IMG/VR virus record: IMGVR_UViG_3300045988_079259
Coordinates: 1-51,381 of that record
Strand: one strand, 5' to 3'
DNA length: 51,381 nt
Origin: a virus
Position numbers and translations under genes: made by a program. The notes beneath the pieces were generated by a model that was not told the DNA's origin, ran no database searches, and worked only from the letters and a program-made list of their open reading frames with translations. Below are positions 1 to 51,381 of this stretch, in pieces. How positions within the stretch are numbered: the first letter of the stretch is position 1; the number at the start of each line of letters is the position of its first letter.

Positions 1-119
1 GCCCTTGCGCTTGTCCGCGTCATGATAGATTATCGCAAAGTCTTTGGCGCGGGTGTATGTGATGCCGTCCTTGTCGTAGCTGTCTTTGTACACTGTCGGT
101 TTTTTCGGCGCGGATTTGA
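1..119. repeat. 119-bp terminal direct repeat identical to 51263..51381 (circular-assembly overlap or terminal redundancy)
   Basis: The first 119 nt (gcccttgcgcttgtccgcgtcatgatag...ggcgcggatttga) recur base-for-base as the last 119 nt. Unique length is 51262 bp. Confidence 0.95.
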
Positions 120-549
120 TGTCGTATTGCCCCCACTCGTTAGGTATGCCGAGATAAGGAGTAGGGTCTACGGATTCACCGTTTTTGCGGACCTCAAAGT
201 GACAGTGCGAGCCGAAGGAGTAGCCGGTGTTGCCCTCGATTCCGACCACGTCCCCCGCCTTGACCTTTTGACCTACTTTGACTTTGCGGGAAGCCATGTG
301 ACACATAAAAATCTTAAGTCCGTCCGGCGTGTCGATGCGAATGTAGTTGCCCCACTGCCATGTGAGATTAGACTTGTCCGTGATGATTGTCGACGAGCCG
401 ATAACTCCGTCACAAGGCGCAACAAGCGTTTTGTCCGTGCCGCTGAGGTCTACGCCCTTGTGATAGTCTCGCTGTCCGTTGAGCGTGCGCCAGCCGAAGT
501 GTGATGTGAGTGTGACCTTGCCGCTCTTGTAAGGCAGATTCATTTTCAT
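1..549 (-). CDS. endolysin, N-terminal part: M23/LytM-type metallopeptidase domain (the gene wraps the circular junction and continues in 50657..51381)
   Basis: The minus frame is open from ATG 549 to the window edge: MKMNLPYKSGKVTLTSHFGWRTLNGQRDYHKGVDL...GNTGYSFGSHCHFEV. It carries the HxxxD and HxH zinc motifs of M23 peptidases. It is in frame with the 50657..51355 ORF through the 119-bp overlap and has an ATGA overlap with the upstream gene. Confidence 0.8.
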   Translation of the reverse strand, partial: MKMNLPYKSGKVTLTSHFGWRTLNGQRDYHKGVDLSGTDKTLVAPCDGVIGSSTIITDKSNLTWQWGNYIRIDTPDGLKIFMCHMASRKVKVGQKVKAGDVVGIEGNTGYSFGSHCHFEVRKNGESVDPTPYLGIPNEWGQYDIKSAPKKPTVYKDSYDKDGITYTRAKDFAIIYHDADKRKG

Positions 550-869
550 TTTGCGTTACCTCCGTCGTGCGGCGGTTCTGTCGGCAGTGCCATGACCTCA
601 TTGTAGAGCTGTGTTGCAACGTCGTTGCCGTGTAGCGCGTGATAAGCCGCATAGGCGCGTTTGAGTGCTTCTTTTGCATATATGGGGCAATATCCCCTGT
701 CGAGATACTTGTCGTGATTGCGGATTATCTCTGCGCGAAGAAGGCACTTTAATCCTTCCTCGAGCGCGCTGTCACGCCTTTTGCGCAGCTTGATGTATGT
801 AACAGCCCACGTTACCGCTCCGCCGCATACAAACGGCACCGCCCATTTTACAATTGTCTCTATTATCAT
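546..869 (-). CDS. small membrane protein upstream of the endolysin (putative holin / lysis accessory protein)
   Basis: 107 aa with an N-terminal hydrophobic helix (IVKWAVPFVCGGAVTWAVTYI) followed by a charged tail. The stop overlaps the endolysin ATG (ATGA). Confidence 0.55.
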   Translation of the reverse strand: MIIETIVKWAVPFVCGGAVTWAVTYIKLRKRRDSALEEGLKCLLRAEIIRNHDKYLDRGYCPIYAKEALKRAYAAYHALHGNDVATQLYNEVMALPTEPPHDGGNAK

Positions 870-1268
870 TCACACCTCCGCAAAGTACGTTGCGTCGTTA
901 AATCCTGTCGGTACGCCATCGGCAAGCGCAACGTATACCGTCGTGCCGTCCGTGTAGTGATACCCCATCTTTACCGTCTTGTCCGTGAGCCAGTACAGCG
1001 GATTATTCATCGTGCCGAGCGCGGTCGGGTCTTCAACGAGTTCCCACGCAAATCCGGCGCTTGACGTGTACATCGGTTGCCATTTGTAGCCGACTTTCGG
1101 CTCTACCGTCGGCGTGGGAGCCGTCGCTATCGTGTCGAGCAGCAGCTCAATTTTTCTTTCGTTGGTCAGTGGTTCCGGCGTTTTCTCCTGCTCCAAAGCT
1201 GCCGCCTGACACTCCGCTATTTCCTCCGCCGTCATTTCGCGGATTACTCCGTTTTCGCAAATTTTCAT
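870..1268 (-). CDS. hypothetical tail-fibre-associated protein
   Basis: 132-aa ORF. AAGGAAA RBS; its ATG directly follows the upstream stop. Lies in the distal tail/fibre block. Confidence 0.6.
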   Translation of the reverse strand: MKICENGVIREMTAEEIAECQAAALEQEKTPEPLTNERKIELLLDTIATAPTPTVEPKVGYKWQPMYTSSAGFAWELVEDPTALGTMNNPLYWLTDKTVKMGYHYTDGTTVYVALADGVPTGFNDATYFAEV

Positions 1269-2039
1269 TTAGGTTTCCTTTCTTTTCTTGCCCTGTACGA
1301 TTATCCAAGTTCCCGCGCCCCATGTATTGCCTGCGGTTTCTGCGTATAAATGTATGCTTGTTATGCCAGCCGGTTTTATCGTGTTTACAGATAGCGATTG
1401 AGCAAAATTTTTTTCACCCACCGTGAGAAATTGCGTTATGGCGTTGGCATAATTTTCGCCATATCCGTCATATTTCGATGGGGTTATAGCGTAATATCCA
1501 TACGGCATATTTTTGCAATGGAATGTATATTGGCATGTCTTTCCGGCTGCAAATAACAATCCCGATATTTTCTTTCTTTGTATCGCGGTGTTTTGATTAT
1601 TGAGATACAAAAATGCGTTTGACCGCGCAGTGTTTCCACTTCCTCCAACGGAATAAATAAACAGGACACATTCATCGAGATTAAGGTTGTTGCCGTTCAA
1701 ATCTTTGTCAATTGTAATAGCGGATGTATCTTCCGTGATTGCTACGTGCGCTACAACTTCATACTCATCTTTGTCCAAATCCGCCGCTTCCCACTCCGTC
1801 GGTTTGCCTGTGGTATCAACTGACTTAATTTTGATAATCTGCCCGACGGCTGCCGATGTTATACCGAGCGAGTTGTCTCCGCCTTGCGGTAGTTCCTGCG
1901 GGACTACAATTCCGTCTTCCCCAACGCCGAGGATTTTTCCCGCGTTGCCCGCGCCTTGATTTTTGTCGAGTTTTTTCTCACGAGCCGTGACATCAGCCAA
2001 AGTTTTCCCGTTTATTGATTTTATTTCTGTCTCTGCCAT
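1269..2039 (-). CDS. hypothetical tail fibre / receptor-binding-like protein
   Basis: 256-aa ORF with a GGAGG RBS. Gly-rich N-terminus (NQGAGNAGKILGVGEDG). Position is after the Tal-like protein. Confidence 0.6.
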   Translation of the reverse strand: MAETEIKSINGKTLADVTAREKKLDKNQGAGNAGKILGVGEDGIVVPQELPQGGDNSLGITSAAVGQIIKIKSVDTTGKPTEWEAADLDKDEYEVVAHVAITEDTSAITIDKDLNGNNLNLDECVLFIYSVGGSGNTARSNAFLYLNNQNTAIQRKKISGLLFAAGKTCQYTFHCKNMPYGYYAITPSKYDGYGENYANAITQFLTVGEKNFAQSLSVNTIKPAGITSIHLYAETAGNTWGAGTWIIVQGKKRKET

Positions 2040-2040
2040 T

Positions 2041-3171
2041 TTAACCTCCTATCTGTAAATTTCCCGTTTCTTCGTTGTAGGTGATGTTAACGCTTGTGCT
2101 CATTGCTTCCTCGGAATAGGTTAACGTTGCGGGCGTAGTGCTATTATCTATCGTCACCTTGCGGACTTTTTTACCGCTTATATCATCAAAGCATGCCACC
2201 ATCTTGCCGTCTTCAGCAGTCATATCAATGGTTGATATGCTATATTCTTTTCTATCTATGGCGTCATATAGTAAGACAACACCATTGTTAATAAGTGCTT
2301 CCATTGTGCCGGGGTAGGCAAAGACTGCCACACTTCCGTCACTATTTACAGATTTCGTAAATTTCTCATAATCAGCTTTCTCATAATATTCAATTCCCGC
2401 TATTGTCGGCACGCCATCGTTAGGAGTTAATACGATAACTATACCTGCATTTGGAGTATCAAATCTAAGACGTGTGTTTCCGTCTATGACTTCCGTCAGT
2501 AATAATGGTAAAAATGTTTTGGAACCCTTATAAAACTCCGTAAAAGCATACATAGCCGCTTTTGCATTAAGAGCCTCATATATTTCCGCGGCAGTTTTGT
2601 CGGCAGAATAGGTGGTTTGTCCGCTGCCGTCATTTGTTGCTGTAACTTTGATGTAAAAAACGGAAGAGCCGCCACCGCCCCCCTGCGCGGACAGCACGCC
2701 GTTTTCGTCCACCTCCAGCCCGTCTCCGAGCGTGGAGAACGGCTTGTTCTGCACCGCCTCCCATGTGGGGGATGTGATGCTCTCGAGCATTGCTATAATC
2801 TGCTCGTATACATCGGGCGACGGGTCTGGTATAGGCTGACCGAGATAGTCCGCGATACTGTCTTTGACCTTGAGACAGCACGGACGTGTGGTTTTGGGCA
2901 CACTCGGTTTTTCCGCAGAGCCTGCCTGTATCCCGACAAATATACGCCTGTGTTCTCCCGCCATCATAGGCACGCCGCATGAGTTTCCGCTCATCACAAC
3001 CGCCTCATAGCTTCCGTCCTCACAGACAAAGTACACAGTTTTGACCTTGTCCTGCCACTCTTCGTCAAACTCAAATTCCGCGACATAGTCCGAGTTGTGA
3101 GATATAACGTCCTCGCCGGCCGTGATTGTAGGCACTCTGTCACGCACCGTGATGTGTATTGTGGTTAGCAT
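2041..3171 (-). CDS. hypothetical baseplate/tail structural protein
   Basis: 376-aa ORF with a GGAGG RBS, tightly packed in the tail-tip block. Function is inferred from position only. Confidence 0.6.
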   Translation of the reverse strand: MLTTIHITVRDRVPTITAGEDVISHNSDYVAEFEFDEEWQDKVKTVYFVCEDGSYEAVVMSGNSCGVPMMAGEHRRIFVGIQAGSAEKPSVPKTTRPCCLKVKDSIADYLGQPIPDPSPDVYEQIIAMLESITSPTWEAVQNKPFSTLGDGLEVDENGVLSAQGGGGGSSVFYIKVTATNDGSGQTTYSADKTAAEIYEALNAKAAMYAFTEFYKGSKTFLPLLLTEVIDGNTRLRFDTPNAGIVIVLTPNDGVPTIAGIEYYEKADYEKFTKSVNSDGSVAVFAYPGTMEALINNGVVLLYDAIDRKEYSISTIDMTAEDGKMVACFDDISGKKVRKVTIDNSTTPATLTYSEEAMSTSVNITYNEETGNLQIGG

Positions 3172-3539
3172 TCATTTTCACCTCCTGTGAGCGTGATGAA
3201 TTTCCTAAGTGTGGTTAAGTCACTGTAGGATAGTTTGATATCCTCGTTTTCCGTTATTTCTATCGGCAGTTCGGTGTCTCCGAGGTCAACATCAAGGTTC
3301 ATAAGCTCATTGAATCTTTGGCTGAACTCAGCTTCCGTTTCCGCAATAGGTTCATATCTGCCGTTTTCGAGCCTGCAATACTCGCCGAGAATTCGCATTC
3401 GCTGAACGTCGTAGAACTTCATCTGCGCTTCTATCTTGTCGAGAAAGCCGAAGAGCCTATATAACGTTTTCAGCGACAGGTTCTGCGCACAGAGTTTTTT
3501 GAACGCTTCCTGCGCATAGATTAAATCTGACATTTTCAT
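3165..3539 (-). CDS. hypothetical protein (tail module)
   Basis: 124-aa ORF. AAAGGAGA RBS 9 nt upstream of the ATG. Confidence 0.6.
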   Translation of the reverse strand: MKMSDLIYAQEAFKKLCAQNLSLKTLYRLFGFLDKIEAQMKFYDVQRMRILGEYCRLENGRYEPIAETEAEFSQRFNELMNLDVDLGDTELPIEITENEDIKLSYSDLTTLRKFITLTGGENEC

Positions 3540-3554
3540 GTTATAGTATCTCCT

Positions 3555-6500
3555 TTAGGGTGCTGTTGTTTGAGATGAGTTGTCACCAAAGATTATTTTT
3601 TCGACATATAGCGTTTTGAAATAGTTTTGCACACCTCCTATATCCCAATATCCGTTACCTCCGGGGATTATTTTCCTGTTAGCTGTCTGCACCTGCAACT
3701 GATAGTTTGTAGACGAACTGTCTGGGTCTATAAAATAGATAAACGAACCATACAATTCAAGGAACGCCGCCATTCCCGATATTGGAGACTGTACACCGAC
3801 TTGAACAACGCCGTTTTGTGCGCTCATCTTTGATGTGACAATAGTGTAGTTCTCGTTTTCCGCAAAAAATACCTTGTTGACATAAAGGTTGTCTGTGGTG
3901 ACATTGCCGCCGTCTATTGTTGTTGCACCGCTTGTTGACAGGTCTGTAAACGTTACAAGTCCGTTGAAATTGATATCAGCCGATGAAATTTGAACATTTC
4001 CGCTTTTCAGAGATATTGTAGCCTTGCCGCGCGAAGTTTTCTGAACGAAACACTTTATCTTGAAGTAGTCGCCGTTCTTGTGTACGCTTGAATCTTTGAT
4101 GTACTTGAACGTAATGTAGTGATTTCCCGACGGCACTGTCATGGTCAAGTCAACGTAACTCGAACTTGATTCATTTTCGCCCGAGAACGCTTTCTTAACG
4201 CCCGTTGTGTCAGCGGTATTGCTCATTTCAAGCGCAGTGTCAAGACTAGAGACAATACCATAGTCGTGTTCGGCTTCTCCGTATGAGATGCAACGTATAG
4301 TGATAGTAGTTGACCGCGTAAAGTTAAACTTAAAACCGCCATACGAATAAGAACTATGCACACCTGCGTTTTGAGAAGTGTAATATCCGTCCGAAGTTTT
4401 TGTAAAGTCATATTCGTTGTCAGGAACTGCGGGAATACCATCAATATTTGGGTGCTGGTCATAAGTTCCGACTTCTTCCGCGGACGTGCTTCCCGCAGTT
4501 TCCGTAGCGGTAAGGTCAAGCGCGTTCGCCGAAAGACGTATAGATGAGCTGTCGGCATTTGCAAACAATGTCAGCAGAGCGCGGACGTTTGAACCGATTG
4601 TTCCCGAGCCGTAGGAAGCCGATAGGGATATTTTTGATTCAATGCCTTTCTCGGTTTTTTGTATAAGCTGTTCGATTGCCGTTGTTGTGGTTATCGTGCT
4701 TCCGCTTGACACCTCAACGAATTTGCCCTTGACAGCAGAGGTAATAGAGGCTTTGCCCTCCTGCGTGTTCAGATAACTCTCTACAGCTGTAGACAAATCC
4801 GTGTCGCGTAGCATTGACTTCTTGATTGCTTCAAGTTCACGCTGCTGTACCGGCTCAATCTCGCGTACCAGTCCGCCCGTTGATTCATACTCAACCTTGC
4901 CGAATCCGTTCCATTTGATTGTTTGGGAGAATATCGGGAGCGTTTTCACCTCGTCATAATCATTAACTACAGTGATAATGTCTCCGCATTTAATTTCGGG
5001 ATACCATTCGGCACGTACCGCAATAGGAGAATAAGCAGGGAAGAGTGAAGCCTTTGCAAAAATCGCGTTCACATAAGGTTGCTGCGTAGATATCTCCGTG
5101 TCGTTCTCGATGTACAGAAACGGATTGTCGCTGATAACATAAGTGTTTGTTCCCGTACCCGCAGTCACGAGCTGGTCTCCATAAGAAGTGTAACATTCGA
5201 GTTTGCCTATAACGGGAGTTTCAAATTCACTCTCGCTCATCTCAAATCGGTCTGTTTTGAGAATTTTGTAGGAGTTTGTTGTAAATGTGTTTAATTCAAC
5301 TTTGCCATCCGCATTTACTCTCGCATAACAGCCTGCCGCTTCCGCAATCCACGCAAGCACTTCACGCGCCGTGTAGTCCGAGGTTGAGAACGGATTGAAA
5401 GTAAAGTTTTTTGTAGAGTTTGTAAACGTTGTTGTTTCAAGTTCAACACCTACGGATGTACAAAGCGAAGAGAGAACCGCGCCGAGAGTTACGGGAAATG
5501 TCAAGTTTTCGATGAAATCCGAAGCAGAAACTTCAAACTTCTGCATACGGTCATAAGCGGTAAAGTCTATGAGCTTGCCGCGAACTTTGTCGGGTCTCTC
5601 GCCTTTGAAAACGCCGACCGTCACATACTGAAATGCCGCGCCGACCTTAACGCCTATTTGCAAAGTAAATTCCTGTGTAAAATCGAAGTTGTTAAACTTG
5701 TTGTCAACATTGAACAACGTCATTTCAACTTGTTTACAAACAGCTTTGCCAAAGGTATAGTCAGTGTCTCCGTTCAGAATGTCCGTAATCTTAACACCAT
5801 CACCCGTTATCGCAACGTCAGCTTTTCCGAGAACCGTGTTGTCGGCAAAAGTTATCTTGATATCCTGTTCGGTATGAGCGCGTATAGCTTCAAGTAAACT
5901 CGCGATAGGTTGAGCAACGCTAAACACGTCCGAAGTCTTGTAGTCCGAACTGTTGTTGTTTGAATCGTAAGCGCATACTCTATACTGCACTGTAAGCCAC
6001 GCAGAGCCCACTGTGTCGATGTAAGATGTGTTCTCACCTCGATACACCGTCATGTAGCTTGCGCCGTCCACAGAACGTTGTAGCGCATATCCCACCGCAT
6101 TTGAAACGCCCGCCCATGAGATTGTTGCCGATTCTCCCGCAGTGAGGGCAGGAACGGTTATAGTCTCGGGCATTGACGGGACAGTTGAAGTGCCGCCGAC
6201 AATCGTTCGTATGTCCGAACCCGCCCACGTTGCGGAATATACATCTCCGTCTATATAAGCCGCCACTCTGTACTGCACTTTAGTCCACGTAGACTGAGCC
6301 GTATCGGTATATGACAGGTTCGCGCCTTTGTAAACGGTAATATAGTCTCCATCATTTACTTTGCGCTGTAGTTCATATCCTTCCACCTCTGAAACCGAGG
6401 GGGCTGTCCACGTTACGGTATAAGTATCTCCGACGTTAATAGTGTCAGGAATTTCAGGATAGCCGGGTGGATTAGGTGCTGATATGGCGGTTATGTCATC

Positions 6501-7610
6501 GCTTGTGTTCCAATCGGACTGCGTTTTTCCCGATACCGCACATACGCGATAACCGTATACTGTGTAACGCGTTTGTATCTGGTCGTCAAAATAAGTGTTT
6601 GTGCCGCTGTATCTTTGAGAATAAGAACCGCCCGCGCTGGTTTTTCTCTGCAAGATGTACGAATCCGCACCGTCGACCGCCGACCACTTAATAAGAGCAC
6701 CTCTACCTTTAACTAACTTCGGTATAGTCAGTGTTGCGGGAGGTGTTAAAGCACTTGCAAACATGACCGTGTAACATCCGTCTGAATCCGTAGTGTCTGA
6801 AACGAGCAGGGAAGAGGAAAGATTCAAAGCGGGACGAACACCATAGTTACCACGGTAAACATTGTTGCCGCCCAAACTACCATCCAAGTTGACACCCCGA
6901 GCGATGTTGGCGAACGAGTGGTGAGGCGTTCTCAGCCACCAATACCAAGCGGTAGTCTTGCTCGAAGGTTTGGAACTCGAAGGGGTATTACTGAAACACT
7001 GCTGCGTAACATACCCGATACGAGCGGTATTGCTCGTGTAGTAACCCCACGCCGCACCTTCGGCGATACTGTTCTCATTCGAGAGACCGACTTCGGTTGT
7101 GGACGGCAGGAATACTTTGCGTACAACATCCTCATAAGAGCCACCGTCTATACTCGGCTTGACAACACGAATGGTTGTCGAGAGAATAGCGGCTTTTTCA
7201 TCATCGGTAAAACCGTTCAGAAAACCGGGGCGAGCTGCGTACTGAGTGCCGTAACCACCTGTACCTGCCGTAGTATCGGGGGAATGGTCTGCGCTATGAG
7301 CTGCGCTATACCATGCGCCACCTGCGGCATCTTTGTTGAGCCATTGGTCGAGGTTGGAGACGGAATAGCGGTTGTTACCGTATTTCTGCCTATCAGAATT
7401 GCTGTTACTCGGCTCTTCTGCGTCAAAGCACCTTAAATCAAGGATTTCTGCGGCGTGAAGAGTTACCGAGTTCGAAGGATAAGCGGGAGTGGAAACATGA
7501 TTTTTCGCAACAATAGTCCATATTATAGGCTGCGCTTCCTCTGTGTTCACTTGATACTTGCCGAACTTGACTTTTGAGCCTACGGCAAGATTGGATAAAG
7601 CCTGCGACAC
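3555..7610 (-). CDS. large tail-tip structural protein: N-terminal WWLRTP-motif domain, three FN3-like repeats, then a Tal / prophage-tail-like domain and a C-terminal fibre region
   Basis: The likely start is GTG 7610, preceded by GGGGGA directly after the Dit stop (the track start at 7676 overlaps Dit). Three ~90-aa repeats follow the pattern W..V.GA..Y.LQRK....Y...Y.G. The position after Dit is typical of Tal. Confidence 0.75.
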   Translation of the reverse strand: MSQALSNLAVGSKVKFGKYQVNTEEAQPIIWTIVAKNHVSTPAYPSNSVTLHAAEILDLRCFDAEEPSNSNSDRQKYGNNRYSVSNLDQWLNKDAAGGAWYSAAHSADHSPDTTAGTGGYGTQYAARPGFLNGFTDDEKAAILSTTIRVVKPSIDGGSYEDVVRKVFLPSTTEVGLSNENSIAEGAAWGYYTSNTARIGYVTQQCFSNTPSSSKPSSKTTAWYWWLRTPHHSFANIARGVNLDGSLGGNNVYRGNYGVRPALNLSSSLLVSDTTDSDGCYTVMFASALTPPATLTIPKLVKGRGALIKWSAVDGADSYILQRKTSAGGSYSQRYSGTNTYFDDQIQTRYTVYGYRVCAVSGKTQSDWNTSDDITAISAPNPPGYPEIPDTINVGDTYTVTWTAPSVSEVEGYELQRKVNDGDYITVYKGANLSYTDTAQSTWTKVQYRVAAYIDGDVYSATWAGSDIRTIVGGTSTVPSMPETITVPALTAGESATISWAGVSNAVGYALQRSVDGASYMTVYRGENTSYIDTVGSAWLTVQYRVCAYDSNNNSSDYKTSDVFSVAQPIASLLEAIRAHTEQDIKITFADNTVLGKADVAITGDGVKITDILNGDTDYTFGKAVCKQVEMTLFNVDNKFNNFDFTQEFTLQIGVKVGAAFQYVTVGVFKGERPDKVRGKLIDFTAYDRMQKFEVSASDFIENLTFPVTLGAVLSSLCTSVGVELETTTFTNSTKNFTFNPFSTSDYTAREVLAWIAEAAGCYARVNADGKVELNTFTTNSYKILKTDRFEMSESEFETPVIGKLECYTSYGDQLVTAGTGTNTYVISDNPFLYIENDTEISTQQPYVNAIFAKASLFPAYSPIAVRAEWYPEIKCGDIITVVNDYDEVKTLPIFSQTIKWNGFGKVEYESTGGLVREIEPVQQRELEAIKKSMLRDTDLSTAVESYLNTQEGKASITSAVKGKFVEVSSGSTITTTTAIEQLIQKTEKGIESKISLSASYGSGTIGSNVRALLTLFANADSSSIRLSANALDLTATETAGSTSAEEVGTYDQHPNIDGIPAVPDNEYDFTKTSDGYYTSQNAGVHSSYSYGGFKFNFTRSTTITIRCISYGEAEHDYGIVSSLDTALEMSNTADTTGVKKAFSGENESSSSYVDLTMTVPSGNHYITFKYIKDSSVHKNGDYFKIKCFVQKTSRGKATISLKSGNVQISSADINFNGLVTFTDLSTSGATTIDGGNVTTDNLYVNKVFFAENENYTIVTSKMSAQNGVVQVGVQSPISGMAAFLELYGSFIYFIDPDSSSTNYQLQVQTANRKIIPGGNGYWDIGGVQNYFKTLYVEKIIFGDNSSQTTAP

Positions 7611-7620
7611 GTTATCCCCC

Positions 7621-8004
7621 CTAAAATTCAATGATGTTGAACGACAAATCGAACCGCGCAACTTCTTCTTTGTCAATCCAGTAGTATTTTGTTGTTGCCG
7701 ACCTGTCGCCCGCGTAGTATGTGCCGGAGCGCGTCCCTCCTTTTTGATACGGGTCTGGGCAGACTGCCGTGAAACTGTCGGAATTGACGGCGTTGAGTAT
7801 TGAAGCCATTTCAGCCCATGTCAGGCAGTTCCACTTGAAACCGAAGTTTATCTTCTGCCCCACACGGTTTCTGTGCAAAACAGAAGTCGCGTCTCTCTCT
7901 GCACTTTCATCAACATCTGCTATTGAGGGATTCCATTCGGAAGGGTCGGGAATACTAACCCCCCCGAACTTTATTCCCATTGTGTAATTGAGTAATGATA
8001 TCAT
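7621..8004 (-). CDS. distal tail protein (Dit)-like
   Basis: 127-aa ORF between the tape measure and the Tal-like gene, with a GGTGG RBS. Call rests on synteny. Confidence 0.55.
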   Translation of the reverse strand: MISLLNYTMGIKFGGVSIPDPSEWNPSIADVDESAERDATSVLHRNRVGQKINFGFKWNCLTWAEMASILNAVNSDSFTAVCPDPYQKGGTRSGTYYAGDRSATTKYYWIDKEEVARFDLSFNIIEF

Positions 8005-8006
8005 GT

Positions 8007-10913
8007 TTAACCACCCGTAACCTGTTCAACCATCTTCTGGGAGCGTTTTACCGCGCGTCCCAAAGCGACAGACGGAGAAATCGAAAGTTCCTTGTCAGCA
8101 ATCTTTTGTAACAGTCTGTTTTGTTCTCTGAGAAGTTTGTTCTGCTCTGCGGTATCCTTGTCCGAGCCGGAACTGTTCGCGCGGAGTACGCCGTTCATAG
8201 CGTTTGTGACACCTGCCTGAATGCCCGCTATAATCTGACCGTTGTTCGCAACAGCGTTTCTGCCGCCTATAGTGCCTACCAGTTCGGGTCCAGCTTCACG
8301 CGCAACGAATAACTGTCCCATAGTCGGGAAACCGCCGTCCGCAAACTGATTATCGAGAGAACCGAAAAGCAAATCGTCAACAATGGAATCCGTCTTAGTC
8401 TTGCGAATCTTTTCTCTCGCTTCCTCAACCTTGCTGAAATCGGCTTTTACATCAATAGTGACACCTGCGGTCATACCGTCAAGACTGTTCATTTGGTCTT
8501 TGAAAAACTCTACTTTTTTAGTCGCATTATCAAAGTTAGTTTGAGCGTCTTCTATGGCTTGATTGTTGTTGTCCATGGCTTTTTCTGCTTTTTCGAGTGC
8601 TTCTCTGTATTTCGCGAATTCAGTTACACCTTCATCTCCTAAAACCTTAGCGAAAGTTATAGCTGTGCTGTGAGAAGTCGAAAGAGATTCTGTGGTAATT
8701 TCACTGGCATCTTTAACATCAACAAGCCCGCTGTGAGCTTCCCGCAAGAAGTATTGTAATGTCGTGTCATTTTGAATGAGGTCAAACAGCTTTTGCTGAG
8801 ATTCCCTGAATTTGTCTGTAGCTTCTGCGTTTTCAGCTTGGTAGTCTTTTATTCTAACCATTGCGTCTGCCTGCTGCTTATATGCATCTTTGATAACTTC
8901 GCTATAAGCTTGCTGTTTTAGTTGCTTGTCGAGAGCAGTATAAAGGTCTTCAACTTCTTGCCTTGTCCTTGACAGCGAACCGTCGTCGTTTATCGAAATG
9001 TCTATACCCATACCATTTATTTCGGAAATGAGCGTTTTTAATAGTTCTGCTTCTCCGGATGTTCTTTGTTCCTTTGGAATGGAAGCAATATCGAAAGCCG
9101 CGTCAATTATATTTTTCAAATATGCCATTTGACTTTCAACTTCTTTTACAGGAGCGTCAAGATTGTCTATCTCTATAGCTACATCGGCTTCTGTTTTTAA
9201 ATTGAGCTTAGATTTTTCGAAAAGCTCATTCGCTCGCCTGTATAACTCGTCCTGGTTATAGTAAGCCTTTGTCTTCTCGTTGAATCCTATCGTAAACGCA
9301 GTAGCCGCAGTTGCAAGAGTAGCAACCAAACCTATAATCAGTCCAGCCTTGCCCCATTTAACGGTAAGCCCCGCTATAGTAGCAAGCGAGCCGATAACCG
9401 CTTTAAGAATGTTTTCTTTCGTCACTTCACCCGACGCAAGATTCTTTATGCCGTCAAACTCAAACGCAAGTCCCGCAAAAGATATAGCAAGCGTAGCGGA
9501 TGTGCCGAACCCGCCACCGAACAGCTCCGATACCTTTATGCCGAGAAGAGCCGCCACAATTTCTGTTGCATACTCTTTGATTTTCGCCCATGTGTCAAGA
9601 AGTCTGTCCGACCACTCGGTAACGCTTGACGAGATGTTCTCCATTGATACCTCTTCAAACATTCCGCTGTAGTCGGGTGTGGTCTTGCCGGAAGAACTGC
9701 CCGTGCTTGATATAACGTTCAGCTCGTCAAATCCCGCAAGGAGCTGTTTCTGAGCAGCCGCCGAATCCTTAGCCGCTTCCGCATATTCTTTCTGCTGGCG
9801 AATAGCCTTGGTCCACGAAGAAGCACCAGTCATTTTCGCGATAAGCTGATTCAACCAGTTTACACCCTCAACTATTCTGTCGATGAGCGAATCGAATACG
9901 GGAATGAGCGCATTGAGTATCGGAGCTGTCATAGCACCTACAGAGTTTCGGAAATATTGCAGAGAAGTAGCGGCACTGTCCATACTGCTTGCAAAGTCAG
10001 TCCCGACCGCCTTACTGTATTGGTAAAGGTTGTTTACGCCCTCGCTGAATGCCTTGGCAATCTGTTTCAAGAACTCATTCACGGTACGATAACGAAGGAT
10101 TCTTTCAAGTGAACCCGCAACCTTGCCGATAGTCTCGCCGAAAACCGAGTTCTTGAATCTCTTGCTCATCTGTTTGCCGAGGTCTTTTATGGACTTCGCA
10201 GCACCTTTTGCTTTGGCTTTGAGTTCGCCAAATTTCGCCGATATCGAAGCAAGCGGTTTTTCTACGGTGTCGAGTTGTTCCGCGTTTTTGATAAGGCTTT
10301 CGAGTATGTCGCTTTGACTTGTCTCTTTGCCCGCCGACTTGAGTATATCGTCAAACCGCTTCTTCATTGTCGCCGTAGGCTTAGTAAACATTGAATCAAG
10401 CGTCGAATCATACATAGCCTTTTGTATTTCAGCTCTTTGTTTTTTCGCTTTTGCGCTAAACGACTTCCAGTCCATAGGTTCTGACCGTCCGTGAAGCCAT
10501 TCTTCAGAAACGTTTTTTGCTCTTTCTTTTCTTGCTTGAATATAGGCGTTTGTGACCTGTTCAATGTTTTTTAGCTGTTCCGACATATAATCGTCCTCTG
10601 GTTTAGGCACGTTTATCTTCTTCGCCTTTTCCATGCCTTTCATGACGGTAGCGGAGTTTTTCATAACGTCTTTTAACGCACGGTATTTTTTTGTCGCATT
10701 TTCCGTTTCTGTAGCAAGCGATTTTAGAGAAGAAGCTGTTTCCTTTATGTCTTTGCCGCCTAAAAAATTGCTTACCTGCGGCATTGACTTGAAATCTCTC
10801 ATAAGTTCTCTGAGAGGTTCGAGCGTTTTCACAAGATTTTTCAGCGCACTTTCCGCTTTTTTTGTCTCGGCAGTGACTACTATTTGTAGATTGTCTATTG
10901 TTCCGTCAGCCAT
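8007..10913 (-). CDS. tape measure protein
   Basis: About 968 aa. Coiled-coil-rich with a central hydrophobic/Gly-rich block ([28 protein letters not shown]). Located after the G/GT chaperones. AAGGAG RBS before ATG 10913. Confidence 0.85.
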
Positions 10914-11708
10914 TGTTTTTGTTCTCCTTTCCACTGAATTTTTGTCGCATAGCGGAAAGCCACGAGAACGCTTGATTTTGAACTTCCGCTTGTTTTTTAG
11001 CTTTTTCCGCTTCTTCCTCGGCTTTCCTCTGCCTTTCGGTTACGGAATACGGCTTTTCGGGATATTTGCCGGGCTTTGTTCCGCGCTTTGCAAAAGCATG
11101 AAGAATAGGAGCGAGACAACCTACAGCCTCGTATACATAGATTCCTTGTAACCACGCCGCATAATTATCTCGCTCCTGTCTGTATTCTTCTGCTTCTCGG
11201 TAGTAGCGAAGTTCTGTAAAGTCTCCGTTCCAGTATGTGTCATAGGGAACTCCTATAGACATATAGTAGGAGCACATATTATCCGCATACTCCGCAAACC
11301 ACGGCTTGTCAACTGTCGGTTCAGCGTCAGTTATGCCCGTATCGCCGGAAGATGGTGTTATCCCTTCACCGTCTTCCACTTCACGTTTCCCTTGGGAGAC
11401 ATTTCTTCGATTACCTCATTTACCATTCTGAAAAGGATGTCGGAAAGAGTGTTTGCAGTTTCGCCTTCCTCTCCGTCTTCCGAATTGGCAAATTCCTTGT
11501 AAATAGCTATTCTTTCATTTCTCGGTACATTCTTGTGGAAAGCATCGAAAGCCGCACAGAAAAGGTCTTCCTGCGCCGTCAGAAGATGGTCTTCAAGATT
11601 TCCGAAGGAAAATCCGCTCTTCTCAAGTCGTTTGAGCGACGCAATTGTGTAGCCGAGGGTATATGCTGTTCCGTTGTATTCAAACTGAATTGTAGTTCTG
11701 TTAGCCAT
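10906..11708 (-). CDS. tail assembly chaperone, -1 frameshift fusion product (gpGT-like)
   Basis: The 157-aa ORF (10906..11379) lies in the -1 frame relative to the 116-aa ORF. The two overlap at the slippery heptamer 11385..11391. Classic arrangement between the major tail protein and the tape measure. Confidence 0.7.
11358..11708 (-). CDS. tail assembly chaperone (gpG-like)
   Basis: 116-aa acidic ORF immediately downstream of the major tail protein, with an AAAGGAAA RBS. Confidence 0.75.
   Translation of the reverse strand: MANRTTIQFEYNGTAYTLGYTIASLKRLEKSGFSFGNLEDHLLTAQEDLFCAAFDAFHKNVPRNERIAIYKEFANSEDGEEGETANTLSDILFRMVNEVIEEMSPKGNVKWKTVKG
11385..11391 (-). promoter_or_regulatory. -1 programmed ribosomal frameshift slippery heptamer G_GGA_AAC
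   Basis: The minus strand reads CCC AAG GGA AAC GTG. G GGA AAC fits X_XXY_YYZ in the zero frame. The -1 frame is open from 8 codons upstream of the site through to 10906. Confidence 0.7.
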
Positions 11709-11730
11709 GGTTTATATTTCCTTTCTTTAA

Positions 11731-12177
11731 TCAGGTATCGTCTGAAAGTGAGGGAGCTGTCAGTGCGGTTACGGTGACGGTGCAATGAACAACTTCGTTT
11801 ACTCCCGCACCGTTTACTTTAAGAGAGTACATTCCCTTAAAATTGAACTTGCCGTTAATACCTGTTGCTGTGTATGTGCCGTCGTTCGCACTTGTACCGC
11901 CAAACCATACGGAAAGGTCTGTTTCGGTGTTCTGACCTGCCTCAAGAGCCTTGTATTCCGTCTTAGTGTAGTTAGCTTCAAACTCAATGCTTTCCTGCTG
12001 CTGAATGCCGAGTACGCTGACAGATACGTAATGCGAAAGAGTTGTAGCGTCAAGCGTTTCGGGAGTACCGCCGAGGTCGCCGAAAGAGTTTATATCAATG
12101 AGCTTTGTGTATGTGCTTCCTGTGTCTTTCTTCATCAGGAATACGCCCATCGAGGTTACAGGGGTAGGTATAGCCAT
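11731..12177 (-). CDS. major tail protein (TP901-1/phi13-like)
   Basis: 148 aa (MAIPTPVTSMGVFLMKKDTGSTYTKLIDINSFGDLGGTPETLDATTL...). AGGAGG RBS; position upstream of the chaperones. Confidence 0.75.
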   Translation of the reverse strand: MAIPTPVTSMGVFLMKKDTGSTYTKLIDINSFGDLGGTPETLDATTLSHYVSVSVLGIQQQESIEFEANYTKTEYKALEAGQNTETDLSVWFGGTSANDGTYTATGINGKFNFKGMYSLKVNGAGVNEVVHCTVTVTALTAPSLSDDT

Positions 12178-12182
12178 CTAAA

Positions 12183-12584
12183 TTACCTCCTATAGATAAC
12201 ATTATTCTTGTCCGCACATCCTGTATAACGTGCTATAATTCTGTAAATCGTGCCGTCGTTTAAAGAAACAGGCTGCGCCGCAGTCCTCAAAAATCCGCGC
12301 ATGGTGAGCTGTCGGTCTATTTCAGCGAGAATTGTTTTCGCTTCCGTTTTCCGTTCTCCCACTTTGTTGGAGTAAATATTCACCTCATAAAGCAGATTCA
12401 CGTGATTCTCGCGGTTAGAGCTGTCAATCGTGTCCGAACGCACAAGATTGTCCGCTTCCACAATGCTCACAAACGGAAATGACGAAGGCAAACGCTCTTC
12501 AATGCCCGATATAGACAGGGCAGGAAACTTCTCTTTGAGCGCATTGTAAAGCTCCGTGTAAAGCACATTTTCAATGTCAATCAT
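12183..12584 (-). CDS. tail completion / tail terminator-like protein
   Basis: Start MIDIENVLY at 12584 with an AAAGGAGG RBS and an ATGA overlap with the upstream gene. The longer track ORF start is unsupported. Confidence 0.6.
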   Translation of the reverse strand: MIDIENVLYTELYNALKEKFPALSISGIEERLPSSFPFVSIVEADNLVRSDTIDSSNRENHVNLLYEVNIYSNKVGERKTEAKTILAEIDRQLTMRGFLRTAAQPVSLNDGTIYRIIARYTGCADKNNVIYRR

Positions 12585-13084
12585 GAGAACACCTCCTTTG
12601 CGATGTCGTATATTCTTCGGCGCATTTCCTCGGAAGCGTCCCACATGCAGCGGTTGGCATTGTTGCCGTGAGTTCTTATTCTTCCGTTGCCGAGGTCTTC
12701 ACCGTTCGTTCCAGGGTCTCCGCGATAGTACCATGTGTAGTTTTGACCGTAGCCCTTGCCGTATGCACCGCGAATCATGCCGAGTTCGTCAGCTTTCGGA
12801 TGCGTCACGGGATTATATACGCCTGCTCCGAATTCGATAAACAGTATTGATTCACCCGAAGCGTTTATGGCAAGCGTATGTTCGTCAAGCCACGTCGGCG
12901 AAGAATCAACCACAACATCATTTACGCCGTCGTACTCCGCGCTTTGAAAATGGATTGCCGCCTGCGTTATGCCTATGTCGGCTAGTTTTTCAAGAAACGT
13001 GTTCAGTTTTGCTCCGAGACTGCGCGTGTAGTCCTTAATCTGACGCGCGACTTTCCACGTGTTTCTTATTCTGATGTTTATCAT
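12581..13084 (-). CDS. HK97 gp10-like head-tail joining protein
   Basis: 167-aa ORF with ATGA coupling on both sides. Synteny in the connector block. Confidence 0.55.
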   Translation of the reverse strand: MINIRIRNTWKVARQIKDYTRSLGAKLNTFLEKLADIGITQAAIHFQSAEYDGVNDVVVDSSPTWLDEHTLAINASGESILFIEFGAGVYNPVTHPKADELGMIRGAYGKGYGQNYTWYYRGDPGTNGEDLGNGRIRTHGNNANRCMWDASEEMRRRIYDIAKEVFS

Positions 13085-13473
13085 CCGTCAACAGTCACCC
13101 GCCTTATCGCATAGGAAACGCTGTTTATCGACCGTGCAACTTTCGTCACAATGTAGTCGTATTCCATGCGTCCGTTCGCGTCATAGGTCAAAGGCTTGTC
13201 GATGCATAATACGGTGTGTTCGTCAATCTCAAAATTCGGTTCATCTATCACAATAATTCTGTCGTACTGTATATCCGTTCCGAACGTTTCAACTATAACG
13301 TCGCCATACATCGAAGCCGACTTAGCCGCCGATATGTTAGCCTTATACTTCTTCGGAGTTGAGTATTTCGCAGTGTGTTCTCCCGTGTACAGTCCGTTTT
13401 CGTCTTCTCCGTCCTCGTTTCCGAGATATAGTGCATACCAAAATTCGCGCTTGTTCTTTTTCAAACATCTCAT
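13081..13473 (-). CDS. head closure / head-tail adaptor protein
   Basis: 130-aa ORF, translationally coupled (ATGA). Synteny. Confidence 0.55.
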   Translation of the reverse strand: MRCLKKNKREFWYALYLGNEDGEDENGLYTGEHTAKYSTPKKYKANISAAKSASMYGDVIVETFGTDIQYDRIIVIDEPNFEIDEHTVLCIDKPLTYDANGRMEYDYIVTKVARSINSVSYAIRRVTVDG

Positions 13474-13775
13474 GTCGGTCTGCCTACTTTCGGAATGATT
13501 TCATTTAGAAGCTGTTCGGACACCCATTCGGAACTCCACTTTCGGTCAATACCGTTTTCGGAATGAGAGAGCTGCCCAGACGCGCCGAGCCTGTTGTACA
13601 TGTCTTCCGCTATGCGTATTTTGAGGTCTCTGTACCGTTCTTCAAATGTGGCATTATCTCCCCCAAAGGGGAAACGGCGGGAGATTATGATATTTTCCGC
13701 GCTTTCAAGCAGCTCATAGAGAATGCGTGTATCACTTTCTTCCGTTCTGATTTTCAAGCGTTCAATGTCGGTCAT
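13470..13775 (-). CDS. gp6-like head-tail connector protein
   Basis: 101-aa ORF downstream of the capsid gene. Typical size and position. Confidence 0.55.
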   Translation of the reverse strand: MTDIERLKIRTEESDTRILYELLESAENIIISRRFPFGGDNATFEERYRDLKIRIAEDMYNRLGASGQLSHSENGIDRKWSSEWVSEQLLNEIIPKVGRPT

Positions 13776-13790
13776 TTTCTCCCGCCTTTC

Positions 13791-13982
13791 TCATTTCTTT
13801 TTGCGTGTGTTAGTTGTTGTCTTCGGCTTTTCTTCCGCTACAACAGTCTTTTCTTTCTCTTCGGTTATCACTCCGTGCGCCGAAAGTTCCGCAGTATCGG
13901 AGGAAGATATCTCAAACTTTTCTCCCGCATTGTGCCACACACCACGGTAATTAACCGAATATTTAGGTGTGAGGTAAATCAT
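13791..13982 (-). CDS. hypothetical small protein with a Lys-rich tail
   Basis: 63-aa ORF whose ATG overlaps the capsid gene stop (TGATG). Confidence 0.45.
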   Translation of the reverse strand: MIYLTPKYSVNYRGVWHNAGEKFEISSSDTAELSAHGVITEEKEKTVVAEEKPKTTTNTRKKK

Positions 13983-15049
13983 CAGGCAGTTACCTTGAGA
14001 GTTACAACTTCGTTCATTCTCTCGTAGGAAGGAAGAACGATTTCGGAAGCGTAGATATTTGTGACAGCGGGATGAATTTGTACATTCTGTGTAATTGTGA
14101 TGCCTGTATCAACAAAGCTGACTTCTGTGTTCGCGCCGGAAATAAGTCTCGCTTCCTCGGGAGTTGTGCCGTACCAAGTTCTGCCCAGTGTACCTTCGGG
14201 AATGAATGTAACATATCCGTCGGGAACGAATGATTTGGTTGCGCCGCTTTCGTTCTTATACTTCTTCGAGTAAACAATAGGTCTGATTCCGGTTTCGTTT
14301 TCGATAACATCAGAAGCTCTTGCGCCTGTTACATAGCTCTGAACAACGCCCGATGTTGAAATAATGGAGTTCTTAACAGCGGAGGTGGCTTTCAGAAGGT
14401 TGAATGTTGCGGAGGACATAATGGCATATCTTATTTCAGAACCTGAAACGTCAGCTGCCTTGTTCTTCATATCCTCGAAGTCCTTAATCGGGTCCGCCGT
14501 GGAAGCCGCTGACCAAAGAGCTGTAGAGGTAAGTGCAGAATAGTTGTTAGTCTTCCATGTATCGTTGGGGTCGTAGTCGTATTCATAGGCTACACCGTTC
14601 GCTTTTATTGAAATAGCCATATCGCCACTTTCGGGGAAAAGAAGAGACATTCTCATACGTTCAGAGACAACGTGAGCGCCGTCAATGAGGTCTCTTAAAT
14701 AGTCAAAAGTGCGATTAAGTATAGCCAGTGCGTAAGGTTCATTAGAATCTCGCACCTGAAGGAATTCCTGAATGTCATTTTCAGAGAGCTTATGAGCTGC
14801 GCGGAAAAAAGGCATTTCTGTTTCGAATCTTGAAAGTTCGCCAATCTCACGATAAGTTGCCTGAGCGTCAAAAGCTGAAGGAGCGAGAGAAACAGGAAGT
14901 CCACCGTATCCTTTTACCCAAGCAAGACGCAGTCCTGTCTTCTTTTCGGCAGGGAAAAGTCCTTCGCCGAAATATGGAATTCTGTTAGAGGCTGTCTGCT
15001 CATAGTTGGCTGCAATTACGCGCGGCGTGATAAATTCGCTAAGATTCAT
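13982..15049 (-). CDS. major capsid protein (lambda gpE-like family)
   Basis: 355 aa (MNLSEFITPRVIAANYEQTASNRIPYFGEGLFP...). AAAGGAGA RBS. Preceded by decoration-like and scaffold-like genes. Confidence 0.8.
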   Translation of the reverse strand: MNLSEFITPRVIAANYEQTASNRIPYFGEGLFPAEKKTGLRLAWVKGYGGLPVSLAPSAFDAQATYREIGELSRFETEMPFFRAAHKLSENDIQEFLQVRDSNEPYALAILNRTFDYLRDLIDGAHVVSERMRMSLLFPESGDMAISIKANGVAYEYDYDPNDTWKTNNYSALTSTALWSAASTADPIKDFEDMKNKAADVSGSEIRYAIMSSATFNLLKATSAVKNSIISTSGVVQSYVTGARASDVIENETGIRPIVYSKKYKNESGATKSFVPDGYVTFIPEGTLGRTWYGTTPEEARLISGANTEVSFVDTGITITQNVQIHPAVTNIYASEIVLPSYERMNEVVTLKVTA

Positions 15050-15069
15050 TATTCAAGTCTCCTTTCAAA

Positions 15070-15402
15070 TTAAACGTTAGTCTCTGTGTCGGTTCTTATA
15101 ACAAGTCCCGAAACAGCAGTGCCAAGAGTTGAAATGTCTATGCCGGAGTGAGCCTTTGCTTTAACACCGTCTATAACGCCCTGTACAACGATTGCACCGT
15201 TGGGATTGACTGTCGGGTCAACGTCATAAAGAAGTACGCCTACAGCACCCGTAACACCGCTTGTGGGAGCTGTGCCGTCTGCTGTGAGCGGAGTTCCGGC
15301 TTTAACAAGGGATGTGCCACCCACTGTAATGGGAATTGCATTGTAGTTATTAGTCGCAAGAATAGTGAACATCTTGCCGGACTTTGTTTCTTTTACCTTC
15401 AT
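15070..15402 (-). CDS. head decoration-like protein
   Basis: 110-aa Gly/Thr/Val-rich ORF directly upstream of the capsid gene, with an AAAGGAGA RBS. Confidence 0.55.
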   Translation of the reverse strand: MKVKETKSGKMFTILATNNYNAIPITVGGTSLVKAGTPLTADGTAPTSGVTGAVGVLLYDVDPTVNPNGAIVVQGVIDGVKAKAHSGIDISTLGTAVSGLVIRTDTETNV

Positions 15403-15415
15403 TTTCTATCTCCTT

Positions 15416-15985
15416 TTAAATCTTCATATAATGTTCAAGTGCTTTCTTATTGACTTGATTAGCTTCTGCGGTACGTTTGCCGAGCTGTTTTGCGAGAGCA
15501 ATTTCAGGACTGTCTTTTTCTGTGTTGCTCCCACCGTTCGGATGAAGCCCGCGTTCAATATTTTCCTTGAACCTCTTTTCACATTCGGCGTTATATTTCT
15601 TCTGATTTTCGAGAACCGCGTCCATGTCACCGTTGAATATTGCTTCTGCGGTAGACTTTGCAAGTTCGGGAGAGTATCCGACTTCCAGGTATTTAGCGGT
15701 GTTCTCGGCAATAGAGGTCTTTTTCAGCAGTTCATTGTATTTGTCCTGAAGTTCCTTCATTGCTTCGTCGGACTGAACCTTAGCCGCTTCTTCGGAAGTC
15801 ATTTTCTCTTTAAGGCTTCTCTTTGCCGCCGCGAGGTCAGATGCGGTCTTGTCAAGCAGTTCTTTCTTTACATATCCCGATAAGTCGACTTTTTCAGGGA
15901 TATCAAGTCCGAGAAGAGCCTTGACCTGGTCTTCCGCGCTCATTGCGTCGAATCCTTCGATTGTTGAGGTGTCAATGTTAGGCAT
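15416..15985 (-). CDS. scaffolding protein
   Basis: 189-aa, highly charged and helical (KELLDKTASDLAAAKRSLKEKMTSEEAAK...). Lies between the MuF-like and capsid genes. Confidence 0.7.
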   Translation of the reverse strand: MPNIDTSTIEGFDAMSAEDQVKALLGLDIPEKVDLSGYVKKELLDKTASDLAAAKRSLKEKMTSEEAAKVQSDEAMKELQDKYNELLKKTSIAENTAKYLEVGYSPELAKSTAEAIFNGDMDAVLENQKKYNAECEKRFKENIERGLHPNGGSNTEKDSPEIALAKQLGKRTAEANQVNKKALEHYMKI

Positions 15986-16121
15986 AATAAATTCTCCTTG
16001 CGTTTTTCGGTCTTCTCTGACCTGATATTTTTTGCGCTTTTATACTGCATCTCCGCAGCCTGCGAATTTTATAAAGCGACTTCTCTGCCACTGATATATT
16101 AAGGCACGAGCCGTATATCCA

Positions 16122-16766
16122 TTATTTTCTTTCTATAGGTACGAGATAACATCTGCAATGCCAGTGCTGCTTGTCGGGCGCTTCGTTAATAGGGAATATT
16201 TCTCCGTCAAGCGGCTTGCAAATCTCGCATACCTTTTCATCCTCTTGCGTTACCCACATCACATACTCAACTCCCGCGTCCTTGTATGCTCTGAGCGCCG
16301 TCTCGTCAGTCACTATATCGGCGTATTGGGCGGTCATATTCGACCATAGGCTTACTGCACGTCTCCACTCGCTGTTAACGTCTGAACGTGTCCTGAGAGC
16401 TTCTGAAAGCCTGTCGCGCTTTCTTAAGACTTCGTTCTCGTATTCGTACTTTGTTACGGAATTCGGAGACGAGAGGACAGTCTCAACAAGGGTCTTTTTT
16501 GTTTTTGCGGAAATTTTTCCGATGTCCTTGTAACCGTATCGGCTTACTTCTTCGCCTATTTCTTCATATATGGCAAAGGCAAGTTCTAACATCGTGTCCC
16601 GTAAATCGCTGTCAAGGTTCTTGTAAAGCGTCGCGACGGTCTTTATAACATGAAGCTCGTCGAATTTAGCAAGCCTTATTGAGTACTTAGCTTTTTCAAA
16701 CCGCCGTATTGTCTTCTTCCGCAGTATTTCTATCGCTCTGTCCGTCGTTATGTACCGTTCTTGCAT
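16122..16766 (-). CDS. head morphogenesis protein (SPP1 gp7 / Mu F-like)
   Basis: The C-terminal motif VCEICKPLDGEIF...HWHCRCYLVP is typical of the family. AAGGAG RBS before ATG 16766. Overlaps the portal 3' end. Confidence 0.75.
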   Translation of the reverse strand: MQERYITTDRAIEILRKKTIRRFEKAKYSIRLAKFDELHVIKTVATLYKNLDSDLRDTMLELAFAIYEEIGEEVSRYGYKDIGKISAKTKKTLVETVLSSPNSVTKYEYENEVLRKRDRLSEALRTRSDVNSEWRRAVSLWSNMTAQYADIVTDETALRAYKDAGVEYVMWVTQEDEKVCEICKPLDGEIFPINEAPDKQHWHCRCYLVPIERK

Positions 16767-18219
16767 TCTCAAGCTCCTTTTCTAAGCTGTTTTCAAGCTC
16801 GGACTGTGCTTCTTCATACCACTCCATACCGCGCTGATATGCGTTCTCTACATCTGTAAACAAACCAGAAATGTCGTAAGCATCGCGCGGATGAACCTTT
16901 TCGTTGTTGAGCAGTTCACAAAGAACCTGTGCTTTCGATTGAATGTCGGTGAGGTTTTCGCGGGTAAACTGAATCTTGACGTCAGTCGGGTCAAGGTCGA
17001 GAACACCCTTGTCTTTGTAAATTTTGAGAATCAGCTTCAGAATCTCTCTTTCTGAACGCGCAAATAGCTTTTCAGTGTCGTTTGCTCTCGCGGAAGCGTC
17101 CTGCCACCCGTTGCGGAATCTCGTTCCCATGCCCGTGTCTGCCGCGGCTGAATCTCCGGCTCTTGTCGGCATACCCGTTATTTCATCAATGTAGTCATAC
17201 AGCGCGTCTATTTCCGTCTGAACGCCCGTCTGAGAGATTTCGGAGGATATGCGGTAAACCTTTGCTTCCGTTCCCTGACCGCTTCTGATGCAGATACACT
17301 GACCGCCCCTTGCAAGCTCCTTGTATGTGTTCTCGTCGATTTCGCAGTTTTGGAACACGTCATAGGCGTTCACAAAGTCAACAACATTGTCAACACGAGC
17401 GGATTCAAGAGTGTTTATCATGTTGATAGGCGAGAGAACCGTCTCAAACGCTCCTAAACGAGCTTCATTCAGCGGATATTCCACTATCGGAACGCGCCCG
17501 AAGTCGTAAGCAAGCCAGTCCGCAATATCGTTACCCTTTACGGTGTATCTTCCTTCCGGCACATAAACGTAGTAAATGAGGTTATCGTCCTCGTCGTACT
17601 GTTTCAGTACACCCGCGAGAGGTTTTCTGCCAATGCCCGAAGAGTAGATAACAAACGCTTCTCTCGGGTCAAGGGAATAAAGAGCTGCGGGACTGCCGTC
17701 TTTCTCGTTGTCGGGGTCGGGAAGAACCATCCTCGGTTCAACTCCGCAGATGTGCATCCAGTCGGAGCACTCTTTGTCCTTTGATTCTTTTCCCTCGGAA
17801 GTCATAAGAACGTTCAGATAAGCTACCTTGTCGGATATATCCTCTTTTCCGTTCGCCGCTACATACTGAATGGGAGAACTGAGGAAGAACGAGGATTTAA
17901 AAGTAACTATCTTGTTCGGAAGGTTGATAGTGACCTTGTTGTTGTTGTCGGGTCTTACGGTTTTGTCTTTATAGCGGATATCCATTATTCCGCGATAAAC
18001 GTCATATAAGTAATTTATTTCCGCGACATTTGCGCTGTCGAAACCGAGCGAATCTTCAAGCACGGACACAACGTTGTCGGCGGTTATTCTTTGTTTATTC
18101 GTTAGTATCTTTCGCCGACCATGAAGGCTATCACAAGTAGTAAGGCGAACAATATCATTTTCAAGCACGTGAAAAACCTCCGTGTAAACAAAAATAGGGA
18201 CTACCCGTATGTTTTCCAT
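16696..18219 (-). CDS. portal protein (SPP1 gp6-like)
   Basis: 507-aa ORF downstream of the terminase; size and synteny fit. The exact start is uncertain. Confidence 0.8.
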   Translation of the reverse strand: MENIRVVPIFVYTEVFHVLENDIVRLTTCDSLHGRRKILTNKQRITADNVVSVLEDSLGFDSANVAEINYLYDVYRGIMDIRYKDKTVRPDNNNKVTINLPNKIVTFKSSFFLSSPIQYVAANGKEDISDKVAYLNVLMTSEGKESKDKECSDWMHICGVEPRMVLPDPDNEKDGSPAALYSLDPREAFVIYSSGIGRKPLAGVLKQYDEDDNLIYYVYVPEGRYTVKGNDIADWLAYDFGRVPIVEYPLNEARLGAFETVLSPINMINTLESARVDNVVDFVNAYDVFQNCEIDENTYKELARGGQCICIRSGQGTEAKVYRISSEISQTGVQTEIDALYDYIDEITGMPTRAGDSAAADTGMGTRFRNGWQDASARANDTEKLFARSEREILKLILKIYKDKGVLDLDPTDVKIQFTRENLTDIQSKAQVLCELLNNEKVHPRDAYDISGLFTDVENAYQRGMEWYEEAQSELENSLEKELENARTVHNDGQSDRNTAEEDNTAV

Positions 18220-18257
18220 ACGAATAGCCCCTATCGGCTCTTACTGCAACCCGATTG

Positions 18258-18440
18258 TTACAGCGTTTTTATAGTGTATTTAGCTTTTCTCGAAGCGGTT
18301 ATTTCAAGTATAGTGACCTCTTCGCGCGATTTCTTTATTTTAACGTCATTACCACGCTCTAAAATCTCGTTGATTATAAGAAGCGCATCTTCTTTGACGT
18401 ACTTGAGACGGTGCGCGTGTTTCTCTTCTTCCATAGCCAC
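18258..18440 (-). CDS. hypothetical small protein
   Basis: 60-aa ORF between terL and the portal gene. GAGGTG lies just upstream; the start may be ATG 18434. Confidence 0.45.
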   Translation of the reverse strand: MAMEEEKHAHRLKYVKEDALLIINEILERGNDVKIKKSREEVTILEITASRKAKYTIKTL

Positions 18441-18441
18441 C

Positions 18442-20112
18442 TCAATAAGGTCTTTGTATTACTCTTACCGTCTGCGTCTCAAACGATTGAATGAAGTCTG
18501 AAAGCATTGAGAATGCGTCGGGTACATCGTCATGTGCGTTTCTTCCCGCCATAGTATAACTGCAAAGCATACCGAGCGCGCGTTTATACTCTTTGTTGTT
18601 CTTTGTAACACTATTGTCCTTGAAAAGGAAATGCTCTTTGACAAATGGAGAATCAACTATAATTCGCGTAGCCTTGTTTGCTGTCGAATATTTTGTAGTG
18701 ATTCTTGTTATGCCGCCGCGCGTTTTTACCTCTTTTTGAACCTTTTCCGCGATTTTTCCACCCGCAGAGTTTGATTCAAAACGGCTCAATTTGACTTTGT
18801 GCCGTAAAAGAATCTCGACAAGCCTTGTTTCAACTATTTCGGGATTATTGTTGTCGCAGATTATTTCTTCGATGTAGAAGTCATTGCCGTACTGGTAAGC
18901 AATAGGCATTACGCAGTAGTCCGCTCCTTTGTCCTTTGTGTCGCAAACCGATATGATAGCATCCGGCGAATCCGAGGGAAGTTCAAAATAACGTCTGAGT
19001 TCGTCCTCGTTGTAGAGAAGTCCCTCGCGCTCTATAGGTTGATTCATGAACAAAGCTCGCCACGAGCAGTCGTCAAGGTTGTTTTTCATGTCCTCGAAGT
19101 ACGCCTTGTCAAAGCCGACACCATAGCGGTAATTGAAGTTGCTTTCGCCGTCTTCGTCAACCGCAGGCATTACGAGAAACTGAGCTTTCGGAGAATCCGC
19201 GTACATTGTTTGCAGTCTCCCTATAGGGTCATGCACCGACCATCTTGTAGCAATGTGCAGTTCTTTGCAGTTTAGTTTCTTTCTCGATTTCAAATCGTTC
19301 GTGTAAGCCGTCCAAAGCTTGTCAAGTCGGTCAATGCTCAATGCTTCCTCAATGCCCGACACAAGGTCATCAGCGGTCAGAAGCTTTTCACAACGTGTAG
19401 CACCTGTAAGGGAAGCACCTATAGCACGGCAGGTCAAAGACGAAAACCGGTGTTTCTTGCCGAGGTCTATTGTCTGCTCCTTTGCGTTGGTTATAATCGT
19501 GCCTGCCGCAGGATACACGTCGTGCCATAAATAATCAGGGTCTGACAGAATGCTGTTTACGCCGTCATATATTGAGTTAGTGAGCGTTCCCGAATGTCCC
19601 GAAGCAAGGGAACAGCTGTCGGGAAACGCGCCTATCATCATCGAATGCAGGAAAATTTCAAGCGTGCTTTTGCCGCAACCGGGCGGAACAGATATAGACA
19701 ATATGTCAAGTTCTCCGTCCACAAGCTTTTGCATTGCGCGGCAGACAGGTTCAAGCTGCTTCCTTCGCGGAATCCAGAATCTTTTCTCGGGGTCTCGCTG
19801 AAGCTCTATATACTGCATATAGCTGTCGAGCCTTAATCCTTGCGCTTCAAGCAAAAGCACAGCCTTAAAAAGAGAACTTGCGTCTTTCGATTTATTTTGT
19901 ATAATTCGCTCGGTGCAATATCTCTTCAAAGTCTCGGAATACCGCCACTTTTCAGCGCAGTTATTCATCGAAGACAGCACCGAATACAATGCCGTATAAT
20001 GTTTCATGTTCTCAGGCTCTGCTTTGATGTGAGAAAGAATATTTTCCGCTACGTCAAGATAGCGCCTATCAGTGTGTTCGCCCGCTATTATCTCCGCTTG
20101 CAGTGCTTCCAT
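18442..20112 (-). CDS. terL: terminase large subunit
   Basis: 556 aa with a Walker A-like VPPGCGKST motif and a C-terminal nuclease-sized region. GAGGTGA RBS. Confidence 0.85.
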   Translation of the reverse strand: MEALQAEIIAGEHTDRRYLDVAENILSHIKAEPENMKHYTALYSVLSSMNNCAEKWRYSETLKRYCTERIIQNKSKDASSLFKAVLLLEAQGLRLDSYMQYIELQRDPEKRFWIPRRKQLEPVCRAMQKLVDGELDILSISVPPGCGKSTLEIFLHSMMIGAFPDSCSLASGHSGTLTNSIYDGVNSILSDPDYLWHDVYPAAGTIITNAKEQTIDLGKKHRFSSLTCRAIGASLTGATRCEKLLTADDLVSGIEEALSIDRLDKLWTAYTNDLKSRKKLNCKELHIATRWSVHDPIGRLQTMYADSPKAQFLVMPAVDEDGESNFNYRYGVGFDKAYFEDMKNNLDDCSWRALFMNQPIEREGLLYNEDELRRYFELPSDSPDAIISVCDTKDKGADYCVMPIAYQYGNDFYIEEIICDNNNPEIVETRLVEILLRHKVKLSRFESNSAGGKIAEKVQKEVKTRGGITRITTKYSTANKATRIIVDSPFVKEHFLFKDNSVTKNNKEYKRALGMLCSYTMAGRNAHDDVPDAFSMLSDFIQSFETQTVRVIQRPY

Positions 20113-20491
20113 TCTCGTTCACCTCTTCCGTTCGCCTGAAATAATCACGAAATACAGATTTTATCTTCTGATACCACCTATACTGTACCGTGTGAACAGC
20201 CGCAGAATCATCTATTACCATCCACAAATCAAGATTGCTTTTCCTCTTCCATCCGACCTCAAACGTTTTCGGGATAAAGTCGCATTGAGTGTATACCGTA
20301 ACATTACACGGTTCTTTCAATGCTTTCAGCCCCTCGGCAATCGCCACCATTGTACACCGTATTGAATTCCATCCGGCGATTCTTCCGCTAATGTATTTCT
20401 CATGCTTGCCATACCTCAACAATGTTTGCCAATACCCAATTCCGCTATCTTCGATAAAACCTCCGAAAACGTATATATCGACATATCTCAT
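20069..20491 (-). CDS. RNase HI-like protein with substituted catalytic residues
   Basis: GYWQTLLRYGKHEKYISGRIAGWNSIRCTMVAIAEGLKALKEPCNVTVYTQCDFI aligns by eye to E. coli RNase HI [54 protein letters not shown]. D10, E48 and D70 equivalents read F, T and Q. Overlaps the terL start by 44 nt. Confidence 0.6.
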   Translation of the reverse strand: MRYVDIYVFGGFIEDSGIGYWQTLLRYGKHEKYISGRIAGWNSIRCTMVAIAEGLKALKEPCNVTVYTQCDFIPKTFEVGWKRKSNLDLWMVIDDSAAVHTVQYRWYQKIKSVFRDYFRRTEEVNENGSTASGDNSGRTH

Positions 20492-20962
20492 ACACACCTC
20501 GGAGGTCTTTTTTGTTTTTGCGCGATTTTTTCAAAAGACGCTTAAAACAACAACGGTTCTTTCATACACAATCGTTGAATACAAGGAGAACGAGCATACT
20601 ATAAAAGATTTTATGAATAACAGAAACCTTGAAAAACACAGCATTTGCAGTTCTGAATCGTACGGTGGTATTTCGGGTCTATCTTTCACTTTCGACCGAT
20701 GCTGTTCTAAACGTCTTTTTATTTCTTGCGGATATTTGGGAGACTAACACGCGCCCCACACACAACAGCCGGCAACCACCCGGTGCCGCATACAGGGTAT
20801 CTCTTCCCTGAATTATACAAAATCGCCATTTTGTATAATTTGATATGTGTTTGTCTGGGTGTGTCTGTATGCTCTCATAATGCTTTATACGCTTAACTAA
20901 GTCCTTCCCTGCCCTGTCGGTTAATCCGTGAATATATCGCTCTCGTGGCTTTGTGGCGCGTC

Positions 20963-21592
20963 TCAAGTGTCGCTTATGTCCTTGCTGTCGTATATCTCTA
21001 TTACATCATCAAGTTTTGGCGCATCGATTTGCTCTGTGGGCGTTTGTGCGACCTCCAAGCGGGTATTGTTTGAAAAGCCTTGCGAACTGTTGTTAAGCAA
21101 AAACATCGCGTATACGGGATTGAGAGAGCCGTCAGCACCTTTTTGGACGGTGTTTGCGGCTATGAGCGTCTTCATTCTTTTTATAATTGTAGAATGACGT
21201 TGACCTATACGCGACTTAGTCCCCCACTCTATAAGTGTAACGCGGTCAACTCCGAGAGCAACGGCGAGACTTGCCAACGAGGGGAAAGCGTGGTAACGGC
21301 TGCACCATGTAATATAGTCGTTGCAGCGCTGCTCGACCTCGTCCGCGCTGTCCAGGTCAACAGCCGGCAGCGTCATAAGCTCTTGCAGAGCGGTAAGCGT
21401 ATCGGGGTTTACTTCTGTAAGCGGCGTTCTGGGGTCTGAACATCCGTTTAATTCACACTCCAAACGTTCCCTCGCCGCTATTGCTTTGTTGTGGTTGCTT
21501 GTCTTGCGTCCTTGCTTCTTCCGTTTCTTCGGTTGTTCTACATTTGTAAGTTCTTCCGGCGTCTCAAAATCTGCTATATGCTCAACTTTCAT
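20963..21592 (-). CDS. terS: terminase small subunit
   Basis: 209 aa with a basic N-terminus (KKRKKQGRK) and an HTH-like segment (FPSLASLAVALGVDRVTLIEW). First gene of the late block; GGGAGAAAG RBS. Confidence 0.7.
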   Translation of the reverse strand: MKVEHIADFETPEELTNVEQPKKRKKQGRKTSNHNKAIAARERLECELNGCSDPRTPLTEVNPDTLTALQELMTLPAVDLDSADEVEQRCNDYITWCSRYHAFPSLASLAVALGVDRVTLIEWGTKSRIGQRHSTIIKRMKTLIAANTVQKGADGSLNPVYAMFLLNNSSQGFSNNTRLEVAQTPTEQIDAPKLDDVIEIYDSKDISDT

Positions 21593-21834
21593 TTTGCTTT
21601 CTCCCTTCCGTATAATTTATTATATAACTATATTATAACAATAATATTGTATATTAACATAATCCCATTTATTACTATAATATAACTATATTGGTAATAG
21701 TGATATATTAAGGCTGATTTCCTTCTTCTTTCCTTTTCTTCCTCTCCCCCCCTCCCCCCGGATTGATTATAGCACTAAACTATACGTTTGTCAAGTGTGG
21801 AGCGGGAGTAAATTATGTCTAAAATATTAACGGC

Positions 21835-21862
21835 AAAAAGAAAAGAGGCTTGCACCCCTCTT
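21835..21862 (-). terminator. rho-independent terminator after the RHH gene
   Basis: The minus strand reads AAGAGG-GGTGCAA-CCTCTT followed by TTCTTTTT. Confidence 0.55.
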
Positions 21863-21864
21863 GC

Positions 21865-22188
21865 TTATATAAGACCCTGCAACCGCTTTTTTATTGCCTC
21901 GTCAAAGTCTGATTTGTCCGGCGGCTTGTCCGGCTTTAGCGCATCCGCGACTTTCGCCAGGACTTCCCGCCGCGCTTCTTCTTTCGCCCTTTCTTCTACT
22001 TTTGTAAAATTCTCTATCCCTGCGTAGCTGTCAACCGCTCTTGTGATATAACCATTAAGCGACAGCCCCGCCGCCTTTGCTTTCTCCGTCCACTGGGATT
22101 TTTTGCCTTTTTCCGTCATTAGGTTTATGCGGTCATATGACTGCTTATTGTATTCGTTGTTATACTTAATTTTGTTAAATTCTGCCAT
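21865..22188 (-). CDS. ribbon-helix-helix (Arc/CopG-like) DNA-binding protein
   Basis: 107 aa. The N-terminal pattern KYNNEYNKQSYDRINLMTEKGKKSQWTEKAKAAGLSLNGYITRAV is typical of RHH regulators. Sits divergent to the accessory operon. Confidence 0.6.
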   Translation of the reverse strand: MAEFNKIKYNNEYNKQSYDRINLMTEKGKKSQWTEKAKAAGLSLNGYITRAVDSYAGIENFTKVEERAKEEARREVLAKVADALKPDKPPDKSDFDEAIKKRLQGLI

Positions 22189-22212
22189 TTTTTAATCCTC
22201 CCGTTTTACTAC

Positions 22213-22242
22213 ATTTTAAAACAACATTGCCCCATTTGTCAA
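22213..22242 (-). promoter_or_regulatory. sigma-A type promoter for the RHH gene
   Basis: Minus strand: TTGACA, 18 nt, TAAAAT. Confidence 0.6.
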
Positions 22243-22311
22243 TAGGCATTGTGCATAAAATATTGTCTTAAACATTGTGCAATATTTAACTTAAAATATT
22301 GCTAAATACTA

Positions 22312-22340
22312 TTGACAAGTATTGCGCAATGTGATATAAT
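22312..22340 (+). promoter_or_regulatory. consensus sigma-A promoter (TTGACA-17-TATAAT) with a palindrome ATTGCGCAAT in the spacer
   Basis: ttgacaagtattgcgcaatgtgatataat. Related ATTGTGCA(A)T sites lie at 22247..22256 and 22273..22283. Confidence 0.8.
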
Positions 22341-22405
22341 ATAAGTGTCAAAGGGAGAGCAAAAGCAACTCCCGAAAAAACAAAAAAATCAAGGAGAAAA
22401 GAAAA

Positions 22406-22612
22406 ATGAAAATCATCAACAAAATCACAAGCGAGACAGTAGCAGAAATCCTTGGCGGCAGCAACCTCACACTTGACCAGGCACTCGACCTCATCGGCGC
22501 GGTAAACGTTGACGACATGGACAACGACCTCTACAGCAACGACGGCGACAACATCATCACTCCCGACGGTAAGAGATGGTGGTACGAAAACCTCGACTAC
22601 ATCGCAGACTAA
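22406..22612 (+). CDS. hypothetical small acidic protein
   Basis: 68-aa, Asp-rich ORF with an AAGGAG RBS. First gene after the 22312 promoter. Confidence 0.65.
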   Translation: MKIINKITSETVAEILGGSNLTLDQALDLIGAVNVDDMDNDLYSNDGDNIITPDGKRWWYENLDYIAD

Positions 22613-22615
22613 CCC

Positions 22616-22671
22616 CTCCGCCTGATGAGAGCTGGACGGCGACCAGCCGAAACCCCGCAAGGGGTCGCGGA
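22616..22671 (+). ncRNA. hammerhead self-cleaving ribozyme (type I topology); predicted cleavage after C22666
   Basis: UCCGC-CUGAUGA-G(A)GCUGG-ACGGCGA-CCAGCC-GAA-ACCCC-GCAA-GGGGU-C|GCGGA. The full conserved core is present (C3-A9, G12-A14, A15.1-U16.1, GUC site). Stem III has a GNRA loop, stem II has 6 bp and stem I has 5 bp. Confidence 0.85.
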
Positions 22672-22705
22672 AAGCCAATGAATGAAAAACGAAAGGAATT
22701 AAAAA

Positions 22706-22918
22706 ATGAACACTTACACTATAACTTTTGAACTCACGGAGAACGAGTTAAGACTGCTTAACGCCGCTCTCATCGCAGAAGGAAATGCACTGAGGAGACA
22801 GGCAAAAGCTGAAACTTTTGAACTCTCCGCAGAAATCTGTATAATGCAGAGCAACTTAATGTACGCTCTCTCCGACAAGGTCGAGCGGTACAAGAAAAAT
22901 GCAGGGATTGAGGACTAA
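22706..22918 (+). CDS. hypothetical small protein
   Basis: 70-aa helical ORF with an AAAGGAA RBS. Confidence 0.6.
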   Translation: MNTYTITFELTENELRLLNAALIAEGNALRRQAKAETFELSAEICIMQSNLMYALSDKVERYKKNAGIED

Positions 22919-23008
22919 TCCCTATGCAGAGTGGCGGGAGCAATCCCGTTAATGCGGTCTGGCAGACGGTCACAAACCCCGACAGCTGAAAAGAAAGGAA
23001 CAAAATAA

Positions 23009-23269
23009 ATGAAAAAACTTACGACATTAACTTTAATAATCATGCTCGGTATAGTCTCCTGCTCCCCCATCAAGCAGGAGCGTTACCAGTGCGGTACATA
23101 CGTTACCGTCAACAGCGGCTGCGGCTACATCGTCACCGCCGACGGCAATGTATGGGGCTACTTCAGCCGGTCTATCCCGTCCGGCTCTTCCGTCCTCGTC
23201 ACCATATCCGACGAGGGAACGGAGAAAGTAGAGGACGACGTAATCACAAATGTTGTCCCAAAAAAATAA
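23009..23269 (+). CDS. putative lipoprotein
   Basis: 86 aa. Signal peptide with a lipobox-like LGIVSC (MKKLTTLTLIIMLGIVSCSP). Confidence 0.6.
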   Translation: MKKLTTLTLIIMLGIVSCSPIKQERYQCGTYVTVNSGCGYIVTADGNVWGYFSRSIPSGSSVLVTISDEGTEKVEDDVITNVVPKK

Positions 23270-23288
23270 AAAACTTTTGCAAAACCTA

Positions 23289-23317
23289 TTGACAAATGCG
23301 CCAATGGGTGGTATAAT
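23289..23317 (+). promoter_or_regulatory. consensus sigma-A promoter (TTGACA-17-TATAAT)
   Basis: ttgacaaatgcgccaatgggtggtataat. It is followed by the same leader start (ataagtgt.aaag) as the 22312 promoter. Confidence 0.8.
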
Positions 23318-23360
23318 ATAAGTGTAAAGAGAAGAGCGAAAAAAGCAAAGGAGAAATATC

Positions 23361-23657
23361 ATGAAAAAACAGTATTATGTTTGGTACGGCAATTTCGGGA
23401 ACGTTTACAATCTCTACTGGGCGGAGACCCCCGAACAAATCAAGCTCGCCGAAGAAAACGGCTACACCCGCATCACCCGCCGTCAGGCGGAGAAGCTGTG
23501 CGCCGAGGAAAACAACCGCCGTAAGTTTGACGGCAATTTCTCCTGCTACGCCGACAACCTCATCTTCCCCGTCGATTGCGACGAATGCGAGCGCGACCTG
23601 CTGAACAACCGTAGCCTCTATGTTGATGGCTACATCGTAAACCGCAAAGTCGGCTGA
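23361..23657 (+). CDS. hypothetical protein
   Basis: 98-aa ORF with an AAAGGAG RBS. Confidence 0.6.
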   Translation: MKKQYYVWYGNFGNVYNLYWAETPEQIKLAEENGYTRITRRQAEKLCAEENNRRKFDGNFSCYADNLIFPVDCDECERDLLNNRSLYVDGYIVNRKVG

Positions 23658-23787
23658 GCGACTATAAACAGGGTTCAAGCTCGGTGCGTTCCCTCTTCGG
23701 AGGGAGGTATCAAAATTTAAAAAAATCCCTTACGCATCTATACTTTCTTGTGTAATATGCTCATAGGGAATTATTAGGAGGATTATC

Positions 23788-24534
23788 ATGTCTCATAAAT
23801 TTTATTGCACCATTAATGGTGCTCAGTCATCTTTCACACCCTGTTCCGCGTTCTTCCCGTCTCTCGGAGAAACCGAGAGCGACCGCACATCCGCCTACGT
23901 TGAGGAAATCCGCATCGGCGGCACATCCTACCTCTGCTTGTGGCGGGAGGAGGATGTAGACTTTTTCGCCGACCGCTTCTGGGACGACGGCGAGACAGCT
24001 CCCGAAAGATGGGGTTCGGATGCCGTCTCCGACCTCGCCACTGTCATTTTCGACGACGGCAAGCCGCTCGACCTCTCCTCTTTTCACCCCGTCGGAGATA
24101 TTATTTTCTCCGAATACATCAGGGCGGGCTTAGACGACTACGCTTTCCTTGAGGACGTGGAGGCTACCCTTAACTTCCTCCACGGCACTCCGAGAGCTGC
24201 CGAAGCCGATTCCGTTGTCGACGGTGTTTCTTCTTCGCGCGTTTCAGAGCTGGCAAAGCTGGCGAATGGACAGAATCGCGCGGTACTCTCCGAGCTGACA
24301 CTTGCTCTCTCTCGTCAGCTCCATACTCTCGGCGTTAAGTCATACGCCGATAACTTTACGGAGAGCGATATCCCCACTCTCCGCGAGTTGGCAAAGATGC
24401 CACGCCGATTCTTCGAGCCTCCCACCCTCTTCTGGAGGGATGTGGATGAGGTTTACCCTGATCCACAGGACGACCCGCGTTACGTCTCGATGGACGAGGT
24501 TATCAAAAACATCGTGAAAGGAGAATCAAAATGA
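23788..24534 (+). CDS. hypothetical acidic protein
   Basis: 248-aa Asp/Glu-rich ORF with an AGGAGG RBS. Confidence 0.65.
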   Translation: MSHKFYCTINGAQSSFTPCSAFFPSLGETESDRTSAYVEEIRIGGTSYLCLWREEDVDFFADRFWDDGETAPERWGSDAVSDLATVIFDDGKPLDLSSFHPVGDIIFSEYIRAGLDDYAFLEDVEATLNFLHGTPRAAEADSVVDGVSSSRVSELAKLANGQNRAVLSELTLALSRQLHTLGVKSYADNFTESDIPTLRELAKMPRRFFEPPTLFWRDVDEVYPDPQDDPRYVSMDEVIKNIVKGESK

Positions 24535-24881
24535 TTTATTTCATAAGTACCACAAATCACGAGTGGTGGGGACGCACCCTCGTGGCATTTGAGCATAACG
24601 GTGATTTCCACGTCTCCCCAGCGTTTGAGGGGATGGGAATCACCGCCGACACCGCAAGTGTCACCCTTGACGGCAAGTCTTATCCCGTCGAAACCGACAG
24701 CAATTACGCCGCGGGGTACTTTACGGACGAAGAACTCGCCTTCATGATTCGCTGTCAAGGTGAGTTTGACAGCGGCGAGTGGGACGATGTTCTCACCGAC
24801 GAGCTCGTCAAAAGAGCAGTCATGCAAGACTGCGAAGCGGTTTACCGCAACGCCGCAGACATTCTCGGCGTAGAAATCTAA
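24531..24881 (+). CDS. hypothetical protein
   Basis: 116-aa ORF, ATGA-coupled to the upstream gene. Confidence 0.6.
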   Translation: MIYFISTTNHEWWGRTLVAFEHNGDFHVSPAFEGMGITADTASVTLDGKSYPVETDSNYAAGYFTDEELAFMIRCQGEFDSGEWDDVLTDELVKRAVMQDCEAVYRNAADILGVEI

Positions 24882-24890
24882 GAAGTGAAC

Positions 24891-24936
24891 GAATAAAGCA
24901 TATCTGGTTTGGTATGCTTTATTCGGCATATTTTTA
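24891..24936 (+). terminator. rho-independent terminator
   Basis: 12-bp stem gaataaagcata / tatgctttattc, then ggcatattttt. Confidence 0.6.
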
Positions 24937-24955
24937 TGTATCAGGAGGAACAACC

Positions 24956-25312
24956 ATGCTACTATCAGATTTCCACAGACTCCGCATTGCCGCGGAGGAA
25001 TGCTCATCACTTGATGAGTTTATCGCCGAGGAGGGCGGCAGCCTGCCGGAGGAATGCTATCCTGCCGACGGAAACGGAGACGCTCCAATCAAAATTTTAA
25101 GCATCATCTGGGAGCTGGCGCACGATTTTTGCGCATCAAAAGTCCGTGCCGTCAGCGGCATGACGCAAGCGGAATTCGTCCGCGAGTATCGCATTCCGAG
25201 AAGAACCGTCGATCATTGGGATGTGGACGAGCGAACGCCGCCGTCCTACGTCCTCGAGCTGCTTGCGGCGGATGTTGTATCGGCGAAAATAAAGGAGGTG
25301 ATGGAGGACTAA
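24956..25312 (+). CDS. HTH DNA-binding protein
   Basis: 118 aa from ATG 24956 (AGGAGG RBS). The segment SGMTQAEFVREYRIPRRTVDHWDVDERTPPSYVLELL resembles XRE-type HTH proteins. The longer track ORF start is unsupported. Confidence 0.6.
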   Translation: MLLSDFHRLRIAAEECSSLDEFIAEEGGSLPEECYPADGNGDAPIKILSIIWELAHDFCASKVRAVSGMTQAEFVREYRIPRRTVDHWDVDERTPPSYVLELLAADVVSAKIKEVMED

Positions 25313-25547
25313 AAAATCGGCGAAACGGAAAAGCGGCGTATGCATCGCGACGCTCAGCACGGCAAAGTAACGGCATAGCTAAGTCTGTCGGGAAAAGCGA
25401 AGGAAGAGCAAGGCGAGGCAAAGAATCGAATGGCGAGGCGACGGAATAGAATCGTACTGTATAGTTGGAAATGTCGAGAGGAGCAGTGGGATGGCACTGC
25501 AATCAATAGACGGAAAAGCAGTGAAAAGGAAAAGAAAGGAATAAAAA
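25313..25547 (+). repeat. purine-rich noncoding element, copy 1 (paralog of 36256..36488)
   Basis: T-poor, A/G-rich, and has no ORF with an RBS. It contains 3 copies of ACGGAA and shares the strings gaatcgaatgg, acggaaaagc and acggaataga with copy 2. Confidence 0.6.
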
Positions 25548-26198
25548 ATGGCAGAATTTGTAGCAAAAGAAATGAAAGTTAGATCGACGTTTGTCGAGGA
25601 AGTGTTAGGCTAGTCCCCATCAAGCGAGAAAATCTATAGCGAGTACATAGCAAGCAAAGCACCGGACTCGCTTGACACGGAGGACGAAATAGAAGCAATC
25701 GGAAACGAGGAAGACAGAGGCGTGACAGTCTTCCCAAAACAAGACGGTAAACCCGGCGTTTGGGATTACCAAATCAAAGGCGCGTTTAAGGACGCGTGCG
25801 GAGGTCTTTCCCGCGTCAAAACGACGGAATCAGCCAAAATCAAGGCTTACAAAAAGGTAATTGATAAGCTGATATTTGTCGAGCCGCGTTTCGCGCCGTA
25901 TCAAGTCAACGGCGAACTCGGCATATGCGAGCGACCGCTGAGGACGAGCGGCGCGACGGGAGAAAGAACAGCCCTTGCCGCGTCGGAAACTCTTCCCGCC
26001 GGTTCTTCCGTCGAATTCACAATCCTGCTGTTCGATGAAAAACTCGAACCGGCAGTCCGCGAATGGCTTGATTACGGCAAGTACAGCGGTTTCGGACAGT
26101 GGAGAAATTCCGGAAAAGGAAGACATCTGTGGGACGAACTCGACACAGACGGCAATATAATCGGTGGGAACAATGAGTACGTTAAGACAAAGGAATAA
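25548..26198 (+). pseudogene. hypothetical protein gene interrupted by one in-frame TAG (25611..25613); nonsense mutation or read-through
   Basis: ATG 25548 has an AAAGGAA RBS. After 21 codons comes TAG, and the same frame then continues into the 25722..26198 ORF (SPSSEKIYSEYIASKAPDSL...VTVFPKQDGKPGVWDYQIKG...). Confidence 0.5.
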
Positions 26199-26787
26199 GT
26201 CTCTTTACTGGGCATGGAAAGCCATGAAACAGCGGACACAGAACCCTAAATGTCATGCTTACAAAAATTATGGAGCAAGAGGCATCTCGGTTTGCGCGGA
26301 ATGGCAAGCGTTCGAGCCGTTTTGCGAATGGGCGTTGACAAATGGCTATCAACAAGGTCTTGACCTCGACCGCGTAGACAACGACGGAAATTATTGCCCC
26401 GAAAATTGCCGGTGGATAACGCGTCAAGAGAACATAAATAATCGCCGAAAGACGTTGTTCTTTACCGTCGACGGAAAAAGGCTTTCGTGCTCTTCATGGG
26501 CAGAGTTGTCGGGCATTCCACGCGGTTCAATCAAGGTTTGGGCTGAGACAAAAGGATTTTCTTACGCAGAAAAACGCATCAAAGACGCATTGGTCAACGG
26601 ATACGTGCCCAAGGATTACGGGAATCAACGCAAGGCGGTTCGCCATGTTGAGAGTGGTAGAGTTTTCCGCTCGGTTAGAGAGGCTGCTGATTTTTTCCGC
26701 ATTAACAGCGGAGCACTTTCACATTGCATTAACCATACAGGCGGCAAAACCCGTAAAGGCAGATTCACCTGGGAAGAAATCAAATAA
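26173..26787 (+). CDS. homing-endonuclease-like DNA-binding protein (free-standing)
   Basis: The N-terminal pattern YWAWKAMKQRTQNPKCHAYKNYGARGISVCAEW...LDRVDNDGNYCPENCRWITRQENINN and a C-terminal FRSVREAADFFRINSGALSHCI HTH-like module are typical of phage homing-endonuclease relatives. Confidence 0.6.
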   Translation: MSTLRQRNKSLYWAWKAMKQRTQNPKCHAYKNYGARGISVCAEWQAFEPFCEWALTNGYQQGLDLDRVDNDGNYCPENCRWITRQENINNRRKTLFFTVDGKRLSCSSWAELSGIPRGSIKVWAETKGFSYAEKRIKDALVNGYVPKDYGNQRKAVRHVESGRVFRSVREAADFFRINSGALSHCINHTGGKTRKGRFTWEEIK

Positions 26788-26790
26788 AGC

Positions 26791-26822
26791 AAAAAAAGAG
26801 AGCCGCAAGGCTCTTTTTTTAT
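26791..26822. terminator. bidirectional rho-independent terminator
   Basis: aaaaaaagagagcc-gcaa-ggctcttttttt, between convergent genes. Confidence 0.75.
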
Positions 26823-26832
26823 TTATTCGCTG

Positions 26833-27480
26833 TCATTCTTCCGCAGTTATATTAACCTGATAATTAGATACAGGGAAATTGTAGTCGCTATCCATAATCG
26901 TAATTGTTGTCGATAAGGTTTTAACCACCACGTAATAAGGAATTTCCGGCTCTCCGAATGAGCGGTAATTCACCGTTTTCTTCGCGTTCGCCGCGCATGA
27001 ACCTCCGAGAGATACGACAGAGTAACTTTCGCCATTTATAGCCACCTCGCCGAAAGATACATCAATTTCCTTATCACATTTGTTTTCGATGGTTACTCTC
27101 ATGCTTCCGACATTCGGAAACCATTCTTTATCAAGAACCGTTCCCTGATATGTGATTTTAGCGTAATCGCCATCGTAAAGCACAGTTCCTTCGGGTATCT
27201 CAACAACCTTTTTGGTTTCGGCGGGGACTTGCTTTCTTATAGTCACAGTGCGCGAGGTTTCTTCGCTTGTCTCAGCCGCCTTTTCAGCTTCCAGCCGAGC
27301 TTGTTCTATGCTCTCTGCTTCCTGTCGTTCCCTGAATTCTTTCACTTTAGCGTCAGACCGCACAGAAGCATAGAAAACAAAAGCTATAGTAAGAATCGGC
27401 AGTATAATCGCTATTGTCCAAAGCGTTCTTTCCCTTTTGAGTTTTCGCCTGTACTTCCGTGCTCTATCTCCATCATCCAT
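26833..27480 (-). CDS. membrane-anchored protein of the lysogeny region (possible exclusion or moron function)
   Basis: 215 aa from ATG 27480. Basic N-terminus, one TM helix (LWTIAIILPILTIAFVFYASV), a coiled segment and then a beta-rich domain. Has its own promoter. Confidence 0.6.
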   Translation of the reverse strand: MDDGDRARKYRRKLKRERTLWTIAIILPILTIAFVFYASVRSDAKVKEFRERQEAESIEQARLEAEKAAETSEETSRTVTIRKQVPAETKKVVEIPEGTVLYDGDYAKITYQGTVLDKEWFPNVGSMRVTIENKCDKEIDVSFGEVAINGESYSVVSLGGSCAANAKKTVNYRSFGEPEIPYYVVVKTLSTTITIMDSDYNFPVSNYQVNITAEE

Positions 27481-27511
27481 TTTGTTATTCTTCCTTTCTC
27501 CTTTTTTTACT

Positions 27512-27540
27512 ATTTTATTATATTTTTGATAACTTGTCAA
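27512..27540 (-). promoter_or_regulatory. sigma-A promoter (TTGACA-17-TAAAAT)
   Basis: Minus strand: TTGACAAGTTATCAAAAATATAATAAAAT. Confidence 0.65.
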
Positions 27541-27547
27541 TGTTTTA

Positions 27548-27576
27548 TTGCATTTTTGTTCAACTTGTGGTATCAT
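27548..27576 (+). promoter_or_regulatory. sigma-A promoter (TTGCAT-17-TATCAT with an extended -10 TG)
   Basis: ttgcatttttgttcaacttgtggtatcat, about 28 nt upstream of the 27604 ATG. Confidence 0.5.
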
Positions 27577-27603
27577 TTTTTCAAAACCGAAAGGAGCATC
27601 AAT

Positions 27604-28068
27604 ATGAAAGTACTGAAAATTTTCCTCGTGTTTCTGCTTGTAATGGTTCTCATGGGCGCGTGTACGTTTTGGCTCAGAGCGAAATGGAATAGGGAATATG
27701 AGCAGGACGAACTCTATAAACGTAGTAGCGAGCTTTACGAAAAATCGAAAGAGAATTTAGCAAAAGAAGAGAGCGCAAGACAAGCGTTAGACCAAATCGG
27801 CAAAGACCTTGAAAGCAAACTTGACCAAATCGACCACGATATGTTTGTGCTTAAATATCTCATCGACGAAGCGTACACTTACAGCGAAAAGCCGGACAAA
27901 ACAGAAGCCGACAAGCTCATCTTAAACGCATTGGTCGAAGAAATAAACGACATGAGCGCAAAGCTGAGTGGAAGCTCGAAAGTAAAACTGAAAATCACCA
28001 TCACGGTTAACGGCAGTATAGCAGAACCCCGCGAAGAAATAGACAAAGAACTCGAAGAATTAGAGTAA
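27604..28068 (+). CDS. membrane/lipoprotein paralogous to a segment of the tape measure protein (candidate superinfection-exclusion factor)
   Basis: 154 aa. N-terminal signal/TM with LMGAC. YEQDELYKRSSELYEKSKENLAKE matches [27 protein letters not shown] (16/24 by hand). Further blocks also match: MFVLKYLIDEAY / [12 protein letters not shown] and LVEEINDMS / LISEINGMG. Confidence 0.75.
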   Translation: MKVLKIFLVFLLVMVLMGACTFWLRAKWNREYEQDELYKRSSELYEKSKENLAKEESARQALDQIGKDLESKLDQIDHDMFVLKYLIDEAYTYSEKPDKTEADKLILNALVEEINDMSAKLSGSSKVKLKITITVNGSIAEPREEIDKELEELE

Positions 28069-28082
28069 AACCAATCAATCCA

Positions 28083-28117
28083 AAAAGAGCAAGGAATTAC
28101 TTCCCTGCTCTTTTTTA
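28083..28117. terminator. bidirectional rho-independent terminator
   Basis: aaagagcaaggaa-ttac-ttccctgctcttttttatt. Nearly identical to the terminator at 43300..43340. Confidence 0.75.
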
Positions 28118-28534
28118 TTTGCTTTGTTCTTTTGGTTCGCCGCCGCCTGCTTGTTTTCGCCATTTCGCGACGTTCAAAGCGAATTTCTCTATCACTTTCC
28201 AGTCTTCCGGCTCAAGCTCGGCAAGTGCCATCACAAATTGCTTCACAAAAGATTCATCGGATTCATTCACTAATTTTCCGAACGCATCTATCAATGCATC
28301 TTCTGTGTCTTTCGGGCGGAACATATCTCCCTTGCCCGTTCTAAGCCAATTTTCGGCAACACCGTATGTATTGCATATATCGGAGATAACTCTATCAGTG
28401 ACACCTATTCTGCCTATCTCTATATTGCCTAAGTTCGAACGCGATATGTTAATTCCCGCCGCGAACTCTTCCTGTGTTATCTTGCAGGCTTTTCTGACAG
28501 CGCGGATTCTTTCACTGATTTTATCTTCGCTCAT
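28115..28534 (-). CDS. XRE-family HTH repressor (cI-like)
   Basis: 139 aa. The HTH region is IRAVRKACKITQEEFAAGINISRSNLGNIEIGR. Divergent from the early promoter. Confidence 0.8.
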   Translation of the reverse strand: MSEDKISERIRAVRKACKITQEEFAAGINISRSNLGNIEIGRIGVTDRVISDICNTYGVAENWLRTGKGDMFRPKDTEDALIDAFGKLVNESDESFVKQFVMALAELEPEDWKVIEKFALNVAKWRKQAGGGEPKEQSK

Positions 28535-28562
28535 TGATGTATCAACTCCTTTCCGTACTTAA

Positions 28563-28591
28563 ATTATACCATCATTGCAATTGTTTGTCAA
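28563..28591 (-). promoter_or_regulatory. consensus sigma-A promoter of the repressor gene, with palindrome ATTGCAAT in the spacer
   Basis: Minus strand: TTGACAAACAATTGCAATGATGGTATAAT. The palindrome CAATGACATTG lies adjacent at 28590..28600. Confidence 0.8.
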
Positions 28592-28635
28592 TGACATTGG
28601 ATAAAAATATTTTTTTATTTTTTGCTCGTAAATGC

Positions 28636-28664
28636 TTGACAAGCGCATTTAAGAGTGATATAAT
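28636..28664 (+). promoter_or_regulatory. consensus early promoter (TTGACA-17-TATAAT)
   Basis: ttgacaagcgcatttaagagtgatataat. The inverted repeat AAATGC-N9-GCATTT straddles the -35 box. Confidence 0.8.
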
Positions 28665-28717
28665 GATTACAGCAAACAAAATTAAGGCTTTCACAAACAT
28701 TTTATACGGAGGTAAAA

Positions 28718-28894
28718 ATGAAAAAGTATCAATTACAAGAGATTGACAATCCCGTTCTTGAAAGCATTCAATCAGCTTGCCTTGAATCAGGCGATATAGG
28801 ACGCGCAATCATTCTCGCATACGCCCAAGGCTATGTAGAAGGCAAAAAGCACCGTGAAGAGTGCAAGGACGACGAAAAGAAAGATGAAAAGTAA
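28718..28894 (+). CDS. hypothetical small early protein
   Basis: 58 aa with a GGAGG RBS; not in the track (below 60 aa). The segment GRAIILAYAQGYVEGKKHREEC resembles GRKVIVSYLLGYAAGKRHCEER of the next gene. Confidence 0.5.
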   Translation: MKKYQLQEIDNPVLESIQSACLESGDIGRAIILAYAQGYVEGKKHREECKDDEKKDEK

Positions 28895-29388
28895 TGGATG
28901 AAACTATCATTGTTCGCGACGGAAATTTTTATGTCAAGTTTGATGAAAGTTTGAACGAAATCGCGAGAAACAGCAACTTTTTCGATTTAATGCAAGCGTA
29001 TTTTAGAGCCGAAGACGAAGGGCGCAAGGTAATCGTATCTTACTTGCTCGGCTATGCGGCAGGCAAGAGACACTGCGAAGAAAGAAGAAAAATAATGACC
29101 AACCTCTACAAATTCAGCGAGTGGACATATGTTGACAAGGCAATCGCCGAGAATAACCACATATGCACCCGCTGTCACTGCGACATCACATCGGACCACA
29201 TCGAGAAGCCCGTCCTCATCACATACGACGGAGACAATATCGAGTATATCTGCCCCGACTGCACAGTAGACTTCTTCTTCTACTCCCTCGGCAAAACGTT
29301 GGAAGCACTGAACTGCGACCCCGTAGACACCGAGCAGGACGAAGAAGACCGAAAGGAGCGGATGAAGAATGCCGAAAGGTATATATGA
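28894..29388 (+). CDS. hypothetical protein with Cys motifs
   Basis: 164-aa ORF; its start overlaps the upstream stop (TAATG). Contains CTRCHC...CPDC. Confidence 0.6.
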   Translation: MDETIIVRDGNFYVKFDESLNEIARNSNFFDLMQAYFRAEDEGRKVIVSYLLGYAAGKRHCEERRKIMTNLYKFSEWTYVDKAIAENNHICTRCHCDITSDHIEKPVLITYDGDNIEYICPDCTVDFFFYSLGKTLEALNCDPVDTEQDEEDRKERMKNAERYI

Positions 29389-29560
29389 CAGAAGCAAGTC
29401 GAAACCCCGCAGAAAAACAGGAGGCAGACCGGCAGAAAACGGAATTTCGCCCGAAGACGCAATCGTTTGCCTGACCTGCACCAAGAAGGTGTGCTACGGC
29501 GGCAACTATTGCTTCAACGCCCGAAAGAAGGAACGAAAAGAAAAGGAGTTGGCAGAATGA
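29369..29560 (+). CDS. hypothetical small basic protein
   Basis: 63-aa ORF with an AGGAG RBS, ATGA-coupled to the exonuclease gene. Confidence 0.45.
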   Translation: MPKGIYDRSKSKPRRKTGGRPAENGISPEDAIVCLTCTKKVCYGGNYCFNARKKERKEKELAE

Positions 29561-30375
29561 AACGGAAAGAATCACTGAAAGAGTATCATTCCCAGCACTG
29601 TCTTTCCAAGACAAAACTGTTCCGTATCATCGACAAATGCCCCGAATGGTTTAAGTATTGCGAAGACCATCCCGAAGCAGCAGAGGAATCTAAATCACTT
29701 CTGTTCGGCGCGGCACTTCACAAGTACGCGCTTGAACCGGAATCATTTTTCGACGAATACGCAGTAATGCCGAATGTTGACAGGCGTACAAAGGCAGGAA
29801 AAGAAGAGTATATCGCATTTTCCGAAAGCATAGGTACAAGAGATGTGATATCAAACGACGATTTTACCGTTATACAGCAGATGAACTCAAAAATCAAATC
29901 ATTCCCCCTCGCGAAATACCTGCTGACAGGTGAAATCGAAACCTCGTACTACTATAAAGACAGTCTGACAGGAATAGACCTGCAAGCAAGACCCGACGTT
30001 TACAAGCGTGTCGGAGAGCGCGGATTGATAGTCGACCTCAAAACGTGTGCAAGCGCAGACAGCGATACTTTCCGCAAATCCGCAGTAAACTACGGCTACG
30101 ATATGCAAGCCGCGATGTTTATCGATGCTTGTACCGCCGAATACGGTATCCCGTGCGACTTTGTGTTCGTTGCAGTCGAAAAAACACCGCCATATATGGT
30201 AAATGTGCTGTCGGCTGACGAACTGCTTATCAAGTACGGCAGAGACAGACTGAGAGAAGCCATAGGAATTTACAAAGAATGCTCCGAATCCGGCAACTGG
30301 TACGGTTACAACGGATTCTCAGGCATAATAAACAACCTCGGATTACCATCATATTTAGCAAAGGAGATTCAGTAA
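29557..30375 (+). CDS. PD-(D/E)XK-type exonuclease (RecE/YqaJ-like)
   Basis: 272 aa from ATG 29557 (AAGGAG RBS). The motif region is RPDVYKRVGERGLIVDLKTCASADSDTFRKSAVNYGYDMQAAMF. Coupled to the annealing protein gene. Confidence 0.65.
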   Translation: MKRKESLKEYHSQHCLSKTKLFRIIDKCPEWFKYCEDHPEAAEESKSLLFGAALHKYALEPESFFDEYAVMPNVDRRTKAGKEEYIAFSESIGTRDVISNDDFTVIQQMNSKIKSFPLAKYLLTGEIETSYYYKDSLTGIDLQARPDVYKRVGERGLIVDLKTCASADSDTFRKSAVNYGYDMQAAMFIDACTAEYGIPCDFVFVAVEKTPPYMVNVLSADELLIKYGRDRLREAIGIYKECSESGNWYGYNGFSGIINNLGLPSYLAKEIQ

Positions 30376-31232
30376 TGAGAAGCGACACCTCAACTACAAA
30401 CGTTCAGGAATACGCACAAGCCCCGAATATGCCGCAGTCGGCTAATGTGCCCACAGGAGATATAAATCAAGGCACGGTGCTCATAGAGAGCCAGAGAGCA
30501 ATTGCAGAAGCACAAGGCAAGCTTATAATTGCACAGCGTTTCCCTCGCGACCCCATCAGAGCATACGCGAAGGTCATGGAAGCTTGTCAGAGACCTTCAC
30601 TTGCAAATTCAGCTTTTTACAGCTACAGCCGCGGCGGTTCTTCCGTTTCCGGTCCTACTATCAGATTTGCGGAAGAGCTTGCAAGATGCTGGGGAAACAT
30701 AGACTACGGCATTAAAGAACTTTCTCAGGATAACGGAAAATCGGAAATGCAGGCTTATGCATGGGATTTGGAAACAAATACAATCAGCACCCAGAACTTT
30801 ACCAATCCGCATATACGCGAGACAAGGACAGGTTCGGTGCAGCTCACATCACAGCGCGATATATATGAGCTTAACGCCAACATGGGCGCGAGACGCTTAA
30901 GAAGCCGCATACTTGCTATTCTTCCCGCCGACCTTGTTGAGGATGCTATTAAAAAGTGCAAAGAGACAATAGCCGGAAAATCAGATGAACCGCTTGTCGA
31001 CAGAGTAAGAAAAATGGTAGTTCAGTTCGCGAAGTACGGCGTAACGCAAGAGCAGATAGAAAAACGTCTCGGTAGAAAAATAGATACCATGAACACAGAA
31101 GACTTCGTTGAGTACGTCGGTATCTTCAATTCGCTCAAAGAGGGCGCGTCGAAAATTGCTGAGTGGTTTGATTCAGCTCCCGAAGCTAATGAGCTTACAG
31201 CGAGCATCGAAGCTGCAATGAAAGCGGAATAG
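30375..31232 (+). CDS. putative single-strand annealing protein (recombinase; family not resolved)
   Basis: 285 aa with TAATG coupling to the exonuclease. Assigned from pairing and position; I could not assign it to RecT, Redbeta or Erf by eye. Confidence 0.5.
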   Translation: MRSDTSTTNVQEYAQAPNMPQSANVPTGDINQGTVLIESQRAIAEAQGKLIIAQRFPRDPIRAYAKVMEACQRPSLANSAFYSYSRGGSSVSGPTIRFAEELARCWGNIDYGIKELSQDNGKSEMQAYAWDLETNTISTQNFTNPHIRETRTGSVQLTSQRDIYELNANMGARRLRSRILAILPADLVEDAIKKCKETIAGKSDEPLVDRVRKMVVQFAKYGVTQEQIEKRLGRKIDTMNTEDFVEYVGIFNSLKEGASKIAEWFDSAPEANELTASIEAAMKAE

Positions 31233-31234
31233 AA

Positions 31235-31690
31235 ATGAAGATTATAGTCGACACAAGAGAAAAGCCGCAAGCAATAGCGCAAATCCTCGAATACTTCGAG
31301 CAGAACGGAATCGAGTACGAAAAACACAAGCTCGATACGGGAGACTACATGAGAGAAGATAACCCGCTACTCACAGTCGACCGCAAACAAAATCTCGGTG
31401 AAGTCGCGAACAACCTTACGAACGACAACGGAAGATTCATGCGTGAGGTGCGTAGAGCTTCTGAGAGCGGACAAAAGCTAATAGTCCTTGTAGAACACGG
31501 TGGCAGGATAAAGACGCTCACAGACGTTCACAGTTGGCAGAATCCCATAAGAACGAAGCACCCCGAAGCAATAGATGGCAGAGCACTTTTAGAGCGTATG
31601 CATAGAGTATCGGTGATGTACGGCGTTGAGTGGCGGTTTTGCGATAAGGTCAACACAGGCGCGGAATTAGTGAGGGCTTTAAATGCCTAA
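31235..31690 (+). CDS. ERCC4-type nuclease (putative junction resolvase)
   Basis: 151 aa with VDTREK...DTGDY...VDRKQ motifs typical of the ERCC4/Hef nuclease fold. Confidence 0.6.
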   Translation: MKIIVDTREKPQAIAQILEYFEQNGIEYEKHKLDTGDYMREDNPLLTVDRKQNLGEVANNLTNDNGRFMREVRRASESGQKLIVLVEHGGRIKTLTDVHSWQNPIRTKHPEAIDGRALLERMHRVSVMYGVEWRFCDKVNTGAELVRALNA

Positions 31691-31928
31691 GCGCGGAAGC
31701 GGAAAACTGTACGAGCTGAACGGCGAACGGCATACGCTGACGGAGTGGTGCAAGCTCTACGGCGTACCAGTGCAGAGGACGCAGGGAAGAATCAGCCGCG
31801 GCAGCTATACCCTCCACGAAGCACTCACAACGCCGCAGGGAAATCACATACAATCACGCAGACGAAAGGAGGCACGGAAAAATGAGAAAGGCAACGGAAA
31901 TAATAGACGAGAGACAACTTGTGAGTGA
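31683..31928 (+). CDS. hypothetical small DNA-binding-like protein
   Basis: 81-aa ORF (LNGERHTLTEWCKLYGVPVQRTQGRISRG) with a basic tail. Confidence 0.5.
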   Translation: MPKRGSGKLYELNGERHTLTEWCKLYGVPVQRTQGRISRGSYTLHEALTTPQGNHIQSRRRKEARKNEKGNGNNRRETTCE

Positions 31929-32139
31929 GCTGCACATCAACTGGAAATCGCGCGGCTACACCGACGGCAGAATAGCAGACCTGCTTGAAATAGAACCGAA
32001 AACAATAAGCTATAAACTCAGCGGAATCAACCCCGCCAATAACGGCAGAAAAGCGCATTTCAAGTTGAACGAGATAATGCAGATAATACACTATCTCGGC
32101 TTCAAGCTCTATCTCGTGAGAGAGGATGATGCGAAATGA
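31882..32139 (+). CDS. hypothetical HTH-like protein
   Basis: 85-aa ORF (GRIADLLEIEPKTISYKLSG). Confidence 0.5.
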   Translation: MRKATEIIDERQLVSELHINWKSRGYTDGRIADLLEIEPKTISYKLSGINPANNGRKAHFKLNEIMQIIHYLGFKLYLVREDDAK

Positions 32140-32963
32140 ACATTCCCGACAAGTGGAAAAACGAACTCAACTCACTCTCTCAAAAGGACTACATCGCACT
32201 GACAAAAGCCATTTTGTTCGACCTTCCCGAACCGCAGATATCCGAGAATAATCAGTACATAGCAGACAGGATATATGAGGGATTTAAGAAGACCGAGTAT
32301 AACAAAATAGCAAAGAGAAAATCACGGACGTCAATCGGACGTCAATTTGACGTCAATTTGACGTCAAACGGAAGTCAAACGGAAGTCAATTTGACGTCAA
32401 TCAAAGAAGAGAGAAAAGAAGGTGTCCCCCCTTGTTCCCCCCTTCCTCTTCCCCCCACACCCCCTATTACTAACCCCCCTATAATCCCCCCTTCCCAAGA
32501 AAAGAGAGAAGAAGCGACTGATAGCGCGGGCGCGGGCGCGTGTGAGGACGAGCAGATACCCTTTGCCCCCCTTAACCCGCCGGAATCCGAGGTTAAGCAC
32601 AGAAAACCGACGATTGAAGAGCGTTTTGAAACTTTATGGGCAGAATACCCCAAGAAAAGCGGCAAAAAGAACGCTTTTGAGAGCTATAAGAAAGCTATAG
32701 CAGCCGGAGTAACCGACGAGACTATTGCCGACGGTATCAGGCGGTACAAGGACTACATAGCCGCAAAGCGCACAAGCGAACAGTACATACTTACAGGCTC
32801 GACGTATTTCTACCAGTGGCGTTGGCAGGACATATACGACACCGTATCAGCCGCACCAACTTGCAGCGAAAAATCGGGAGGTGATGAATTTCTGAATTAC
32901 CTCAACGAGGAACTTGAAAAAGAAAAAGCGAAAAGAAAAAGCCGATGGACAGAACAGACGTAA
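32136..32963 (+). CDS. replisome organizer-like protein containing the putative lytic origin
   Basis: 275-aa ORF. The internal 11-bp tandem repeats and a Pro-rich linker are encoded by a C-rich tract. Located upstream of the G39P-like loader. Confidence 0.55.
   Translation: MNIPDKWKNELNSLSQKDYIALTKAILFDLPEPQISENNQYIADRIYEGFKKTEYNKIAKRKSRTSIGRQFDVNLTSNGSQTEVNLTSIKEERKEGVPPCSPLPLPPTPPITNPPIIPPSQEKREEATDSAGAGACEDEQIPFAPLNPPESEVKHRKPTIEERFETLWAEYPKKSGKKNAFESYKKAIAAGVTDETIADGIRRYKDYIAAKRTSEQYILTGSTYFYQWRWQDIYDTVSAAPTCSEKSGGDEFLNYLNEELEKEKAKRKSRWTEQT
32327..32403. repeat. seven tandem 11-bp repeats (GACGTCAATTT-type): candidate lytic ori iterons
   Basis: GACGTCAATCG GACGTCAATTT GACGTCAATTT GACGTCAAACG GAAGTCAAACG GAAGTCAATTT GACGTCAATCA. 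One-helical-turn periodicity, inside the organizer gene. Confidence 0.8.
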
Positions 32964-33553
32964 TATCAACGCTGAAAATTCTCAAAGTCGCATATCCCGG
33001 ATTTTACTCGAAGATGAGCAAAACGGACGCAGAGGACACCGTATCTGTGTGGTGCGATATGTTTTGCGAAGAGGACGTGAACGTTGTCAAAATCGCTCTG
33101 TACAAGGTCATTGAAGAACACACAGGCTTTCCTCCGACGATAGCGGACATCAAGACGCAGATACGAGAAATGCGCAGAGCGGCGACGGGAGAAAAGACGG
33201 ACGAAGAACTGTGGTCTCAGCTGAAAGCGGCAGTGTCGAACGGCTACTACGGAGCAAAAGAGGAATTCGCGAAACTTCCTCCCGAACTGCAAAGATACCT
33301 CGGAACGCCTAACACTCTCCGCGAACTTTCACAGGTTGACACCGATACGTTTAACACCGTCACTCACGGGCAGTTCCTCAAACAGATAGGCATCATCCGC
33401 GACAGAGTGAGATTTGATAACGAAACGCCGCCCGAAATCAAGGCACTGCTCGGCACAGTAACAAAGCCGATACCCGCAAACAACAGACTTACCGAAAACG
33501 AATTTAACGAGAGCAGAAACAGACTGCTCGACACATTACAAAACAATCCGTAG
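32945..33553 (+). CDS. G39P-like helicase loader
   Basis: 202 aa. The N-terminus VISTLKILKVAYPGFYSKMSKTDAEDTVSVWCDMFCEEDVNVVKIALYKVIEEHTGFPPTIADI resembles the SPP1 G39P loader family pattern. Confidence 0.55.
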   Translation: MDRTDVISTLKILKVAYPGFYSKMSKTDAEDTVSVWCDMFCEEDVNVVKIALYKVIEEHTGFPPTIADIKTQIREMRRAATGEKTDEELWSQLKAAVSNGYYGAKEEFAKLPPELQRYLGTPNTLRELSQVDTDTFNTVTHGQFLKQIGIIRDRVRFDNETPPEIKALLGTVTKPIPANNRLTENEFNESRNRLLDTLQNNP

Positions 33554-33568
33554 AAAGGACACAATACA

Positions 33569-33793
33569 ATGACAGACAACACAATACTCGCAGATTTCGC
33601 ACCATGGAATCCCGCAAGCCGTAAACCGAAAGCATCCGGCAAGTACCTTATCTGGACGAACGACGGAAGCATGATGGTAGCCGATTACTCCGTAAAATAC
33701 GACGGATGGGGAATCCTGCCGGACGGCGGCAGAGCCTACGAAATCAAAGACGTTGAGTTCTGGATGAGCATTCTTCCCCCGACAATCTTCTGA
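33569..33793 (+). CDS. hypothetical protein
   Basis: 74-aa ORF with an AAAGGA RBS. Confidence 0.5.
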   Translation: MTDNTILADFAPWNPASRKPKASGKYLIWTNDGSMMVADYSVKYDGWGILPDGGRAYEIKDVEFWMSILPPTIF

Positions 33794-33810
33794 ACGAAAG
33801 GACAAAGGCA

Positions 33811-34119
33811 ATGAAACAAAGGCTGATACAGAATACACTGATATCGAGCGGCGTGACAATGCTCGGAGTTATAACCTCATGCGGAATGTGGTACTACACC
33901 GTTCCCTCATGCGTCGTGTTCGCCGTAAGCGCATTGACAATGTGTCTGCTCACCATAGCAATAACAGCCGTCAGAGAGCTTTTCAGAGCGTATGAGCGCA
34001 CACTGCCGAGAAAGCGCAGGAGAATCCGCATGAGATACGACAGCCGCGGAATGCACACCGACAGTCAGCGTCTCGGCTACGTATCGGCGGAAACAATCAG
34101 AGAGGTGTGCAGAAGATGA
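33811..34119 (+). CDS. hypothetical membrane protein (2 TM)
   Basis: 102-aa ORF with two hydrophobic helices and an Arg-rich tail. Confidence 0.55.
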   Translation: MKQRLIQNTLISSGVTMLGVITSCGMWYYTVPSCVVFAVSALTMCLLTIAITAVRELFRAYERTLPRKRRRIRMRYDSRGMHTDSQRLGYVSAETIREVCRR

Positions 34120-34139
34120 AAAACGAAAGGAGCAAAACA

Positions 34140-34397
34140 ATGACTGACGCAGAAAGATGCGTAACGTGCGGAGCTGTGATACCCGAAGGGAGACAGGTAT
34201 GCCCGATATGCTATGCGAAATACCACAACGACTACTCTGAAGAGCTGGCGTACCTCTGGAAGGTGCTGAAAAAGACCGAAAGCAGTCTCAAAACAGCCGA
34301 CAAGAGAAACGCGCCGAACGAAGAACGCGCAAACCTCCGCAAAAGGCGCGATATGCTGTACACGATAATCAACATTGTGGAGGACGCGGGAGCATGA
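34140..34397 (+). CDS. small zinc-ribbon protein
   Basis: 85 aa from ATG 34140 (AAAGGAG RBS). Contains CVTCG...CPIC. Confidence 0.55.
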   Translation: MTDAERCVTCGAVIPEGRQVCPICYAKYHNDYSEELAYLWKVLKKTESSLKTADKRNAPNEERANLRKRRDMLYTIINIVEDAGA

Positions 34398-35188
34398 AGT
34401 GTCTGGCAAAGAAAACGCAGTACCAAAAGGCGGAAAGCGCACTCACTGCGGAATACGGAATGTGGCTTCTCGAATACGTTGACGTTGCTTTCGGCGTAAC
34501 GCTTGCCGAGAGCTACGGCTTCCGCGAGAAGCGACTGCAAAGGTTTTACGACGGCAACCGTAACGGACTTTGCGAAATGGTGAACGCCAATATGCCGACA
34601 ACGATGTTTGTTGACAAAGGCAAGGGCAGACGCAAGGGAGACAGCTCCGACCTCATTGACGATGGCGTAGACACGACGGAGTACATGATAAAGAGAGAAC
34701 TCCGAAGCATAGGCTTCTTCGACTGCGATTTTGAAGCACTGTCGCCGGAGAACCGCTACGACAAGAACGCGCACCACACAAAGCTGGATGTCATGTCGCA
34801 CAACGTGAGAACCGCATGGTACGAAGCGAACGCAAGACGCGCTGTAAGGCTCTACGCGGCGTACACGCTGATTTATATGCACGACACCTACAACTACGGC
34901 GCGGAGAGATTGAACCGTCTGTACGCGCTTGTCGCACCTCAGATAAAGTCCTACGTCGAACGCTTCTTAATAGGCAACCGCCGCGTCGACAGAGAGCTGC
35001 ATGAGGAACTGGACGAGATGCACGAGAAGCTTGAGAAATGCGGACTGCACCTTGAAGAGGTTGTGAAGGAAGACGCGGTAGCGGTAAGCCGAAGAGAACC
35101 GCCGAAAGAACCAAAGAACCCGCCGATACACCTTGACATAGGCGAATACGAAAAAATCATGAAAGAAGTTGCCCGAGTGGCGTTATAA
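34394..35188 (+). CDS. hypothetical protein
   Basis: 264-aa ORF, ATGA-coupled. Has an internal duplication (YGFREKRLQRFYDG / YNYGAERLNRLYAL). Confidence 0.6.
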   Translation: MKCLAKKTQYQKAESALTAEYGMWLLEYVDVAFGVTLAESYGFREKRLQRFYDGNRNGLCEMVNANMPTTMFVDKGKGRRKGDSSDLIDDGVDTTEYMIKRELRSIGFFDCDFEALSPENRYDKNAHHTKLDVMSHNVRTAWYEANARRAVRLYAAYTLIYMHDTYNYGAERLNRLYALVAPQIKSYVERFLIGNRRVDRELHEELDEMHEKLEKCGLHLEEVVKEDAVAVSRREPPKEPKNPPIHLDIGEYEKIMKEVARVAL

Positions 35189-35203
35189 GGAGGATAAACA
35201 AAC

Positions 35204-35848
35204 ATGAAAGATTGCGAAAAATGCGAATACTGTGAAGGGTTTGACTATTACGACGGTACGCCGAATTGCACTTGCAAGGGTGGCGCAAGCAGTTGTCCGT
35301 ACAACGACAGCGGAGATATAAGCAAGGACAAATTTAAAATCACGCTCGACATTCCGGATGTTAACGATTATATCAAGCACACCGTAGAAAACACCGTGGA
35401 ACGCGCGATATATAGCATTATCGACAAATATGTGAGAGAAACAGTGCGGACAGAAATAGAGCAAGCAGCTAAAGTGTACGTTGAGAAATCGCTCGAAAAA
35501 GCCGTTGACGATGAAATAAAAGCCTATATGCAGGAAGACATAACCATAGGCGACAGCTGGAGTTCATCCAAGAGAACGCTAAGCAGGAACGACTACCTCA
35601 GCGAATGCACCGCTAAAGCTGTGGAATCAGGACTGAGTTCGAAAAAGATAGCCCAGACCGTCACCGATTACTGCGAAACTACAATAAACAAATTTGCGAG
35701 AGACCTTAAAGAAGAAGTAAATTTCAAAATAAAGGACAAGTTTGACGAAACGACAAGGAAAGCACTGTCGGATAATGTTGTAACAATGCTGATGGCGGGT
35801 GACACATACAAAAAGCTTTCCGACAGCATGGGGAGGATTTTAGAATGA
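35204..35848 (+). CDS. hypothetical protein with a Cys-rich N-terminus
   Basis: 214-aa ORF with an AGGAGG-like RBS. Confidence 0.6.
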   Translation: MKDCEKCEYCEGFDYYDGTPNCTCKGGASSCPYNDSGDISKDKFKITLDIPDVNDYIKHTVENTVERAIYSIIDKYVRETVRTEIEQAAKVYVEKSLEKAVDDEIKAYMQEDITIGDSWSSSKRTLSRNDYLSECTAKAVESGLSSKKIAQTVTDYCETTINKFARDLKEEVNFKIKDKFDETTRKALSDNVVTMLMAGDTYKKLSDSMGRILE

Positions 35849-36255
35849 ACTTCAAACTTAAGGCAGGAGCGTTCGCACCGATAAGAGCGCACAAGCAGGA
35901 CGCGGGAGTAGACCTTCTTTCCCCCGTCACGGTCACGATTTACCCGGGAGACAGCGCGGTAATTGATACGGGCGTTTGTGCGGAGATTCCCTGCGGCTAC
36001 TGCGGGCAGATATGGTCAAAGAGCGGACTGAACGTCAACCACGGCATTCTCTCGACAGGAATGGTGGACAGCGGTTACGGCGGCAGTATCAAGATAAAAC
36101 TCTGCAACCACTCCCACGAGGTGTACACGGTAAATCGCGGAGACAAGATATCACAGCTTGTGGTAACAGCCTGCGACACAAGCGACGTAGTCATAGTAGA
36201 CGAGATAGCAAGCGGAGAGCGCGGAGAAGACGGCTTCGGCAGCACAGGAAGATAA
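35845..36255 (+). CDS. dut: dUTP diphosphatase
   Basis: 136 aa with AGVDL, GMVDSGYGG and RGEDGFGSTG motifs of trimeric dUTPases. Confidence 0.85.
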   Translation: MNFKLKAGAFAPIRAHKQDAGVDLLSPVTVTIYPGDSAVIDTGVCAEIPCGYCGQIWSKSGLNVNHGILSTGMVDSGYGGSIKIKLCNHSHEVYTVNRGDKISQLVVTACDTSDVVIVDEIASGERGEDGFGSTGR

Positions 36256-36488
36256 CTGCAACGGAATAGATAAGCTGCGACACGATTAGCAACGGAAACG
36301 AATTGAGAAGAAACGCACCGCGCCGAAATGGAATCGAATGGACAGGCGGCGAAAGGCACAGCGACGGAAACGTATTGATATGATAGGCATAGAGCAGGAC
36401 CGCAACGGAAAAGCGAAGCACGGACAAGCGCGGAAACGGAAAAGCAAAAATACCGCGCCGGACGGAATCCGGCAGAAAGGATGAAAAT
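36256..36488 (+). repeat. purine-rich noncoding element, copy 2 (paralog of 25313..25547)
   Basis: T-poor and has no ORF with an RBS. Six copies of ACGGAA, and shares 10-11-mers with copy 1. Confidence 0.6.
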
Positions 36489-36772
36489 ATGAAAATCGAC
36501 ACAAATAAGTATTATATCGTAAGAGGAGACCGCTCCGGTGTATTCTTCGGCAGAATCAATTATCAAGATGGCAAGGAGGTACAGATGAACGATGCGCGTT
36601 GCATCTGGTATTGGGATGGCGCGGCGTCAATCATGGAACTTGCAATAAGCGGCACAAAAAAGCCAAACAATTGCAAGTTCACCGTGAGGGTGGAGGAATT
36701 AACAATCACCGATGCGATAGAGATAATACCTTGCTCAGATGAAGCGACGGCTATAATTAAGGCGGTGAAAGA

Positions 36773-36785
<13 letters not shown>
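36489..36785 (+). CDS. hypothetical protein
   Basis: 98-aa ORF with an AAAGGA RBS. Confidence 0.6.
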
Positions 36786-37504
<719 letters not shown>

Positions 37505-37510
37505 ACAGTA

Positions 37511-38110
37511 ATGGCAAAGTTTAAAGTTGGGGATAGAGTCAAGATAGTTCGTAATGATTATCTGAATTGCGAAATCGGAGACACAGGAACGATAATGGCA
37601 TATAACAGCGGCGCAGGTTATGCCGTGGAGTTTGACATCCCACGCCCTTATTATCATGGTTGCCGTGGGTTAACAACGCCCGGCCACGGTCAATGGGCAT
37701 TGGAGGAAAATATCGAACTCATAGAACCAATCAAAGACAAACCAACCCGTGAATTTAAGTTGATTATCACATCATCCGGCGACACAACCACGGCAAAGCT
37801 GATACACGGTGAAAGAACTGTAGTAAAAGAAGCAACCGTGACAAGATACAGCAAAGACGAATACAGCGAGAAAGCCGCCGTTGAAGCTGTTGTGAAGAAG
37901 ATTTTCGGCGAGGACGAGAAAAAGAACGAAGCAAACAAGCCGTACACTGGCAAGGCTGTGTGGATATGCGACAACGAGAGCGTTTATACAAAAGGCAAAA
38001 TATATGAATTTGTTGACGGCAAATTCAAACACGATTTAGGATTTACAGTTGTCGGATACACCCTCGAAAAAATGAAACGGCTCGGCTGCTTTCTCCCGAT
38101 AGTGGAATGA
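37511..38110 (+). CDS. hypothetical protein
   Basis: 199-aa ORF. Confidence 0.6.
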   Translation: MAKFKVGDRVKIVRNDYLNCEIGDTGTIMAYNSGAGYAVEFDIPRPYYHGCRGLTTPGHGQWALEENIELIEPIKDKPTREFKLIITSSGDTTTAKLIHGERTVVKEATVTRYSKDEYSEKAAVEAVVKKIFGEDEKKNEANKPYTGKAVWICDNESVYTKGKIYEFVDGKFKHDLGFTVVGYTLEKMKRLGCFLPIVE

Positions 38111-38199
38111 TGGAGGAAGAATGAAATGTCGATGAGAGATTACGATGACCTCAAAGATATAGAGATTCCACGGGGACAAGAGATGATAATGGATATCAG

Positions 38200-38694
38200 A
38201 TGAGTTACAAACGCTACTGGGAGCAAAACAAGGCTCGCCGACCATTCCCACCATTATATGAAGCCGCAAAAGCATACGGGAACGAGATATATTATCCAAC
38301 ACCCGAATATGTCAAATCAGGCTCATGCAGATGGTGTGGGAATCCGATTACAAACAAGCGCAGGAAATCATTTTGCTGTGATGAATGCCGAGATGAATTT
38401 GAACGAATGACAGTGTGGAATCGTGGCAGAGACGCATATTCTTTGCGGATTCTATACCGCGACAATTTCACTTGTCAGGACTGCGGAGAATTTCACGCTT
38501 TCAAAAACGAATACGGAATCTACATACCGATAGATGACGGAAAACTAAACGTACATCATATAGTGCCTGTATCAGAAGGCGGCGGGGATGAACCGACAAA
38601 CCTTATTACACTGTGTGTTAGTTGCCACTTAAAACGGCATGGACGAAAGAATCATGAGAAAGAATGCGACGAAAGTGATGCTCGAACATATTAA
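38200..38694 (+). CDS. HNH endonuclease
   Basis: 164 aa with CQDCGE...LNVHHIVPVSEGGGDEPTNLITLCVSCHLKRH. Confidence 0.85.
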   Translation: MSYKRYWEQNKARRPFPPLYEAAKAYGNEIYYPTPEYVKSGSCRWCGNPITNKRRKSFCCDECRDEFERMTVWNRGRDAYSLRILYRDNFTCQDCGEFHAFKNEYGIYIPIDDGKLNVHHIVPVSEGGGDEPTNLITLCVSCHLKRHGRKNHEKECDESDARTY

Positions 38695-38789
38695 AAAAGG
38701 TGAAATTATATGACATTAATCGAATTACAGAAAAAGTTGGGTGAGCAAATAGAACTTTTGACGGACGAGTATGTGTACAAGGAGGAAGA

Positions 38790-39044
38790 ATGAAGATATA
38801 TAAAAACCCGTGGGTGAGCCGCCCTCACTATTTTGTGCCGACTGGACCAGCTCGCTCCGCAAAAATGGAATCTGCCAAGTGCAATGGAATAACCGTAACG
38901 CTTTGGAACGGAGAATGGATGCTGGAAAAATCTCAAATGTATGTAAAAAGTCTCGACAAAATGCCAGTTGTCGGAGAGATTAGCAAAGCAGAACTTGAAA
39001 GCACGGTGATTGCAAGCATATTAGGAAGGGCGGAGTTAGAATGA
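38790..39044 (+). CDS. hypothetical protein
   Basis: 84-aa ORF with a GGAGGAAG RBS. Confidence 0.55.
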   Translation: MKIYKNPWVSRPHYFVPTGPARSAKMESAKCNGITVTLWNGEWMLEKSQMYVKSLDKMPVVGEISKAELESTVIASILGRAELE

Positions 39045-39352
39045 CTGAATACGAAAGATTACATGAGCTGCTGTACAGGCTGCGCGAGATAATGCCGGAG
39101 ATAGGCGAAAATCCCGTTGCCGACGAGATGTACAACATGGTGTTTGAGTATGCCGAGAACACAGACGAAGACGTTGCAGAAGTAGTGAGATGCAAGGACT
39201 GTATCCATCACAGACAGCTTGACCGCAAAGACCGATACGAGGACAGCTTCATCGAGGGCTGCCTTTGGTGCATGCTGGGGCGAGGAGACGGCGTTATGCC
39301 TTGGCAATACTGCGACGATGGCAAAAGAAGAGAAAGCGAGGATGAAGAATGA
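39041..39352 (+). CDS. hypothetical protein
   Basis: 103-aa ORF, ATGA-coupled. Confidence 0.55.
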   Translation: MTEYERLHELLYRLREIMPEIGENPVADEMYNMVFEYAENTDEDVAEVVRCKDCIHHRQLDRKDRYEDSFIEGCLWCMLGRGDGVMPWQYCDDGKRRESEDEE

Positions 39353-39425
39353 ACAACGAAGATAATAACGTACACGCTCAATCGGCAGGCAAGATTGACT
39401 GCAAAGAAAGGATAGCACAAAACGA

Positions 39426-39890
39426 ATGCGATGCAAAATAAGCGATTGTTTTAATTGCCCATATCCCGACTGCATTAATGATTCGTTTTATGATTATAAG
39501 CTGTCGGACAAGCAAAAAGCACGTCACAACGAACTGGCACTCGGACGTCTTGAACAGCGTAGAGTAAACGGCATTTGCACCTATTGTGGAAAGAATCCCG
39601 CGGACAAAGGCTATAAAACTTGTGCAGAGTGCAGAAGAAAACTGACGCGGTATGCCCACAGTTATTGCAGGACGAAGAAAAACAGAACCGCACGAGAGAT
39701 TATGGACGGAATAAGCCTATGCAAAATGTGTGGAAAAAGACCGCCTATAGAGGGAAAGAAGCTGTGCGAAAAGTGCTATAAAATCTGTGCGAACAATCTA
39801 CCCGCCGAACGCGGCGGTAAGAAACTGAACAACGACTTTGCCAAAGAAATTGAAAATTATTATTTGAGGGACAGGAATGAAAAGAGATGA
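39426..39890 (+). CDS. Cys-rich (multi zinc-finger-like) protein
   Basis: 154 aa with repeated CxxC pairs (CTYCG...CAEC, CKMCG...CEKC). Confidence 0.55.
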   Translation: MRCKISDCFNCPYPDCINDSFYDYKLSDKQKARHNELALGRLEQRRVNGICTYCGKNPADKGYKTCAECRRKLTRYAHSYCRTKKNRTAREIMDGISLCKMCGKRPPIEGKKLCEKCYKICANNLPAERGGKKLNNDFAKEIENYYLRDRNEKR

Positions 39891-40152
39891 GATTATCACG
39901 CTCTTAAACGACGCGGCAAAGCGGTACAATCAAATGTACAATGAGCTTGCCGAAATGACAGGCACTTACGACACAAAAATGTGGCAGGAGCTGAGAGCCA
40001 TATCTGAAGCGCGGTATATTCTCTCACGCTTGCCGCAGGTCGTGAATTGCCCAGACTGCGGGAGAATGTACGATACCGATTATCTTCACTTCTGCGGAGG
40101 TGGAGAGCGTGTGGTGAATGGAGGTGGTACGCACGAAAACGGTAATGTTTAA
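39877..40152 (+). CDS. hypothetical protein
   Basis: 91-aa ORF containing a CPDCG motif. Confidence 0.5.
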   Translation: MKRDEIITLLNDAAKRYNQMYNELAEMTGTYDTKMWQELRAISEARYILSRLPQVVNCPDCGRMYDTDYLHFCGGGERVVNGGGTHENGNV

Positions 40153-40519
40153 AATCGACTACCCGCCGACCAAAGCCGGAAAGACAGCATGGAACAGACG
40201 CTACGGACTGAACGCATACTACGCGGGCAAGCATTGGGCGGTACGCAAAAAGGACGCGGAGTATTGGCACACAATAACCCGCGCCGCAGTCAAGGAGTGC
40301 ATTAAAAAGCCTGTGATGTTCGATAAACCAGTTGCGTTTACATATTGGTTCAACTCTCAATTAGATTTGTCAAATTGCAGCTCGTTTGTGAAACTCATAG
40401 AAGACGGTACGAAAGACTTGCTGATACACGACGATAGCCGCAAGTATGTGAAACAAATCAATATGCTGTGGCACAACGAAGACTATATTTTAGTAAAGAT
40501 ACAGGAGATAGACGCATGA
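40118..40519 (+). CDS. RusA-like Holliday junction resolvase
   Basis: 133 aa. The pattern N..Y..HW..R...W and LDLSNCSSFVKLIEDGTKDLLIHDDSRKYV is typical of the RusA family. Confidence 0.6.
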   Translation: MEVVRTKTVMFKIDYPPTKAGKTAWNRRYGLNAYYAGKHWAVRKKDAEYWHTITRAAVKECIKKPVMFDKPVAFTYWFNSQLDLSNCSSFVKLIEDGTKDLLIHDDSRKYVKQINMLWHNEDYILVKIQEIDA

Positions 40520-40854
40520 GCAAAGAAAACCGTGAAACAATCCTTAGCGAAGTAAAGAAGATAATCTGCGACGACCGCAACGAGCAGTACGGCGAGCCGG
40601 AAGACAGCTTTGAGAAAATAGCGGATTACTGGACAACGTATCTCAAGCACAATTGCGTTGCACCCGGCGCGGACTGTGATTTAGGAGCGCGAGACGTAGC
40701 TATATTGATGGTGCTGTTCAAGCTCGGTCGAATGGAGACAAGCTTTTTCTGGAGCTACGACAGCTTTATAGACGCTATAGGCTATATGGCTTGCGCAACG
40801 GATATCGAATACCCGAAATTGACAAACTGGGAGAAAACCAATGCAGATAATTAA
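40516..40854 (+). CDS. hypothetical protein (conserved phage family with an NEQYGEPEDSF motif)
   Basis: 112 aa from ATG 40516 (ATGA coupling). Confidence 0.55.
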   Translation: MSKENRETILSEVKKIICDDRNEQYGEPEDSFEKIADYWTTYLKHNCVAPGADCDLGARDVAILMVLFKLGRMETSFFWSYDSFIDAIGYMACATDIEYPKLTNWEKTNADN

Positions 40855-41029
40855 AATAATCGTCGCAATACTGCTGTATTTGTGCGCTATACTTATTTAC
40901 GGCGCAGTTGAAGTTCTAAGGGCAAAAGGCGTGAAGAGCGCAAAAAACGCGAAACCAAGAACACTGTTTGTGATTTACGCTTTTGTTGCGTTGCAAGTCA
41001 TAGCCGCTACATTACTGCTGAGAATGTAG
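40841..41029 (+). CDS. small membrane protein (2 TM)
   Basis: 62-aa hydrophobic ORF upstream of the SPFH gene. Confidence 0.5.
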   Translation: MQIIKIIVAILLYLCAILIYGAVEVLRAKGVKSAKNAKPRTLFVIYAFVALQVIAATLLLRM

Positions 41030-41039
41030 GAGATAAATT

Positions 41040-41159
41040 ATGCCAATAAGAGGAATTATCGTCATAATTATAGTCGCAGTTTCTCTCGGTTTGTTCGAGG
41101 GAGAAAACATAATAAACTTTTTCAAAAACTTAAACGATAAAGGAGATAACGAAAAATGA
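41040..41159 (+). CDS. small membrane protein (1 TM)
   Basis: 39 aa (MPIRGIIVIIIVAVSLGLFEGENIINFFKNLNDKGDNEK). AGGAG RBS; ATGA-coupled to the SPFH gene. Not in the track (below 60 aa). Confidence 0.45.
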   Translation: MPIRGIIVIIIVAVSLGLFEGENIINFFKNLNDKGDNEK

Positions 41160-42202
41160 AACAGATTATAGGTGTAATAGTTACTGTATGCGTAGCAGTT
41201 GCTTGTATAGTCGGCTACGCAGTAACACATGAAACCATCCCCGCCGGATATGTCGGCTACGTCTACGACAGAACGGCAACCGCAGAAGATAACGTAATCC
41301 CCGGCACATCGGTTCTCAATACCGAGCGTACAGGCAGAATCTCAATTAACCCCTTTACACAAGAGGTCATTACATATCCAACAACAATCGTCTCAAAGAA
41401 CTGGACAAACATCGGCGAGGGCGACAATAAGAAAGATATGTCAATGCAGATAGCATCTCAGGAAGGTAAGAATATCGACGCGGATATCTATATAAGCGTT
41501 CGTCCGATAGATATCGAAAAAATTATAAAATCGTTCGGTACAAAGTCGTTTGATTCAATTATCGACAACGACATCTACGGTCTTACAAAAGGTAAGCTGT
41601 CAACCGTAACTCAGAACTATTCCGTTTACGATGTACAGGCAAGCCGAAGCGATATCCAGAATCAGGTTTTTGAAGTCCTTAGTAAGAATCTTGTCGAAAC
41701 CTACGGTGTAGAGCTTGTCAGACTTGAAATCGGCACTCTGATTCTCCCGACAGATATAGCGGAAAAAATTGACAGAAAGACAGAAGCGCAGAACGAAGTC
41801 GAACTTGCAAAGCTTGAAAGAGATAAGCAGGACGAAATCAATCAGCAGATAGTCGACGCGCAGAAAGCTCAGTCCGAAAAGGAACTTCTTCAGCGGCAGA
41901 CAGAAGCGGACGCAAAAGCCTACGAAATCACGAGAGAAGCAGAAGCCAACTTAGCCGCACAGGAAGCAGAACTTAAAATAGCAGCTTCAAAGGTTGAACA
42001 GGCGAAGCTCGAAAAGGAAGCCGAACTCGAAAAACAGAAATCCTTTACAGATGAATACTTCCGCGATAAGGAACTTGACGTTCAGAAAGAAGCAGTAAAG
42101 GCAATTAATGGTTCAGTTAAAACGATTATCACATCAGGTGACGGCGAAGGTTACGGAGCATTGTTCGGAATTAAAGAAGTGTTGAACAACATTGAAGAGT
42201 AA
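41156..42202 (+). CDS. SPFH/band-7 (prohibitin/flotillin-like) domain membrane protein
   Basis: 348 aa. N-terminal TM helix, a PAGYVGYVYDR...SVRP...VELVRLEIGTLILP core, then a long Ala/Glu/Lys coiled-coil. Confidence 0.7.
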   Translation: MKQIIGVIVTVCVAVACIVGYAVTHETIPAGYVGYVYDRTATAEDNVIPGTSVLNTERTGRISINPFTQEVITYPTTIVSKNWTNIGEGDNKKDMSMQIASQEGKNIDADIYISVRPIDIEKIIKSFGTKSFDSIIDNDIYGLTKGKLSTVTQNYSVYDVQASRSDIQNQVFEVLSKNLVETYGVELVRLEIGTLILPTDIAEKIDRKTEAQNEVELAKLERDKQDEINQQIVDAQKAQSEKELLQRQTEADAKAYEITREAEANLAAQEAELKIAASKVEQAKLEKEAELEKQKSFTDEYFRDKELDVQKEAVKAINGSVKTIITSGDGEGYGALFGIKEVLNNIEE

Positions 42203-42230
42203 AGTCGAAATTGAAAGGAAGTGTTGACTT

Positions 42231-42692
42231 ATCGCAAACTTTAACTTTAACCGCGTTATCCTCGGAGGACGTTTGACGGCAGACCCCGAGCTGAAAACCA
42301 CACCGTCCGGAATTTCCGTAACATCATTTACCGTTGCGGTCAACAGACGTTACTCCGGCAAAGACGGAGAGGAAACTAAAGCGGACTTCTTCTGCGTTAC
42401 CGCATGGAGACAGACAGCTGAATTCATCACGCGCTATTTCAGAAAAGCAAGCTCCATCTGCGTAGTCGGAACTCTTCAGACAAGAACATGGACAGACCAG
42501 CAGGGACAGAAGCGTTTTGCTACAGACATTGTCGCTGACGAAGCACATTTTGTTGACGCGAAGTCGGAAATGCCGCAAGCCGCTCCGCAGTCAAGCTACA
42601 TCCCCGACGCATACACCCAACCGAAAACAGCTGCCACCACACCTGTATTCGAGGACATAAACCCCGATTCGGAAGAACTGCCTTTTAATTGA
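42231..42692 (+). CDS. ssb: single-stranded DNA-binding protein (probable non-canonical ATC start)
   Basis: The OB-fold N-terminus NRVILGGRLTADPELKTTPSG lies upstream of the first canonical start (TTG 42273). The frame opens after TGA 42225..42227. AAAGGAAG sits 9 nt before ATC 42231. The acidic tail DSEELPF is present. Confidence 0.7.
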   Translation: MANFNFNRVILGGRLTADPELKTTPSGISVTSFTVAVNRRYSGKDGEETKADFFCVTAWRQTAEFITRYFRKASSICVVGTLQTRTWTDQQGQKRFATDIVADEAHFVDAKSEMPQAAPQSSYIPDAYTQPKTAATTPVFEDINPDSEELPFN

Positions 42693-43108
42693 GGGTTACG
42701 TCTCCCATACAAAAGACGAGAAAAGCAAGGTAAAAACTTATGGGGTATAACGGCAAAGGTATAAAGTGGAACGACGAAATTGTCAAAATGAACTGAAGAA
42801 AGTTATGACGGCGCTCGGGATTTCAAGAATGCCAACATCCAACGAGTGTAACTTAGTATATGGAAGTAAAGCACTGTCTCAAAGAATTACCAAGAGAAAA
42901 GGTGGATGGTGGTGATTAGCTAAAGAAATGAATTTAGATATAAAAGCCAAGCCAAACACTAACAGGGAAAAAAGGCAAAGAATATAGTGATTCACAATAC
43001 GCAAATAAGCATAGGCGAAATCAGTAGTGTTTATCATCAGTATATAGACAAATGGGATTACATCGTTTCCCTTTCCGACTACTGGAAACGTATATAAGCG
43101 AGGTGCAT

Positions 43109-43297
43109 ATGAAAGAACTGCCAACGATAGAACAGATGCAAAAACTATTCCCCGACTATCCGTGCGGACGCGGAAAATGCAAATATCAAGGAAATCAGCT
43201 TTTCAGAGCACGTCGTTGTTCAAATGTTGATTGCCCGGAATTTAAAGCATGGTTCGTAAAACACTGGGCTAAAATTTGTGGAAGAAAAGCCGAATAA
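43109..43297 (+). CDS. small Cys-rich protein
   Basis: 62 aa from ATG 43109 (GAGGTG RBS). Contains CGRGKC...CSNVDCPEF. Confidence 0.5.
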   Translation: MKELPTIEQMQKLFPDYPCGRGKCKYQGNQLFRARRCSNVDCPEFKAWFVKHWAKICGRKAE

Positions 43298-43299
43298 AA

Positions 43300-43340
43300 A
43301 AAGAGAGCAAGGAATCGCTTCCCTGCTCTTTTCTATTTTG
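43300..43340. terminator. bidirectional rho-independent terminator
   Basis: agagcaaggaa-tcgc-ttccctgctcttttctatttt. Near-copy of the 28083 terminator. Confidence 0.7.
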
Positions 43341-43497
43341 CGTGTCTTGCAATGCTTAGTACGGCTTTCTCCGAAAGTCCCGCTGTTCTGTCGGTCGCTG
43401 TGGCGAGAACTGTTACAAGTCGCACAATCAGCTTTAGCCGTTCCTCGGAGTAGCTTTGTAGTATCTCGGCTATCTCGGTTATAATTTGTTCCTTCAT
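43333..43497 (-). CDS. hypothetical small helical protein (54 aa)
   Basis: MKEQIITEIAEILQSYSEERLKLIVRLVTVLATATDRTAGLSEKAVLSIARHAK. RBS context AAAGAAGGGA. Not in the track (below 60 aa). Confidence 0.45.
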   Translation of the reverse strand: MKEQIITEIAEILQSYSEERLKLIVRLVTVLATATDRTAGLSEKAVLSIARHAK

Positions 43498-43579
43498 TTT
43501 GCACTTCCCTTCTTTATTCTGCTGTCGATTATATCACACGAACGCTTGTTTGTAAATAGCTTTTGTGAAGAAAATGTGT

Positions 43580-43696
43580 TTACTTGAGAAGTTTTTTATT
43601 TTTCTCGAGAAGTTTCGCGAAGCGCAAAAGAAGGATTATGCCTTTGTCGTTTAGTTTGCTTACGATATTTGCTAACTCAAATCTGCAATGCTTCAT
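43580..43696 (-). CDS. hypothetical small helical protein (38 aa), paralog-like of 43333..43497
   Basis: MKHCRFELANIVSKLNDKGIILLLRFAKLLEKNKKLLK. Has the same AAAGAAGGGA RBS context. Confidence 0.4.
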   Translation of the reverse strand: MKHCRFELANIVSKLNDKGIILLLRFAKLLEKNKKLLK

Positions 43697-43879
43697 CTGT
43701 CTGTCCCTTCTTTGTTGGAAATATTTTCTAATTCAAGTGTAACATGCTATTCGAGAGAAGGCAATAGCCGAGTTTAATATTCCATATTAAAATCAGATAC
43801 AAAAATATACTGGTTTTACATTCGACAAATTTATGCACTTATCGGCGCACATTCAATGTTGACAAACATTTAACAACGT

Positions 43880-43913
43880 AAAAGAGCACCCCCATCCAGA
43901 AGAGTGCTCTTTT
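43880..43913. terminator. bidirectional rho-independent terminator
   Basis: aaaagagcac-ccccatccagaaga-gtgctctttt (10-bp stem, U-runs in both directions). Confidence 0.7.
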
Positions 43914-44270
43914 ACACAGCAAATTCATAAACAAAGGAGGAACATGACAGAAGTCACGAAAGGAAACGGAGGGAGTTGAACCCTCGCAAGCAGTCTGTTG
44001 ACCGCCAAACGACCGATTCGCCGTTCCCATGTGTGACAGCTTTAAAAGCCGCCACGGGTTGAAACAACACGACCGAAAGGACGAACGACCATGTTTGCCG
44101 CGCTTTGCGGAGTTGAACCGCAGTTGTACACATTACGGTATCGTCTGCCGTTGAACGTATAGCGCGATATCCGAGCAGCCCGTTGGCGGTTCATCACTCC
44201 CGCTTTTTGCTCGGATATTTTAAAAGAAAGGAGTTTCAATACGAAGAACAACCAGAATTCATTGTCCTAT
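43914..44270 (-). ncRNA. candidate structured noncoding RNA with two tRNA-like modules (unclassified)
   Basis: Bounded by a perfect consensus promoter (44277..44305) and the 43880 terminator, with no ORF carrying an RBS. It contains an 11-bp helix ATATCCGAGCA/TGCTCGGATAT and two T-arm-like hairpins sharing GGTTCAACTCC (GAGGG-TTCAACT-CCCTC and TGCGG-TTCAACT-CCGCA). The first T-arm carries a fully paired 7-bp acceptor-like stem, the second a 6-of-7-paired one. Confidence 0.55.
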
Positions 44271-44276
44271 GACAAC

Positions 44277-44305
44277 ATTATAGCACGTTTAAACGCATTT
44301 GTCAA
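44277..44305 (-). promoter_or_regulatory. consensus sigma-A promoter (TTGACA-17-TATAAT) driving the candidate ncRNA
   Basis: Minus strand: TTGACAAATGCGTTTAAACGTGCTATAAT. Confidence 0.8.
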
Positions 44306-44344
44306 CATATTTATCAACGTTTAGTAATATATTGTTTGTCACGT

Positions 44345-44962
44345 TTAATGTTTACTAAATAGCTTTGCAAACCAATTTAACTTACGCTTGTTACCTTGTT
44401 CAACATCGGATTCGTTTGTTGACTCAACGTTATTCTCGTCTGCAACAGTTTTTTTGCCGGCTGAGACGTTCTGTGAGCCGTTCTGTGGCGCATTAACAAA
44501 CTTATCCGATTCACTGACCGCATGGAGCGTTTGTGCCTGCACAGCGGTTTGTAGCGCGTTGTGGGCGAGTTCAGCGAACTTGCTGGCGTAGTCTGCAATC
44601 TGCTTATCACGTTCGTCAAGCATTTCCGTCTTCTGTTTCAGCTCGTCTGCCTGTCTGTCAATTACGTTTCTGAGAGCTTCTACAGTCTCCTGTAGGCTCT
44701 TTATTGTTTCTGCGCTCAAACACTCGTGTCCTTCGTTTTCTTCGCTCTCACAAGCCTGTGGTGCGTCACACGCGGTTTCCGCAACTGCTTCTTGTTTTTT
44801 TGAGTTGCTATATAGTTTCAATGCATCCTCGGAGATTCTTTTTACTCCGTCCTCGCTTGTCACTATATATTCTTCAAGACCGTTCCGCTTAATTCTTTGA
44901 TATACCGATTGACTTGTCACTCCGGCTCTGTCGGCGAATTCGGCTATTGTGAGGTATTTCAT
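44345..44962 (-). CDS. replication-associated HTH/coiled-coil protein downstream of rep
   Basis: 205 aa. MerR/excisionase-like N-terminal HTH (LTIAEFADRAGVTSQSVYQRIKRNGL), a coiled-coil, and a basic hydrophobic C-terminus (KRKLNWFAKLFSKH). ATGA-coupled to rep. Confidence 0.6.
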   Translation of the reverse strand: MKYLTIAEFADRAGVTSQSVYQRIKRNGLEEYIVTSEDGVKRISEDALKLYSNSKKQEAVAETACDAPQACESEENEGHECLSAETIKSLQETVEALRNVIDRQADELKQKTEMLDERDKQIADYASKFAELAHNALQTAVQAQTLHAVSESDKFVNAPQNGSQNVSAGKKTVADENNVESTNESDVEQGNKRKLNWFAKLFSKH

Positions 44963-45651
44963 GGATTGCTCCTTGCTTTTGTGATTGAGAATTTAATATG
45001 AGTTATACTTCTTCCCGTCCGCGTCGGCTCATAGGCTACACGCAAATCACTAACGGCGTTAATTTCGTCAACGGCAGTGTCGATTACGCGCTTGCGAAAA
45101 TCAATAAAATCCGAATAACCGCCTATTTGCATAAGCGTTTTCAAATTTTCAACAGAAACGGTGTACTCGCCTATATTGGCATAGCTTTTAAGTATCTCGT
45201 ACAAACGTATAGTGTGTTTCGATTCCATGTTTAACACGGTTTGAAGCTGATATGCCGTATACGATTCTTTGAGTTCGAGCAAATAAGGCGCTAACCGCTT
45301 GTCAAGCTGAATCCTAACCCGCGATTCATTTTCGTATATTTCCGCGCCCGAAATCCATGCGCATAGCTTTCTTACATTTCCGTCCACTATCCAGAATGAC
45401 TTGTCGCGTATGGATTGCAGCGTTTCACGGAGATTCTTGTAATTCTTGCCGTTTTGAGTAATTCCAAGTGCTTCACACATATCTTGCAGATTGAAATCAT
45501 ACTCATAAAGTTCTTTATCATCTGGTTTTACCTTGCTTATCGTATACAATATGACTTTTTGCTCCTGTGTTGTCATTCCGTATCTTGACTTTTGAATTAG
45601 TTCGTTCTTTTTGACAACCAAATTATTAATTTTTTTATCGCTATTTTCCAT
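44959..45651 (-). CDS. Rep_3-type (RepB-like) theta-replication initiator
   Basis: 230 aa from ATG 45651 (AAGGGAG RBS). The pattern LVVKKNELIQKSRYGMTTQEQKVILYTISKV...ESKHTIRLYEILKSY, with the iteron array directly upstream, is typical of iteron plasmid initiators. Confidence 0.75.
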   Translation of the reverse strand: MENSDKKINNLVVKKNELIQKSRYGMTTQEQKVILYTISKVKPDDKELYEYDFNLQDMCEALGITQNGKNYKNLRETLQSIRDKSFWIVDGNVRKLCAWISGAEIYENESRVRIQLDKRLAPYLLELKESYTAYQLQTVLNMESKHTIRLYEILKSYANIGEYTVSVENLKTLMQIGGYSDFIDFRKRVIDTAVDEINAVSDLRVAYEPTRTGRSITHIKFSITKARSNP

Positions 45652-45752
45652 GGTTACTCCCTTCATGTTGAAATCTCTGTGCAAAACTATGTTGAAAACA
45701 TTGTTGATAACTGCAAAAGAACAATTTTCCCGTGTGTTTTCTCGGTTTTACA

Positions 45753-45885
45753 GTTACCAAATGTCCTGTTTATCGTTACCAAATGTCCTGTTTATCGTTA
45801 CCAAGTGTCCTGTTTTACAGTTACCAAATGTCCTGCTATCCGTTACCAAATGTCCTGTTTATCGTTACCAAGTGTCCTGTTTAAC
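45753..45885. repeat. six direct 22-bp iterons (GTTACCAAATGTCCTGTTTATC), followed by an AT-rich tract: plasmid-type origin
   Basis: Units start at 45753, 45775, 45797, 45820, 45842 and 45864. The AT-rich stretch 45886..45960 is adjacent. Confidence 0.9.
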
Positions 45886-46229
45886 ATTTCCCTACTTTAA
45901 TTATATAAAAATAGTAAAATAATAAGTATCTCTTATAAAAGTAATAAGTATGTTGTTTCACGAACTAAAGCGCATAAATTTTGCCTGTTGAAAACTCAAA
46001 AGCGAATACACGGTTAGTAAGCAGAAAGAGAAAATTTTTACCATATTGTAATTTTAAGCTATCTGCCATGCCTTGTCAAGACGTTATCTAAATATTGACA
46101 AACGTCTAAATCAACATTTTTCAACGCATTGGTAAACAGATTTACAAACATATTGACAGGGAAGTGTATTTTAGGCAATTGCCGAAAATGATTTGATGAA
46201 CAATGAAGTCAATCGCGTTCCGCAACCAA

Positions 46230-46263
46230 CTGTAAAGAATGGGCGATTCTTTACAGTTTTTTT
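46230..46263 (+). terminator. rho-independent terminator (plus strand) with no obvious upstream gene
   Basis: ctgtaaagaat-gggcg-attctttacag followed by ttttttt. Confidence 0.6.
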
Positions 46264-46351
46264 GCTATTCTTAAATTCTATTAAAGCACCACTTATAAAG
46301 ACAAGCGTGTTTATTGCTCATGTCTTTAACGATTAAGTCAACTTGCAGAAG

Positions 46352-46391
46352 AATAAACAATAAAAGAGGGTAGTTTTACAACTATCCTCTT
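46352..46391 (-). terminator. rho-independent terminator ending the 49570-to-46422 operon
   Basis: Minus strand: AAGAGGATAGTT-GTAA-AACTACCCTCTT, then TTATTGTTTATT. Confidence 0.7.
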
Positions 46392-46421
46392 TAAACTTTA
46401 CTCATGTTTACACAACATTTG

Positions 46422-47030
46422 TCAACGTTTCTCAACTATGCATTCATAGTATTTTGCGAGTTTATCTTTTCCTGCGTCCTCATCGTCAAGGAAAGCGTGA
46501 GCCATTGCCGCATAGAAGTCAACAGAGTTGAGATTAAACTCCTTGCCTATTTTGTAGTAATCGGAGTACATCATGTTAATTGCAGCGTAAAATTCGGCGG
46601 GGTCGCAGTCATAGCCGTGCTGCCGTCTCACCTGCTCCGTTTGTTCAAAATTCCAATGTCTCCCGGTTGAGCCGTCGGCGTTCTTCATTTTTTCCGTCCA
46701 CTCGTCCGCGTCCTCTCGGGTAAACTTGTCGTGCTTTTTCCCGCGTCTGCCGTAGCTCTCGCGCTCACGTCCGTCATAATCGCGGCGGTCTCTCATGTCG
46801 TACTCGCCGTAGTAGTCGCGCTTGCCGTAGCCGTCGTACTCATCATAATCAGGCTGACGGCGGCGGTCATACTCGGGGTATCTTTCCTCGCGTCGGTCGT
46901 ATCTGTCATAATCGTGTTGTCTGCGGTCACGCTCATAGTCGCGCTCGTGTCTGTCGTAGCCGCCGTATTCACCGCGCTTGTCCTTGCTACTCGACATCAT
47001 GAGCAGCCAGTTTGGATTCATCCTCTTCAT
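46422..47030 (-). CDS. protein with an Arg/Asp/Tyr/Glu-rich low-complexity N-terminal half and a globular C-terminal domain
   Basis: 202 aa (GEYGGYDRHERDYERDRRQHDYDRYDRREERYPEYDRRRQPDYDEYDGYGKRDYYGEYDMRDRRDYDGRERESYGRRGKK...). Confidence 0.65.
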   Translation of the reverse strand: MKRMNPNWLLMMSSSKDKRGEYGGYDRHERDYERDRRQHDYDRYDRREERYPEYDRRRQPDYDEYDGYGKRDYYGEYDMRDRRDYDGRERESYGRRGKKHDKFTREDADEWTEKMKNADGSTGRHWNFEQTEQVRRQHGYDCDPAEFYAAINMMYSDYYKIGKEFNLNSVDFYAAMAHAFLDDEDAGKDKLAKYYECIVEKR

Positions 47031-47437
47031 ACGGTTTCACCTCCCGTTGTGGTGGTGGTTGGTGCTGTGCCGTTGATTGAGCGCAGGTCGTTGTTAGGCG
47101 CACATGCCGGTCTGCCGAGCAGTCTAAAGCTGCCGCCCGTCGGTGTAGTGATTACAACCGCGCTGTATCTCGTCCGCGCCCTTATCGAGCAAGCGGTCAG
47201 CTGAGCGCAACAACGGTTAGTCAGCGGGTATAGCGTAGTGCCATCTCCGATTGTGACGTACACGGGAGCGGTGATTGTCGTCGCCGTCGGAATTGCCTGA
47301 GCGACTACGACACAATATTTTTCCCCCGCGTTATATGCGCCCGCAGGGAGATTGATTACCAGGTTGCCGCCGGTAAAGGACACCGACTGCGATAGGATAA
47401 AGCGCGGACAAAGTCTGCATACATTAGTACAAGCCAT
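47027..47437 (-). CDS. Cys-rich beta-type small protein
   Basis: 136 aa from ATG 47437 (GGAGG RBS). MACTNVCRLCPRF...RCCAQLTACS...; Thr-rich C-terminus. Confidence 0.65.
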   Translation of the reverse strand: MACTNVCRLCPRFILSQSVSFTGGNLVINLPAGAYNAGEKYCVVVAQAIPTATTITAPVYVTIGDGTTLYPLTNRCCAQLTACSIRARTRYSAVVITTPTGGSFRLLGRPACAPNNDLRSINGTAPTTTTTGGETV

Positions 47438-47520
47438 TTTTTTATACCTCCAAAAAATCAAAAGGGAAGCGGTATGCCGCTCCCCCGAAGTTGGTCACGG
47501 CTTAAAGCCGGAGTTGTGAA

Positions 47521-48790
47521 TCAATAGTTGCCGCAGCCGGAACAGCCGGAATTGCAGCCATAGTTGCCGTACTGCCAAGGCGCGGGAACGTTGAATGCGG
47601 GTACGGGCGCCTTACAGCCGAGCTGACTTACAAGATACTGATTCTGCGCCTGCTGTGATGCGGCAAGCTCAAGTCCAAATATCCTCTGTGTCTGCGCTGC
47701 AATCTGTGCGTCCTTCGCCGCTATCTCCTGCGCCGTCAGTCTGTCGGATATGCCACGGAATCCGCTATTCATCGCGTCGATGATATCGCGGGTGTTGTTA
47801 GCGGCGTTGGTGTTAATCGCGCAAGTGTCGGTTGCCATGCGGTAGCCAACATCGGCAAATCCGCGCTCCATTGCTCTGCCGTTGTCGCAGCAGCACTGCT
47901 GGAGCTGTGTCGCAAGAGCCGCCTGTCCGCGCTCAACACCGTTAAATCCCTGCATCATTGCGACGTTATTTGCGTTAAATCCCTGCTGTGTCTGATAGCC
48001 GAGGTTGCAAACCGCATTGTCGACGCCGTGGAATCCGTTGAGGATGGATGTGTTAAGCCCGTAAAATCCGTCGCAAAGTCCCTCTTGTACGCCGCGGACG
48101 GAATTCTCAAGCCCGTTGAATCCAAACTCGCTCTGGAGGTCTGCGCGTGTTAATCCGCCCTGAGTGCCTGCCGCCATTACGTAGGGGAGTGCGCCCATGC
48201 CCGAGGAATCGCCGTTGTTTCCGCCGAAGCCGTTACGACCCCAGCCGAATATGATAGCGAGGATGATTACCGCCAATTTGTTCACGTCAAAGCGCAACCC
48301 CTGACGCAGTCTTGCCGTTATAGGTAGACTTCTGACGTTTTCACGCCAGTGCAGACTATATCTTCACCTGTATTTCTACAGGGCAACATTTTTCTTCCGT
48401 CATTAGCTTACGGTTTTACTCTCCGTCAAGGAGATAGTCGTTGAGGGTCTTCCATGCCTTAAAAAGGTTTAGGACTGTCCCTGCTAAACACCCATTGTAG
48501 AAGCACTTAGGACTGACACCGTGCCAGTTTTTTTATTTCGCCATATGCCATCTCACTGTTTTTTCTGCTTTCGCGCCGTTCAGTTTGCCGTTTCCGACTG
48601 CTGTTTAGGTAGTGAGCTTTAGGGATTAAAAGCATTTAACGTTGAGTTTACACCGATTACTCGATATAAAGGGTAGCCGTAGTTATAATCCTACTTTTGC
48701 CCAAAGTCCTTCATTTCCGAAGAAGCCGCCGTCACGGTTGTTGCTGTCTCCCTGACCCGCAAGGAAACCTGTCAAAAGTTCGTTGCCCAT
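47521..48790 (-). CDS. Gly/Asn-rich membrane protein gene split by a group I intron (exon 1 48693..48790, exon 2 47521..48292; 289 aa after splicing)
   Basis: Exon 1 (AGGAG RBS) encodes MGNELLTGFLAGQGDSNNRDGGFFGNEGLWAKV. It joins in frame to FDVNKLAVIILAIIFGWGRNGFGGNNG... under the P1/P10 model. The C-terminus is GCNSGCSGCGNY. Confidence 0.65.
48293..48692 (-). ncRNA. group I self-splicing intron (subgroup IA-like, no internal ORF)
   Basis: Core elements: CAACGACTATCTCC (48433..48441 region) and GAAGATATAGTCTGC (48354..48362 region) match the P7 strands of T4 td-type introns, and there is a CCTGTA-GAAA-TACAGG hairpin. P1 pairs AAAAGU with GCUUUU through a U.G pair. P10 pairs UUUGACG with CGUUAAA. 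The terminal nucleotide is G. Confidence 0.8.
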
Positions 48791-48927
48791 GTTTTTTCTC
48801 CTTTTCGATTTATTTCATCCGCTTTCGCGTGATGTTCAAAAAATAATTTTTGGACAGTTTTTTAATCAGGTCGACTGCCAAACCGAAAAGGGAAGTGTTA
48901 TTTATTGATATTTGCTTGTATTTGTTG

Positions 48928-49155
48928 TTATTTGCTGATACCGAGTGAGCGCATTAAATCACCCAGGTCTATACCGCGCTCTTTCGCCATGTTTTGCGCC
49001 ATGGTTTGGAGCTGGTGCGCGTCCTTGCCTTTGATAAGTTCGACGGCTTTTGCATACTGCGCACCTTGTCCTGCGAGATTGCCGAGGATGTTGTTAAGCG
49101 GCTGACCTGCACCGAGAGCCTGCATTACGAGCATTGCGGGATTAAGATTAGGCAT
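48928..49155 (-). CDS. hypothetical small protein
   Basis: 75-aa ORF with a GAGGT RBS. Overlaps the upstream gene by 8 nt. Confidence 0.6.
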   Translation of the reverse strand: MPNLNPAMLVMQALGAGQPLNNILGNLAGQGAQYAKAVELIKGKDAHQLQTMAQNMAKERGIDLGDLMRSLGISK

Positions 49156-49570
49156 TTTCCGTTACCTCTTTCTTCCCCTTAGTGGGATTTTTCATCTTTT
49201 CTACCTCCGTTTGGAGAGCGGCAAAAGCTGCGCAAAGTTTGTCAAAATCCGCACGGGGAGTGTAGTCCGCCGTGTCTTTAGCCGGAGCTGTCGGAGGTGT
49301 ATAAGCAAAATCCGCAAAATCCGACGCGCCGGTCTGCGAGTTGAATCTCTTGATATATACCATGCCGTGCGCCATGTCGGGCATGATAACTCCCGCCGCC
49401 ATAAAATCACAAGGTGTCGCGAGTGCTTCCTCACGGCTTGTGACGGGTCGGCAGATAAATCCGCTCTGCACCTGCGGTTGTGGTGCGGTCTGCTGAGGTT
49501 GCGCCTGCTGAATCTGCGGATTGTAACCGCTATAGTACGGATTTGTGTTATAACCAAAGTTGTACGCCAT
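49148..49570 (-). CDS. protein with a Tyr/Asn/Gln/Pro-rich low-complexity N-terminus
   Basis: 140 aa from ATG 49570 (GGAGG RBS). MAYNFGYNTNPYYSGYNPQIQQAQPQQTAPQPQVQSG..., then a globular part and a charged tail. Confidence 0.65.
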   Translation of the reverse strand: MAYNFGYNTNPYYSGYNPQIQQAQPQQTAPQPQVQSGFICRPVTSREEALATPCDFMAAGVIMPDMAHGMVYIKRFNSQTGASDFADFAYTPPTAPAKDTADYTPRADFDKLCAAFAALQTEVEKMKNPTKGKKEVTENA

Positions 49571-49577
49571 ATATCCT

Positions 49578-49631
49578 CCAAAACAAAAATCTCTCTGTGT
49601 CTGATACAATTGTACCATTGCAGAGAGATTT
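49578..49631 (-). terminator. terminator-like hairpin in the leader of the 49570 operon (possible attenuator)
   Basis: Minus strand: AAATCTCTCTG-(23 nt)-CAGAGAGATTT followed by TTGTTTT, ending ~3 nt before the GGAGG RBS. Confidence 0.5.
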
Positions 49632-49675
49632 TTTCTTTCAAGAGATTTTCAGATTATTTGCACTGTTTTTGCATT

Positions 49676-49694
49676 TAACTTGCCTATAACTTGC
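49676..49694. promoter_or_regulatory. paired AACTTGC direct repeat (copy A); candidate regulator binding site
   Basis: taacttgcctataacttgc, plus a third half-site aacttga at 49699..49705. Copy B lies at 49773..49791. Confidence 0.45.
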
Positions 49695-49772
49695 TTTCAA
49701 ACTTGATTTCGCACATTGCAAATTCAAACAGTCCAAATATAGCACTAAAGCAGTCTATATCCAGTCCTATTT

Positions 49773-49791
49773 TAACTTGCTTACAACTTGC
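49773..49791. promoter_or_regulatory. paired AACTTGC direct repeat (copy B)
   Basis: taacttgcttacaacttgc, straddling the stop codon of the 49781..50029 gene. Confidence 0.45.
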
Positions 49792-50029
49792 CGGACTTAT
49801 GTAAGATGTATACGAGCTTCGCGAGAGCCACCTTGTGCCATTTTGAGACGGTGGTATACTCGCGCCCTACCGCTTCGCACACGTCCTCCAGACAGCCGTT
49901 GTCAACGTACAGTATCTTGAGCAACCGCTTGTACTCCGGCTTGAGATTGCATCGGTCAATAGCGTCCGCTATGTCCTGAGTATCGCCGACACTATGCACC
50001 GCTTGTCTGCGTTTCGCATGGTCGGTCAA
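49781..50029 (-). CDS. small sigma-70 region-4-like HTH protein (putative transcription regulator)
   Basis: 82 aa with a TTG start after AGGAGG. KPEYKRLLKILYVDNGCLEDVCEAVGREYTTVSKWHKVALAKL resembles region 4 of sigma factors. Confidence 0.55.
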   Translation of the reverse strand: MTDHAKRRQAVHSVGDTQDIADAIDRCNLKPEYKRLLKILYVDNGCLEDVCEAVGREYTTVSKWHKVALAKLVYILHKSGKL

Positions 50030-50031
50030 CC

Positions 50032-50304
50032 TTATCCCTCCTTGCTGTCCTCCTTTTCGGCGGTGTCGATAATACCTTTGATTCCCTCCGCGTCAATCCG
50101 CGCCGCGTCAACTTTGCTCTCGCCGTAGATGTAGCCGATAATTGAGGATATCGCCGTAATCGCACCCGCAACCTTGCCCGCAATCTCGCCGTAGTCGCTC
50201 TCACCCACGCCGAACGACATTGCCACGCCGATAATGATACCGATGATTGTTACCCACAGCTTTCTTGAGGTCAGCTTCTGCTTCCAGTTGATTTTGTTAT
50301 TCAT
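50032..50304 (-). CDS. holin-like membrane protein
   Basis: 90 aa from ATG 50304 (AAGGAG RBS). NWKQKLTSRKLWVTIIGIIIGVAMSFG plus a second hydrophobic helix and a charged tail. Confidence 0.6.
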   Translation of the reverse strand: MNNKINWKQKLTSRKLWVTIIGIIIGVAMSFGVGESDYGEIAGKVAGAITAISSIIGYIYGESKVDAARIDAEGIKGIIDTAEKEDSKEG

Positions 50305-50305
50305 A

Positions 50306-50593
50306 TTATTCTCCTTTTTCGTCTTCATAAGTTATTTCTTCCTCTCCGTAATCGGAGTGATATTCCTGTTTGATTTTTTCACGGTTTTCCATTGCCGACT
50401 TGATGAGATATCCCACCACTCCGCAGCCCATGGGAGCGCCGATGTATGTCAGCAGTCCGTCAAGAGATGCCATGTCGGGAGCGATTATCAGCTGGACCAC
50501 AAGATAGCACATGCCAAAAATCGCGCCCGCAAACCACAGCTTCACAATTGCCGACAGCTGACGTTTTGAGTATTCAACGTCCTTTTTTTTCAT
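50306..50593 (-). CDS. holin-like membrane protein
   Basis: 95 aa with 2-3 hydrophobic helices and an acidic tail, immediately downstream of the endolysin. Confidence 0.55.
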   Translation of the reverse strand: MKKKDVEYSKRQLSAIVKLWFAGAIFGMCYLVVQLIIAPDMASLDGLLTYIGAPMGCGVVGYLIKSAMENREKIKQEYHSDYGEEEITYEDEKGE

Positions 50594-50656
50594 GATTTTA
50601 GTTTGAGTTTAGTTTTAAATTAGTTTTAAACAGTCCGTTAATGCGTTGCTAACGCG

Positions 50657-51381
50657 TTAAAATGCAATGATGTTGTTGACCGCACGGCTGCCGCCCGTTG
50701 ACCGTCTCTTGATTCCCTCAACACGGATGTACGAGCCGCCGCCGTCAAGAGCAATAACATTCTCAAAACCTTCACCCTGTATCTTTCGCCAAACCTCGCC
50801 GGACTTGATGTAGTTTGCCGAGGTAGTTTTGAGAGTGAGTACCCATATCTCGCCGCCCCTGATGCCGAGCATGTTTCTCGATGTGCCGTAAGTGGTCGAG
50901 CCGTCCCAGCCCTCCGCGCTCACGTAGCTCATGTCGACAGGTTTTTTGTCGGTCACAACCGGCACACCGCTGATAGCGTACTTGATTCCCGACGGGATTT
51001 TGTCAACGCGCTCGATTGTCGGCTTGCCGGAGTACGGCACGAGCAGGGTAGATACCTTTTTGCCCGCAAACTGCTTTGTCGCATTGTCGGCGATACTGTA
51101 CACAAGGTGGTTTCCGTAGACGTGTTCAAAGAGATTTCCCTTTGCCGCCGCCGGAATGTCCTTGATATCGCAGGCAAGGTTAGCGACAGGGAGCGTGTAC
51201 ACCTCGCCGTCCTCCGAGCGGTAATTTGCGAAGAAGCCGCCGTTGATGTATCTCTTAACACCGCCCTTGCGCTTGTCCGCGTCATGATAGATTATCGCAA
51301 AGTCTTTGGCGCGGGTGTATGTGATGCCGTCCTTGTCGTAGCTGTCTTTGTACACTGTCGGTTTTTTCGGCGCGGATTTGA
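50657..51381 (-). CDS. endolysin, C-terminal part: phosphodiester-glycosidase (NAGPA)-like domain (continues from 1..549 across the junction)
   Basis: No stop between 51355 and the window end. Through the 119-bp overlap it is in frame with the M23 part. YINGGFFANYRSEDG...ALDGGGSYIRVEG is typical of the NAGPA-like family. The whole gene is 1155 nt (384 aa). Confidence 0.7.
   Translation of the reverse strand, partial: KSAPKKPTVYKDSYDKDGITYTRAKDFAIIYHDADKRKGGVKRYINGGFFANYRSEDGEVYTLPVANLACDIKDIPAAAKGNLFEHVYGNHLVYSIADNATKQFAGKKVSTLLVPYSGKPTIERVDKIPSGIKYAISGVPVVTDKKPVDMSYVSAEGWDGSTTYGTSRNMLGIRGGEIWVLTLKTTSANYIKSGEVWRKIQGEGFENVIALDGGGSYIRVEGIKRRSTGGSRAVNNIIAF
51263..51381. repeat. second copy of the 119-bp terminal direct repeat
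   Basis: Identical to 1..119. Confidence 0.95.

What the first reader, a model, noticed from the sequence alone, without database searches (positions are those of the whole stretch)
22616..22671. Canonical hammerhead ribozyme between two small early/accessory ORFs
Four nt after the stop of the 68-aa ORF, the plus strand reads UCCGC CUGAUGA G-A-GCUGG ACGGCGA CCAGC-C GAA A-CCCC GCAA GGGG-U C GCGGA. Every invariant hammerhead core position is present: CUGAUGA, the G10.1-C11.1 pair, GAA, the A15.1-U16.1 pair and a GUC cleavage triplet. Stem III is closed by a GNRA loop, stem II by a 7-nt loop, and stem I is open, which gives type I topology. Self-cleavage would cut the polycistronic mRNA after C22666, uncoupling the first ORF from the downstream ones. 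Hammerheads are known in bacteriophage and prophage DNA, but their roles there are still unclear.
Basis: partly seen in the sequence, partly recalled or inferred. Interest (0 to 1): 0.65.

Follow-up and report, generated by a model that had tools for sequence, protein, structure and literature searches.

The report
Phage hammerhead ribozyme between two genes
The sequence is a genuine self-cutting hammerhead RNA lying between two small genes of a gut phage, next to two other kinds of self-cutting RNA; this kind of element is already known and its role is still unproven.

Summary
Window 22617..22671 (+), one base inside the reported start, carries every invariant hammerhead core base, three helices and an open stem I (type I). 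The predicted cut follows C22666.

- A covariation-supported 3-bp pseudoknot joins loop II (GGC 22638-40) to the 3' tail (GCC 22674-76).
- A bulged A22630 at the base of stem II makes the element not fully "canonical".
- A twister-P5 (22925..22982) and a pistol (23648..23712) lie downstream on the same strand.

Rfam scores the element only 14.2 bits (cut-off 34). A model built from 12 phage hammerheads outside its clade scores it 81.9 bits (E ~4e-21). Across 126 distinct relatives, 98.5% of pair cells are standard pairs, and 14 of 16 pairs show compensatory changes.

Within the clade the stop-to-start spacer is about 83% identical, while the flanking genes are unrelated. The hammerhead-twister slot holds five unrelated 68-84 aa genes.

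The most likely role is cutting the promoter P1 transcript into single-gene mRNAs. That role is inferred, not shown.

Pseudoknotted hammerheads flanking phage genes, and clusters of hammerhead, twister and pistol, are already published. This is a new member of a known kind.

The parts
22617..22676 (+). Complete type I hammerhead ribozyme, including the 3' tail that forms the pseudoknot
   Evidence: Sequence. Only descriptor hit in the window. Model R1 scores 22615..22683 at 81.9 bits.
22617..22621 (+). Stem I 5' strand UCCGC, pairing with GCGGA 22667-22671 (5 bp, open-ended, hence type I)
   Evidence: All 5 stem I pairs show compensatory changes across 126 distinct relatives; 98.9% of cells are paired.
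22622..22628 (+). Core C3 U4 G5 A6 U7 G8 A9
   Evidence: Sequence. Aligned to the RF00163 core.
22629..22648 (+). Stem II: G10.1(22629)-C11.1(22648), bulged A22630, GCUGG 22631-35 paired with CCAGC 22643-47, loop II ACGGCGA 22636-42
   Evidence: Five of 6 stem II pairs covary. The bulge or extra-base variant recurs in 49 of 97 relatives.
22638..22640 (+). Pseudoknot, 5' side: GGC in loop II, pairing with GCC 22674-22676
   Evidence: Paired in 12 of 12 seeds that were not chosen for it, with UA:6 CG:4 GC:2 at one pair. In 126 relatives the three pairs hold in 91-98%, with CG:54 UA:41 AU:7 GC:2 at one pair.
22649..22651 (+). Core G12 A13 A14
   Evidence: Sequence.
22652..22665 (+). Stem III: A15.1 CCCC / GGGG U16.1, closed by the GCAA tetraloop 22657-60
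   Evidence: A15.1-U16.1 is invariant in 126 of 126 relatives and the other stem III pairs covary. Within the clade the loop varies between GCAA, GUAA and UCCG.
22666..22667 (+). Predicted scissile bond: C17 (22666) | G1.1 (22667)
   Evidence: Position follows from the hammerhead consensus (established knowledge). Cleavage was not tested.
22674..22676 (+). Pseudoknot, 3' side: GCC in the tail, two A residues after stem I
22610..22708 (+). Conserved intergenic unit: ORF1 stop, hammerhead, A-rich leader, AGGA ribosome-binding site (22694-97), ORF2 start
   Evidence: The unit has median 83% identity among 12 clade members. The flanking 150 nt of coding DNA are at the random baseline.
22312..22340 (+). 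Promoter-like site P1 (TTGACA, 17 nt, TG-TATAAT; 12 of 12) upstream of ORF1
22406..22612 (+). ORF1, 68 aa, function unknown
   Evidence: Homologues at 81-91% identity in 5 viral contigs. No Pfam or PHROGs family.
22706..22918 (+). ORF2, 70 aa, function unknown; the cargo of the hammerhead-twister slot
22925..22982 (+). Twister-P5 ribozyme; predicted cut U22950|A22951
   Evidence: RF02684 at 40.8 bits against a cut-off of 37.6. P1 covaries among relatives. The U-A cleavage site is taken from PMC6154101.
23289..23317 (+). Promoter-like site P2, a near-duplicate of P1 (12 of 12)
23648..23712 (+). Pistol ribozyme, overlapping the ORF4 stop codon; predicted cut G23707|U23708
   Evidence: RF02679 at 62.8 bits against a cut-off of 34.5. 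The G-U cleavage site is taken from PMC6154101.
24890..24925 (+). Intrinsic-terminator-like hairpin (15-bp stem plus T run) that closes the block

Best explanation
Window 22617..22676 encodes a type I hammerhead self-cleaving ribozyme held in its active shape by a pseudoknot. It lies in the 93-nt spacer between ORF1 and ORF2 of a tailed gut phage whose host is probably a Clostridia bacterium. Transcription from promoter P1 produces an RNA in which stem I (5 bp), stem II (G-C, bulged A, 5 bp) and stem III (5 bp, GCAA loop) surround the conserved core. The 3-bp pairing between loop II (GGC) and the tail (GCC) holds stems I and II side by side. As in other hammerheads, the 2'-OH of C22666 attacks its own 3' phosphate. 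This leaves ORF1 mRNA ending in the folded ribozyme body with a 2',3'-cyclic phosphate. It also leaves ORF2 mRNA starting with 5'-OH-GCGGAAAGCC, an almost unstructured leader that carries the ribosome-binding site. Stem I and the pseudoknot are both short, so the two products should separate quickly. Together with the twister after ORF2 and the pistol after ORF4, cleavage turns the P1 and P2 transcripts into single-gene or two-gene mRNAs. Each small gene's stability and translation would then no longer depend on its neighbours. On this view the ribozyme spacer acts as a portable 'stop, cut, ribosome-binding site' insulator between interchangeable gene cassettes. Shown here: the sequence, the fold supported by covariation, family membership, the conserved position and the variable neighbouring genes. 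Inferred: catalysis itself, and the effect on gene expression.
For: All invariant core positions are present. It is the only descriptor hit in the window, against 0 of 200 shuffles at equal stem lengths. It scores 81.9 bits, E 3.7e-21, against model R1, which was built from 12 hammerheads outside its clade. On 126 distinct relatives 98.5% of cells are paired, against 75.6% in shuffles; 14 of 16 pairs show compensatory changes; slid-partner controls give 25-56%. The pseudoknot is supported on A2 and A3 and by a comparison of cognate with non-cognate loop-tail pairings (3.43 against 2.61 bp). The hammerhead secondary structure (-22.4 to -23.2 kcal/mol) is within 2-3 kcal/mol of the MFE before the pseudoknot is counted, and the leader of the 3' product is unstructured (-0.8 kcal/mol). 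In the clade the stop codon lies 2-12 nt before stem I, and the next start codon, where one could be called, lies 26-43 nt after it. The spacer is conserved at 83% while the flanking genes are at the random baseline. The hammerhead-twister slot holds five unrelated genes. P1, P2 and a terminator frame the block. Twister and pistol pass the Rfam cut-offs on the same strand, and their order is kept in relatives. Published precedent: pseudoknotted hammerheads of all three types, and tandem prophage hammerheads that cleave about 2 kb polycistronic RNAs in vitro and in E. coli (PMC3088659).
Against: No cleavage assay or RNA-end data exist for this element. Rfam's own hammerhead model scores it below its cut-off (14.2 against 34). 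The nearest-neighbour MFE is a different fold. The bulged A22630 sits beside the G10.1-C11.1 pair, close to a region important for catalysis, and could slow the reaction. The effect on expression could go either way. The pattern I used to collect relatives fixed the core and stem III, so for the pattern-selected sequences those parts are not independent evidence.
Confidence: 0.8

Rival explanations
1. The conserved spacer works mainly at the DNA level. It would be a shared stretch of homology at which related phages recombine and swap the small genes on either side, with ribozyme activity secondary.
For: The stop-to-start unit is 83% identical, while both flanks are at the random baseline. The clade has at least 5 different upstream and 9 different downstream genes. 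Five unrelated genes occupy the hammerhead-twister slot, and L061 carries a deletion remnant there.
Against: A DNA recombination site does not need RNA-level compensatory changes, yet these are abundant in stems I-III and in the pseudoknot. The invariant bases are exactly the hammerhead catalytic core. The two roles are not mutually exclusive.
Confidence: 0.1
2. Cleavage is conditional rather than constitutive. Ribosomes terminating at the ORF1 stop codon, 4 nt before stem I, or some other factor, would control whether the hammerhead folds, so that cutting reports on ORF1 translation.
For: The stop codon lies 2-12 nt before stem I in the clade, and at a median of 2.5 nt in the 66 of 97 broader relatives that have an upstream ORF. 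The pistol overlaps the ORF4 stop codon. A competing fold that sequesters the 5' strand of stem I is the predicted MFE.
Against: The tight spacing may simply reflect phage genome compaction. The alternative hairpin is weak, and I did not test whether it is conserved. No ligand-binding or switch domain is evident.
Confidence: 0.07
3. The ribozyme pair excises an RNA cassette. The 284-nt fragment 22667..22950 between the hammerhead and twister cuts carries 5'-OH and 2',3'-cyclic-phosphate ends, which an RtcB-type ligase (or hammerhead reversal) can join. ORF2 RNA could therefore be circularised or spliced.
For: Single genes bounded by two ribozymes recur in relatives. The end chemistry follows from established ribozyme mechanisms.
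Against: Perreault et al. looked for circular or spliced products from prophage hammerhead arrays and found none (PMC3088659). PHROGs recognised no RNA ligase or end-healing enzyme among the 39 proteins of this phage that were scanned. Other loci carry the hammerhead without a twister.
Confidence: 0.04
4. The element is an inactive relic or a chance match to the hammerhead consensus.
For: It falls below the Rfam cut-off. It has a bulged base next to the core. The MFE is a different fold.
Against: 0 of 200 shuffles match at equal stem lengths. It scores 81.9 bits against the out-of-clade model. It is conserved in at least 13 contigs while the flanking DNA is unrelated. The bulge and extra-base variants recur with different stem sequences.
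Confidence: 0.03

Closest known systems
Pseudoknot-stabilised hammerhead ribozymes of prophages and metagenomes (Perreault et al. 2011, PLoS Comput Biol, PMC3088659)
   Same: Consensus core. A pseudoknot rather than a loop-loop contact links stems I and II. The location is intergenic in phage DNA. Several ribozymes flank single genes whose identity varies. Processing of polycistronic transcripts was proposed, and tandem sets were shown to cleave.
   Different: That paper's main pseudoknot example is type II (loop I with the tail after stem II). Here the topology is type I, with loop II pairing to the tail after stem I. This element also has a bulged base at the base of stem II. [quoted passage not shown] This particular sequence and phage are not described there.
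Rfam RF00163 Hammerhead_1 (type I)
   Same: Same topology and core. The model aligns end to end over 22616..22672.
   Different: It scores 14.2 bits against a gathering score of 34. Rfam at its gathering scores reported none of the roughly 39 hammerheads that model R1 finds in 142 kb of related loci.
Clusters of self-cleaving ribozymes near phage genes (Weinberg et al. 2015, as described in PMC4604425 and PMC6765202)
   Same: Hammerhead, twister and pistol lie within 1.1 kb on one strand next to phage genes. That association is how pistol was discovered.
   Different: Nothing essential. This locus adds a fixed order (hammerhead, then twister, then pistol) that is conserved in relatives.
Viroid hammerhead with an extra nucleotide in the catalytic core (De la Pena & Flores 2001, J Biol Chem, listed in the references of PMC6155905)
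   Same: A natural hammerhead that tolerates one extra base in the core region (title seen; that the site is between A9 and G10.1 is from my own memory of that work).
   Different: That case is a type III viroid ribozyme. Here the extra base is either a U after A9 (36 of 97) or a bulge after G10.1 (13 of 97, the window's type) in phage type I hammerheads.
Engineered ribozyme insulators such as RiboJ
   Same: A self-cleaving hammerhead placed before a ribosome-binding site, so that the downstream gene always has the same short 5' leader whatever lies upstream.
   Different: RiboJ is synthetic, and the ribozyme stays on the downstream RNA. Here the ribozyme body stays on the upstream product, and only 5 nt of stem I plus the tail go downstream.

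Membership tests
Hammerhead ribozyme | Invariant core: C3 U4 G5 A6 N7 G8 A9, G12 A13 A14, A15.1-U16.1, H17 (not G) | tested here: met
   CUGAUGA 22622-28, GAA 22649-51, A22652-U22665, C22666. A15.1-U16.1 is invariant in 126 of 126 relatives.
Hammerhead ribozyme | Three helices radiating from the core, supported by covariation | tested here: met
   Stems I, II and III are 98.9%, 96.8% and 100% paired. 14 of 16 pairs have compensatory changes. 0 of 500 shuffles reach the observed values.
Hammerhead ribozyme | A standard pair at 10.1-11.1 directly next to the core (usually G-C) | tested here: met
   G22629-C22648 can pair, but A22630 is then bulged. In the register used for the relatives this column reads GC:103, other:18. 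The deviation is recurrent.
Hammerhead ribozyme | [quoted passage not shown] | tested here: met
   Loop II GGC 22638-40 pairs with tail GCC 22674-76, with covariation (CG, UA, AU, GC) and sliding controls of 16-40%.
Hammerhead ribozyme | Site-specific self-cleavage 3' of position 17, giving 2',3'-cyclic phosphate and 5'-OH ends | not testable with these tools
   This needs in vitro transcription or RNA-end mapping.
Hammerhead type I topology | Stem I open; stems II and III closed by loops | tested here: met
   Order of elements on the strand and the RF00163 alignment.
Rfam RF00163 Hammerhead_1 (database criterion, not a biological one) | Score at or above the gathering threshold of 34 bits | tested here: not met
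   14.2 bits. The model also misses the related phage hammerheads, so this reflects what the model covers.
   81.9 bits, E 3.7e-21, full length 1-69. The seeds score 71.6-85.8 bits.
Twister ribozyme, type P5 (RF02684), neighbouring element | Rfam gathering score; conserved P1/P2/P4 and the UAA cleavage region | tested here: met
   40.8 bits against 37.6. Relatives score 39.7-47 bits. P1 covaries.
Pistol ribozyme (RF02679), neighbouring element | Rfam gathering score; conserved hairpin, AUAAA linker and G-U cleavage step | tested here: met
   62.8 bits against 34.5. Relatives score 50-65 bits.

The most novel reading that the evidence does not exclude
The ribozyme-containing spacers may be the junctions of a cassette system. 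Short, conserved 'stop, ribozyme, ribosome-binding site' units would both insulate expression at the RNA level and mark the points at which unrelated small accessory genes are swapped between phages. A gene bounded by two ribozymes, such as ORF2 between the hammerhead and the twister, would then be a plug-in unit, possibly also released as an RNA that can be ligated or circularised.
Probability: 0.12. Interest if true: 0.7.

Novelty: new member of a known kind. Interest (0 to 1): 0.3.

Why it matters
The role of the many self-cleaving ribozymes in phages and bacteria is still an open question (PMC6765202, PMC6155905). This locus does not answer it, but it offers a compact natural test case. 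Two strong promoters, three different ribozyme classes and a terminator lie within 2.6 kb. Relatives keep the ribozymes and exchange the genes between them. On the practical side, Rfam's curated cut-offs miss this whole group of phage type I hammerheads, so routine annotation under-reports them.

Tried and rejected
- Rfam at gathering score and at E<=10 over 4 kb gave no hammerhead. Only a 111-nt scan showed the sub-threshold alignment.
- Single-sequence folding does not return the hammerhead as the MFE; z-scores are -1.2 and -0.6. That is uninformative for a junction held by tertiary contacts. The energy of the hammerhead fold was computed separately.
- blastn of 22300-24600 against GenBank phages found nothing.
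- The second-best R1 match, at 252..302 (+), is only a stem plus a tail-like string with no core inside a coding region. I rejected it.
- My first descriptor missed the variant with an extra U after A9. Alignment A1 recovered it.
- I considered a terminator reading of the CCCC-GCAA-GGGG hairpin. It has no T run, and the terminator scan does not list it.
- I looked for an RNA ligase or end-healing enzyme in the phage. PHROGs recognised none among the 39 proteins scanned.
- I suspected that L061 was an 'empty' hammerhead-twister slot. It is a deletion remnant of the L123-type gene.
- Two literature searches for a demonstrated function of phage ribozyme arrays after 2019 found none.

Full report
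**1. The observation**

- The ORF1 stop codon is 22610-12, and four C residues follow it.
- Stem I 5' strand: UCCGC (22617-21).
- Core: CUGAUGA (22622-28).
- Stem II: G22629, A22630, GCUGG (22631-35), loop ACGGCGA (22636-42), CCAGC (22643-47), C22648.
- Core: GAA (22649-51).
- Stem III: ACCCC (22652-56), loop GCAA (22657-60), GGGGU (22661-65).
- C17 is C22666. Stem I 3' strand: GCGGA (22667-71).
- The reported start, 22616, is one base too far 5'.

My own hammerhead descriptor allows any stems and one bulge at the base of stem II.
- It finds this site and no other on either strand of the 51 kb window.
- With lax stem limits it matched 3 of 200 dinucleotide-preserving shuffles.
- At the observed stem lengths it matched 0 of 200.

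**2. Why Rfam alone does not settle it**

- Rfam reports no hammerhead at gathering score, nor at E<=10 in a 4 kb scan.
- In a 111-nt scan RF00163 aligns end to end, but at 14.2 bits against a cut-off of 34. RAGATH-1-hammerhead aligns at 13.1 bits.
- The single-sequence MFE is a different fold.
- The hammerhead secondary structure evaluates at -22.4 to -23.2 kcal/mol against an MFE of -25.4, before any pseudoknot or core tertiary energy is counted.

**3. Relatives**

- The 68-aa and 70-aa flanking ORFs led to seven IMG/VR loci from six contigs. All six contigs carry the element at the same place.
- Two variants occur at the base of stem II: the window's G-A-GCUGG and CUGACGA-U-GGCUGG.
- Loop III changes between the stable tetraloops GCAA, GUAA and UCCG.
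- A pattern that fixes only the core and a CCCC/GGGG stem III found at least 119 stretches in viral contigs.
- Of 107 distinct elements, 97 have at least 4 bp in both stem I and stem II, although the pattern required neither.
- Those 97 include 39 different stem I sequences and 74 different stem II sequences.
- At the base of stem II, 48 are plain, 36 have an extra base (usually U) after A9, and 13 have a one-base bulge after G10.1, as the window does.

**4. Formal test of the structure and of membership**

- Twelve elements outside the window's clade, with the same segment lengths, align without gaps (A2). On A2, 97.4% of pair cells are standard pairs against 81.9% in shuffles (0 of 500 reach the observed value), and 9 pairs show compensatory changes.
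- Model R1, built from those 12, scores the window element at 81.9 bits, E 3.7e-21, full length. The next best match in the window scores 12.9 bits and has no core.
- R1 found 148 hammerheads, 126 of them distinct, in 100 sources (A3). Many have a stem III that the pattern did not select.
- On A3, 98.5% of cells are paired against 75.6% in shuffles. 14 of 16 pairs have compensatory changes. Slid-partner controls give 25-56%. A15.1-U16.1 is invariant.
- Caveat: A3 is fitted to the model's structure, so its counts lean towards that structure. A2 is a gap-free MAFFT alignment and gives the same answer.

**5.

- Loop II GGC (22638-40) is complementary to GCC (22674-76), two A residues after stem I.
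- In the 12 seeds, which were not chosen for this feature, the three pairs are 100% paired. One pair reads UA:6, CG:4, GC:2.
- On A3 the three pairs hold in 91-98% of sequences. One pair reads CG:54, UA:41, AU:7, GC:2. Slid controls give 16-40%.
- A fourth pair is optional and is absent in the window.
- Cognate loop-tail pairings form longer helices than non-cognate ones: 3.43 against 2.61 bp.
- Pseudoknots that hold stems I and II parallel are known in all three hammerhead types. They were shown to be needed for fast cleavage at 0.5 mM Mg2+ (PMC3088659).

**6. Context in the window**

- The window is a tailed phage: gp3-type small terminase at 20963-21592 (-), large terminase at 18442-20112 (-), SPP1-type portal at 16696-18219 (-).
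- Replication and recombination genes lie further on.
- The only bacterial-genome match to the clade's hammerhead is in a Clostridia MAG from cattle colon.
- Layout of the plus-strand block:

| Element | Coordinates | Note |
|---|---|---|
| Promoter P1 | 22312-40 | 12 of 12 match |
| ORF1 | 22406-22612 | 68 aa |
| Hammerhead | 22617-22676 | this finding |
| ORF2 | 22706-22918 | 70 aa |
| Twister-P5 | 22925-22982 | 40.8 bits |
| ORF3 | 23009-23269 | 86 aa |
| Promoter P2 | 23289-23317 | near copy of P1 |
| ORF4 | 23361-23657 | 98 aa |
| Pistol | 23648-23712 | 62.8 bits |
| ORF5 and ORF6 | 23788-24881 | 248 and 116 aa |
| Terminator | 24890-24925 | 15-bp stem plus T run |

- None of the small ORFs has a known function.
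- By homology, the twister cuts at U22950|A22951 and the pistol at G23707|U23708 (site conventions from PMC6154101).

**7. Conserved spacer, variable genes**

- Among clade members the stop-to-start unit (89-107 nt) has median 83% identity. The 150 nt of coding DNA on either side are at 0.59 and 0.56, against a random baseline of 0.57.
- The same hammerhead follows at least five different genes and precedes at least nine.
- The hammerhead-twister slot holds five unrelated genes of 68-84 aa. In L061 it holds only the last 22 codons of the L123-type gene.
- The order hammerhead, twister, pistol is kept in L003, L005, L006, L123 and L025.
- Other phages carry arrays of up to six or seven hammerheads.

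**8. How it most likely works**

The RNA folds after transcription from P1, and the pseudoknot locks stems I and II together. C22666 is then cleaved by the usual hammerhead mechanism.
- ORF1 mRNA keeps the folded ribozyme and a cyclic phosphate at its 3' end.
- ORF2 mRNA begins with a 5'-OH and an unstructured leader (-0.8 kcal/mol).
- The ribosome-binding site AGGA lies 8 nt before the ORF2 AUG.

With the twister and the pistol, the block is cut into single-gene or two-gene mRNAs. This frees each interchangeable gene from its neighbours. The fold and membership are shown; catalysis and the effect on expression are inferred.

The direction of the effect is uncertain. From my own knowledge, not checked here, 5'-OH ends are attacked by RNase J1 in Firmicutes but are protective in E. 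coli.

**9. Comparison with what is known**

Each main feature has precedent.
- Perreault et al. 2011 describe pseudoknotted hammerheads and tandem prophage hammerheads around single genes of varying identity. They propose processing of polycistronic transcripts and demonstrate cleavage.
- The association of hammerhead, twister and pistol near phage genes is the basis on which pistol was discovered.
- An extra core base has a viroid precedent (reference title seen).
- Reviews still list the biological role as unknown. Two searches found no later resolution.

**10. Verdict**

This is a real type I pseudoknotted hammerhead and a new member of a known kind. The increments here are modest:
- the loop II to 3'-tail pseudoknot in this phage subgroup;
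- the frequent extra or bulged base at the base of stem II;
- the failure of Rfam's cut-off to capture the subgroup;
- a measured 'conserved spacer, variable cassette' pattern.

Interest is 0.3.

Noticed in passing
window 22925..22982 (+) and 23648..23712 (+): A twister-P5 ribozyme (40.8 bits) and a pistol ribozyme (62.8 bits) lie downstream of the hammerhead on the same strand, each in a gene-to-gene spacer. The pistol overlaps the ORF4 stop codon by 10 nt.
   Followed up: yes
window 22312..22340 (+), 23289..23317 (+), 21794..21766 (-): Three perfect 12-of-12 sigma-70-type promoter matches with an extended -10 TG. P1 and P2 are near-duplicates, including the first ~30 nt of their leaders.
   Followed up: partly
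window 48332..48679 (-): Group I intron-like match (RF00028) at 32.6 bits, below the cut-off of 50; E 1.9e-06 in a local scan. The hallmark core strings CUCAACGACUA and GAAGAUAUAGUCU are conserved and there is a large internal insertion. The flanking exons were not resolved.
   Followed up: partly
window 18220..18267 (-); also L061 887..934 and L123 57..104: gut-2 RNA motif (RF02990, 48.9 bits) between the portal and large-terminase genes, conserved at the same score in two related contigs. Its function is unknown.
   Followed up: no
L025, L061, L062, L094, L123, L126, L023, L049, L083, L098, L093, L081, L015, L053, L110, L013, L127: Rfam at its gathering scores reports no hammerhead in 142 kb where model R1 finds about 39. 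This phage type I subgroup escapes routine Rfam annotation.
   Followed up: partly
L062 1279..4985; also L024, L047, L066, L067: Dense ribozyme arrays. L062 has a pistol followed by six hammerheads within about 3.7 kb. Several other contigs have six or seven hammerheads each.
   Followed up: partly
L061 5145..5351: The hammerhead and twister are separated by only about 80 nt. That spacer is the 3' remnant (last 22 codons) of the gene that fills the same slot in L123, so a deletion occurred inside a ribozyme-bounded slot.
   Followed up: yes
A3 alignment (148 viral hammerheads) and sample: About half of the sampled phage type I hammerheads carry one extra base at the base of stem II: a U after A9 in 36 of 97, or a bulge after G10.1 in 13 of 97.
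   Followed up: partly
window 26164..26787 (+) and 38200..38694 (+): Two HNH endonuclease genes (PHROGs E 1e-45 and 8e-21). The first lies just downstream of the ribozyme block.
   Followed up: no
window 25313..25721: A gap of about 400 nt in the plus-strand gene series, with no convincing ORF and no Rfam match. It was not examined further.
   Followed up: no

Follow-up and report, generated by a model that had tools for sequence, protein, structure and literature searches.

Why should a phage keep, beside its repressor gene, a small membrane protein whose body resembles a segment of its own tape measure protein (TMP)? This question is raised by a gene at positions 27604..28068 of the window, by which we mean the whole stretch of 51,381 nucleotides of viral DNA analysed here. 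The initial annotation, made by eye, had described the product as a membrane protein or lipoprotein derived from the TMP and had proposed that it serves as a decoy against superinfecting relatives.

The small gene and its neighbourhood

The small gene is divergent from an accessory gene on one side and convergent with the repressor gene on the other. The region contains the following features.

26833..27480, minus strand: neighbouring accessory gene for a 215-aa membrane-anchored protein, divergent, with a back-to-back promoter at 27540->27512
27548..27576, plus strand: putative promoter of the small gene, TTGCAT-17-TGgTATCAT (extended -10, TG-n-TATCAT), read directly from the sequence
27590..27596, plus strand: AAAGGAG as ribosome binding site, 7 nt upstream of the ATG, taken from the sequence itself
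27604..28068, plus strand: small gene (a "type 1A long" TMP mimic), an ORF of 154 aa identical to protein P0001
27619..27675, plus strand: N-terminal hydrophobic anchor, aa 6-24 (Kyte-Doolittle 19-residue mean 2.66)
27688..27825, plus strand: aa 29-74, the allelic patch that varies; it is a juxtamembrane helix with a heptad pattern and is delimited by pS/pN between alleles
27826..28065, plus strand: C-terminal domain, aa 75-154, conserved and made up of two helices, a beta-hairpin and a further helix; its homologue in the TMP is aa ~595-662
28082..28119, no strand assigned: intrinsic terminator hairpin followed by a U-run (inverted repeat I1; -16.5 kcal/mol, z=-5.7 against shuffles)
28115..28534, minus strand: cI-like HTH_3 repressor, convergent with the small gene (PF01381 at 6.1e-11; phrog_8/phrog_4)

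The small gene had been credited with its own promoter and terminator. The terminator was borne out by the stability of the hairpin, which is common to the small gene and the convergent repressor gene. The promoter is weaker: it was absent from the output of the consensus promoter scan, which missed it because the -35 hexamer fits at just 3 of 6 positions, and we regard it as a plausible promoter of moderate quality. The neighbouring gene does encode a cI-like repressor, as annotated at the outset. Its promoter, TTGACA-17-TATAAT at 28591->28563, belongs to a repressor switch with two perfect divergent TTGACA-17-TATAAT promoters, and copies of the repressor operator at the small-gene promoter amount to just 6-15-nt partial matches. 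Short direct repeats are also present in the small-gene region.

In all phages compared, the small gene adjoins an HTH repressor, and this holds across three repressor types; other secreted or membrane proteins fill the slot in relatives. The gene for the 215-aa protein is found in many, not all, of the mimic-carrying phages, and relatives have a secreted Cu_amine_oxidN1-like protein instead. The host is uncultured and known only from MAG bins labelled Eubacteriales/Oscillospiraceae and appears to be a Firmicute. An integrase was not found, only a Rep_3 initiator, and this initiator suggests a plasmid-like lysogeny. Because the small gene occupies an accessory ("moron") slot beside the repressor, cells with the phage as a prophage or plasmid-prophage probably produce the protein.

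Anatomy of the small protein

The anchor at aa 6-24 is the sole hydrophobic segment of the 154-aa product in a hydropathy scan, in agreement with the N-terminal signal or transmembrane segment with LMGAC noted by the initial annotation. The N-terminus, MKVLKIFLVFLLVMVLMGAC (MKVLK...LMGAC, with LMGAC at aa 16-20), matches the Gram-positive lipobox pattern G+LPP by regular expression, so that the lipobox is a predicted one, and phrog_462 "lipoprotein" of the PHROGs library gave a weak match to the protein. The small protein would thus be anchored in the membrane, possibly as a lipoprotein. Charge counting gave +2 for the N-flank and 0 for the C-flank of the anchor; together with the lipobox pattern, these charges favour an N-in/C-out orientation, in which the helical body would lie outside the cytoplasm.

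An AlphaFold model of the 154-aa protein, built from a 15-row alignment, had a mean pLDDT of 82.7. It consists of a single long helix that runs from the anchor to aa 94 and is followed by a helix, a beta-hairpin and a terminal helix, and pLDDT was 86-93 across most of the C-terminal domain.

The small protein is a paralogue of a TMP segment

A TMP is a long protein that determines tail length, and its gene typically lies between those of the tail chaperones and the distal tail protein. In the window, the TMP gene and the parts of it that matter here are as follows.

8007..10934, minus strand: TMP gene, a 975-aa ORF from a GTG start; a start at the ATG at 10913 would yield 968 aa, the length seen in close relatives
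8949..9260, minus strand: TMP segment homologous to the small protein by BLASTP, aa 559-662, which starts the second variable cassette of the TMP
9288..9560, minus strand: TMP hydrophobic block by hydropathy scan, aa 459-549
9288..9344, minus strand: last and most hydrophobic TMP helix, aa 531-549, directly preceding the mimicked segment

The ORF matches phrog_1535 "tail length tape measure protein" in PHROGs (1.5e-17), and in relatives the gene is flanked by genes for a DUF5055 protein and a 157-aa protein on one side and a DUF6711 protein on the other. Altogether, 254 TMP homologues were found. The TMPs of this group are mosaic: aa 196-520 and 826-975 are almost invariant, and aa 30-190 and 526-826 occur in several types. 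Hydrophobic regions of TMPs have been proposed as membrane-insertion elements, but this role is debated, since removing the second such region in the TMP of TP901-1 had little effect (PMC5099701).

The alignment made by eye had placed the related TMP stretch at 8935..9270, with 16 of 24 identical positions in one stretch of it. That count was correct, and BLASTP arrived at nearly the same boundaries (8949..9260). In this alignment, aa 32-147 of the small protein matched aa 559-662 of the TMP at 60.8 bits and E=1e-15, with 32% of the 118 columns identical. The Smith-Waterman score was 158, compared with 45.7 +/- 6.4 for 1000 residue shuffles (z=17.5), and 0/1000 shuffles scored as high. When TMP aa 541-690 were removed, the match of the small protein fell to z=0.9, indicating that the similarity is not a general effect of coiled-coil composition. 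These results confirm true paralogy between the small protein and the TMP segment located after the hydrophobic block, whose last helix (aa 531-549) directly precedes the matched region, as had been pointed out from the letters.

The same TMP segment was matched in about 110 TMP relatives, some of which are only 38% identical overall to the TMP of the window. With some of them the alignment also takes in the N-terminal anchor, which then falls onto the last hydrophobic helix of the TMP; the anchor aligns in this way with several TMP types. In a blind screen of ~17,000 ORFs of <400 aa from 105 related loci, TMP matches at E<1e-4 came only from ORFs at the immunity-region site. The likeness extends to structure. 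The model of the matching TMP segment has the same order of secondary structure as that of the small protein, and its compact part has pLDDT >90; a heptad pattern marks the juxtamembrane helix of mimics and TMPs alike; and motifs of the C-terminal domain are common to 10 TMP types.

At the nucleotide level, the relatedness that had been called visible turned out to be weaker than stated: identity between the small gene and the TMP gene is 48% over the aligned codons and reaches a maximum of 69% in a 12-codon window. Such a low value indicates that the derivation is old and does not reflect a recent duplication, and it also rules out recent gene conversion between the two genes. The possibility that the small protein is itself the TMP was rejected, as it has 154 aa and is encoded ~17 kb away beside the repressor, which makes it a paralogue derived from a fragment.

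Alleles and relatives of the small protein

The type 1 family, which includes the protein of the window, is narrow. A word-indexed search gave five 90%-identity clusters, and cluster P0002 holds 67 member sequences. An exhaustive profile search with five type 1 queries found 3 representatives among 1.84 billion representative proteins, all of them from this phage group, and TMPs did not reach E<=1e-3 library-wide with these queries. A tblastn search of 50,697 deposited phage genomes gave no match to the small protein. The members lie on ~50-kb phage contigs, the named sources are human gut metagenomes, and all members read in context adjoin a repressor. The initial annotation had called for a look at related phages for the same TMP-fragment gene beside the repressor, and four relatives, 87-88% identical, were indeed found at this site.

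The 154-aa alleles 1A (that of the window), 1B and 1C are nearly identical outside aa 29-74. Between alleles, aa 75-154 show 7-10 synonymous and 0-2 nonsynonymous differences (pN/pS about 0.05-0.07), and this synonymous excess indicates purifying selection. Over aa 29-74, pS is 0.57-0.70 and pN is 0.21-0.23. Because synonymous sites are nearly saturated in this patch and the gene is otherwise identical, the patch is a swapped cassette that diverged anciently. The patch of allele 1A agrees with the TMP type of the window at 16/31 residues, compared with 5-10/31 for other types. For alleles 1B and 1C, no clearly matched type was seen among the TMPs sampled, and no mimic is specific for P0016, the commonest TMP type.

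Sibling phages encode shorter forms of 76-77 aa that retain, besides anchor and patch, just a few residues from the C-terminus. These forms, like the type 2 proteins described below, keep just the anchor and about 50 aa of heptad-patterned helix; the short forms could be decayed alleles instead of minimal functional units. In more distant TerL relatives, where most loci end before the TMP gene, no match between a small and a large ORF was detected.

A second mimic family at the same site

Several sibling phages carry, directly upstream of the type 1 gene and in tandem with it, a gene for another small membrane protein. This type 2 family (73-84 aa) comprises 18 clusters and is found on many ~50-kb contigs. 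Its members do not fit the lipobox pattern. Type 2 matched TMPs of the P0088/P0094 type across the anchor and the juxtamembrane helix (E=2e-18, 41% identity over 85 aa, z=22-24), whereas there was no match to the TMP type of the window (z=0.7).

Over the juxtamembrane region, type 2 and TMPs of the P0055/P0094 type share 53-57% identity, whereas P0103, a TMP type of the same clade, shares only 37-39% with them. Since type 2 is closer to these TMPs than P0103 is, it branches inside the diversity of TMPs. Between types 1 and 2, identity in this region is only 12-22%; the two therefore appear to have separate origins, or to have been converted from TMPs that differ in type. Thus, proteins that copy a TMP appear to have arisen at least twice from different TMP types, or to have been converted by them. 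Hybrids also exist; P0144, for example, has a type 2 N-terminus and a type 1 C-terminal tail.

The mimic type and the TMP type of the carrier assort independently

The mimic and the TMP of the same genome were paired in 11 genomes, by using the terminase gene as a bridge to loci with both regions and by exact-protein look-ups; the counts are by locus, and one phage present in different assemblies may account for more than one locus (e.g., L028 and L118). The pairings were as follows, W being the TMP type of the window.

Mimic 1A long, own TMP W, 1 genome (the window): match
Type 2 and 1B, own TMP P0094, 1 genome (L111): match, for type 2
Short 1A, own TMP P0016, 3 genomes: no match (z=0-0.5)
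Type 2 and short 1C, own TMP W, 2 genomes: no match for type 2 (z=3.1), moderate for short 1C (z=7.0)
Type 2 and short 1C, own TMP P0011, 1 genome: no match, by TMP-type assignment
Type 2 and short 1C, own TMP P0016, 1 genome: no match (type 2, z=1.1)
Short 1C, own TMP P0016, 1 genome: no match (z=2.0)
1B, own TMP P0088, 1 genome: no clear preference

A clear match between the mimic and the own TMP was seen in two genomes, one of which is the window; in 8/10 sibling genomes with both genes readable, no mimic clearly matched the own TMP type. The description of the small protein as a mimic of the phage's own TMP is hence correct for the window and fails as a general rule. With homotypic as well as heterotypic pairings observed, the idea that the mimic co-varies strictly with the own TMP was ruled out, and the two types were shown to assort independently. 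A mimic that need not match the TMP of its carrier is not needed by that TMP. In addition, a mimic is missing from about half of the close relatives, despite near-identical structural genes, and another secreted protein fills the slot, which again indicates that the mimic is not required by, or tied to, the TMP of the carrier.

What the small protein may do

We consider it about an even chance (probability roughly 0.5) that the small protein sits in the membrane as a TMP-type-specific poison or decoy and keeps the DNA of superinfecting phages from entering. What leads to this reading is the anatomy of the protein, the location of its gene, the selection pattern, the recurrent derivation from TMPs and the independent assortment, together with precedents (Ltp, HK97 gp15 and the SNIPE homologues, compared below). 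The idea of a TMP decoy is indirectly supported by the second mimic family at the same site, by a patch that is swapped where TMPs vary, and by purifying selection.

The copied piece would comprise the last hydrophobic helix of the TMP, the coiled-coil-prone juxtamembrane helix and the small domain that follows. When a related phage injects, its TMP would leave the tail, enter the membrane and form a conduit for DNA. The resident copy, whose helical part would lie on the membrane's outer face, would then pair with the matching region of the incoming TMP, and formation of the conduit would be jammed so that no DNA enters, resulting in superinfection exclusion. Helix-helix co-assembly with the incoming TMP would be the most likely mode of action. 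The specificity would reside in the variable juxtamembrane helix, which would explain why several alleles and a second family exist, each resembling a different circulating TMP type. The analysis shows the homology, the anchor, the location, the terminator, the purifying selection, the allelic patch, the second family and the independent assortment; we infer expression in lysogens (from the position of the gene), the topology, the binding to TMP and the exclusion itself. Several observations weigh against the decoy reading: alleles 1B and 1C pair with no clear TMP type, P0016 lacks a mimic of its own, about half of the close relatives do without any mimic, the short forms may be decayed, the promoter is moderate, and the part played by TMP hydrophobic segments in membrane insertion is in dispute.

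A broader version, which we hold tentatively and at somewhat less than even odds, concerns the whole set of genes. In temperate gut siphophages they may be rapidly recombining "poison subunit" genes on the repressor side, each copying the anchor and coiled coil of one TMP type, which would co-assemble with the DNA-entry conduit of that type and disable it; the mosaicism of TMP cassettes would be the other side of this arms race.

Exclusion could also be achieved through the host. If the TMP segment docks on a host membrane protein that DNA entry requires, of the kind that PtsG or ManYZ represent for HK97 and lambda, a resident copy might occupy that factor and exclude the incoming phage by receptor occupancy. 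The anatomy and location of the small protein fit this explanation as well as they fit pairing with the TMP, and the conserved aa 75-154 could be the binding module. Coliphage TMPs work with inner-membrane host proteins, according to passages in PMC13190303 and in Cumby 2015 as cited in PMC11364771. However, the forms in most genomes lack the aa 75-154 domain and consist just of the anchor and the heptad helix, a feature more suggestive of pairing between helices than of docking onto a host protein. Moreover, the type-specific patch mirrors TMP types, whereas one would not expect a host factor to vary. We consider receptor occupancy unlikely.

A role unrelated to exclusion was also weighed, in which the gene encodes an accessory membrane protein directed at the host (envelope, adhesion or stress) that happens to recycle a TMP fragment. 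Unrelated secreted or membrane proteins do share the slot in relatives, and there were weak architecture-level matches to surface-associated and FliL-like proteins, all far below cut-offs. This explanation, however, leaves unexplained both the second, independently derived TMP-fragment protein at the same site and the coincidence of the variable patch with the variable cassette of the TMP; in addition, the confinement of the family to this phage group, with the 3 representatives mentioned above, speaks against it. A host-directed role is in our opinion improbable.

Still less probable is a role in the phage's own cycle, in which the protein would either assist or regulate the phage's own TMP during handling, assembly or ejection, or set the timing of lysis in the manner of a spanin or holin regulator. 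The mimic of the window does match its own TMP type best. As for lysis, the small protein shares with Rz-type i-spanins an N-terminal anchor and a coiled-coil ectodomain, as seen in the long helix of the model and the heptad pattern, and PHROGs gave weak matches to Rz-like i-spanins (E=1e-4 to 7e-3, the best being phrog_2466 at E=1.1e-4). These matches to PHROGs, to spanins and lipoproteins only, are weak and architecture-driven, whereas the specific homology is to the TMP. The heterotypic pairings disfavour an own-cycle role (type 2, for example, scored z=1-3 against the own TMP in siblings), and so does the absence of the gene from about half of the close relatives. The gene also lies outside the late operon and the lysis cassette and has its own terminator. 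No embedded or adjacent ORF for an o-spanin lipoprotein was found, the neighbours being the repressor and the 215-aa membrane protein; with no partner gene and a position outside the lysis cassette, the small protein is not a spanin. Furthermore, spanins are not expected in a host that is apparently a Firmicute.

That illegitimate recombination dropped a TMP fragment into the immunity region as a non-functional remnant is very improbable, because, although in-frame deletion variants and hybrid forms are frequent and short direct repeats are present, the purifying selection is strong, the frame, ribosome binding site and terminator are intact, the gene is kept in many independent gut metagenome assemblies (67 sequences for P0002 and 18 clusters for type 2), and a second family occupies the same site.

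Implications

Prophage proteins that stop DNA entry are known, and what our analysis suggests to be new here is the principle of recognition by mimicry. Full-text literature searches gave no description of a TMP mimic, decoy or dominant-negative protein in superinfection exclusion, and neither did the family libraries searched, in line with the initial annotation, which knew of no such mechanism. If the decoy reading is true, it would represent superinfection exclusion through homotypic mimicry of the injection machinery, a principle so far undescribed. A blocker that copies the TMP segment of the invader would provide a simple recognition rule in which like pairs with like. The juxtamembrane helix after the hydrophobic block of the TMP would then be a functionally critical element of the DNA conduit, the specificity of exclusion in gut phage populations would be predictable from sequence, and the mosaicism of TMPs at this position could be explained. 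A general search strategy also follows, namely to look near repressors for small anchored ORFs that resemble TMP segments.

Comparison with known systems

The mimic proteins gave no significant family match in Pfam, PADLOC or NCBIfam; with the cut-off in Pfam set to E<=0.1, a sub-threshold match to MADF was all that came up, and PF07553 gave none. Foldseek with the AlphaFold model found nothing significant in the PDB, and its top matches in BFVD were mostly TMPs or minor tail proteins, with non-significant E-values.

The protein Ltp of Streptococcus phage TP-J34 is a prophage lipoprotein that blocks DNA injection and whose genetic target is the incoming TMP (PMC3952083, PMC11480721). Similar to the small gene, the Ltp gene lies in the lysogeny module near the repressor, and Ltp has an N-terminal lipobox anchor with its functional part outside (PMC3952083, PMC11480721). 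The body of Ltp, however, is made of two HTH-like repeat domains (PF07553) and is not derived from a TMP, whereas the small protein has a TMP fragment for a body, and the lipobox is absent from type 2. As it has no PF07553 domain, the small protein does not belong to the Ltp family.

Borrowing a part of the phage entry apparatus for defence has a precedent in SNIPE, a bacterial membrane nuclease (DUF4041, GIY-YIG) that associates with TMPs during injection and cleaves the entering DNA; some SNIPE homologues have N-terminal regions homologous to the P22 tail needle, an adapter taken from a phage penetration protein (PMC13190303). In contrast to SNIPE, the proteins described here are encoded by phages, have no effector domain and copy the TMP itself. 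A further parallel is offered by satellites. Homologues of helper capsid or scaffold proteins encoded by SaPIs/PICIs act in the cytoplasm on assembly of the helper capsid, so that there, too, a diverged copy of a virion protein interferes with a competing phage through co-assembly. The action proposed here would differ in taking place at the membrane, on the entry apparatus of the incoming phage.

HK97 gp15 and lactococcal proteins of the Sie2009 type are small single-anchor membrane proteins, encoded by independently transcribed morons of temperate siphophages, that block DNA entry. Compared by description, the small protein resembles them in being a small single-anchor protein whose gene has its own terminator, a plausible promoter and a place next to the repressor in all relatives. 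To our knowledge, no sequence relationship to a TMP has been reported for HK97 gp15 or the Sie2009-type proteins. Scans of PHROGs, PADLOC and NCBIfam, libraries with no profile of these exclusion proteins, matched the mimics to none of them. A passage in PMC11364771 cites HK97 gp15 as tied to TMP-dependent DNA entry. By analogy, we infer that the small protein is most like these small membrane exclusion proteins of temperate siphophages and that, unlike them, it would be derived from the target itself.

Accessory slot and implied recombination of the mimic genes

The slot adjoining the repressor, in which the mimics of the tape measure protein (TMP) sit, is a variable accessory locus, and its contents vary between genomes (window 26833..27480, −; related-phage loci L021, 1847..2548, and L024, 2943..3686). 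In many genomes it is occupied by a protein that is also present in the window, and a secreted Cu_amine_oxidN1-like protein of 233-247 aa replaces it in others.

26833..27480 (−), membrane-anchored protein of 215 aa; dedicated promoter TTGACA-17-TAAAAT

The mimic genes themselves include hybrids, in which the N-terminus of type 2 (the second mimic family) is fused to the C-terminal '...EEIDKELEELE' of type 1, the family of the window gene.

Protein cluster P0144, hybrid mimic of 74 aa, on 19 contigs
L111 1634..2574, related-phage locus cited with P0144 for hybrid genes

These hybrids imply that tandem mimic genes recombined at the common EEIDK motif. The window gene also contains short direct repeats, e.g., GACCAAATCGxC and CGAAGAAATAxA, which may have promoted the in-frame deletions of the 76-77-aa forms. 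Mosaicism is also seen in the group's TMPs (window gene 8007..10934, −): two variable cassettes (aa 30-190 and 526-826), each existing in several types, are surrounded by the almost invariant aa 196-520 and 826-975.

Switch, replication and other genes

28563..28664, genetic switch with two perfect, divergent TTGACA-17-TATAAT promoters
28625..28655, palindrome CTCGTAAATGC-9-GCATTTAAGAG
44345..45684 (−), plasmid-type Rep_3 replication initiator (PF01051, 2.8e-35; PF21205, 1.3e-18) and adjoining excisionase-like HTH protein

The palindrome overlaps the −35 element of the rightward switch promoter and is a candidate operator. The Rep_3 initiator lies beside the excisionase-like protein and the scan of ORFs showed no integrase, so a plasmid-prophage (phage-plasmid) may be the form in which this phage persists.

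The early genes include one for a member of the SPFH/Band 7 family (41156..42202, +; PF01145, 1.6e-13; also phrog_200 'lipoprotein'), and a NAGPA phosphodiester glycosidase domain protein (50657..51355, −; PF09992, 9.6e-7) is encoded close to the contig end.

26164..26787 (+), HNH endonuclease gene (phrog_3377, 1.4e-45)

This gene is inserted at the 3' end of the gene upstream (both in the region 25722..26787, +). In relatives without it, the upstream-gene product terminates in '...NSGKGRFTWEEIK' (comparison locus L006, 8585..9187), a tail that in the window forms the C-terminus of the HNH ORF; the arrangement looks like a homing-endonuclease insertion.

Follow-up and report, generated by a model that had tools for sequence, protein, structure and literature searches.

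Among temperate phages, c4 of P1 and CI of P4 are antisense immunity RNAs that are processed by RNase P, an enzyme that, like RNase Z, recognizes the acceptor/T-arm stack and the elbow of its substrates and not the anticodon; in Firmicutes, tRNA precursors lacking CCA are processed by RNase Z. Nondecoding tRNA-like structures also occur within noncoding transcripts of eukaryotes and organelles. Examples are the mascRNA of MALAT1, the t-elements of plant mitochondria, and the TMERs of murine gammaherpesvirus 68, in which viral tRNA-like units are joined to pre-miRNA hairpins; such structures attract RNase P or RNase Z, and the ends of neighboring functional RNAs are thereby set. Two further noncoding RNAs, tmRNA and the bacterial Y RNA YrlA, likewise hold a tRNA-like part, with a G3:U70 pair in the 7-bp acceptor of the former and a T loop in the module of the latter.

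Here, we describe a conserved noncoding RNA of ~390 nt, absent from Rfam, that is encoded in a viral sequence of 51,381 nt (IMG/VR record IMGVR_UViG_3300045988_079259, the whole of which we call the window) and that combines two tRNA-like modules with three CU-rich segments. It resembles c4 of P1 and P7 (immI) and CI of P4 in being a small phage RNA with short putative seeds directed at the ribosome-binding site (RBS) of a nearby ORF or gene, in belonging to an apparently temperate element maintained as a plasmid, and, by analogy, in having a longer precursor that may be recognized by RNase P; the gene order, in which the RNA gene is followed by a 38-amino-acid (aa) and then a 54-aa ORF, is similar to that of c4-icd-ant. 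Judged from the sequence, this would be a resemblance in function and not family membership: there is no sequence or covariance-model similarity to c4 or CI (the Rfam C4 antisense RNA family gave no match at E values up to 10 in positions 43600 to 44600, nor at gathering score in the window), the RNA has two cloverleaf-like modules with T and D loops plus three seeds instead of a single ~77-nt RNA, and it has its own promoter and terminator, in a phage whose host is a Clostridia-type gut bacterium.

The remaining systems differ more widely. TMERs, mascRNA, and t-elements are eukaryotic or organellar, have no evolutionary relation to the phage RNA, and release miRNAs, the 3' end of a long noncoding RNA, or mRNA ends rather than anti-Shine-Dalgarno seeds. 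Rfam gave no match to a Y RNA, the layout with two modules and CU-rich seeds is unlike that of YrlA, and no Ro/Rsr (TROVE) gene was present among the window proteins searched. The modules have the acceptor stem, the UUCAAnU T loop, the D-loop GG, and the length (68 to 69 nt) of canonical phage tRNAs, but their anticodon-like loops of 6, 8, or 4 nt contain no conserved anticodon.

The RNA is encoded on the minus strand, and the promoter, terminator, small ORFs, long helix, T arms, and acceptor pairings that the initial annotation had read from the window are all present at the positions it gave. The sigma-70 promoter (44305..44277; TTGACA-17-TGcTATAAT) matches the consensus hexamers at 12/12 positions and includes an extended -10 TG, placing the predicted start of transcription near 44271. 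The intrinsic terminator (43880..43913, minus strand) is a 14-bp hairpin, AAAAGAGCACUC...GGGUGCUCUUUU, bidirectional in shape, its two sides carrying a run of A and a run of U, respectively; a simple terminator scan missed this hairpin because the U run belongs to the stem. The predicted fold of the 391-nt RNA has an energy of -134 kcal/mol (z = -3.3 against shuffles). The genome assembles as a circle of 51,262 bp with a Rep3 replicon, and this gut phage probably also replicates as a plasmid. Of the earlier statement that the locus lies just downstream of rep, the setting in a plasmid-type replication region stands (Rep3, iterons, and DnaA-box-like repeats are all found), but the two do not directly adjoin, as a 205-aa helix-turn-helix (HTH) gene (44345-44962) separates rep (44959-45684) from the RNA promoter. 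In relatives, this order is constant, with the RNA locus always following rep and the HTH gene.

In all, 23 distinct versions of the locus were gathered from IMG/VR and from metagenome contigs of ~50-kb gut phages, and the promoter (TTGACA...TATAAT or TATACT), terminator, and architecture are conserved in every one of them; one metagenome contig, L041, is missing most of module 1 and the spacer. Searches of GenBank phages and PLSDB plasmids with blastn in distant mode returned no relatives, and a genome scan with the 5' block of the RNA had no match. When the genomes were scanned with the 3' half of module 2, the one match to the RNA itself lay on a phage-like contig of 36.9 kb in a metagenome-assembled genome (MAG), the remaining matches being unrelated tRNA-Ser and tmRNA genes. 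The window contains a 63-aa ORF (43839-44030) and a 69-aa ORF (44042-44251) in this region, but no ORF is conserved across versions: the ORFs break or differ in each, and 1-nt indels are tolerated, which rules out protein coding. The comparison of homologs proposed at the outset thus finds compensatory changes in helices in place of a maintained reading frame, and the claim of a structured noncoding RNA gene between promoter and terminator holds.

Both modules consist of a 7-bp acceptor stacked on a 5-bp T stem, with a UUCRANN T loop and a D-loop GG. The shared T-arm sequence, GGTTCAACTCC, occurs on the minus strand at 44119-44109 and 43982-43972 and a third time on the plus strand at 17735-17745 (three matches against 0.05 expected, a number reached in 0/100 shuffles). 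Covariance models of the two modules (R1 for module 2 and R2 for module 1) detect no further module copies in the window, and just a 13- to 15-nt T-arm fragment exists at 17734.

Module 2 (43961..44028, minus strand; 68 nt) has the acceptor GGGAACG/CGUUUCC, which pairs as annotated at 7/7 positions with the G3:U70 wobble included, followed without a linker by the D arm GCGA-AUCGG-UCGU; its T arm is GAGGG-UUCAACU-CCCUC, and the discriminator U is followed by UUU, with no CCA encoded. A CCA could be added after cleavage. The acceptor and T stem are invariant in 23/23 versions, while the variable arm shows covariation at 3 pairs; its shortest form has 6 bp and a 6-nt loop, and in L047 and L049 it extends to a hairpin of 9 to 10 bp closed by a loop of 4 nt. 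Overall, 97.5% of the module is paired in the alignment, and model R1 scores 92.9 bits on the RNA strand against 6.1 bits on the reverse.

Module 1 (44098..44166, minus strand; 69 nt) is formed by the acceptor CGCGCU(A)/(A)AGCGCG, the D arm CGUU-CAACGGCA-GACG, a further 4-bp arm with an 8-nt loop, the T arm UGCGG-UUCAACU-CCGCA, whose fifth stem pair is variable, and the discriminator G. The described pairing of CGCGCUA with AAGCGCG is confirmed at 6/7 positions. In the alignment, 88% of cells are paired, against 21 to 57% in slid controls, and four pairs are changed on both sides; an inserted C in the acceptor (a 1-nt indel) is matched by an A-to-G change on the partner strand. Model R2 scores 93.7 bits on the RNA strand and 8.2 bits on the reverse, the two models thereby confirming the strand. 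An alternative long-arm fold of module 1 is equally compatible.

The modules were originally described as tRNA-like but noncanonical, and this agrees with our searches, in which the folds are present and fall below tRNA detection by ARAGORN and Rfam. ARAGORN called no tRNA gene in the window or in eight homologous loci; the Rfam tRNA model (RF00005) gave 19.6 and 18.8 bits on module 2 against a threshold of 29, and module 1 was unlisted at E values up to 10. Neither module has the canonical 5-bp anticodon stem and 7-nt loop with a conserved anticodon, module 2 having a 6-nt anticodon-like loop (CAACAG or CAAAAG) and module 1 a 4-bp stem with a variable 8-nt loop. Together with these variable arms, the ARAGORN and Rfam results rule out a real tRNA. 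A real tmRNA is ruled out as well: the ARAGORN tmRNA search was negative, and no tmRNA family matched at E values up to 10. The acceptor strands of module 2 are separated by a short hairpin only, with no tag frame and no pseudoknots. Across all 4,227 models of Rfam 15, positions 43880 to 44305 contain no match to a known family at gathering score, and the E-value mode yielded only subthreshold, chance-level matches.

Outside the modules, all three stretches combine a single hairpin with a single CU-rich motif that resembles an anti-Shine-Dalgarno sequence and is predicted to be unpaired or to sit in a loop. Ahead of each module come a hairpin and then a linker of ~4 nt whose last letters are AU. 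The leader opens with the 5' hairpin (44245..44268, minus strand; AGGACAAU / GUUGUUCU), predicted in every main-subfamily version, whose 5' strand varies (GGAACAAU, GGAGCGAC) while its pairing with the invariant 3' strand is retained. CU-rich motif A (44222..44234, minus strand; ACUCCUUUCUUUU) follows as a single strand within a 50-nt block that is almost invariant in the main subfamily, and a CGU lies 7 nt upstream of its anti-Shine-Dalgarno sequence, the geometry of an anti-start codon. Helix P2 (44167..44218, minus strand) carries a variable internal hairpin on the 11-bp stem noted earlier, in which ATATCCGAGCA (44218-44208) pairs with TGCTCGGATAT (44177-44167), and ends ~4 nt (AUAU) ahead of module 1; at its position, other subfamilies have a helix of unrelated sequence (CUCGGUA/UGCCGAG in L049 and GCGGUAAC/GUUGCCGC in L047).

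The spacer between the modules (44029..44097, minus strand) comprises CU-rich motif B (44081-44073; UCCUUUCGG, in a hairpin loop), hairpin H2 (44055-44033; 8 pairs, 3 of them with compensatory changes), and the linker ACAU, and UUCCUUUCG is the sole spacer sequence common to all subfamilies. The 3' tail (43932..43958, minus strand) consists of the hairpin CGUGAC-UUCU-GUCAUG (43958-43943) and the single-stranded CU-rich motif C (43942-43932; UUCCUCCUUUG). The tail hairpin covaries (GUGAC/GUCAU, GUGGU/GCCAU, GCAGC/GCUGC), with three compensatory pairs in the tail hairpin and terminator together, and CCUCC is kept in the tail despite its changing length (CCACC in L051). Within the terminator, compensatory changes are seen in L007 (GAGCGUUC/GACGCUC), and L049 and L052 have the loop in opposite orientations. 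Apart from the invariant acceptor and T stems of module 2, the helices vary enough between versions for tests of base pairing.

Several of the CU-rich stretches are antisense to the translation start regions of phage genes. In L047, nucleotides 180 to 203 of the spacer match the Shine-Dalgarno (SD) sequence, AUG, and codons 2 and 3 of a gene that we call gene X (L047:1822-2307) at 23/24 nt, with an E value of 1e-5 within the locus and a predicted duplex of -29.1 kcal/mol; a second genome (L197 plus L051) retains the pairing (-27.4 kcal/mol). Gene X is represented by only two protein clusters in a database of 5.8 billion sequences, both from genomes with this spacer type, and IMG/VR holds no further gene X genomes; seed and target co-occur, in a number of genomes too small to show compensatory change. 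The strong L047 match could instead be the relic of a small inverted duplication and not a working seed.

In the window, where the target search was a scan of 227 candidate RBSs of the complete genome, the 3' tail ranks first on the RBS (43694..43725, minus strand; AACAAAGAAGGGACAGACAGAUG) of the 38-aa ORF (43696-43580), at -26.7 kcal/mol and z = -3.1, and blastn-short finds 19/22 antisense identity in loci sharing this tail and site. No target in the window genome reaches genome-wide significance. Tails of the L054 type pair better with their own 38-aa site (-20.2 kcal/mol) than with that of the window (-15.3 kcal/mol); L007 pairs poorly with its own (-14.9 kcal/mol). For motif A, the best complements within the genome are the RBSs of the genes at 27604 (plus strand; 24/30, with an E value of 1.8 for the leader match) and 28534 (minus strand; 10+5 bp). 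Of the genomes sharing the invariant leader, only a subset contains each candidate site, which weakens the case for a dedicated pairing with either one; the cI-like repressor allele at 28534, with its site, is in only four RNA-bearing IMG/VR contigs. The duplex that once ranked first, between the 3' tail and the leader of rep (UUUUGCACAG / CUGUGUAAAA together with the SD), was rejected because L047 combines the same tail with a different rep leader without that sequence and because this sequence belongs to the DnaA-box-like repeats. Since a CU-rich sequence pairs with any SD sequence, short matches of this kind are weak evidence. The antisense relation of the stretches between and around the modules to phage RBSs lends real support to the analogy with c4 of P1, and seeds appear to be swapped between genomes along with their target genes.

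Our favored reading, to which we give roughly even chances, is that of a trans-acting, multiseed antisense RNA in which the tRNA-like modules serve as handles for RNase P/Z processing or for stability. The phage would be temperate with a plasmid-type replicon, and the primary transcript of this regulatory RNA would run from the 5' hairpin through the first CU-rich segment, P2, module 1, the second CU-rich segment, H2, module 2, the tail hairpin, and the third CU-rich segment to the terminator. Each CU-rich segment would act as a seed that pairs with the SD and start codon region of a phage mRNA and, by the logic of c4, would control its translation, probably by repression. The modules would provide punctuation, with cuts on their 5' and 3' sides releasing seed-bearing pieces, or would form stable end structures, or both. 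We infer this processing from the tRNA-like determinants: the modules have kept precisely the cues for RNase P, RNase Z, and the CCA-adding enzyme (the 12-bp acceptor/T-arm stack, the T loop, and the D-loop GG of the elbow) and have lost a decoding anticodon arm.

If this reading is correct, bacterial viruses have in this RNA a counterpart to the noncoding transcripts with tRNA punctuation of herpesviruses, mitochondria, and MALAT1. It would also be a natural multiseed antisense RNA that silences RBSs, a compact design in which tRNA-like handles flank programmable anti-RBS seeds. RNA-based control of immunity or maintenance, as in P1, P7, P4, and N15 of Enterobacteria, would then extend to uncultured phages of gut Clostridia with plasmid-type replicons.

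Alternatively, the ~390-nt RNA might act as a single, unprocessed molecule, its modules being rigid scaffolds or exonuclease blocks that display the three seeds and undergo no cleavage by RNase P or RNase Z. The helices abut the modules, leaving a leader of only ~4 nt before each +1 position, which may disfavor RNase P; in several versions, the tail hairpin begins right after the discriminator, and the overall fold is stable, as given above. We nonetheless hold this to be unlikely, as the features that have been kept are cues for processing enzymes (the 12-bp stack, the elbow, a U at -1, and the U-rich trailer after module 2), and a plain hairpin would do for a scaffold, leaving the preserved tRNA shape unexplained.

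The conservation of module 2 bears on a different possibility, that the modules are themselves the functional products, mimicking or decoying tRNA or tmRNA (for alanyl-tRNA synthetase [AlaRS], EF-Tu, or SmpB, or as a sink for a host defense nuclease or toxin that targets tRNA), with the CU-rich parts being secondary. Processing needs shape alone, yet in module 2 the sequence of the acceptor and T arm, G3:U70 included, shows 100% invariance among relatives, while a neighboring protein is only 53% identical, which points to an additional, sequence-specific partner. Alanine identity depends chiefly on G3:U70, the retained D-loop GG and T loop make an intact tRNA elbow probable, and, as in the tRNA-like domain of tmRNA, a helix of variable length replaces the anticodon arm. 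Moreover, the 24 nt of the T arm and 3' acceptor strand are identical to the tmRNA 3' end of an uncultured Lachnospiraceae MAG (acceptor GGGGACG/CGUUUCC-ACCA). The same 24-mer, however, ends ordinary tRNA-Ser genes in several phyla (9/11 genome hits), the discriminator is U rather than A, CCA is not encoded, and neither ARAGORN nor Rfam calls a tRNA or tmRNA. The acceptor strands are 68 nt apart, against about 350 nt in tmRNA, and the segment after the 5' acceptor strand is unlike the tmRNA D-loop analogue. Because it also leaves the conserved CU-rich seeds and the 23/24-nt antisense match unexplained, we regard this explanation as rather unlikely. Were it true, the phage would tap or blunt the translation-rescue or tRNA-surveillance machinery of its host, and the invariant G3:U70 in any case raises engagement of AlaRS and trans-translation by a phage RNA as a testable question. 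A new kind of bifunctional phage RNA, in which module 2 is matured, given a CCA end, and charged with alanine, bound by SmpB or EF-Tu, or used as a decoy for a defense that targets tRNA and the antisense seeds reside on the same transcript, is in our estimation quite unlikely.

Given the constant position of the locus behind rep and the HTH gene, a role in replicon control was also considered, with an iteron-like site in module 1 binding Rep as DNA, or pairing as RNA, to tune copy number. With the origin itself set aside, the iteron matrix scores highest in L047 and L049 on an inverted site within module 1 (18.7 and 14.9 bits, respectively, against at most 11.3 elsewhere), and ACAGUGACAAAAUGU agrees with the reverse-complement iteron at 14/15 positions, a score reached in 0/500 shuffles. 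There is no such hit in module 1 of the 11 main-subfamily loci scanned, including the window, and in the corresponding alignment test the P values are 0.66 (window) and 0.02 (L054); the iteron mimicry of module 1 therefore holds for the L047/L049 subfamily only and not for that of the window. As the observation is also post hoc, among many comparisons, we consider replicon control improbable.

Far less probable, and already largely refuted, is that the modules are an attP site or captured ends of tRNA or tmRNA genes with no RNA function. Identity of the 3' half of module 2 to real tRNA-Ser and tmRNA 3' ends is typical of attP cores, but searches of 35 ORFs with Pfam and PHROG (covering the ORFs other than those on the minus strand of the structural module, positions 1 to 22,000) found no integrase, the Rep3 replicon and circular assembly argue against integration, and the RNA locus was found in genomes on a phage-sized contig only. 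Mere remnants would not account for 5' acceptor strands, D arms, and variable arms that are conserved and covarying, nor for a dedicated consensus promoter and terminator.

That one of the small ORFs is a real gene, whether the 63-aa or 69-aa ORF on the minus strand or an 11-codon plus-strand ORF (MTEVTKGNGGS) that follows an AAGGAGG in the window, L007, and L054, has next to no probability, since these ORFs do exist in the window but none is maintained among versions that tolerate 1-nt indels, the micro-ORF is without a start codon in L049, L051, and L052, and substitutions track base pairing rather than codons.

The minus-strand locus at 44305..43880 opens with a perfect match to an extended sigma-70 promoter (TTGACA-17-TGcTATAAT, 44305..44277) and continues for about 390 nt to a 14-bp terminator hairpin (43913..43880) bearing an A run on one side and a U run on the other. 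Promoter and terminator are where the initial annotation had placed them. The other elements that it listed are likewise in place: an 11-bp helix, two copies of the T-arm sequence GGTTCAACTCC (which occurs 3 times in the window; expectation, 0.05), the acceptor-like pairings GGGAACG/CGUUUCC and CGCGCUA/AAGCGCG, and ORFs of 63 and 69 aa. It had, however, placed the RNA just downstream of rep, and a 205-aa helix-turn-helix (HTH) gene sits between the two. TAAACGT repeats surround the promoter (44277-44360, minus strand), with one between the -35 and -10 boxes, and take the form GTTTAAAC in L049-type relatives; they may serve as operators, perhaps bound by the neighboring HTH protein.

Pattern scans of IMG/VR, a pattern scan of metagenomes, and contigs encoding relatives of the neighboring HTH protein together yielded 23 distinct versions of the RNA, and nothing similar to it was present among GenBank phages or PLSDB plasmids. 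Members of the main subfamily, to which the window belongs, are 80-100% identical, whereas three divergent types (L047; L049/L052; L051) can be aligned only in two tRNA-like modules, short motifs, and the overall layout. Synteny is constant, running from rep through the HTH gene, the RNA, and small ORFs to a convergent SSB gene, and relatives of the L049, L051, and L052 types have a convergent cI-like gene running toward the RNA terminator. These RNA-adjacent cI-like genes (L049:5019-5474, L051:1920-2366, and L052:1480-1935) differ from the cI-like gene of the window, and ACGAAAGGAA, which complements the spacer motif perfectly, is part of their ribosome-binding site. The terminators of the near-identical relatives L049 (4990-5016) and L052 (1450-1478) have the same stem, but the 8-nt loop of one is exactly inverted in the other (TGGTTGAT versus ATCAACCA). 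On one metagenome contig (L041:12364-12661; ULRP01078938.1), a deletion of ~90 nt has taken most of module 1 (T arm included) together with the spacer's first half, and the leader, the hairpin of the spacer, module 2, and the tail are intact; this may be a viable variant or an assembly artifact.

No ORF on either strand is kept across the RNA versions, and base pairing is. Module 1 (44166..44098) fits a cloverleaf with 88% of positions paired, against 21-57% in slid controls, and with four pairs changed on both sides; an alternative long-arm fold fits equally well, such that its inner structure may be either. Where the module 1 acceptor has gained a single base, the partner strand carries a matching A-to-G substitution. 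Module 2 (44028..43961) is 97.5% paired, combining a covarying variable arm with an invariant acceptor and T stem. Compensatory changes affect three of the eight pairs of the spacer hairpin and three of the 15 pairs in the tail hairpin and terminator, and a helix precedes module 1 in every subfamily despite unrelated sequences. Scores of the covariance models, one per module, are 93 bits for the minus strand versus 6 to 8 bits for the plus strand, neither model finds a further copy in the window, and the RNA folds more stably than its shuffles (z = -3.3). That this is a real noncoding RNA seems to us almost beyond doubt. The strand opposite the 3' tail (43932-43960) reads AAGGAGG-N3-ATG followed by an 11-codon ORF (MTEVTKGNGGS*), whose spacing is better in L007 and L054 and whose start codon is absent from L049, L051, and L052; it is probably no more than a reflection of the tail's anti-ribosome-binding-site design.

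An acceptor/T stack of 7+5 bp, a T loop reading UUCAAnU, and a GG-bearing D loop are common to the two modules, which very probably adopt tRNA-like folds. These conserved tRNA features are the ones read by RNase P, RNase Z, and the CCA-adding enzyme, and the features required for decoding are not conserved. After module 2 comes U-UUU, and CCA is not encoded. Cleavage by RNase P and RNase Z at the predicted modules is a tentative proposal, which we hold at slightly less than even; the modules could alternatively stabilize the RNAs that flank them. The acceptor and T arm of module 2 are invariant, G3:U70 included, which does not fit processing, since that needs shape and not sequence. An unlikely reading, kept alive by this invariance, is that module 2 acts as a mimic or decoy: in a genome scan, its 24-nt 3' half proved identical to the 3' end of tRNA-Ser genes from several phyla and of one Lachnospiraceae tmRNA, and the phage RNA is fixed for G3 in place of A3, a change that gives rise to the alanine/tmRNA identity pair, but the discriminator is U and the D region is unlike that of tmRNA. 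Decoding tRNAs are ruled out, given that ARAGORN called no tRNA in the window or eight homolog loci, that the Rfam tRNA model reached only 19 bits against a threshold of 29, and that the arm in place of an anticodon arm ends in a loop of 6 or 8 nt or, in L047 and L049, forms a 9- to 10-bp hairpin with 4 nt in its loop.

Outside the modules lie three segments, every one containing a single hairpin plus a single CU-rich stretch, predicted either to be unpaired or to sit in a loop (leader, ACUCCUUUCUUUU; spacer, UCCUUUCGG; tail, UUCCUCCUUUG). These motifs resemble the 3' end of Firmicutes 16S rRNA and are kept despite changes in the surrounding sequence or length, and in the window each has an anti-start triplet (CAU or CGU) upstream, at 3 nt in the tail, 7 in the leader, and 10 in the spacer. 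In L047, spacer nucleotides 180-203 are antisense at 23 of 24 positions to the translation start region of a 161-aa gene (ribosome-binding site, AUG, and codons 2-3), with E = 1e-5 within the locus and a duplex energy of -29.1 kcal/mol. This gene (L047:1822-2307) lies 3 kb upstream of the RNA and is preceded by a consensus promoter of its own. The duplex is kept (-27.4 kcal/mol) in a second genome, pieced together from contigs L197 and L051, which overlap and come from the same sample, and the gene occurs in only two clusters of a 5.8-billion-protein collection, both from genomes with this spacer type. In the window, the best partner of the tail among 227 candidate ribosome-binding sites across the whole genome belongs to a 38-aa ORF 180 nt downstream (-26.7 kcal/mol; z = -3.1), and the L054-type tail, which is shorter, suits the L054 version of that site better than the version in the window. 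For the leader, the best partners are the ribosome-binding sites of the genes starting at 27604 (24/30) and 28534 (10+5 bp; cI-like); because these sites are found in only some genomes sharing the same leader, they are leads only. Judged from sequence complementarity, antisense action on ribosome-binding sites is the reading that we moderately favor.

In our proposed model, strong transcription would yield a precursor whose CU-rich seeds block the ribosome-binding sites of phage genes; the modules would either be cleavage points at which RNase P and RNase Z set free three small RNAs that each carry a seed, or stabilize these RNAs. The likeness to the c4 antisense immunity RNA of phage-plasmid P1, suggested earlier, holds for the gene order (RNA, small ORF, small ORF, paralleling c4-icd-ant) and for the plasmid-prophage setting, but the RNA resembles c4 neither in sequence nor by covariance model. 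Each ingredient is already known, be it control of ribosome-binding sites by antisense RNA or processing signals that resemble tRNA. The RNA matches no Rfam family, annotated phage record, or plasmid record, and its combination of two modules with three seeds is, to our knowledge, undescribed in a phage RNA. A large survey of candidate structured RNAs in IMG/VR describes tRNA-like candidates in broad outline (PMC10690425); part of this locus may be among them.

The ends of the window (1-119 and 51263-51381) are identical over 119 bp, and it is therefore a complete assembly, circular or circularly permuted, of a 51,262-bp genome; related metagenome contigs measure 49-54 kb. It encodes a tailed phage whose structural module occupies the minus strand and which also has a module for recombination and replication and a cI-like HTH_3 repressor (28115-28534, minus strand) beside a 154-aa ORF (27604-28068, plus strand) with weak spanin/lipoprotein-like PHROG matches. 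No integrase was detected among the 35 ORFs searched, all from outside the structural module. The replicon is of plasmid type: just upstream of the Rep3 initiator gene (44959-45684) lie three 12-bp DnaA-box-like repeats (TTTTCAACA / TTATCAACA, 45665-45712) and six 22-bp iterons (GGACAYTTGGTAAC..., 45723-45900), which form a theta-type plasmid origin within the phage genome. The best iteron-like site outside the origin is inverted in the module 1 variable arm of two divergent types (L047:4796-4814, 18.7 bits; L049:4756-4774, 14.9 bits), with 14/15 identity to the reverse-complement iteron, and is not seen in the window's subfamily. Always situated between rep and the RNA, the 205-aa protein gene (44345-44962, minus strand) has only a weak N-terminal HTH_17/excisionase-like match and 43 database relatives, none annotated; its position may parallel that of the orfX genes following repB in lactococcal theta plasmids. 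The closest plasmid relatives of Rep are from rumen and Butyrivibrio plasmids, the closest relative of the terminase is in a Clostridium innocuum phage, and one copy of the RNA comes from a contig assigned to the bin of an uncultured Eubacteriales MAG; this is therefore likely a phage-plasmid of gut Clostridia.

Elsewhere in the window, a 15-nt exact copy of the module 1 T arm (CGGTTCAACTCCGCA; 17734-17748, plus strand; 0.037 expected) is placed antisense inside the minus-strand ORF 16696-18219, followed 16 nt later by a 10-nt copy of the terminator stem (GAGCACTCTT; 17765-17774, plus strand). No tRNA-like fold surrounds these copies, of which the covariance models detect only the T-arm fragment. 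Matches to three known RNA families exceed their Rfam gathering scores: a Pistol ribozyme (23648-23712, plus strand; 62.8 bits), a type-P5 twister ribozyme (22925-22982, plus strand; 40.8 bits), and a gut-2 RNA (18220-18267, minus strand; 48.9 bits).

Follow-up and report, generated by a model that had tools for sequence, protein, structure and literature searches.

A putative stand-alone group IA2 intron of the IStron ribozyme lineage splits a conserved phage membrane-protein gene

Group I introns of the T4 td and Twort type usually reside in genes for DNA metabolism or structural proteins, and a homing endonuclease is often encoded within them. IStrons are group I introns fused to an insertion sequence (IS) element, either IS200/605 or IS607; the IS607-type IStrons insert after TGGG wherever this motif is present (Tourasse et al. 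2014, PMC4227781). Insertion of the group B IStrons has been described after AGGG, TGGG or GAGG, and their 3' terminus has been reported to be CGG (PMC4227781). For BcISt1, RT-PCR showed that splicing takes place after G and that the adjacent U is already part of the intron (PMC4227781). In the case of CboIStron, TGGG serves both as the target-adjacent motif of CboTnpB and as the donor joint, splicing is scarless, and an 18-nt 3'-terminal determinant is needed (Zedaveinyte et al. 2023, bioRxiv 10.1101/2023.11.20.567912). Two kinds of relatives lacking open reading frames or standing alone are on record, namely, the 482-nt ORF-less copies of BcISt1 in emetic Bacillus cereus and a stand-alone IA2 intron of Turicibacter, which is related to CbISt1/CbISt4 (PMC4227781).

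Here, we analyzed a 51,381-nt stretch of viral DNA (IMG/VR record IMGVR_UViG_3300045988_079259; hereafter, the window), which represents a siphovirus-like phage genome with genes for the large terminase, portal, major head protein and tape measure. We put at roughly 85% the probability that the 427 nt at 48699..48273 on the minus strand form a group IA2 intron that stands alone, has no ORF and comes from the ribozyme lineage of the IS607-type group B IStrons. The intron very probably splits the gene of a conserved 280-aa phage protein at codons ...GLW|AVIIL.... The element falls outside the definition of an IStron and is better described as a stand-alone intron from the IStron lineage; this IStron-related intron lineage was known already, and the 427-nt intron is a new member of it. 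The original prediction had placed a group I intron of the T4-td-like IA class on the minus strand, between a 35-codon ORF with a good RBS (48683..48790) and a 258-codon ORF (47521..48297) separated by approximately 385 nt. Both ORFs are present in the ORF list, and the class is borne out by the Rfam match, the covarying IA2 fold and the homology to phage c-st presented below. The intron was also correctly described as ORF-less, its sole ORF (42 codons, 48507..48635) lying over P4-P5 with no credible coding. The apparent oddity of such an intron in an accessory gene is explained by its being an IStron-lineage ribozyme rather than a homing-endonuclease intron.

The split gene is a conserved phage membrane-protein gene, relatives of which are found in gut Eubacteriales/Oscillospiraceae genomes. 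A Pfam search with the protein returned no family, and in PHROGs it corresponds only to phrog_16490, a family of unknown function. Exon 1 (48700..48790, minus strand), delimited from the ORF list and the intron-less alleles, starts with the ATG at 48790, ends with ...GGA CTT TGG G (G48700) and encodes MGNELLTGFLAGQGDSNNRDGGFFGNEGLW plus the first base of an Ala codon. The intron (48273..48699, minus strand) starts with CAAAAGUAGG and ends with ...GAACAAAUUGG, the terminal base being G48273. Exon 2 (47521..48272, minus strand) starts with CG GTA ATC ATC, which completes the Ala codon and continues as VIILAIIFGWG... to the stop codon. The insertion point coincides with the start of the single hydrophobic and most conserved segment of the protein. 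The spliced product would be 280 aa long, as is the intron-less homolog P0001 (89% identity, 100% query coverage), and the proposal that one gene is split into the 35-codon and 258-codon pieces is upheld. A protein search with the spliced product recovered thousands of relatives, of which the full-length ones read ...FFGNEGLW-AVIILAIIFGWG..., including dozens of full-length homologs reading GLWAVIIL. In exon 1 of the intron-containing alleles, mismatches fall on every third base only, and exon 1 is therefore translated and under coding selection. Gene callers annotate exon 2 alone, with assorted starts (P0002-P0004, P0008).

The intron-less homologs by which the original prediction proposed to fix the junction were found. 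At the empty site, 3 intron-less alleles (L039, L010 and L011) read CTTTGGG|CGGTAATC, their DNA being ...GGACTTTGGGCGGTAATC... (GGACTTTGGGCGGTAATCATC); protein identity to the intron-less alleles reaches 96% (L039). Joining exon 1, with G48700 as its last base, to exon 2, with C48272 as its first, yields an exact copy of the intron-less allele sequence. The only cuts compatible with the empty site and a terminal G are 48699..48273 and 48700..48274, which yield identical mRNA and both leave G as the last exon base. We chose the former by analogy, because group B IStrons splice after G and the next base is intronic. Close to the 3' junction, the third base of the Ala codon is G, A or T among the intron-containing alleles, as would be expected of a coding position. 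Accordingly placed boundaries differ from the originally predicted ones (48692..48293) by 7 nt at the 5' site and 20 nt at the 3' site. We also considered 5' sites ending in U (U48703, 48704, 48693, 48688 and 48685) in all in-frame combinations with G's located downstream of P9.2; none gives the intron-less sequence, and there is no guide sequence between any of these sites and P2. Pairing of ACUUU with AAAGU (48707-03/48697-93) as P1 was likewise rejected, since all its pairs are U-A and it is not conserved in c-st.

A covariance-model search with E-value reporting matched RF00028 over the full model length (1-253) at 48679..48332 (minus strand) with 32.6 bits, which amounts to an E-value of 2.1e-6 in a search of 801 nt and of 1.4e-4 when the entire 51-kb window is taken as the search space. 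The score lies below the curated RF00028 gathering threshold of 50 bits, and the Rfam search at gathering thresholds gave no group I match; recognition by the group I model thus stood as far as a significant, full-length match is concerned, but not at the curated threshold. In a blastn search against phage genomes, 48698..48293 was 68% identical to Clostridium phage c-st (E 1e-34), and the ribozyme core also matched intron regions of Enterococcus and Staphylococcus Herelleviridae (approximately 72% similarity). The matching c-st region is directly followed by an IS607 OrfA/OrfB pair, annotated as "IS transposase OrfA/OrfB", and the locus is the IStron CbISt3, an IS607-type group B element of subgroup IA2 (Tourasse et al. 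2014, PMC4227781). When IMG/VR was scanned for the P7-P7.1 motif, 27 loci were obtained, most of which share the 5' flank (A)TGGG|TAACAAAACTGTTAC...; in most, approximately 1.5-2.1 kb of IS sequence ending with ...TTTATCGTARCGG follows the last ribozyme hairpin. L021 and L013 look like further IS-less relatives, the junction of L021 being ambiguous without an intron-less homolog. For comparison, the window intron, 3 phage relatives and 16 IStron introns were aligned (alignment A4, 20 sequences; the full-length family alignment has 498 columns). Over approximately 400 aligned positions, the window intron is 71-79% identical to the 16 IStron introns, and in a midpoint-rooted neighbour-joining tree, the phage intron clade nests among the IStron introns. 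This position, read from a tree with an uncertain root, mildly favours the IS part having been lost.

The window intron and the group B IStrons (CbISt3, CbISt1/2/4, BcISt1 and CboIStron) have in common P2-P9.2, P7.1/P7.2 and the GUUGCG loop, a guide, RCCC, that abuts P2, insertion after TGGG, G as the last base of both the exon and the intron, and a scarless junction. By contrast, the window intron is devoid of tnpA, tnpB, the guide RNA, the AU-rich inverted-repeat stem and the left-end terminal hairpin. In full IStrons, the long AU-rich inverted-repeat stem encloses tnpA/tnpB and the guide RNA after a conserved GUGAAYAA, and the element ends with ...CGUARCGG. The 3' end of the window intron is AAAUUGG (UUGG) instead of the CGG of group B IStrons, and it starts with C where these have U; also missing are the ~18 nt at the left-end terminus (TAACAAAACTGTTACAAT) common to IStrons and any counterpart of the 18-nt 3' determinant of CboIStron. 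We considered the 3' tail as a relic of an IStron right end, but the similarity stops at the terminal GG. When the TnpA and TnpB proteins of c-st were used as tblastn queries against the whole window, nothing was found (best E 0.6), and neither the element nor any other part of the window contains the IStron inverted repeat or the left- and right-end motifs (LE/RE). Furthermore, unlike IStrons, the window intron is confined to a single site of a single family of phage genes, the phages concerned being related to gut genomes of Oscillospiraceae/Eubacteriales. The ORF-less BcISt1 and the Turicibacter intron are likewise IStron-lineage ribozymes without coding capacity. Judging by its published description, the Turicibacter intron resembles the window intron in the GG-ending site, the lack of an inverted-repeat stem and a 3' end unlike IStron termini, whereas the ORF-less BcISt1 keeps the inverted-repeat stem-loop that the window intron does not have; both differ from it in host, which here is a phage gene, and in sequence lineage. 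The introns of T4 td, nrdB and sunY and the IA2 introns of Twort and other Herelleviridae display the same P7.1/P7.2 architecture and an early in-frame stop past the 5' splice site, but T4 td/Twort-type introns splice after U, with a U.G pair.

The distribution of the intron bears on its mobility. The element is identical at all 427 positions in L004, L007 and L037 and at 426 of 427 in L018, whereas exon 1 of these 4 alleles is 80-85% and exon 2 is 91-93% identical to the window; exon divergence among the identical-intron alleles is 8-20%. Exon-1 differences occur on every third base from position -20 upstream, and positions -19 to -1 have none; in exon 2, differences begin at +2, so that the tract of intron identity extends no more than 1 nt past the 3' end. 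The L008/L009 introns form a second lineage, which is 91% identical and has diverged via compensatory changes. All known copies (13/13) are located at a single site of a single gene, and no other insertion sites were found in scans of two collections (IMG/VR and metagenomes), in which the intron was present only in this gene. Identical introns flanked by diverged exons thus imply, at the level of sequence comparison, that the intron has spread laterally, recently and site-specifically without an encoded protein. Candidate routes are reverse splicing, trans-acting IS607 proteins and short-tract recombination. More tentatively, this may be a protein-free, still-mobile group I intron that recently entered one and the same TGGG site, without a single base change, in alleles diverged by 8-20%; such mobility could operate by reverse splicing with the 3-nt guide or by borrowing IS607 TnpA/TnpB from host IStrons.

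A less likely account of this movement, compatible with the main identification, is that the element is a non-autonomous miniature IStron, a DNA transposon remnant that a full IStron of the host would mobilize in trans, at the DNA level, through its IS607 serine transposase or re-install through TnpB-triggered repair; splicing would then only render it harmless. The position behind TGGG and the GG at either junction (GGG|C ... UUGG|C), as known from the serine-recombinase IS607 elements, would fit this account, as would the 427/427 identity that ends within 1 nt of the 3' end amid exons diverged by 8-20% and the nesting among IStron introns in the midpoint-rooted tree. However, the left-end ~18 nt, the AU-rich inverted repeat and the ...CGTARCGG right end are all missing, the window contains neither tnpA nor tnpB, the confinement of 13/13 copies to one site is homing-like rather than transposon-like, and the 19-nt identical tract of the 5' exon is unexpected from precise transposition. 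We consider it unlikely.

The family alignment supports an IA2 fold of the intron. RNAalifold on A4 recovered P2, P3, P4, a branched P5, P6/6a/6b, P7.1, P7.2, P8, P9, P9.1 and P9.2, and the P7 pseudoknot was added to this structure before the pairs were counted. Standard pairs make up 99.0% of cells in the 20-sequence alignment, and compensatory (both-side) changes affect 48 of 98 pairs, compared to 5-11 after displacement of the 3' partners by 1-3 columns; the observed covariation was reached in 0 of 500 column shuffles. In A4, covariation is seen in P3, P5, P6 and P8; P4 and P7 do not vary. All family-invariant columns of the IStron introns are kept in the window intron, and the conserved core is present, including the P3-P7 pseudoknot, the P4-P6 domain, P8 and the guanosine-site sequences of J8/7 and P7; GAAGAUAUAGUC and CAACGACUA agree with the RF00028 model consensus. 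The minimum-free-energy z-score of the whole intron (-1.76) is uninformative, as expected because the ribozyme is pseudoknotted.

Following the transcript (all positions on the minus strand), P2 (48647..48670; UUUAUAUCG/CGGUGUAAA, loop AGUAAU; helix 1) has both-side changes in 6 of 10 pairs with 99.5% of cells paired. The alternative P1 mentioned in the original prediction, GAUUAU/GUAAUC, is rejected: GUAAUC is part of the P2 loop and 3' strand, and in the L008 lineage, GAUUAU changes to AAUUCU without compensation. The 5' strand of P3, CAACGUU (48638..48644), pairs with AAUGUUG (48390..48384; helix 2; 4 of 7 pairs compensatory, 100% paired). P4, J4/5, P5 and the branched P5 extension span 48482..48634 (helices 3-10, Rfam alignment), with P4 formed by UGCU (48634..31) and AGCA (48485..82) and P5 by CCC (48624..22) and GGG (48493..91). 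Two elements of the earlier splice model are accommodated here by the Rfam alignment and the covarying fold: GCUUUU (48633..48628), taken for the P1 partner of AAAAGU, is the P4 5' strand plus J4/5, and CGUUAAA, taken for the P10 guide, is the P3 5' strand plus J3/4. P6/P6a/P6b occupy 48445..48481 (helices 11-13 of the covariation count). The P7 5' strand GACUA (48435..48439) pairs with UAGUC (48358..48354; helix 14), invariantly in 20/20 sequences; this guanosine-binding helix forms the pseudoknot with P3 and aligns to the Rfam J6/7-P7 and J8/7-P7' consensus. P7.1 (UCUCC/GGAGA, 48434-20) and P7.2 (CCGU/ACGG, 48413-397) lie at 48397..48434 (helices 15-16), and in L008, P7.2 displays a U-A to C-G compensation. 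P8 (CCUGUA-GAAA-UACAGG, 48367..48382; helix 17, Rfam alignment) is followed by P9 (48349..48332) and P9.1 (48330..48308), which together cover 48308..48349 (helices 18-19). P9.2 (48284..48307; GCGUCAGGG/CUUUGACGU, the latter at 48292..48284 and formerly read as F-D-V codons; helix 20) has both-side changes in 8 of 9 pairs, visible directly in the comparison of the window, L008, L015 and c-st, and bears the conserved loop GUUGCG (48298..48293). G48293, formerly proposed as the intron end, is the last base of this loop. The P7 strands, P8 (CCTGTA-GAAA-TACAGG) and two P9 hairpins recognized in the original prediction did prove correct, aligning to the RF00028 parts and to the covarying family alignment. 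P7.1 and P7.2 are the peripheral helices that define subgroup IA; their presence in the predicted fold places the intron in this subgroup and, with the P9.1/P9.2 extensions, in IA2.

The 5' splice site is unusual for a group I intron. P1 (48671..48702, minus strand) consists of the exon GGG (48702..48700) paired with the guide CCC (48673..48671), located directly 5' of P2, and encloses a hairpin (GUAG 48694..91/CUAC 48683..80) with the in-frame TAA (48685..83) in its loop. P1 is thus only 3 bp plus the internal hairpin; the GGG/RCCC arrangement adjoining P2 is common to all IStron relatives, and minimum-free-energy folds of the 5' region give the same GGG/CCC P1 stacked on P2 in both the window (z -3.4) and L008 (z -3.9). 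The last exon base is G48700, and the U.G wobble at the cleavage site with U as the last exon base is absent; this deviation has been published as a hallmark of group B IStrons. The first intron base is C, compared to U in most relatives and A in c-st, and the opposite guide base is A, so that the cleavage site lacks its usual flanking U-G (or U-A) pair. At the other end, an 11-nt tail, GAACAAAUUGG (48273..48283, minus strand), separates P9.2 from the 3' splice site and ends with G48273. No P10 pairing is convincingly conserved: GUAAUC of exon 2 is a potential partner of GAUUAU (48690..85), but the L008 lineage keeps only 4 of these 6 pairs.

These features raise the question of whether the element is a dead relic that no longer splices, leaving either a pseudogene or two independent ORFs of 35 aa and ~255 aa. 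The sub-threshold Rfam score, the non-canonical C past the cleavage site, the missing IStron 3' determinant and the public gene calls, which give exon 2 alone with varied start codons (P0002-P0004, P0008), could all be read in this way. Yet the invariant core positions are all kept, and the substitutions among intron-containing alleles are compensatory or confined to loops. The exons are in frame, conserved at the protein level and differ at third positions only, and they are intact in every one of the at least 10 distinct contigs carrying the intron. Moreover, the exon-2 starts (TTG/ATG/GTG) vary by allele and fall within the P9.2 hairpin and the intron 3' tail. Loss of splicing is hence very improbable, more so than movement as a miniature IStron. 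Finally, the splice model of the original prediction (intron 48692..48293, P1 AAAAGU/GCUUUU, P10 CUUUGACG/CGUUAAA, junction AAAAGT|CTTTGACG, product ...GLWAKV|FDVNKLAVIIL...) is almost certainly wrong despite its canonical U at the 5' splice site, terminal G, in-frame junction and the blastn match to c-st that happens to cover 48698..48293, because its guide strands belong to P4 + J4/5 and P3 + J3/4 although a guide sequence has to be 5' of P2, its P1 and P10 partners change in L008 without compensation (GCUUUG; UCCCGGC vs CGUUUAA), CUUUGACG covaries with GCGUCAGGG in 8/9 pairs, including in c-st, the flanking gene of which is unrelated, "FD" becomes "PG" in L008 through 4 of 6 base changes with the hairpin kept, and, while the exons do join in frame, the junction ...WAKV|FDVNKLAVII... 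adds 9 residues (KVFDVNKLA) absent from every intron-less homolog.

Under the stand-alone intron reading, the transcript would fold into P1-P9.2, with the last three exon bases, GGG, paired with the guide CCC abutting P2. Exogenous guanosine would then attack after G48700, that is, after TGGG, with G in place of the usual U. G48273 would subsequently dock, and the exons would be ligated scarlessly to CUUUGGG-CGGUAAUC, restoring the intron-less sequence; the predicted ligated junction in cDNA is ...GGACTTTGGG|CGGTAATCATC.... In unspliced transcripts, translation would end at the TAA at 48685..83, after 35 residues. Splicing and the route of movement are thus predictions, whereas the fold, the homology, the boundaries and the signature of lateral transfer are shown. 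For the recent spread between diverged alleles, the route would have to be supplied in trans or act through RNA.

For annotation, the locus encodes one 280-aa protein rather than 35-aa and 258-aa ORFs, and where an allele contains the intron, the public gene calls (P0002-P0004, P0008 and others) are artefacts of truncation. Ribozymes of the IStron lineage, with their splice-after-G rule, also exist as stand-alone introns in phages of gut Oscillospiraceae/Eubacteriales type, extending the range beyond the Clostridium, Bacillus and Selenomonas hosts surveyed in 2014. If the tentative reading of protein-free mobility is true, the intron would furnish a natural example in which cleavage follows G and the intron begins with C rather than U. 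At 427 nt, with no IS and with C instead of U, it offers a natural minimal test system for the choice of the 5' splice site and for the required 3' determinants, and the identical intron within diverged exons turns the movement of an ORF-less intron into a testable question. The 427-nt intron may be the free-living type from which the IS607 IStrons were assembled.

The gene order of the split gene, which encodes a 280-aa phage protein, followed by an ORF of approximately 133 to 157 aa and a DUF7841 gene, is kept in all related loci. In the window, the DUF7841 gene (46422-47030, minus strand; E = 1.3e-27) lies two ORFs downstream of the split gene, and the domain is preceded by a low-complexity N-terminal half extremely rich in R, D, E and Y. 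Elsewhere in the window, a gut-2 RNA motif (18220-18267, minus strand; 48.9 bits, cut-off 39.8) lies in the space separating the large terminase ORF (18442-20112) from the portal ORF, and its end is 1 nt ahead of the portal start (18219). Model matches further indicate that the intron-bearing phage carries 2 self-cleaving ribozymes, a type-P5 twister (22925-22982; 40.8 bits, cut-off 37.6) and a pistol (23648-23712; 62.8 bits, cut-off 34.5), both on the plus strand, approximately 670 nt apart and upstream of the ORF at 23788-24534.

L021, a related locus (IMGVR_UViG_3300021426_002640), appears by sequence to hold a further relative of the IStron ribozyme without the IS element, extending from approximately 250 nt upstream to approximately 200 nt downstream of a P7 motif at 1615-1644. 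There, the first exon is very short (ATGTTTACTCCACTACAAATGGG) and TAAC... comes next; the 3' end, ...AACAAAATG, is followed by T and an in-frame ORF, the junction being ambiguous in the absence of an intron-less homolog. Locus L013 (GGGT/GGTACCGTGCCCC) looks similar.

The intron of the window (48273-48699) is identical over 427 of 427 positions to those of 3 other intron-containing alleles (L004, L007 and L037) and over 426 of 427 to that of a fourth, L018. Against the same 4 alleles, exon 1 is only 80% to 85% identical and exon 2 91% to 93%. From position −20 upstream, every third base of exon 1 is where mismatches occur; there are none at −19 to −1, and the first mismatch in exon 2 is at +2. 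Adjoining this invariant 19-nt exon tract, the FFGNEG codons (UUCUUCGGAAAUGAAGGA) form a 7-bp hairpin shortly 5' of P1 (48707-48724, minus strand), which is present in all alleles examined, including intron-less ones, and is probably an incidental consequence of the codon sequence (UUY UUY ... GAR GGN). Two intron-containing metagenomic copies, L064 and L066, have a run of 6 T in exon 1 versus 7 T in the other copies (GGCGGTTTTTTGGAAATG); this would shift the reading frame, and stems either from an error in assembly or from decay of the allele. Near-identity of the intron between diverged exons is, judged from the allele comparison, the signature of an ORF-less intron that has recently been transferred laterally, almost without co-conversion.
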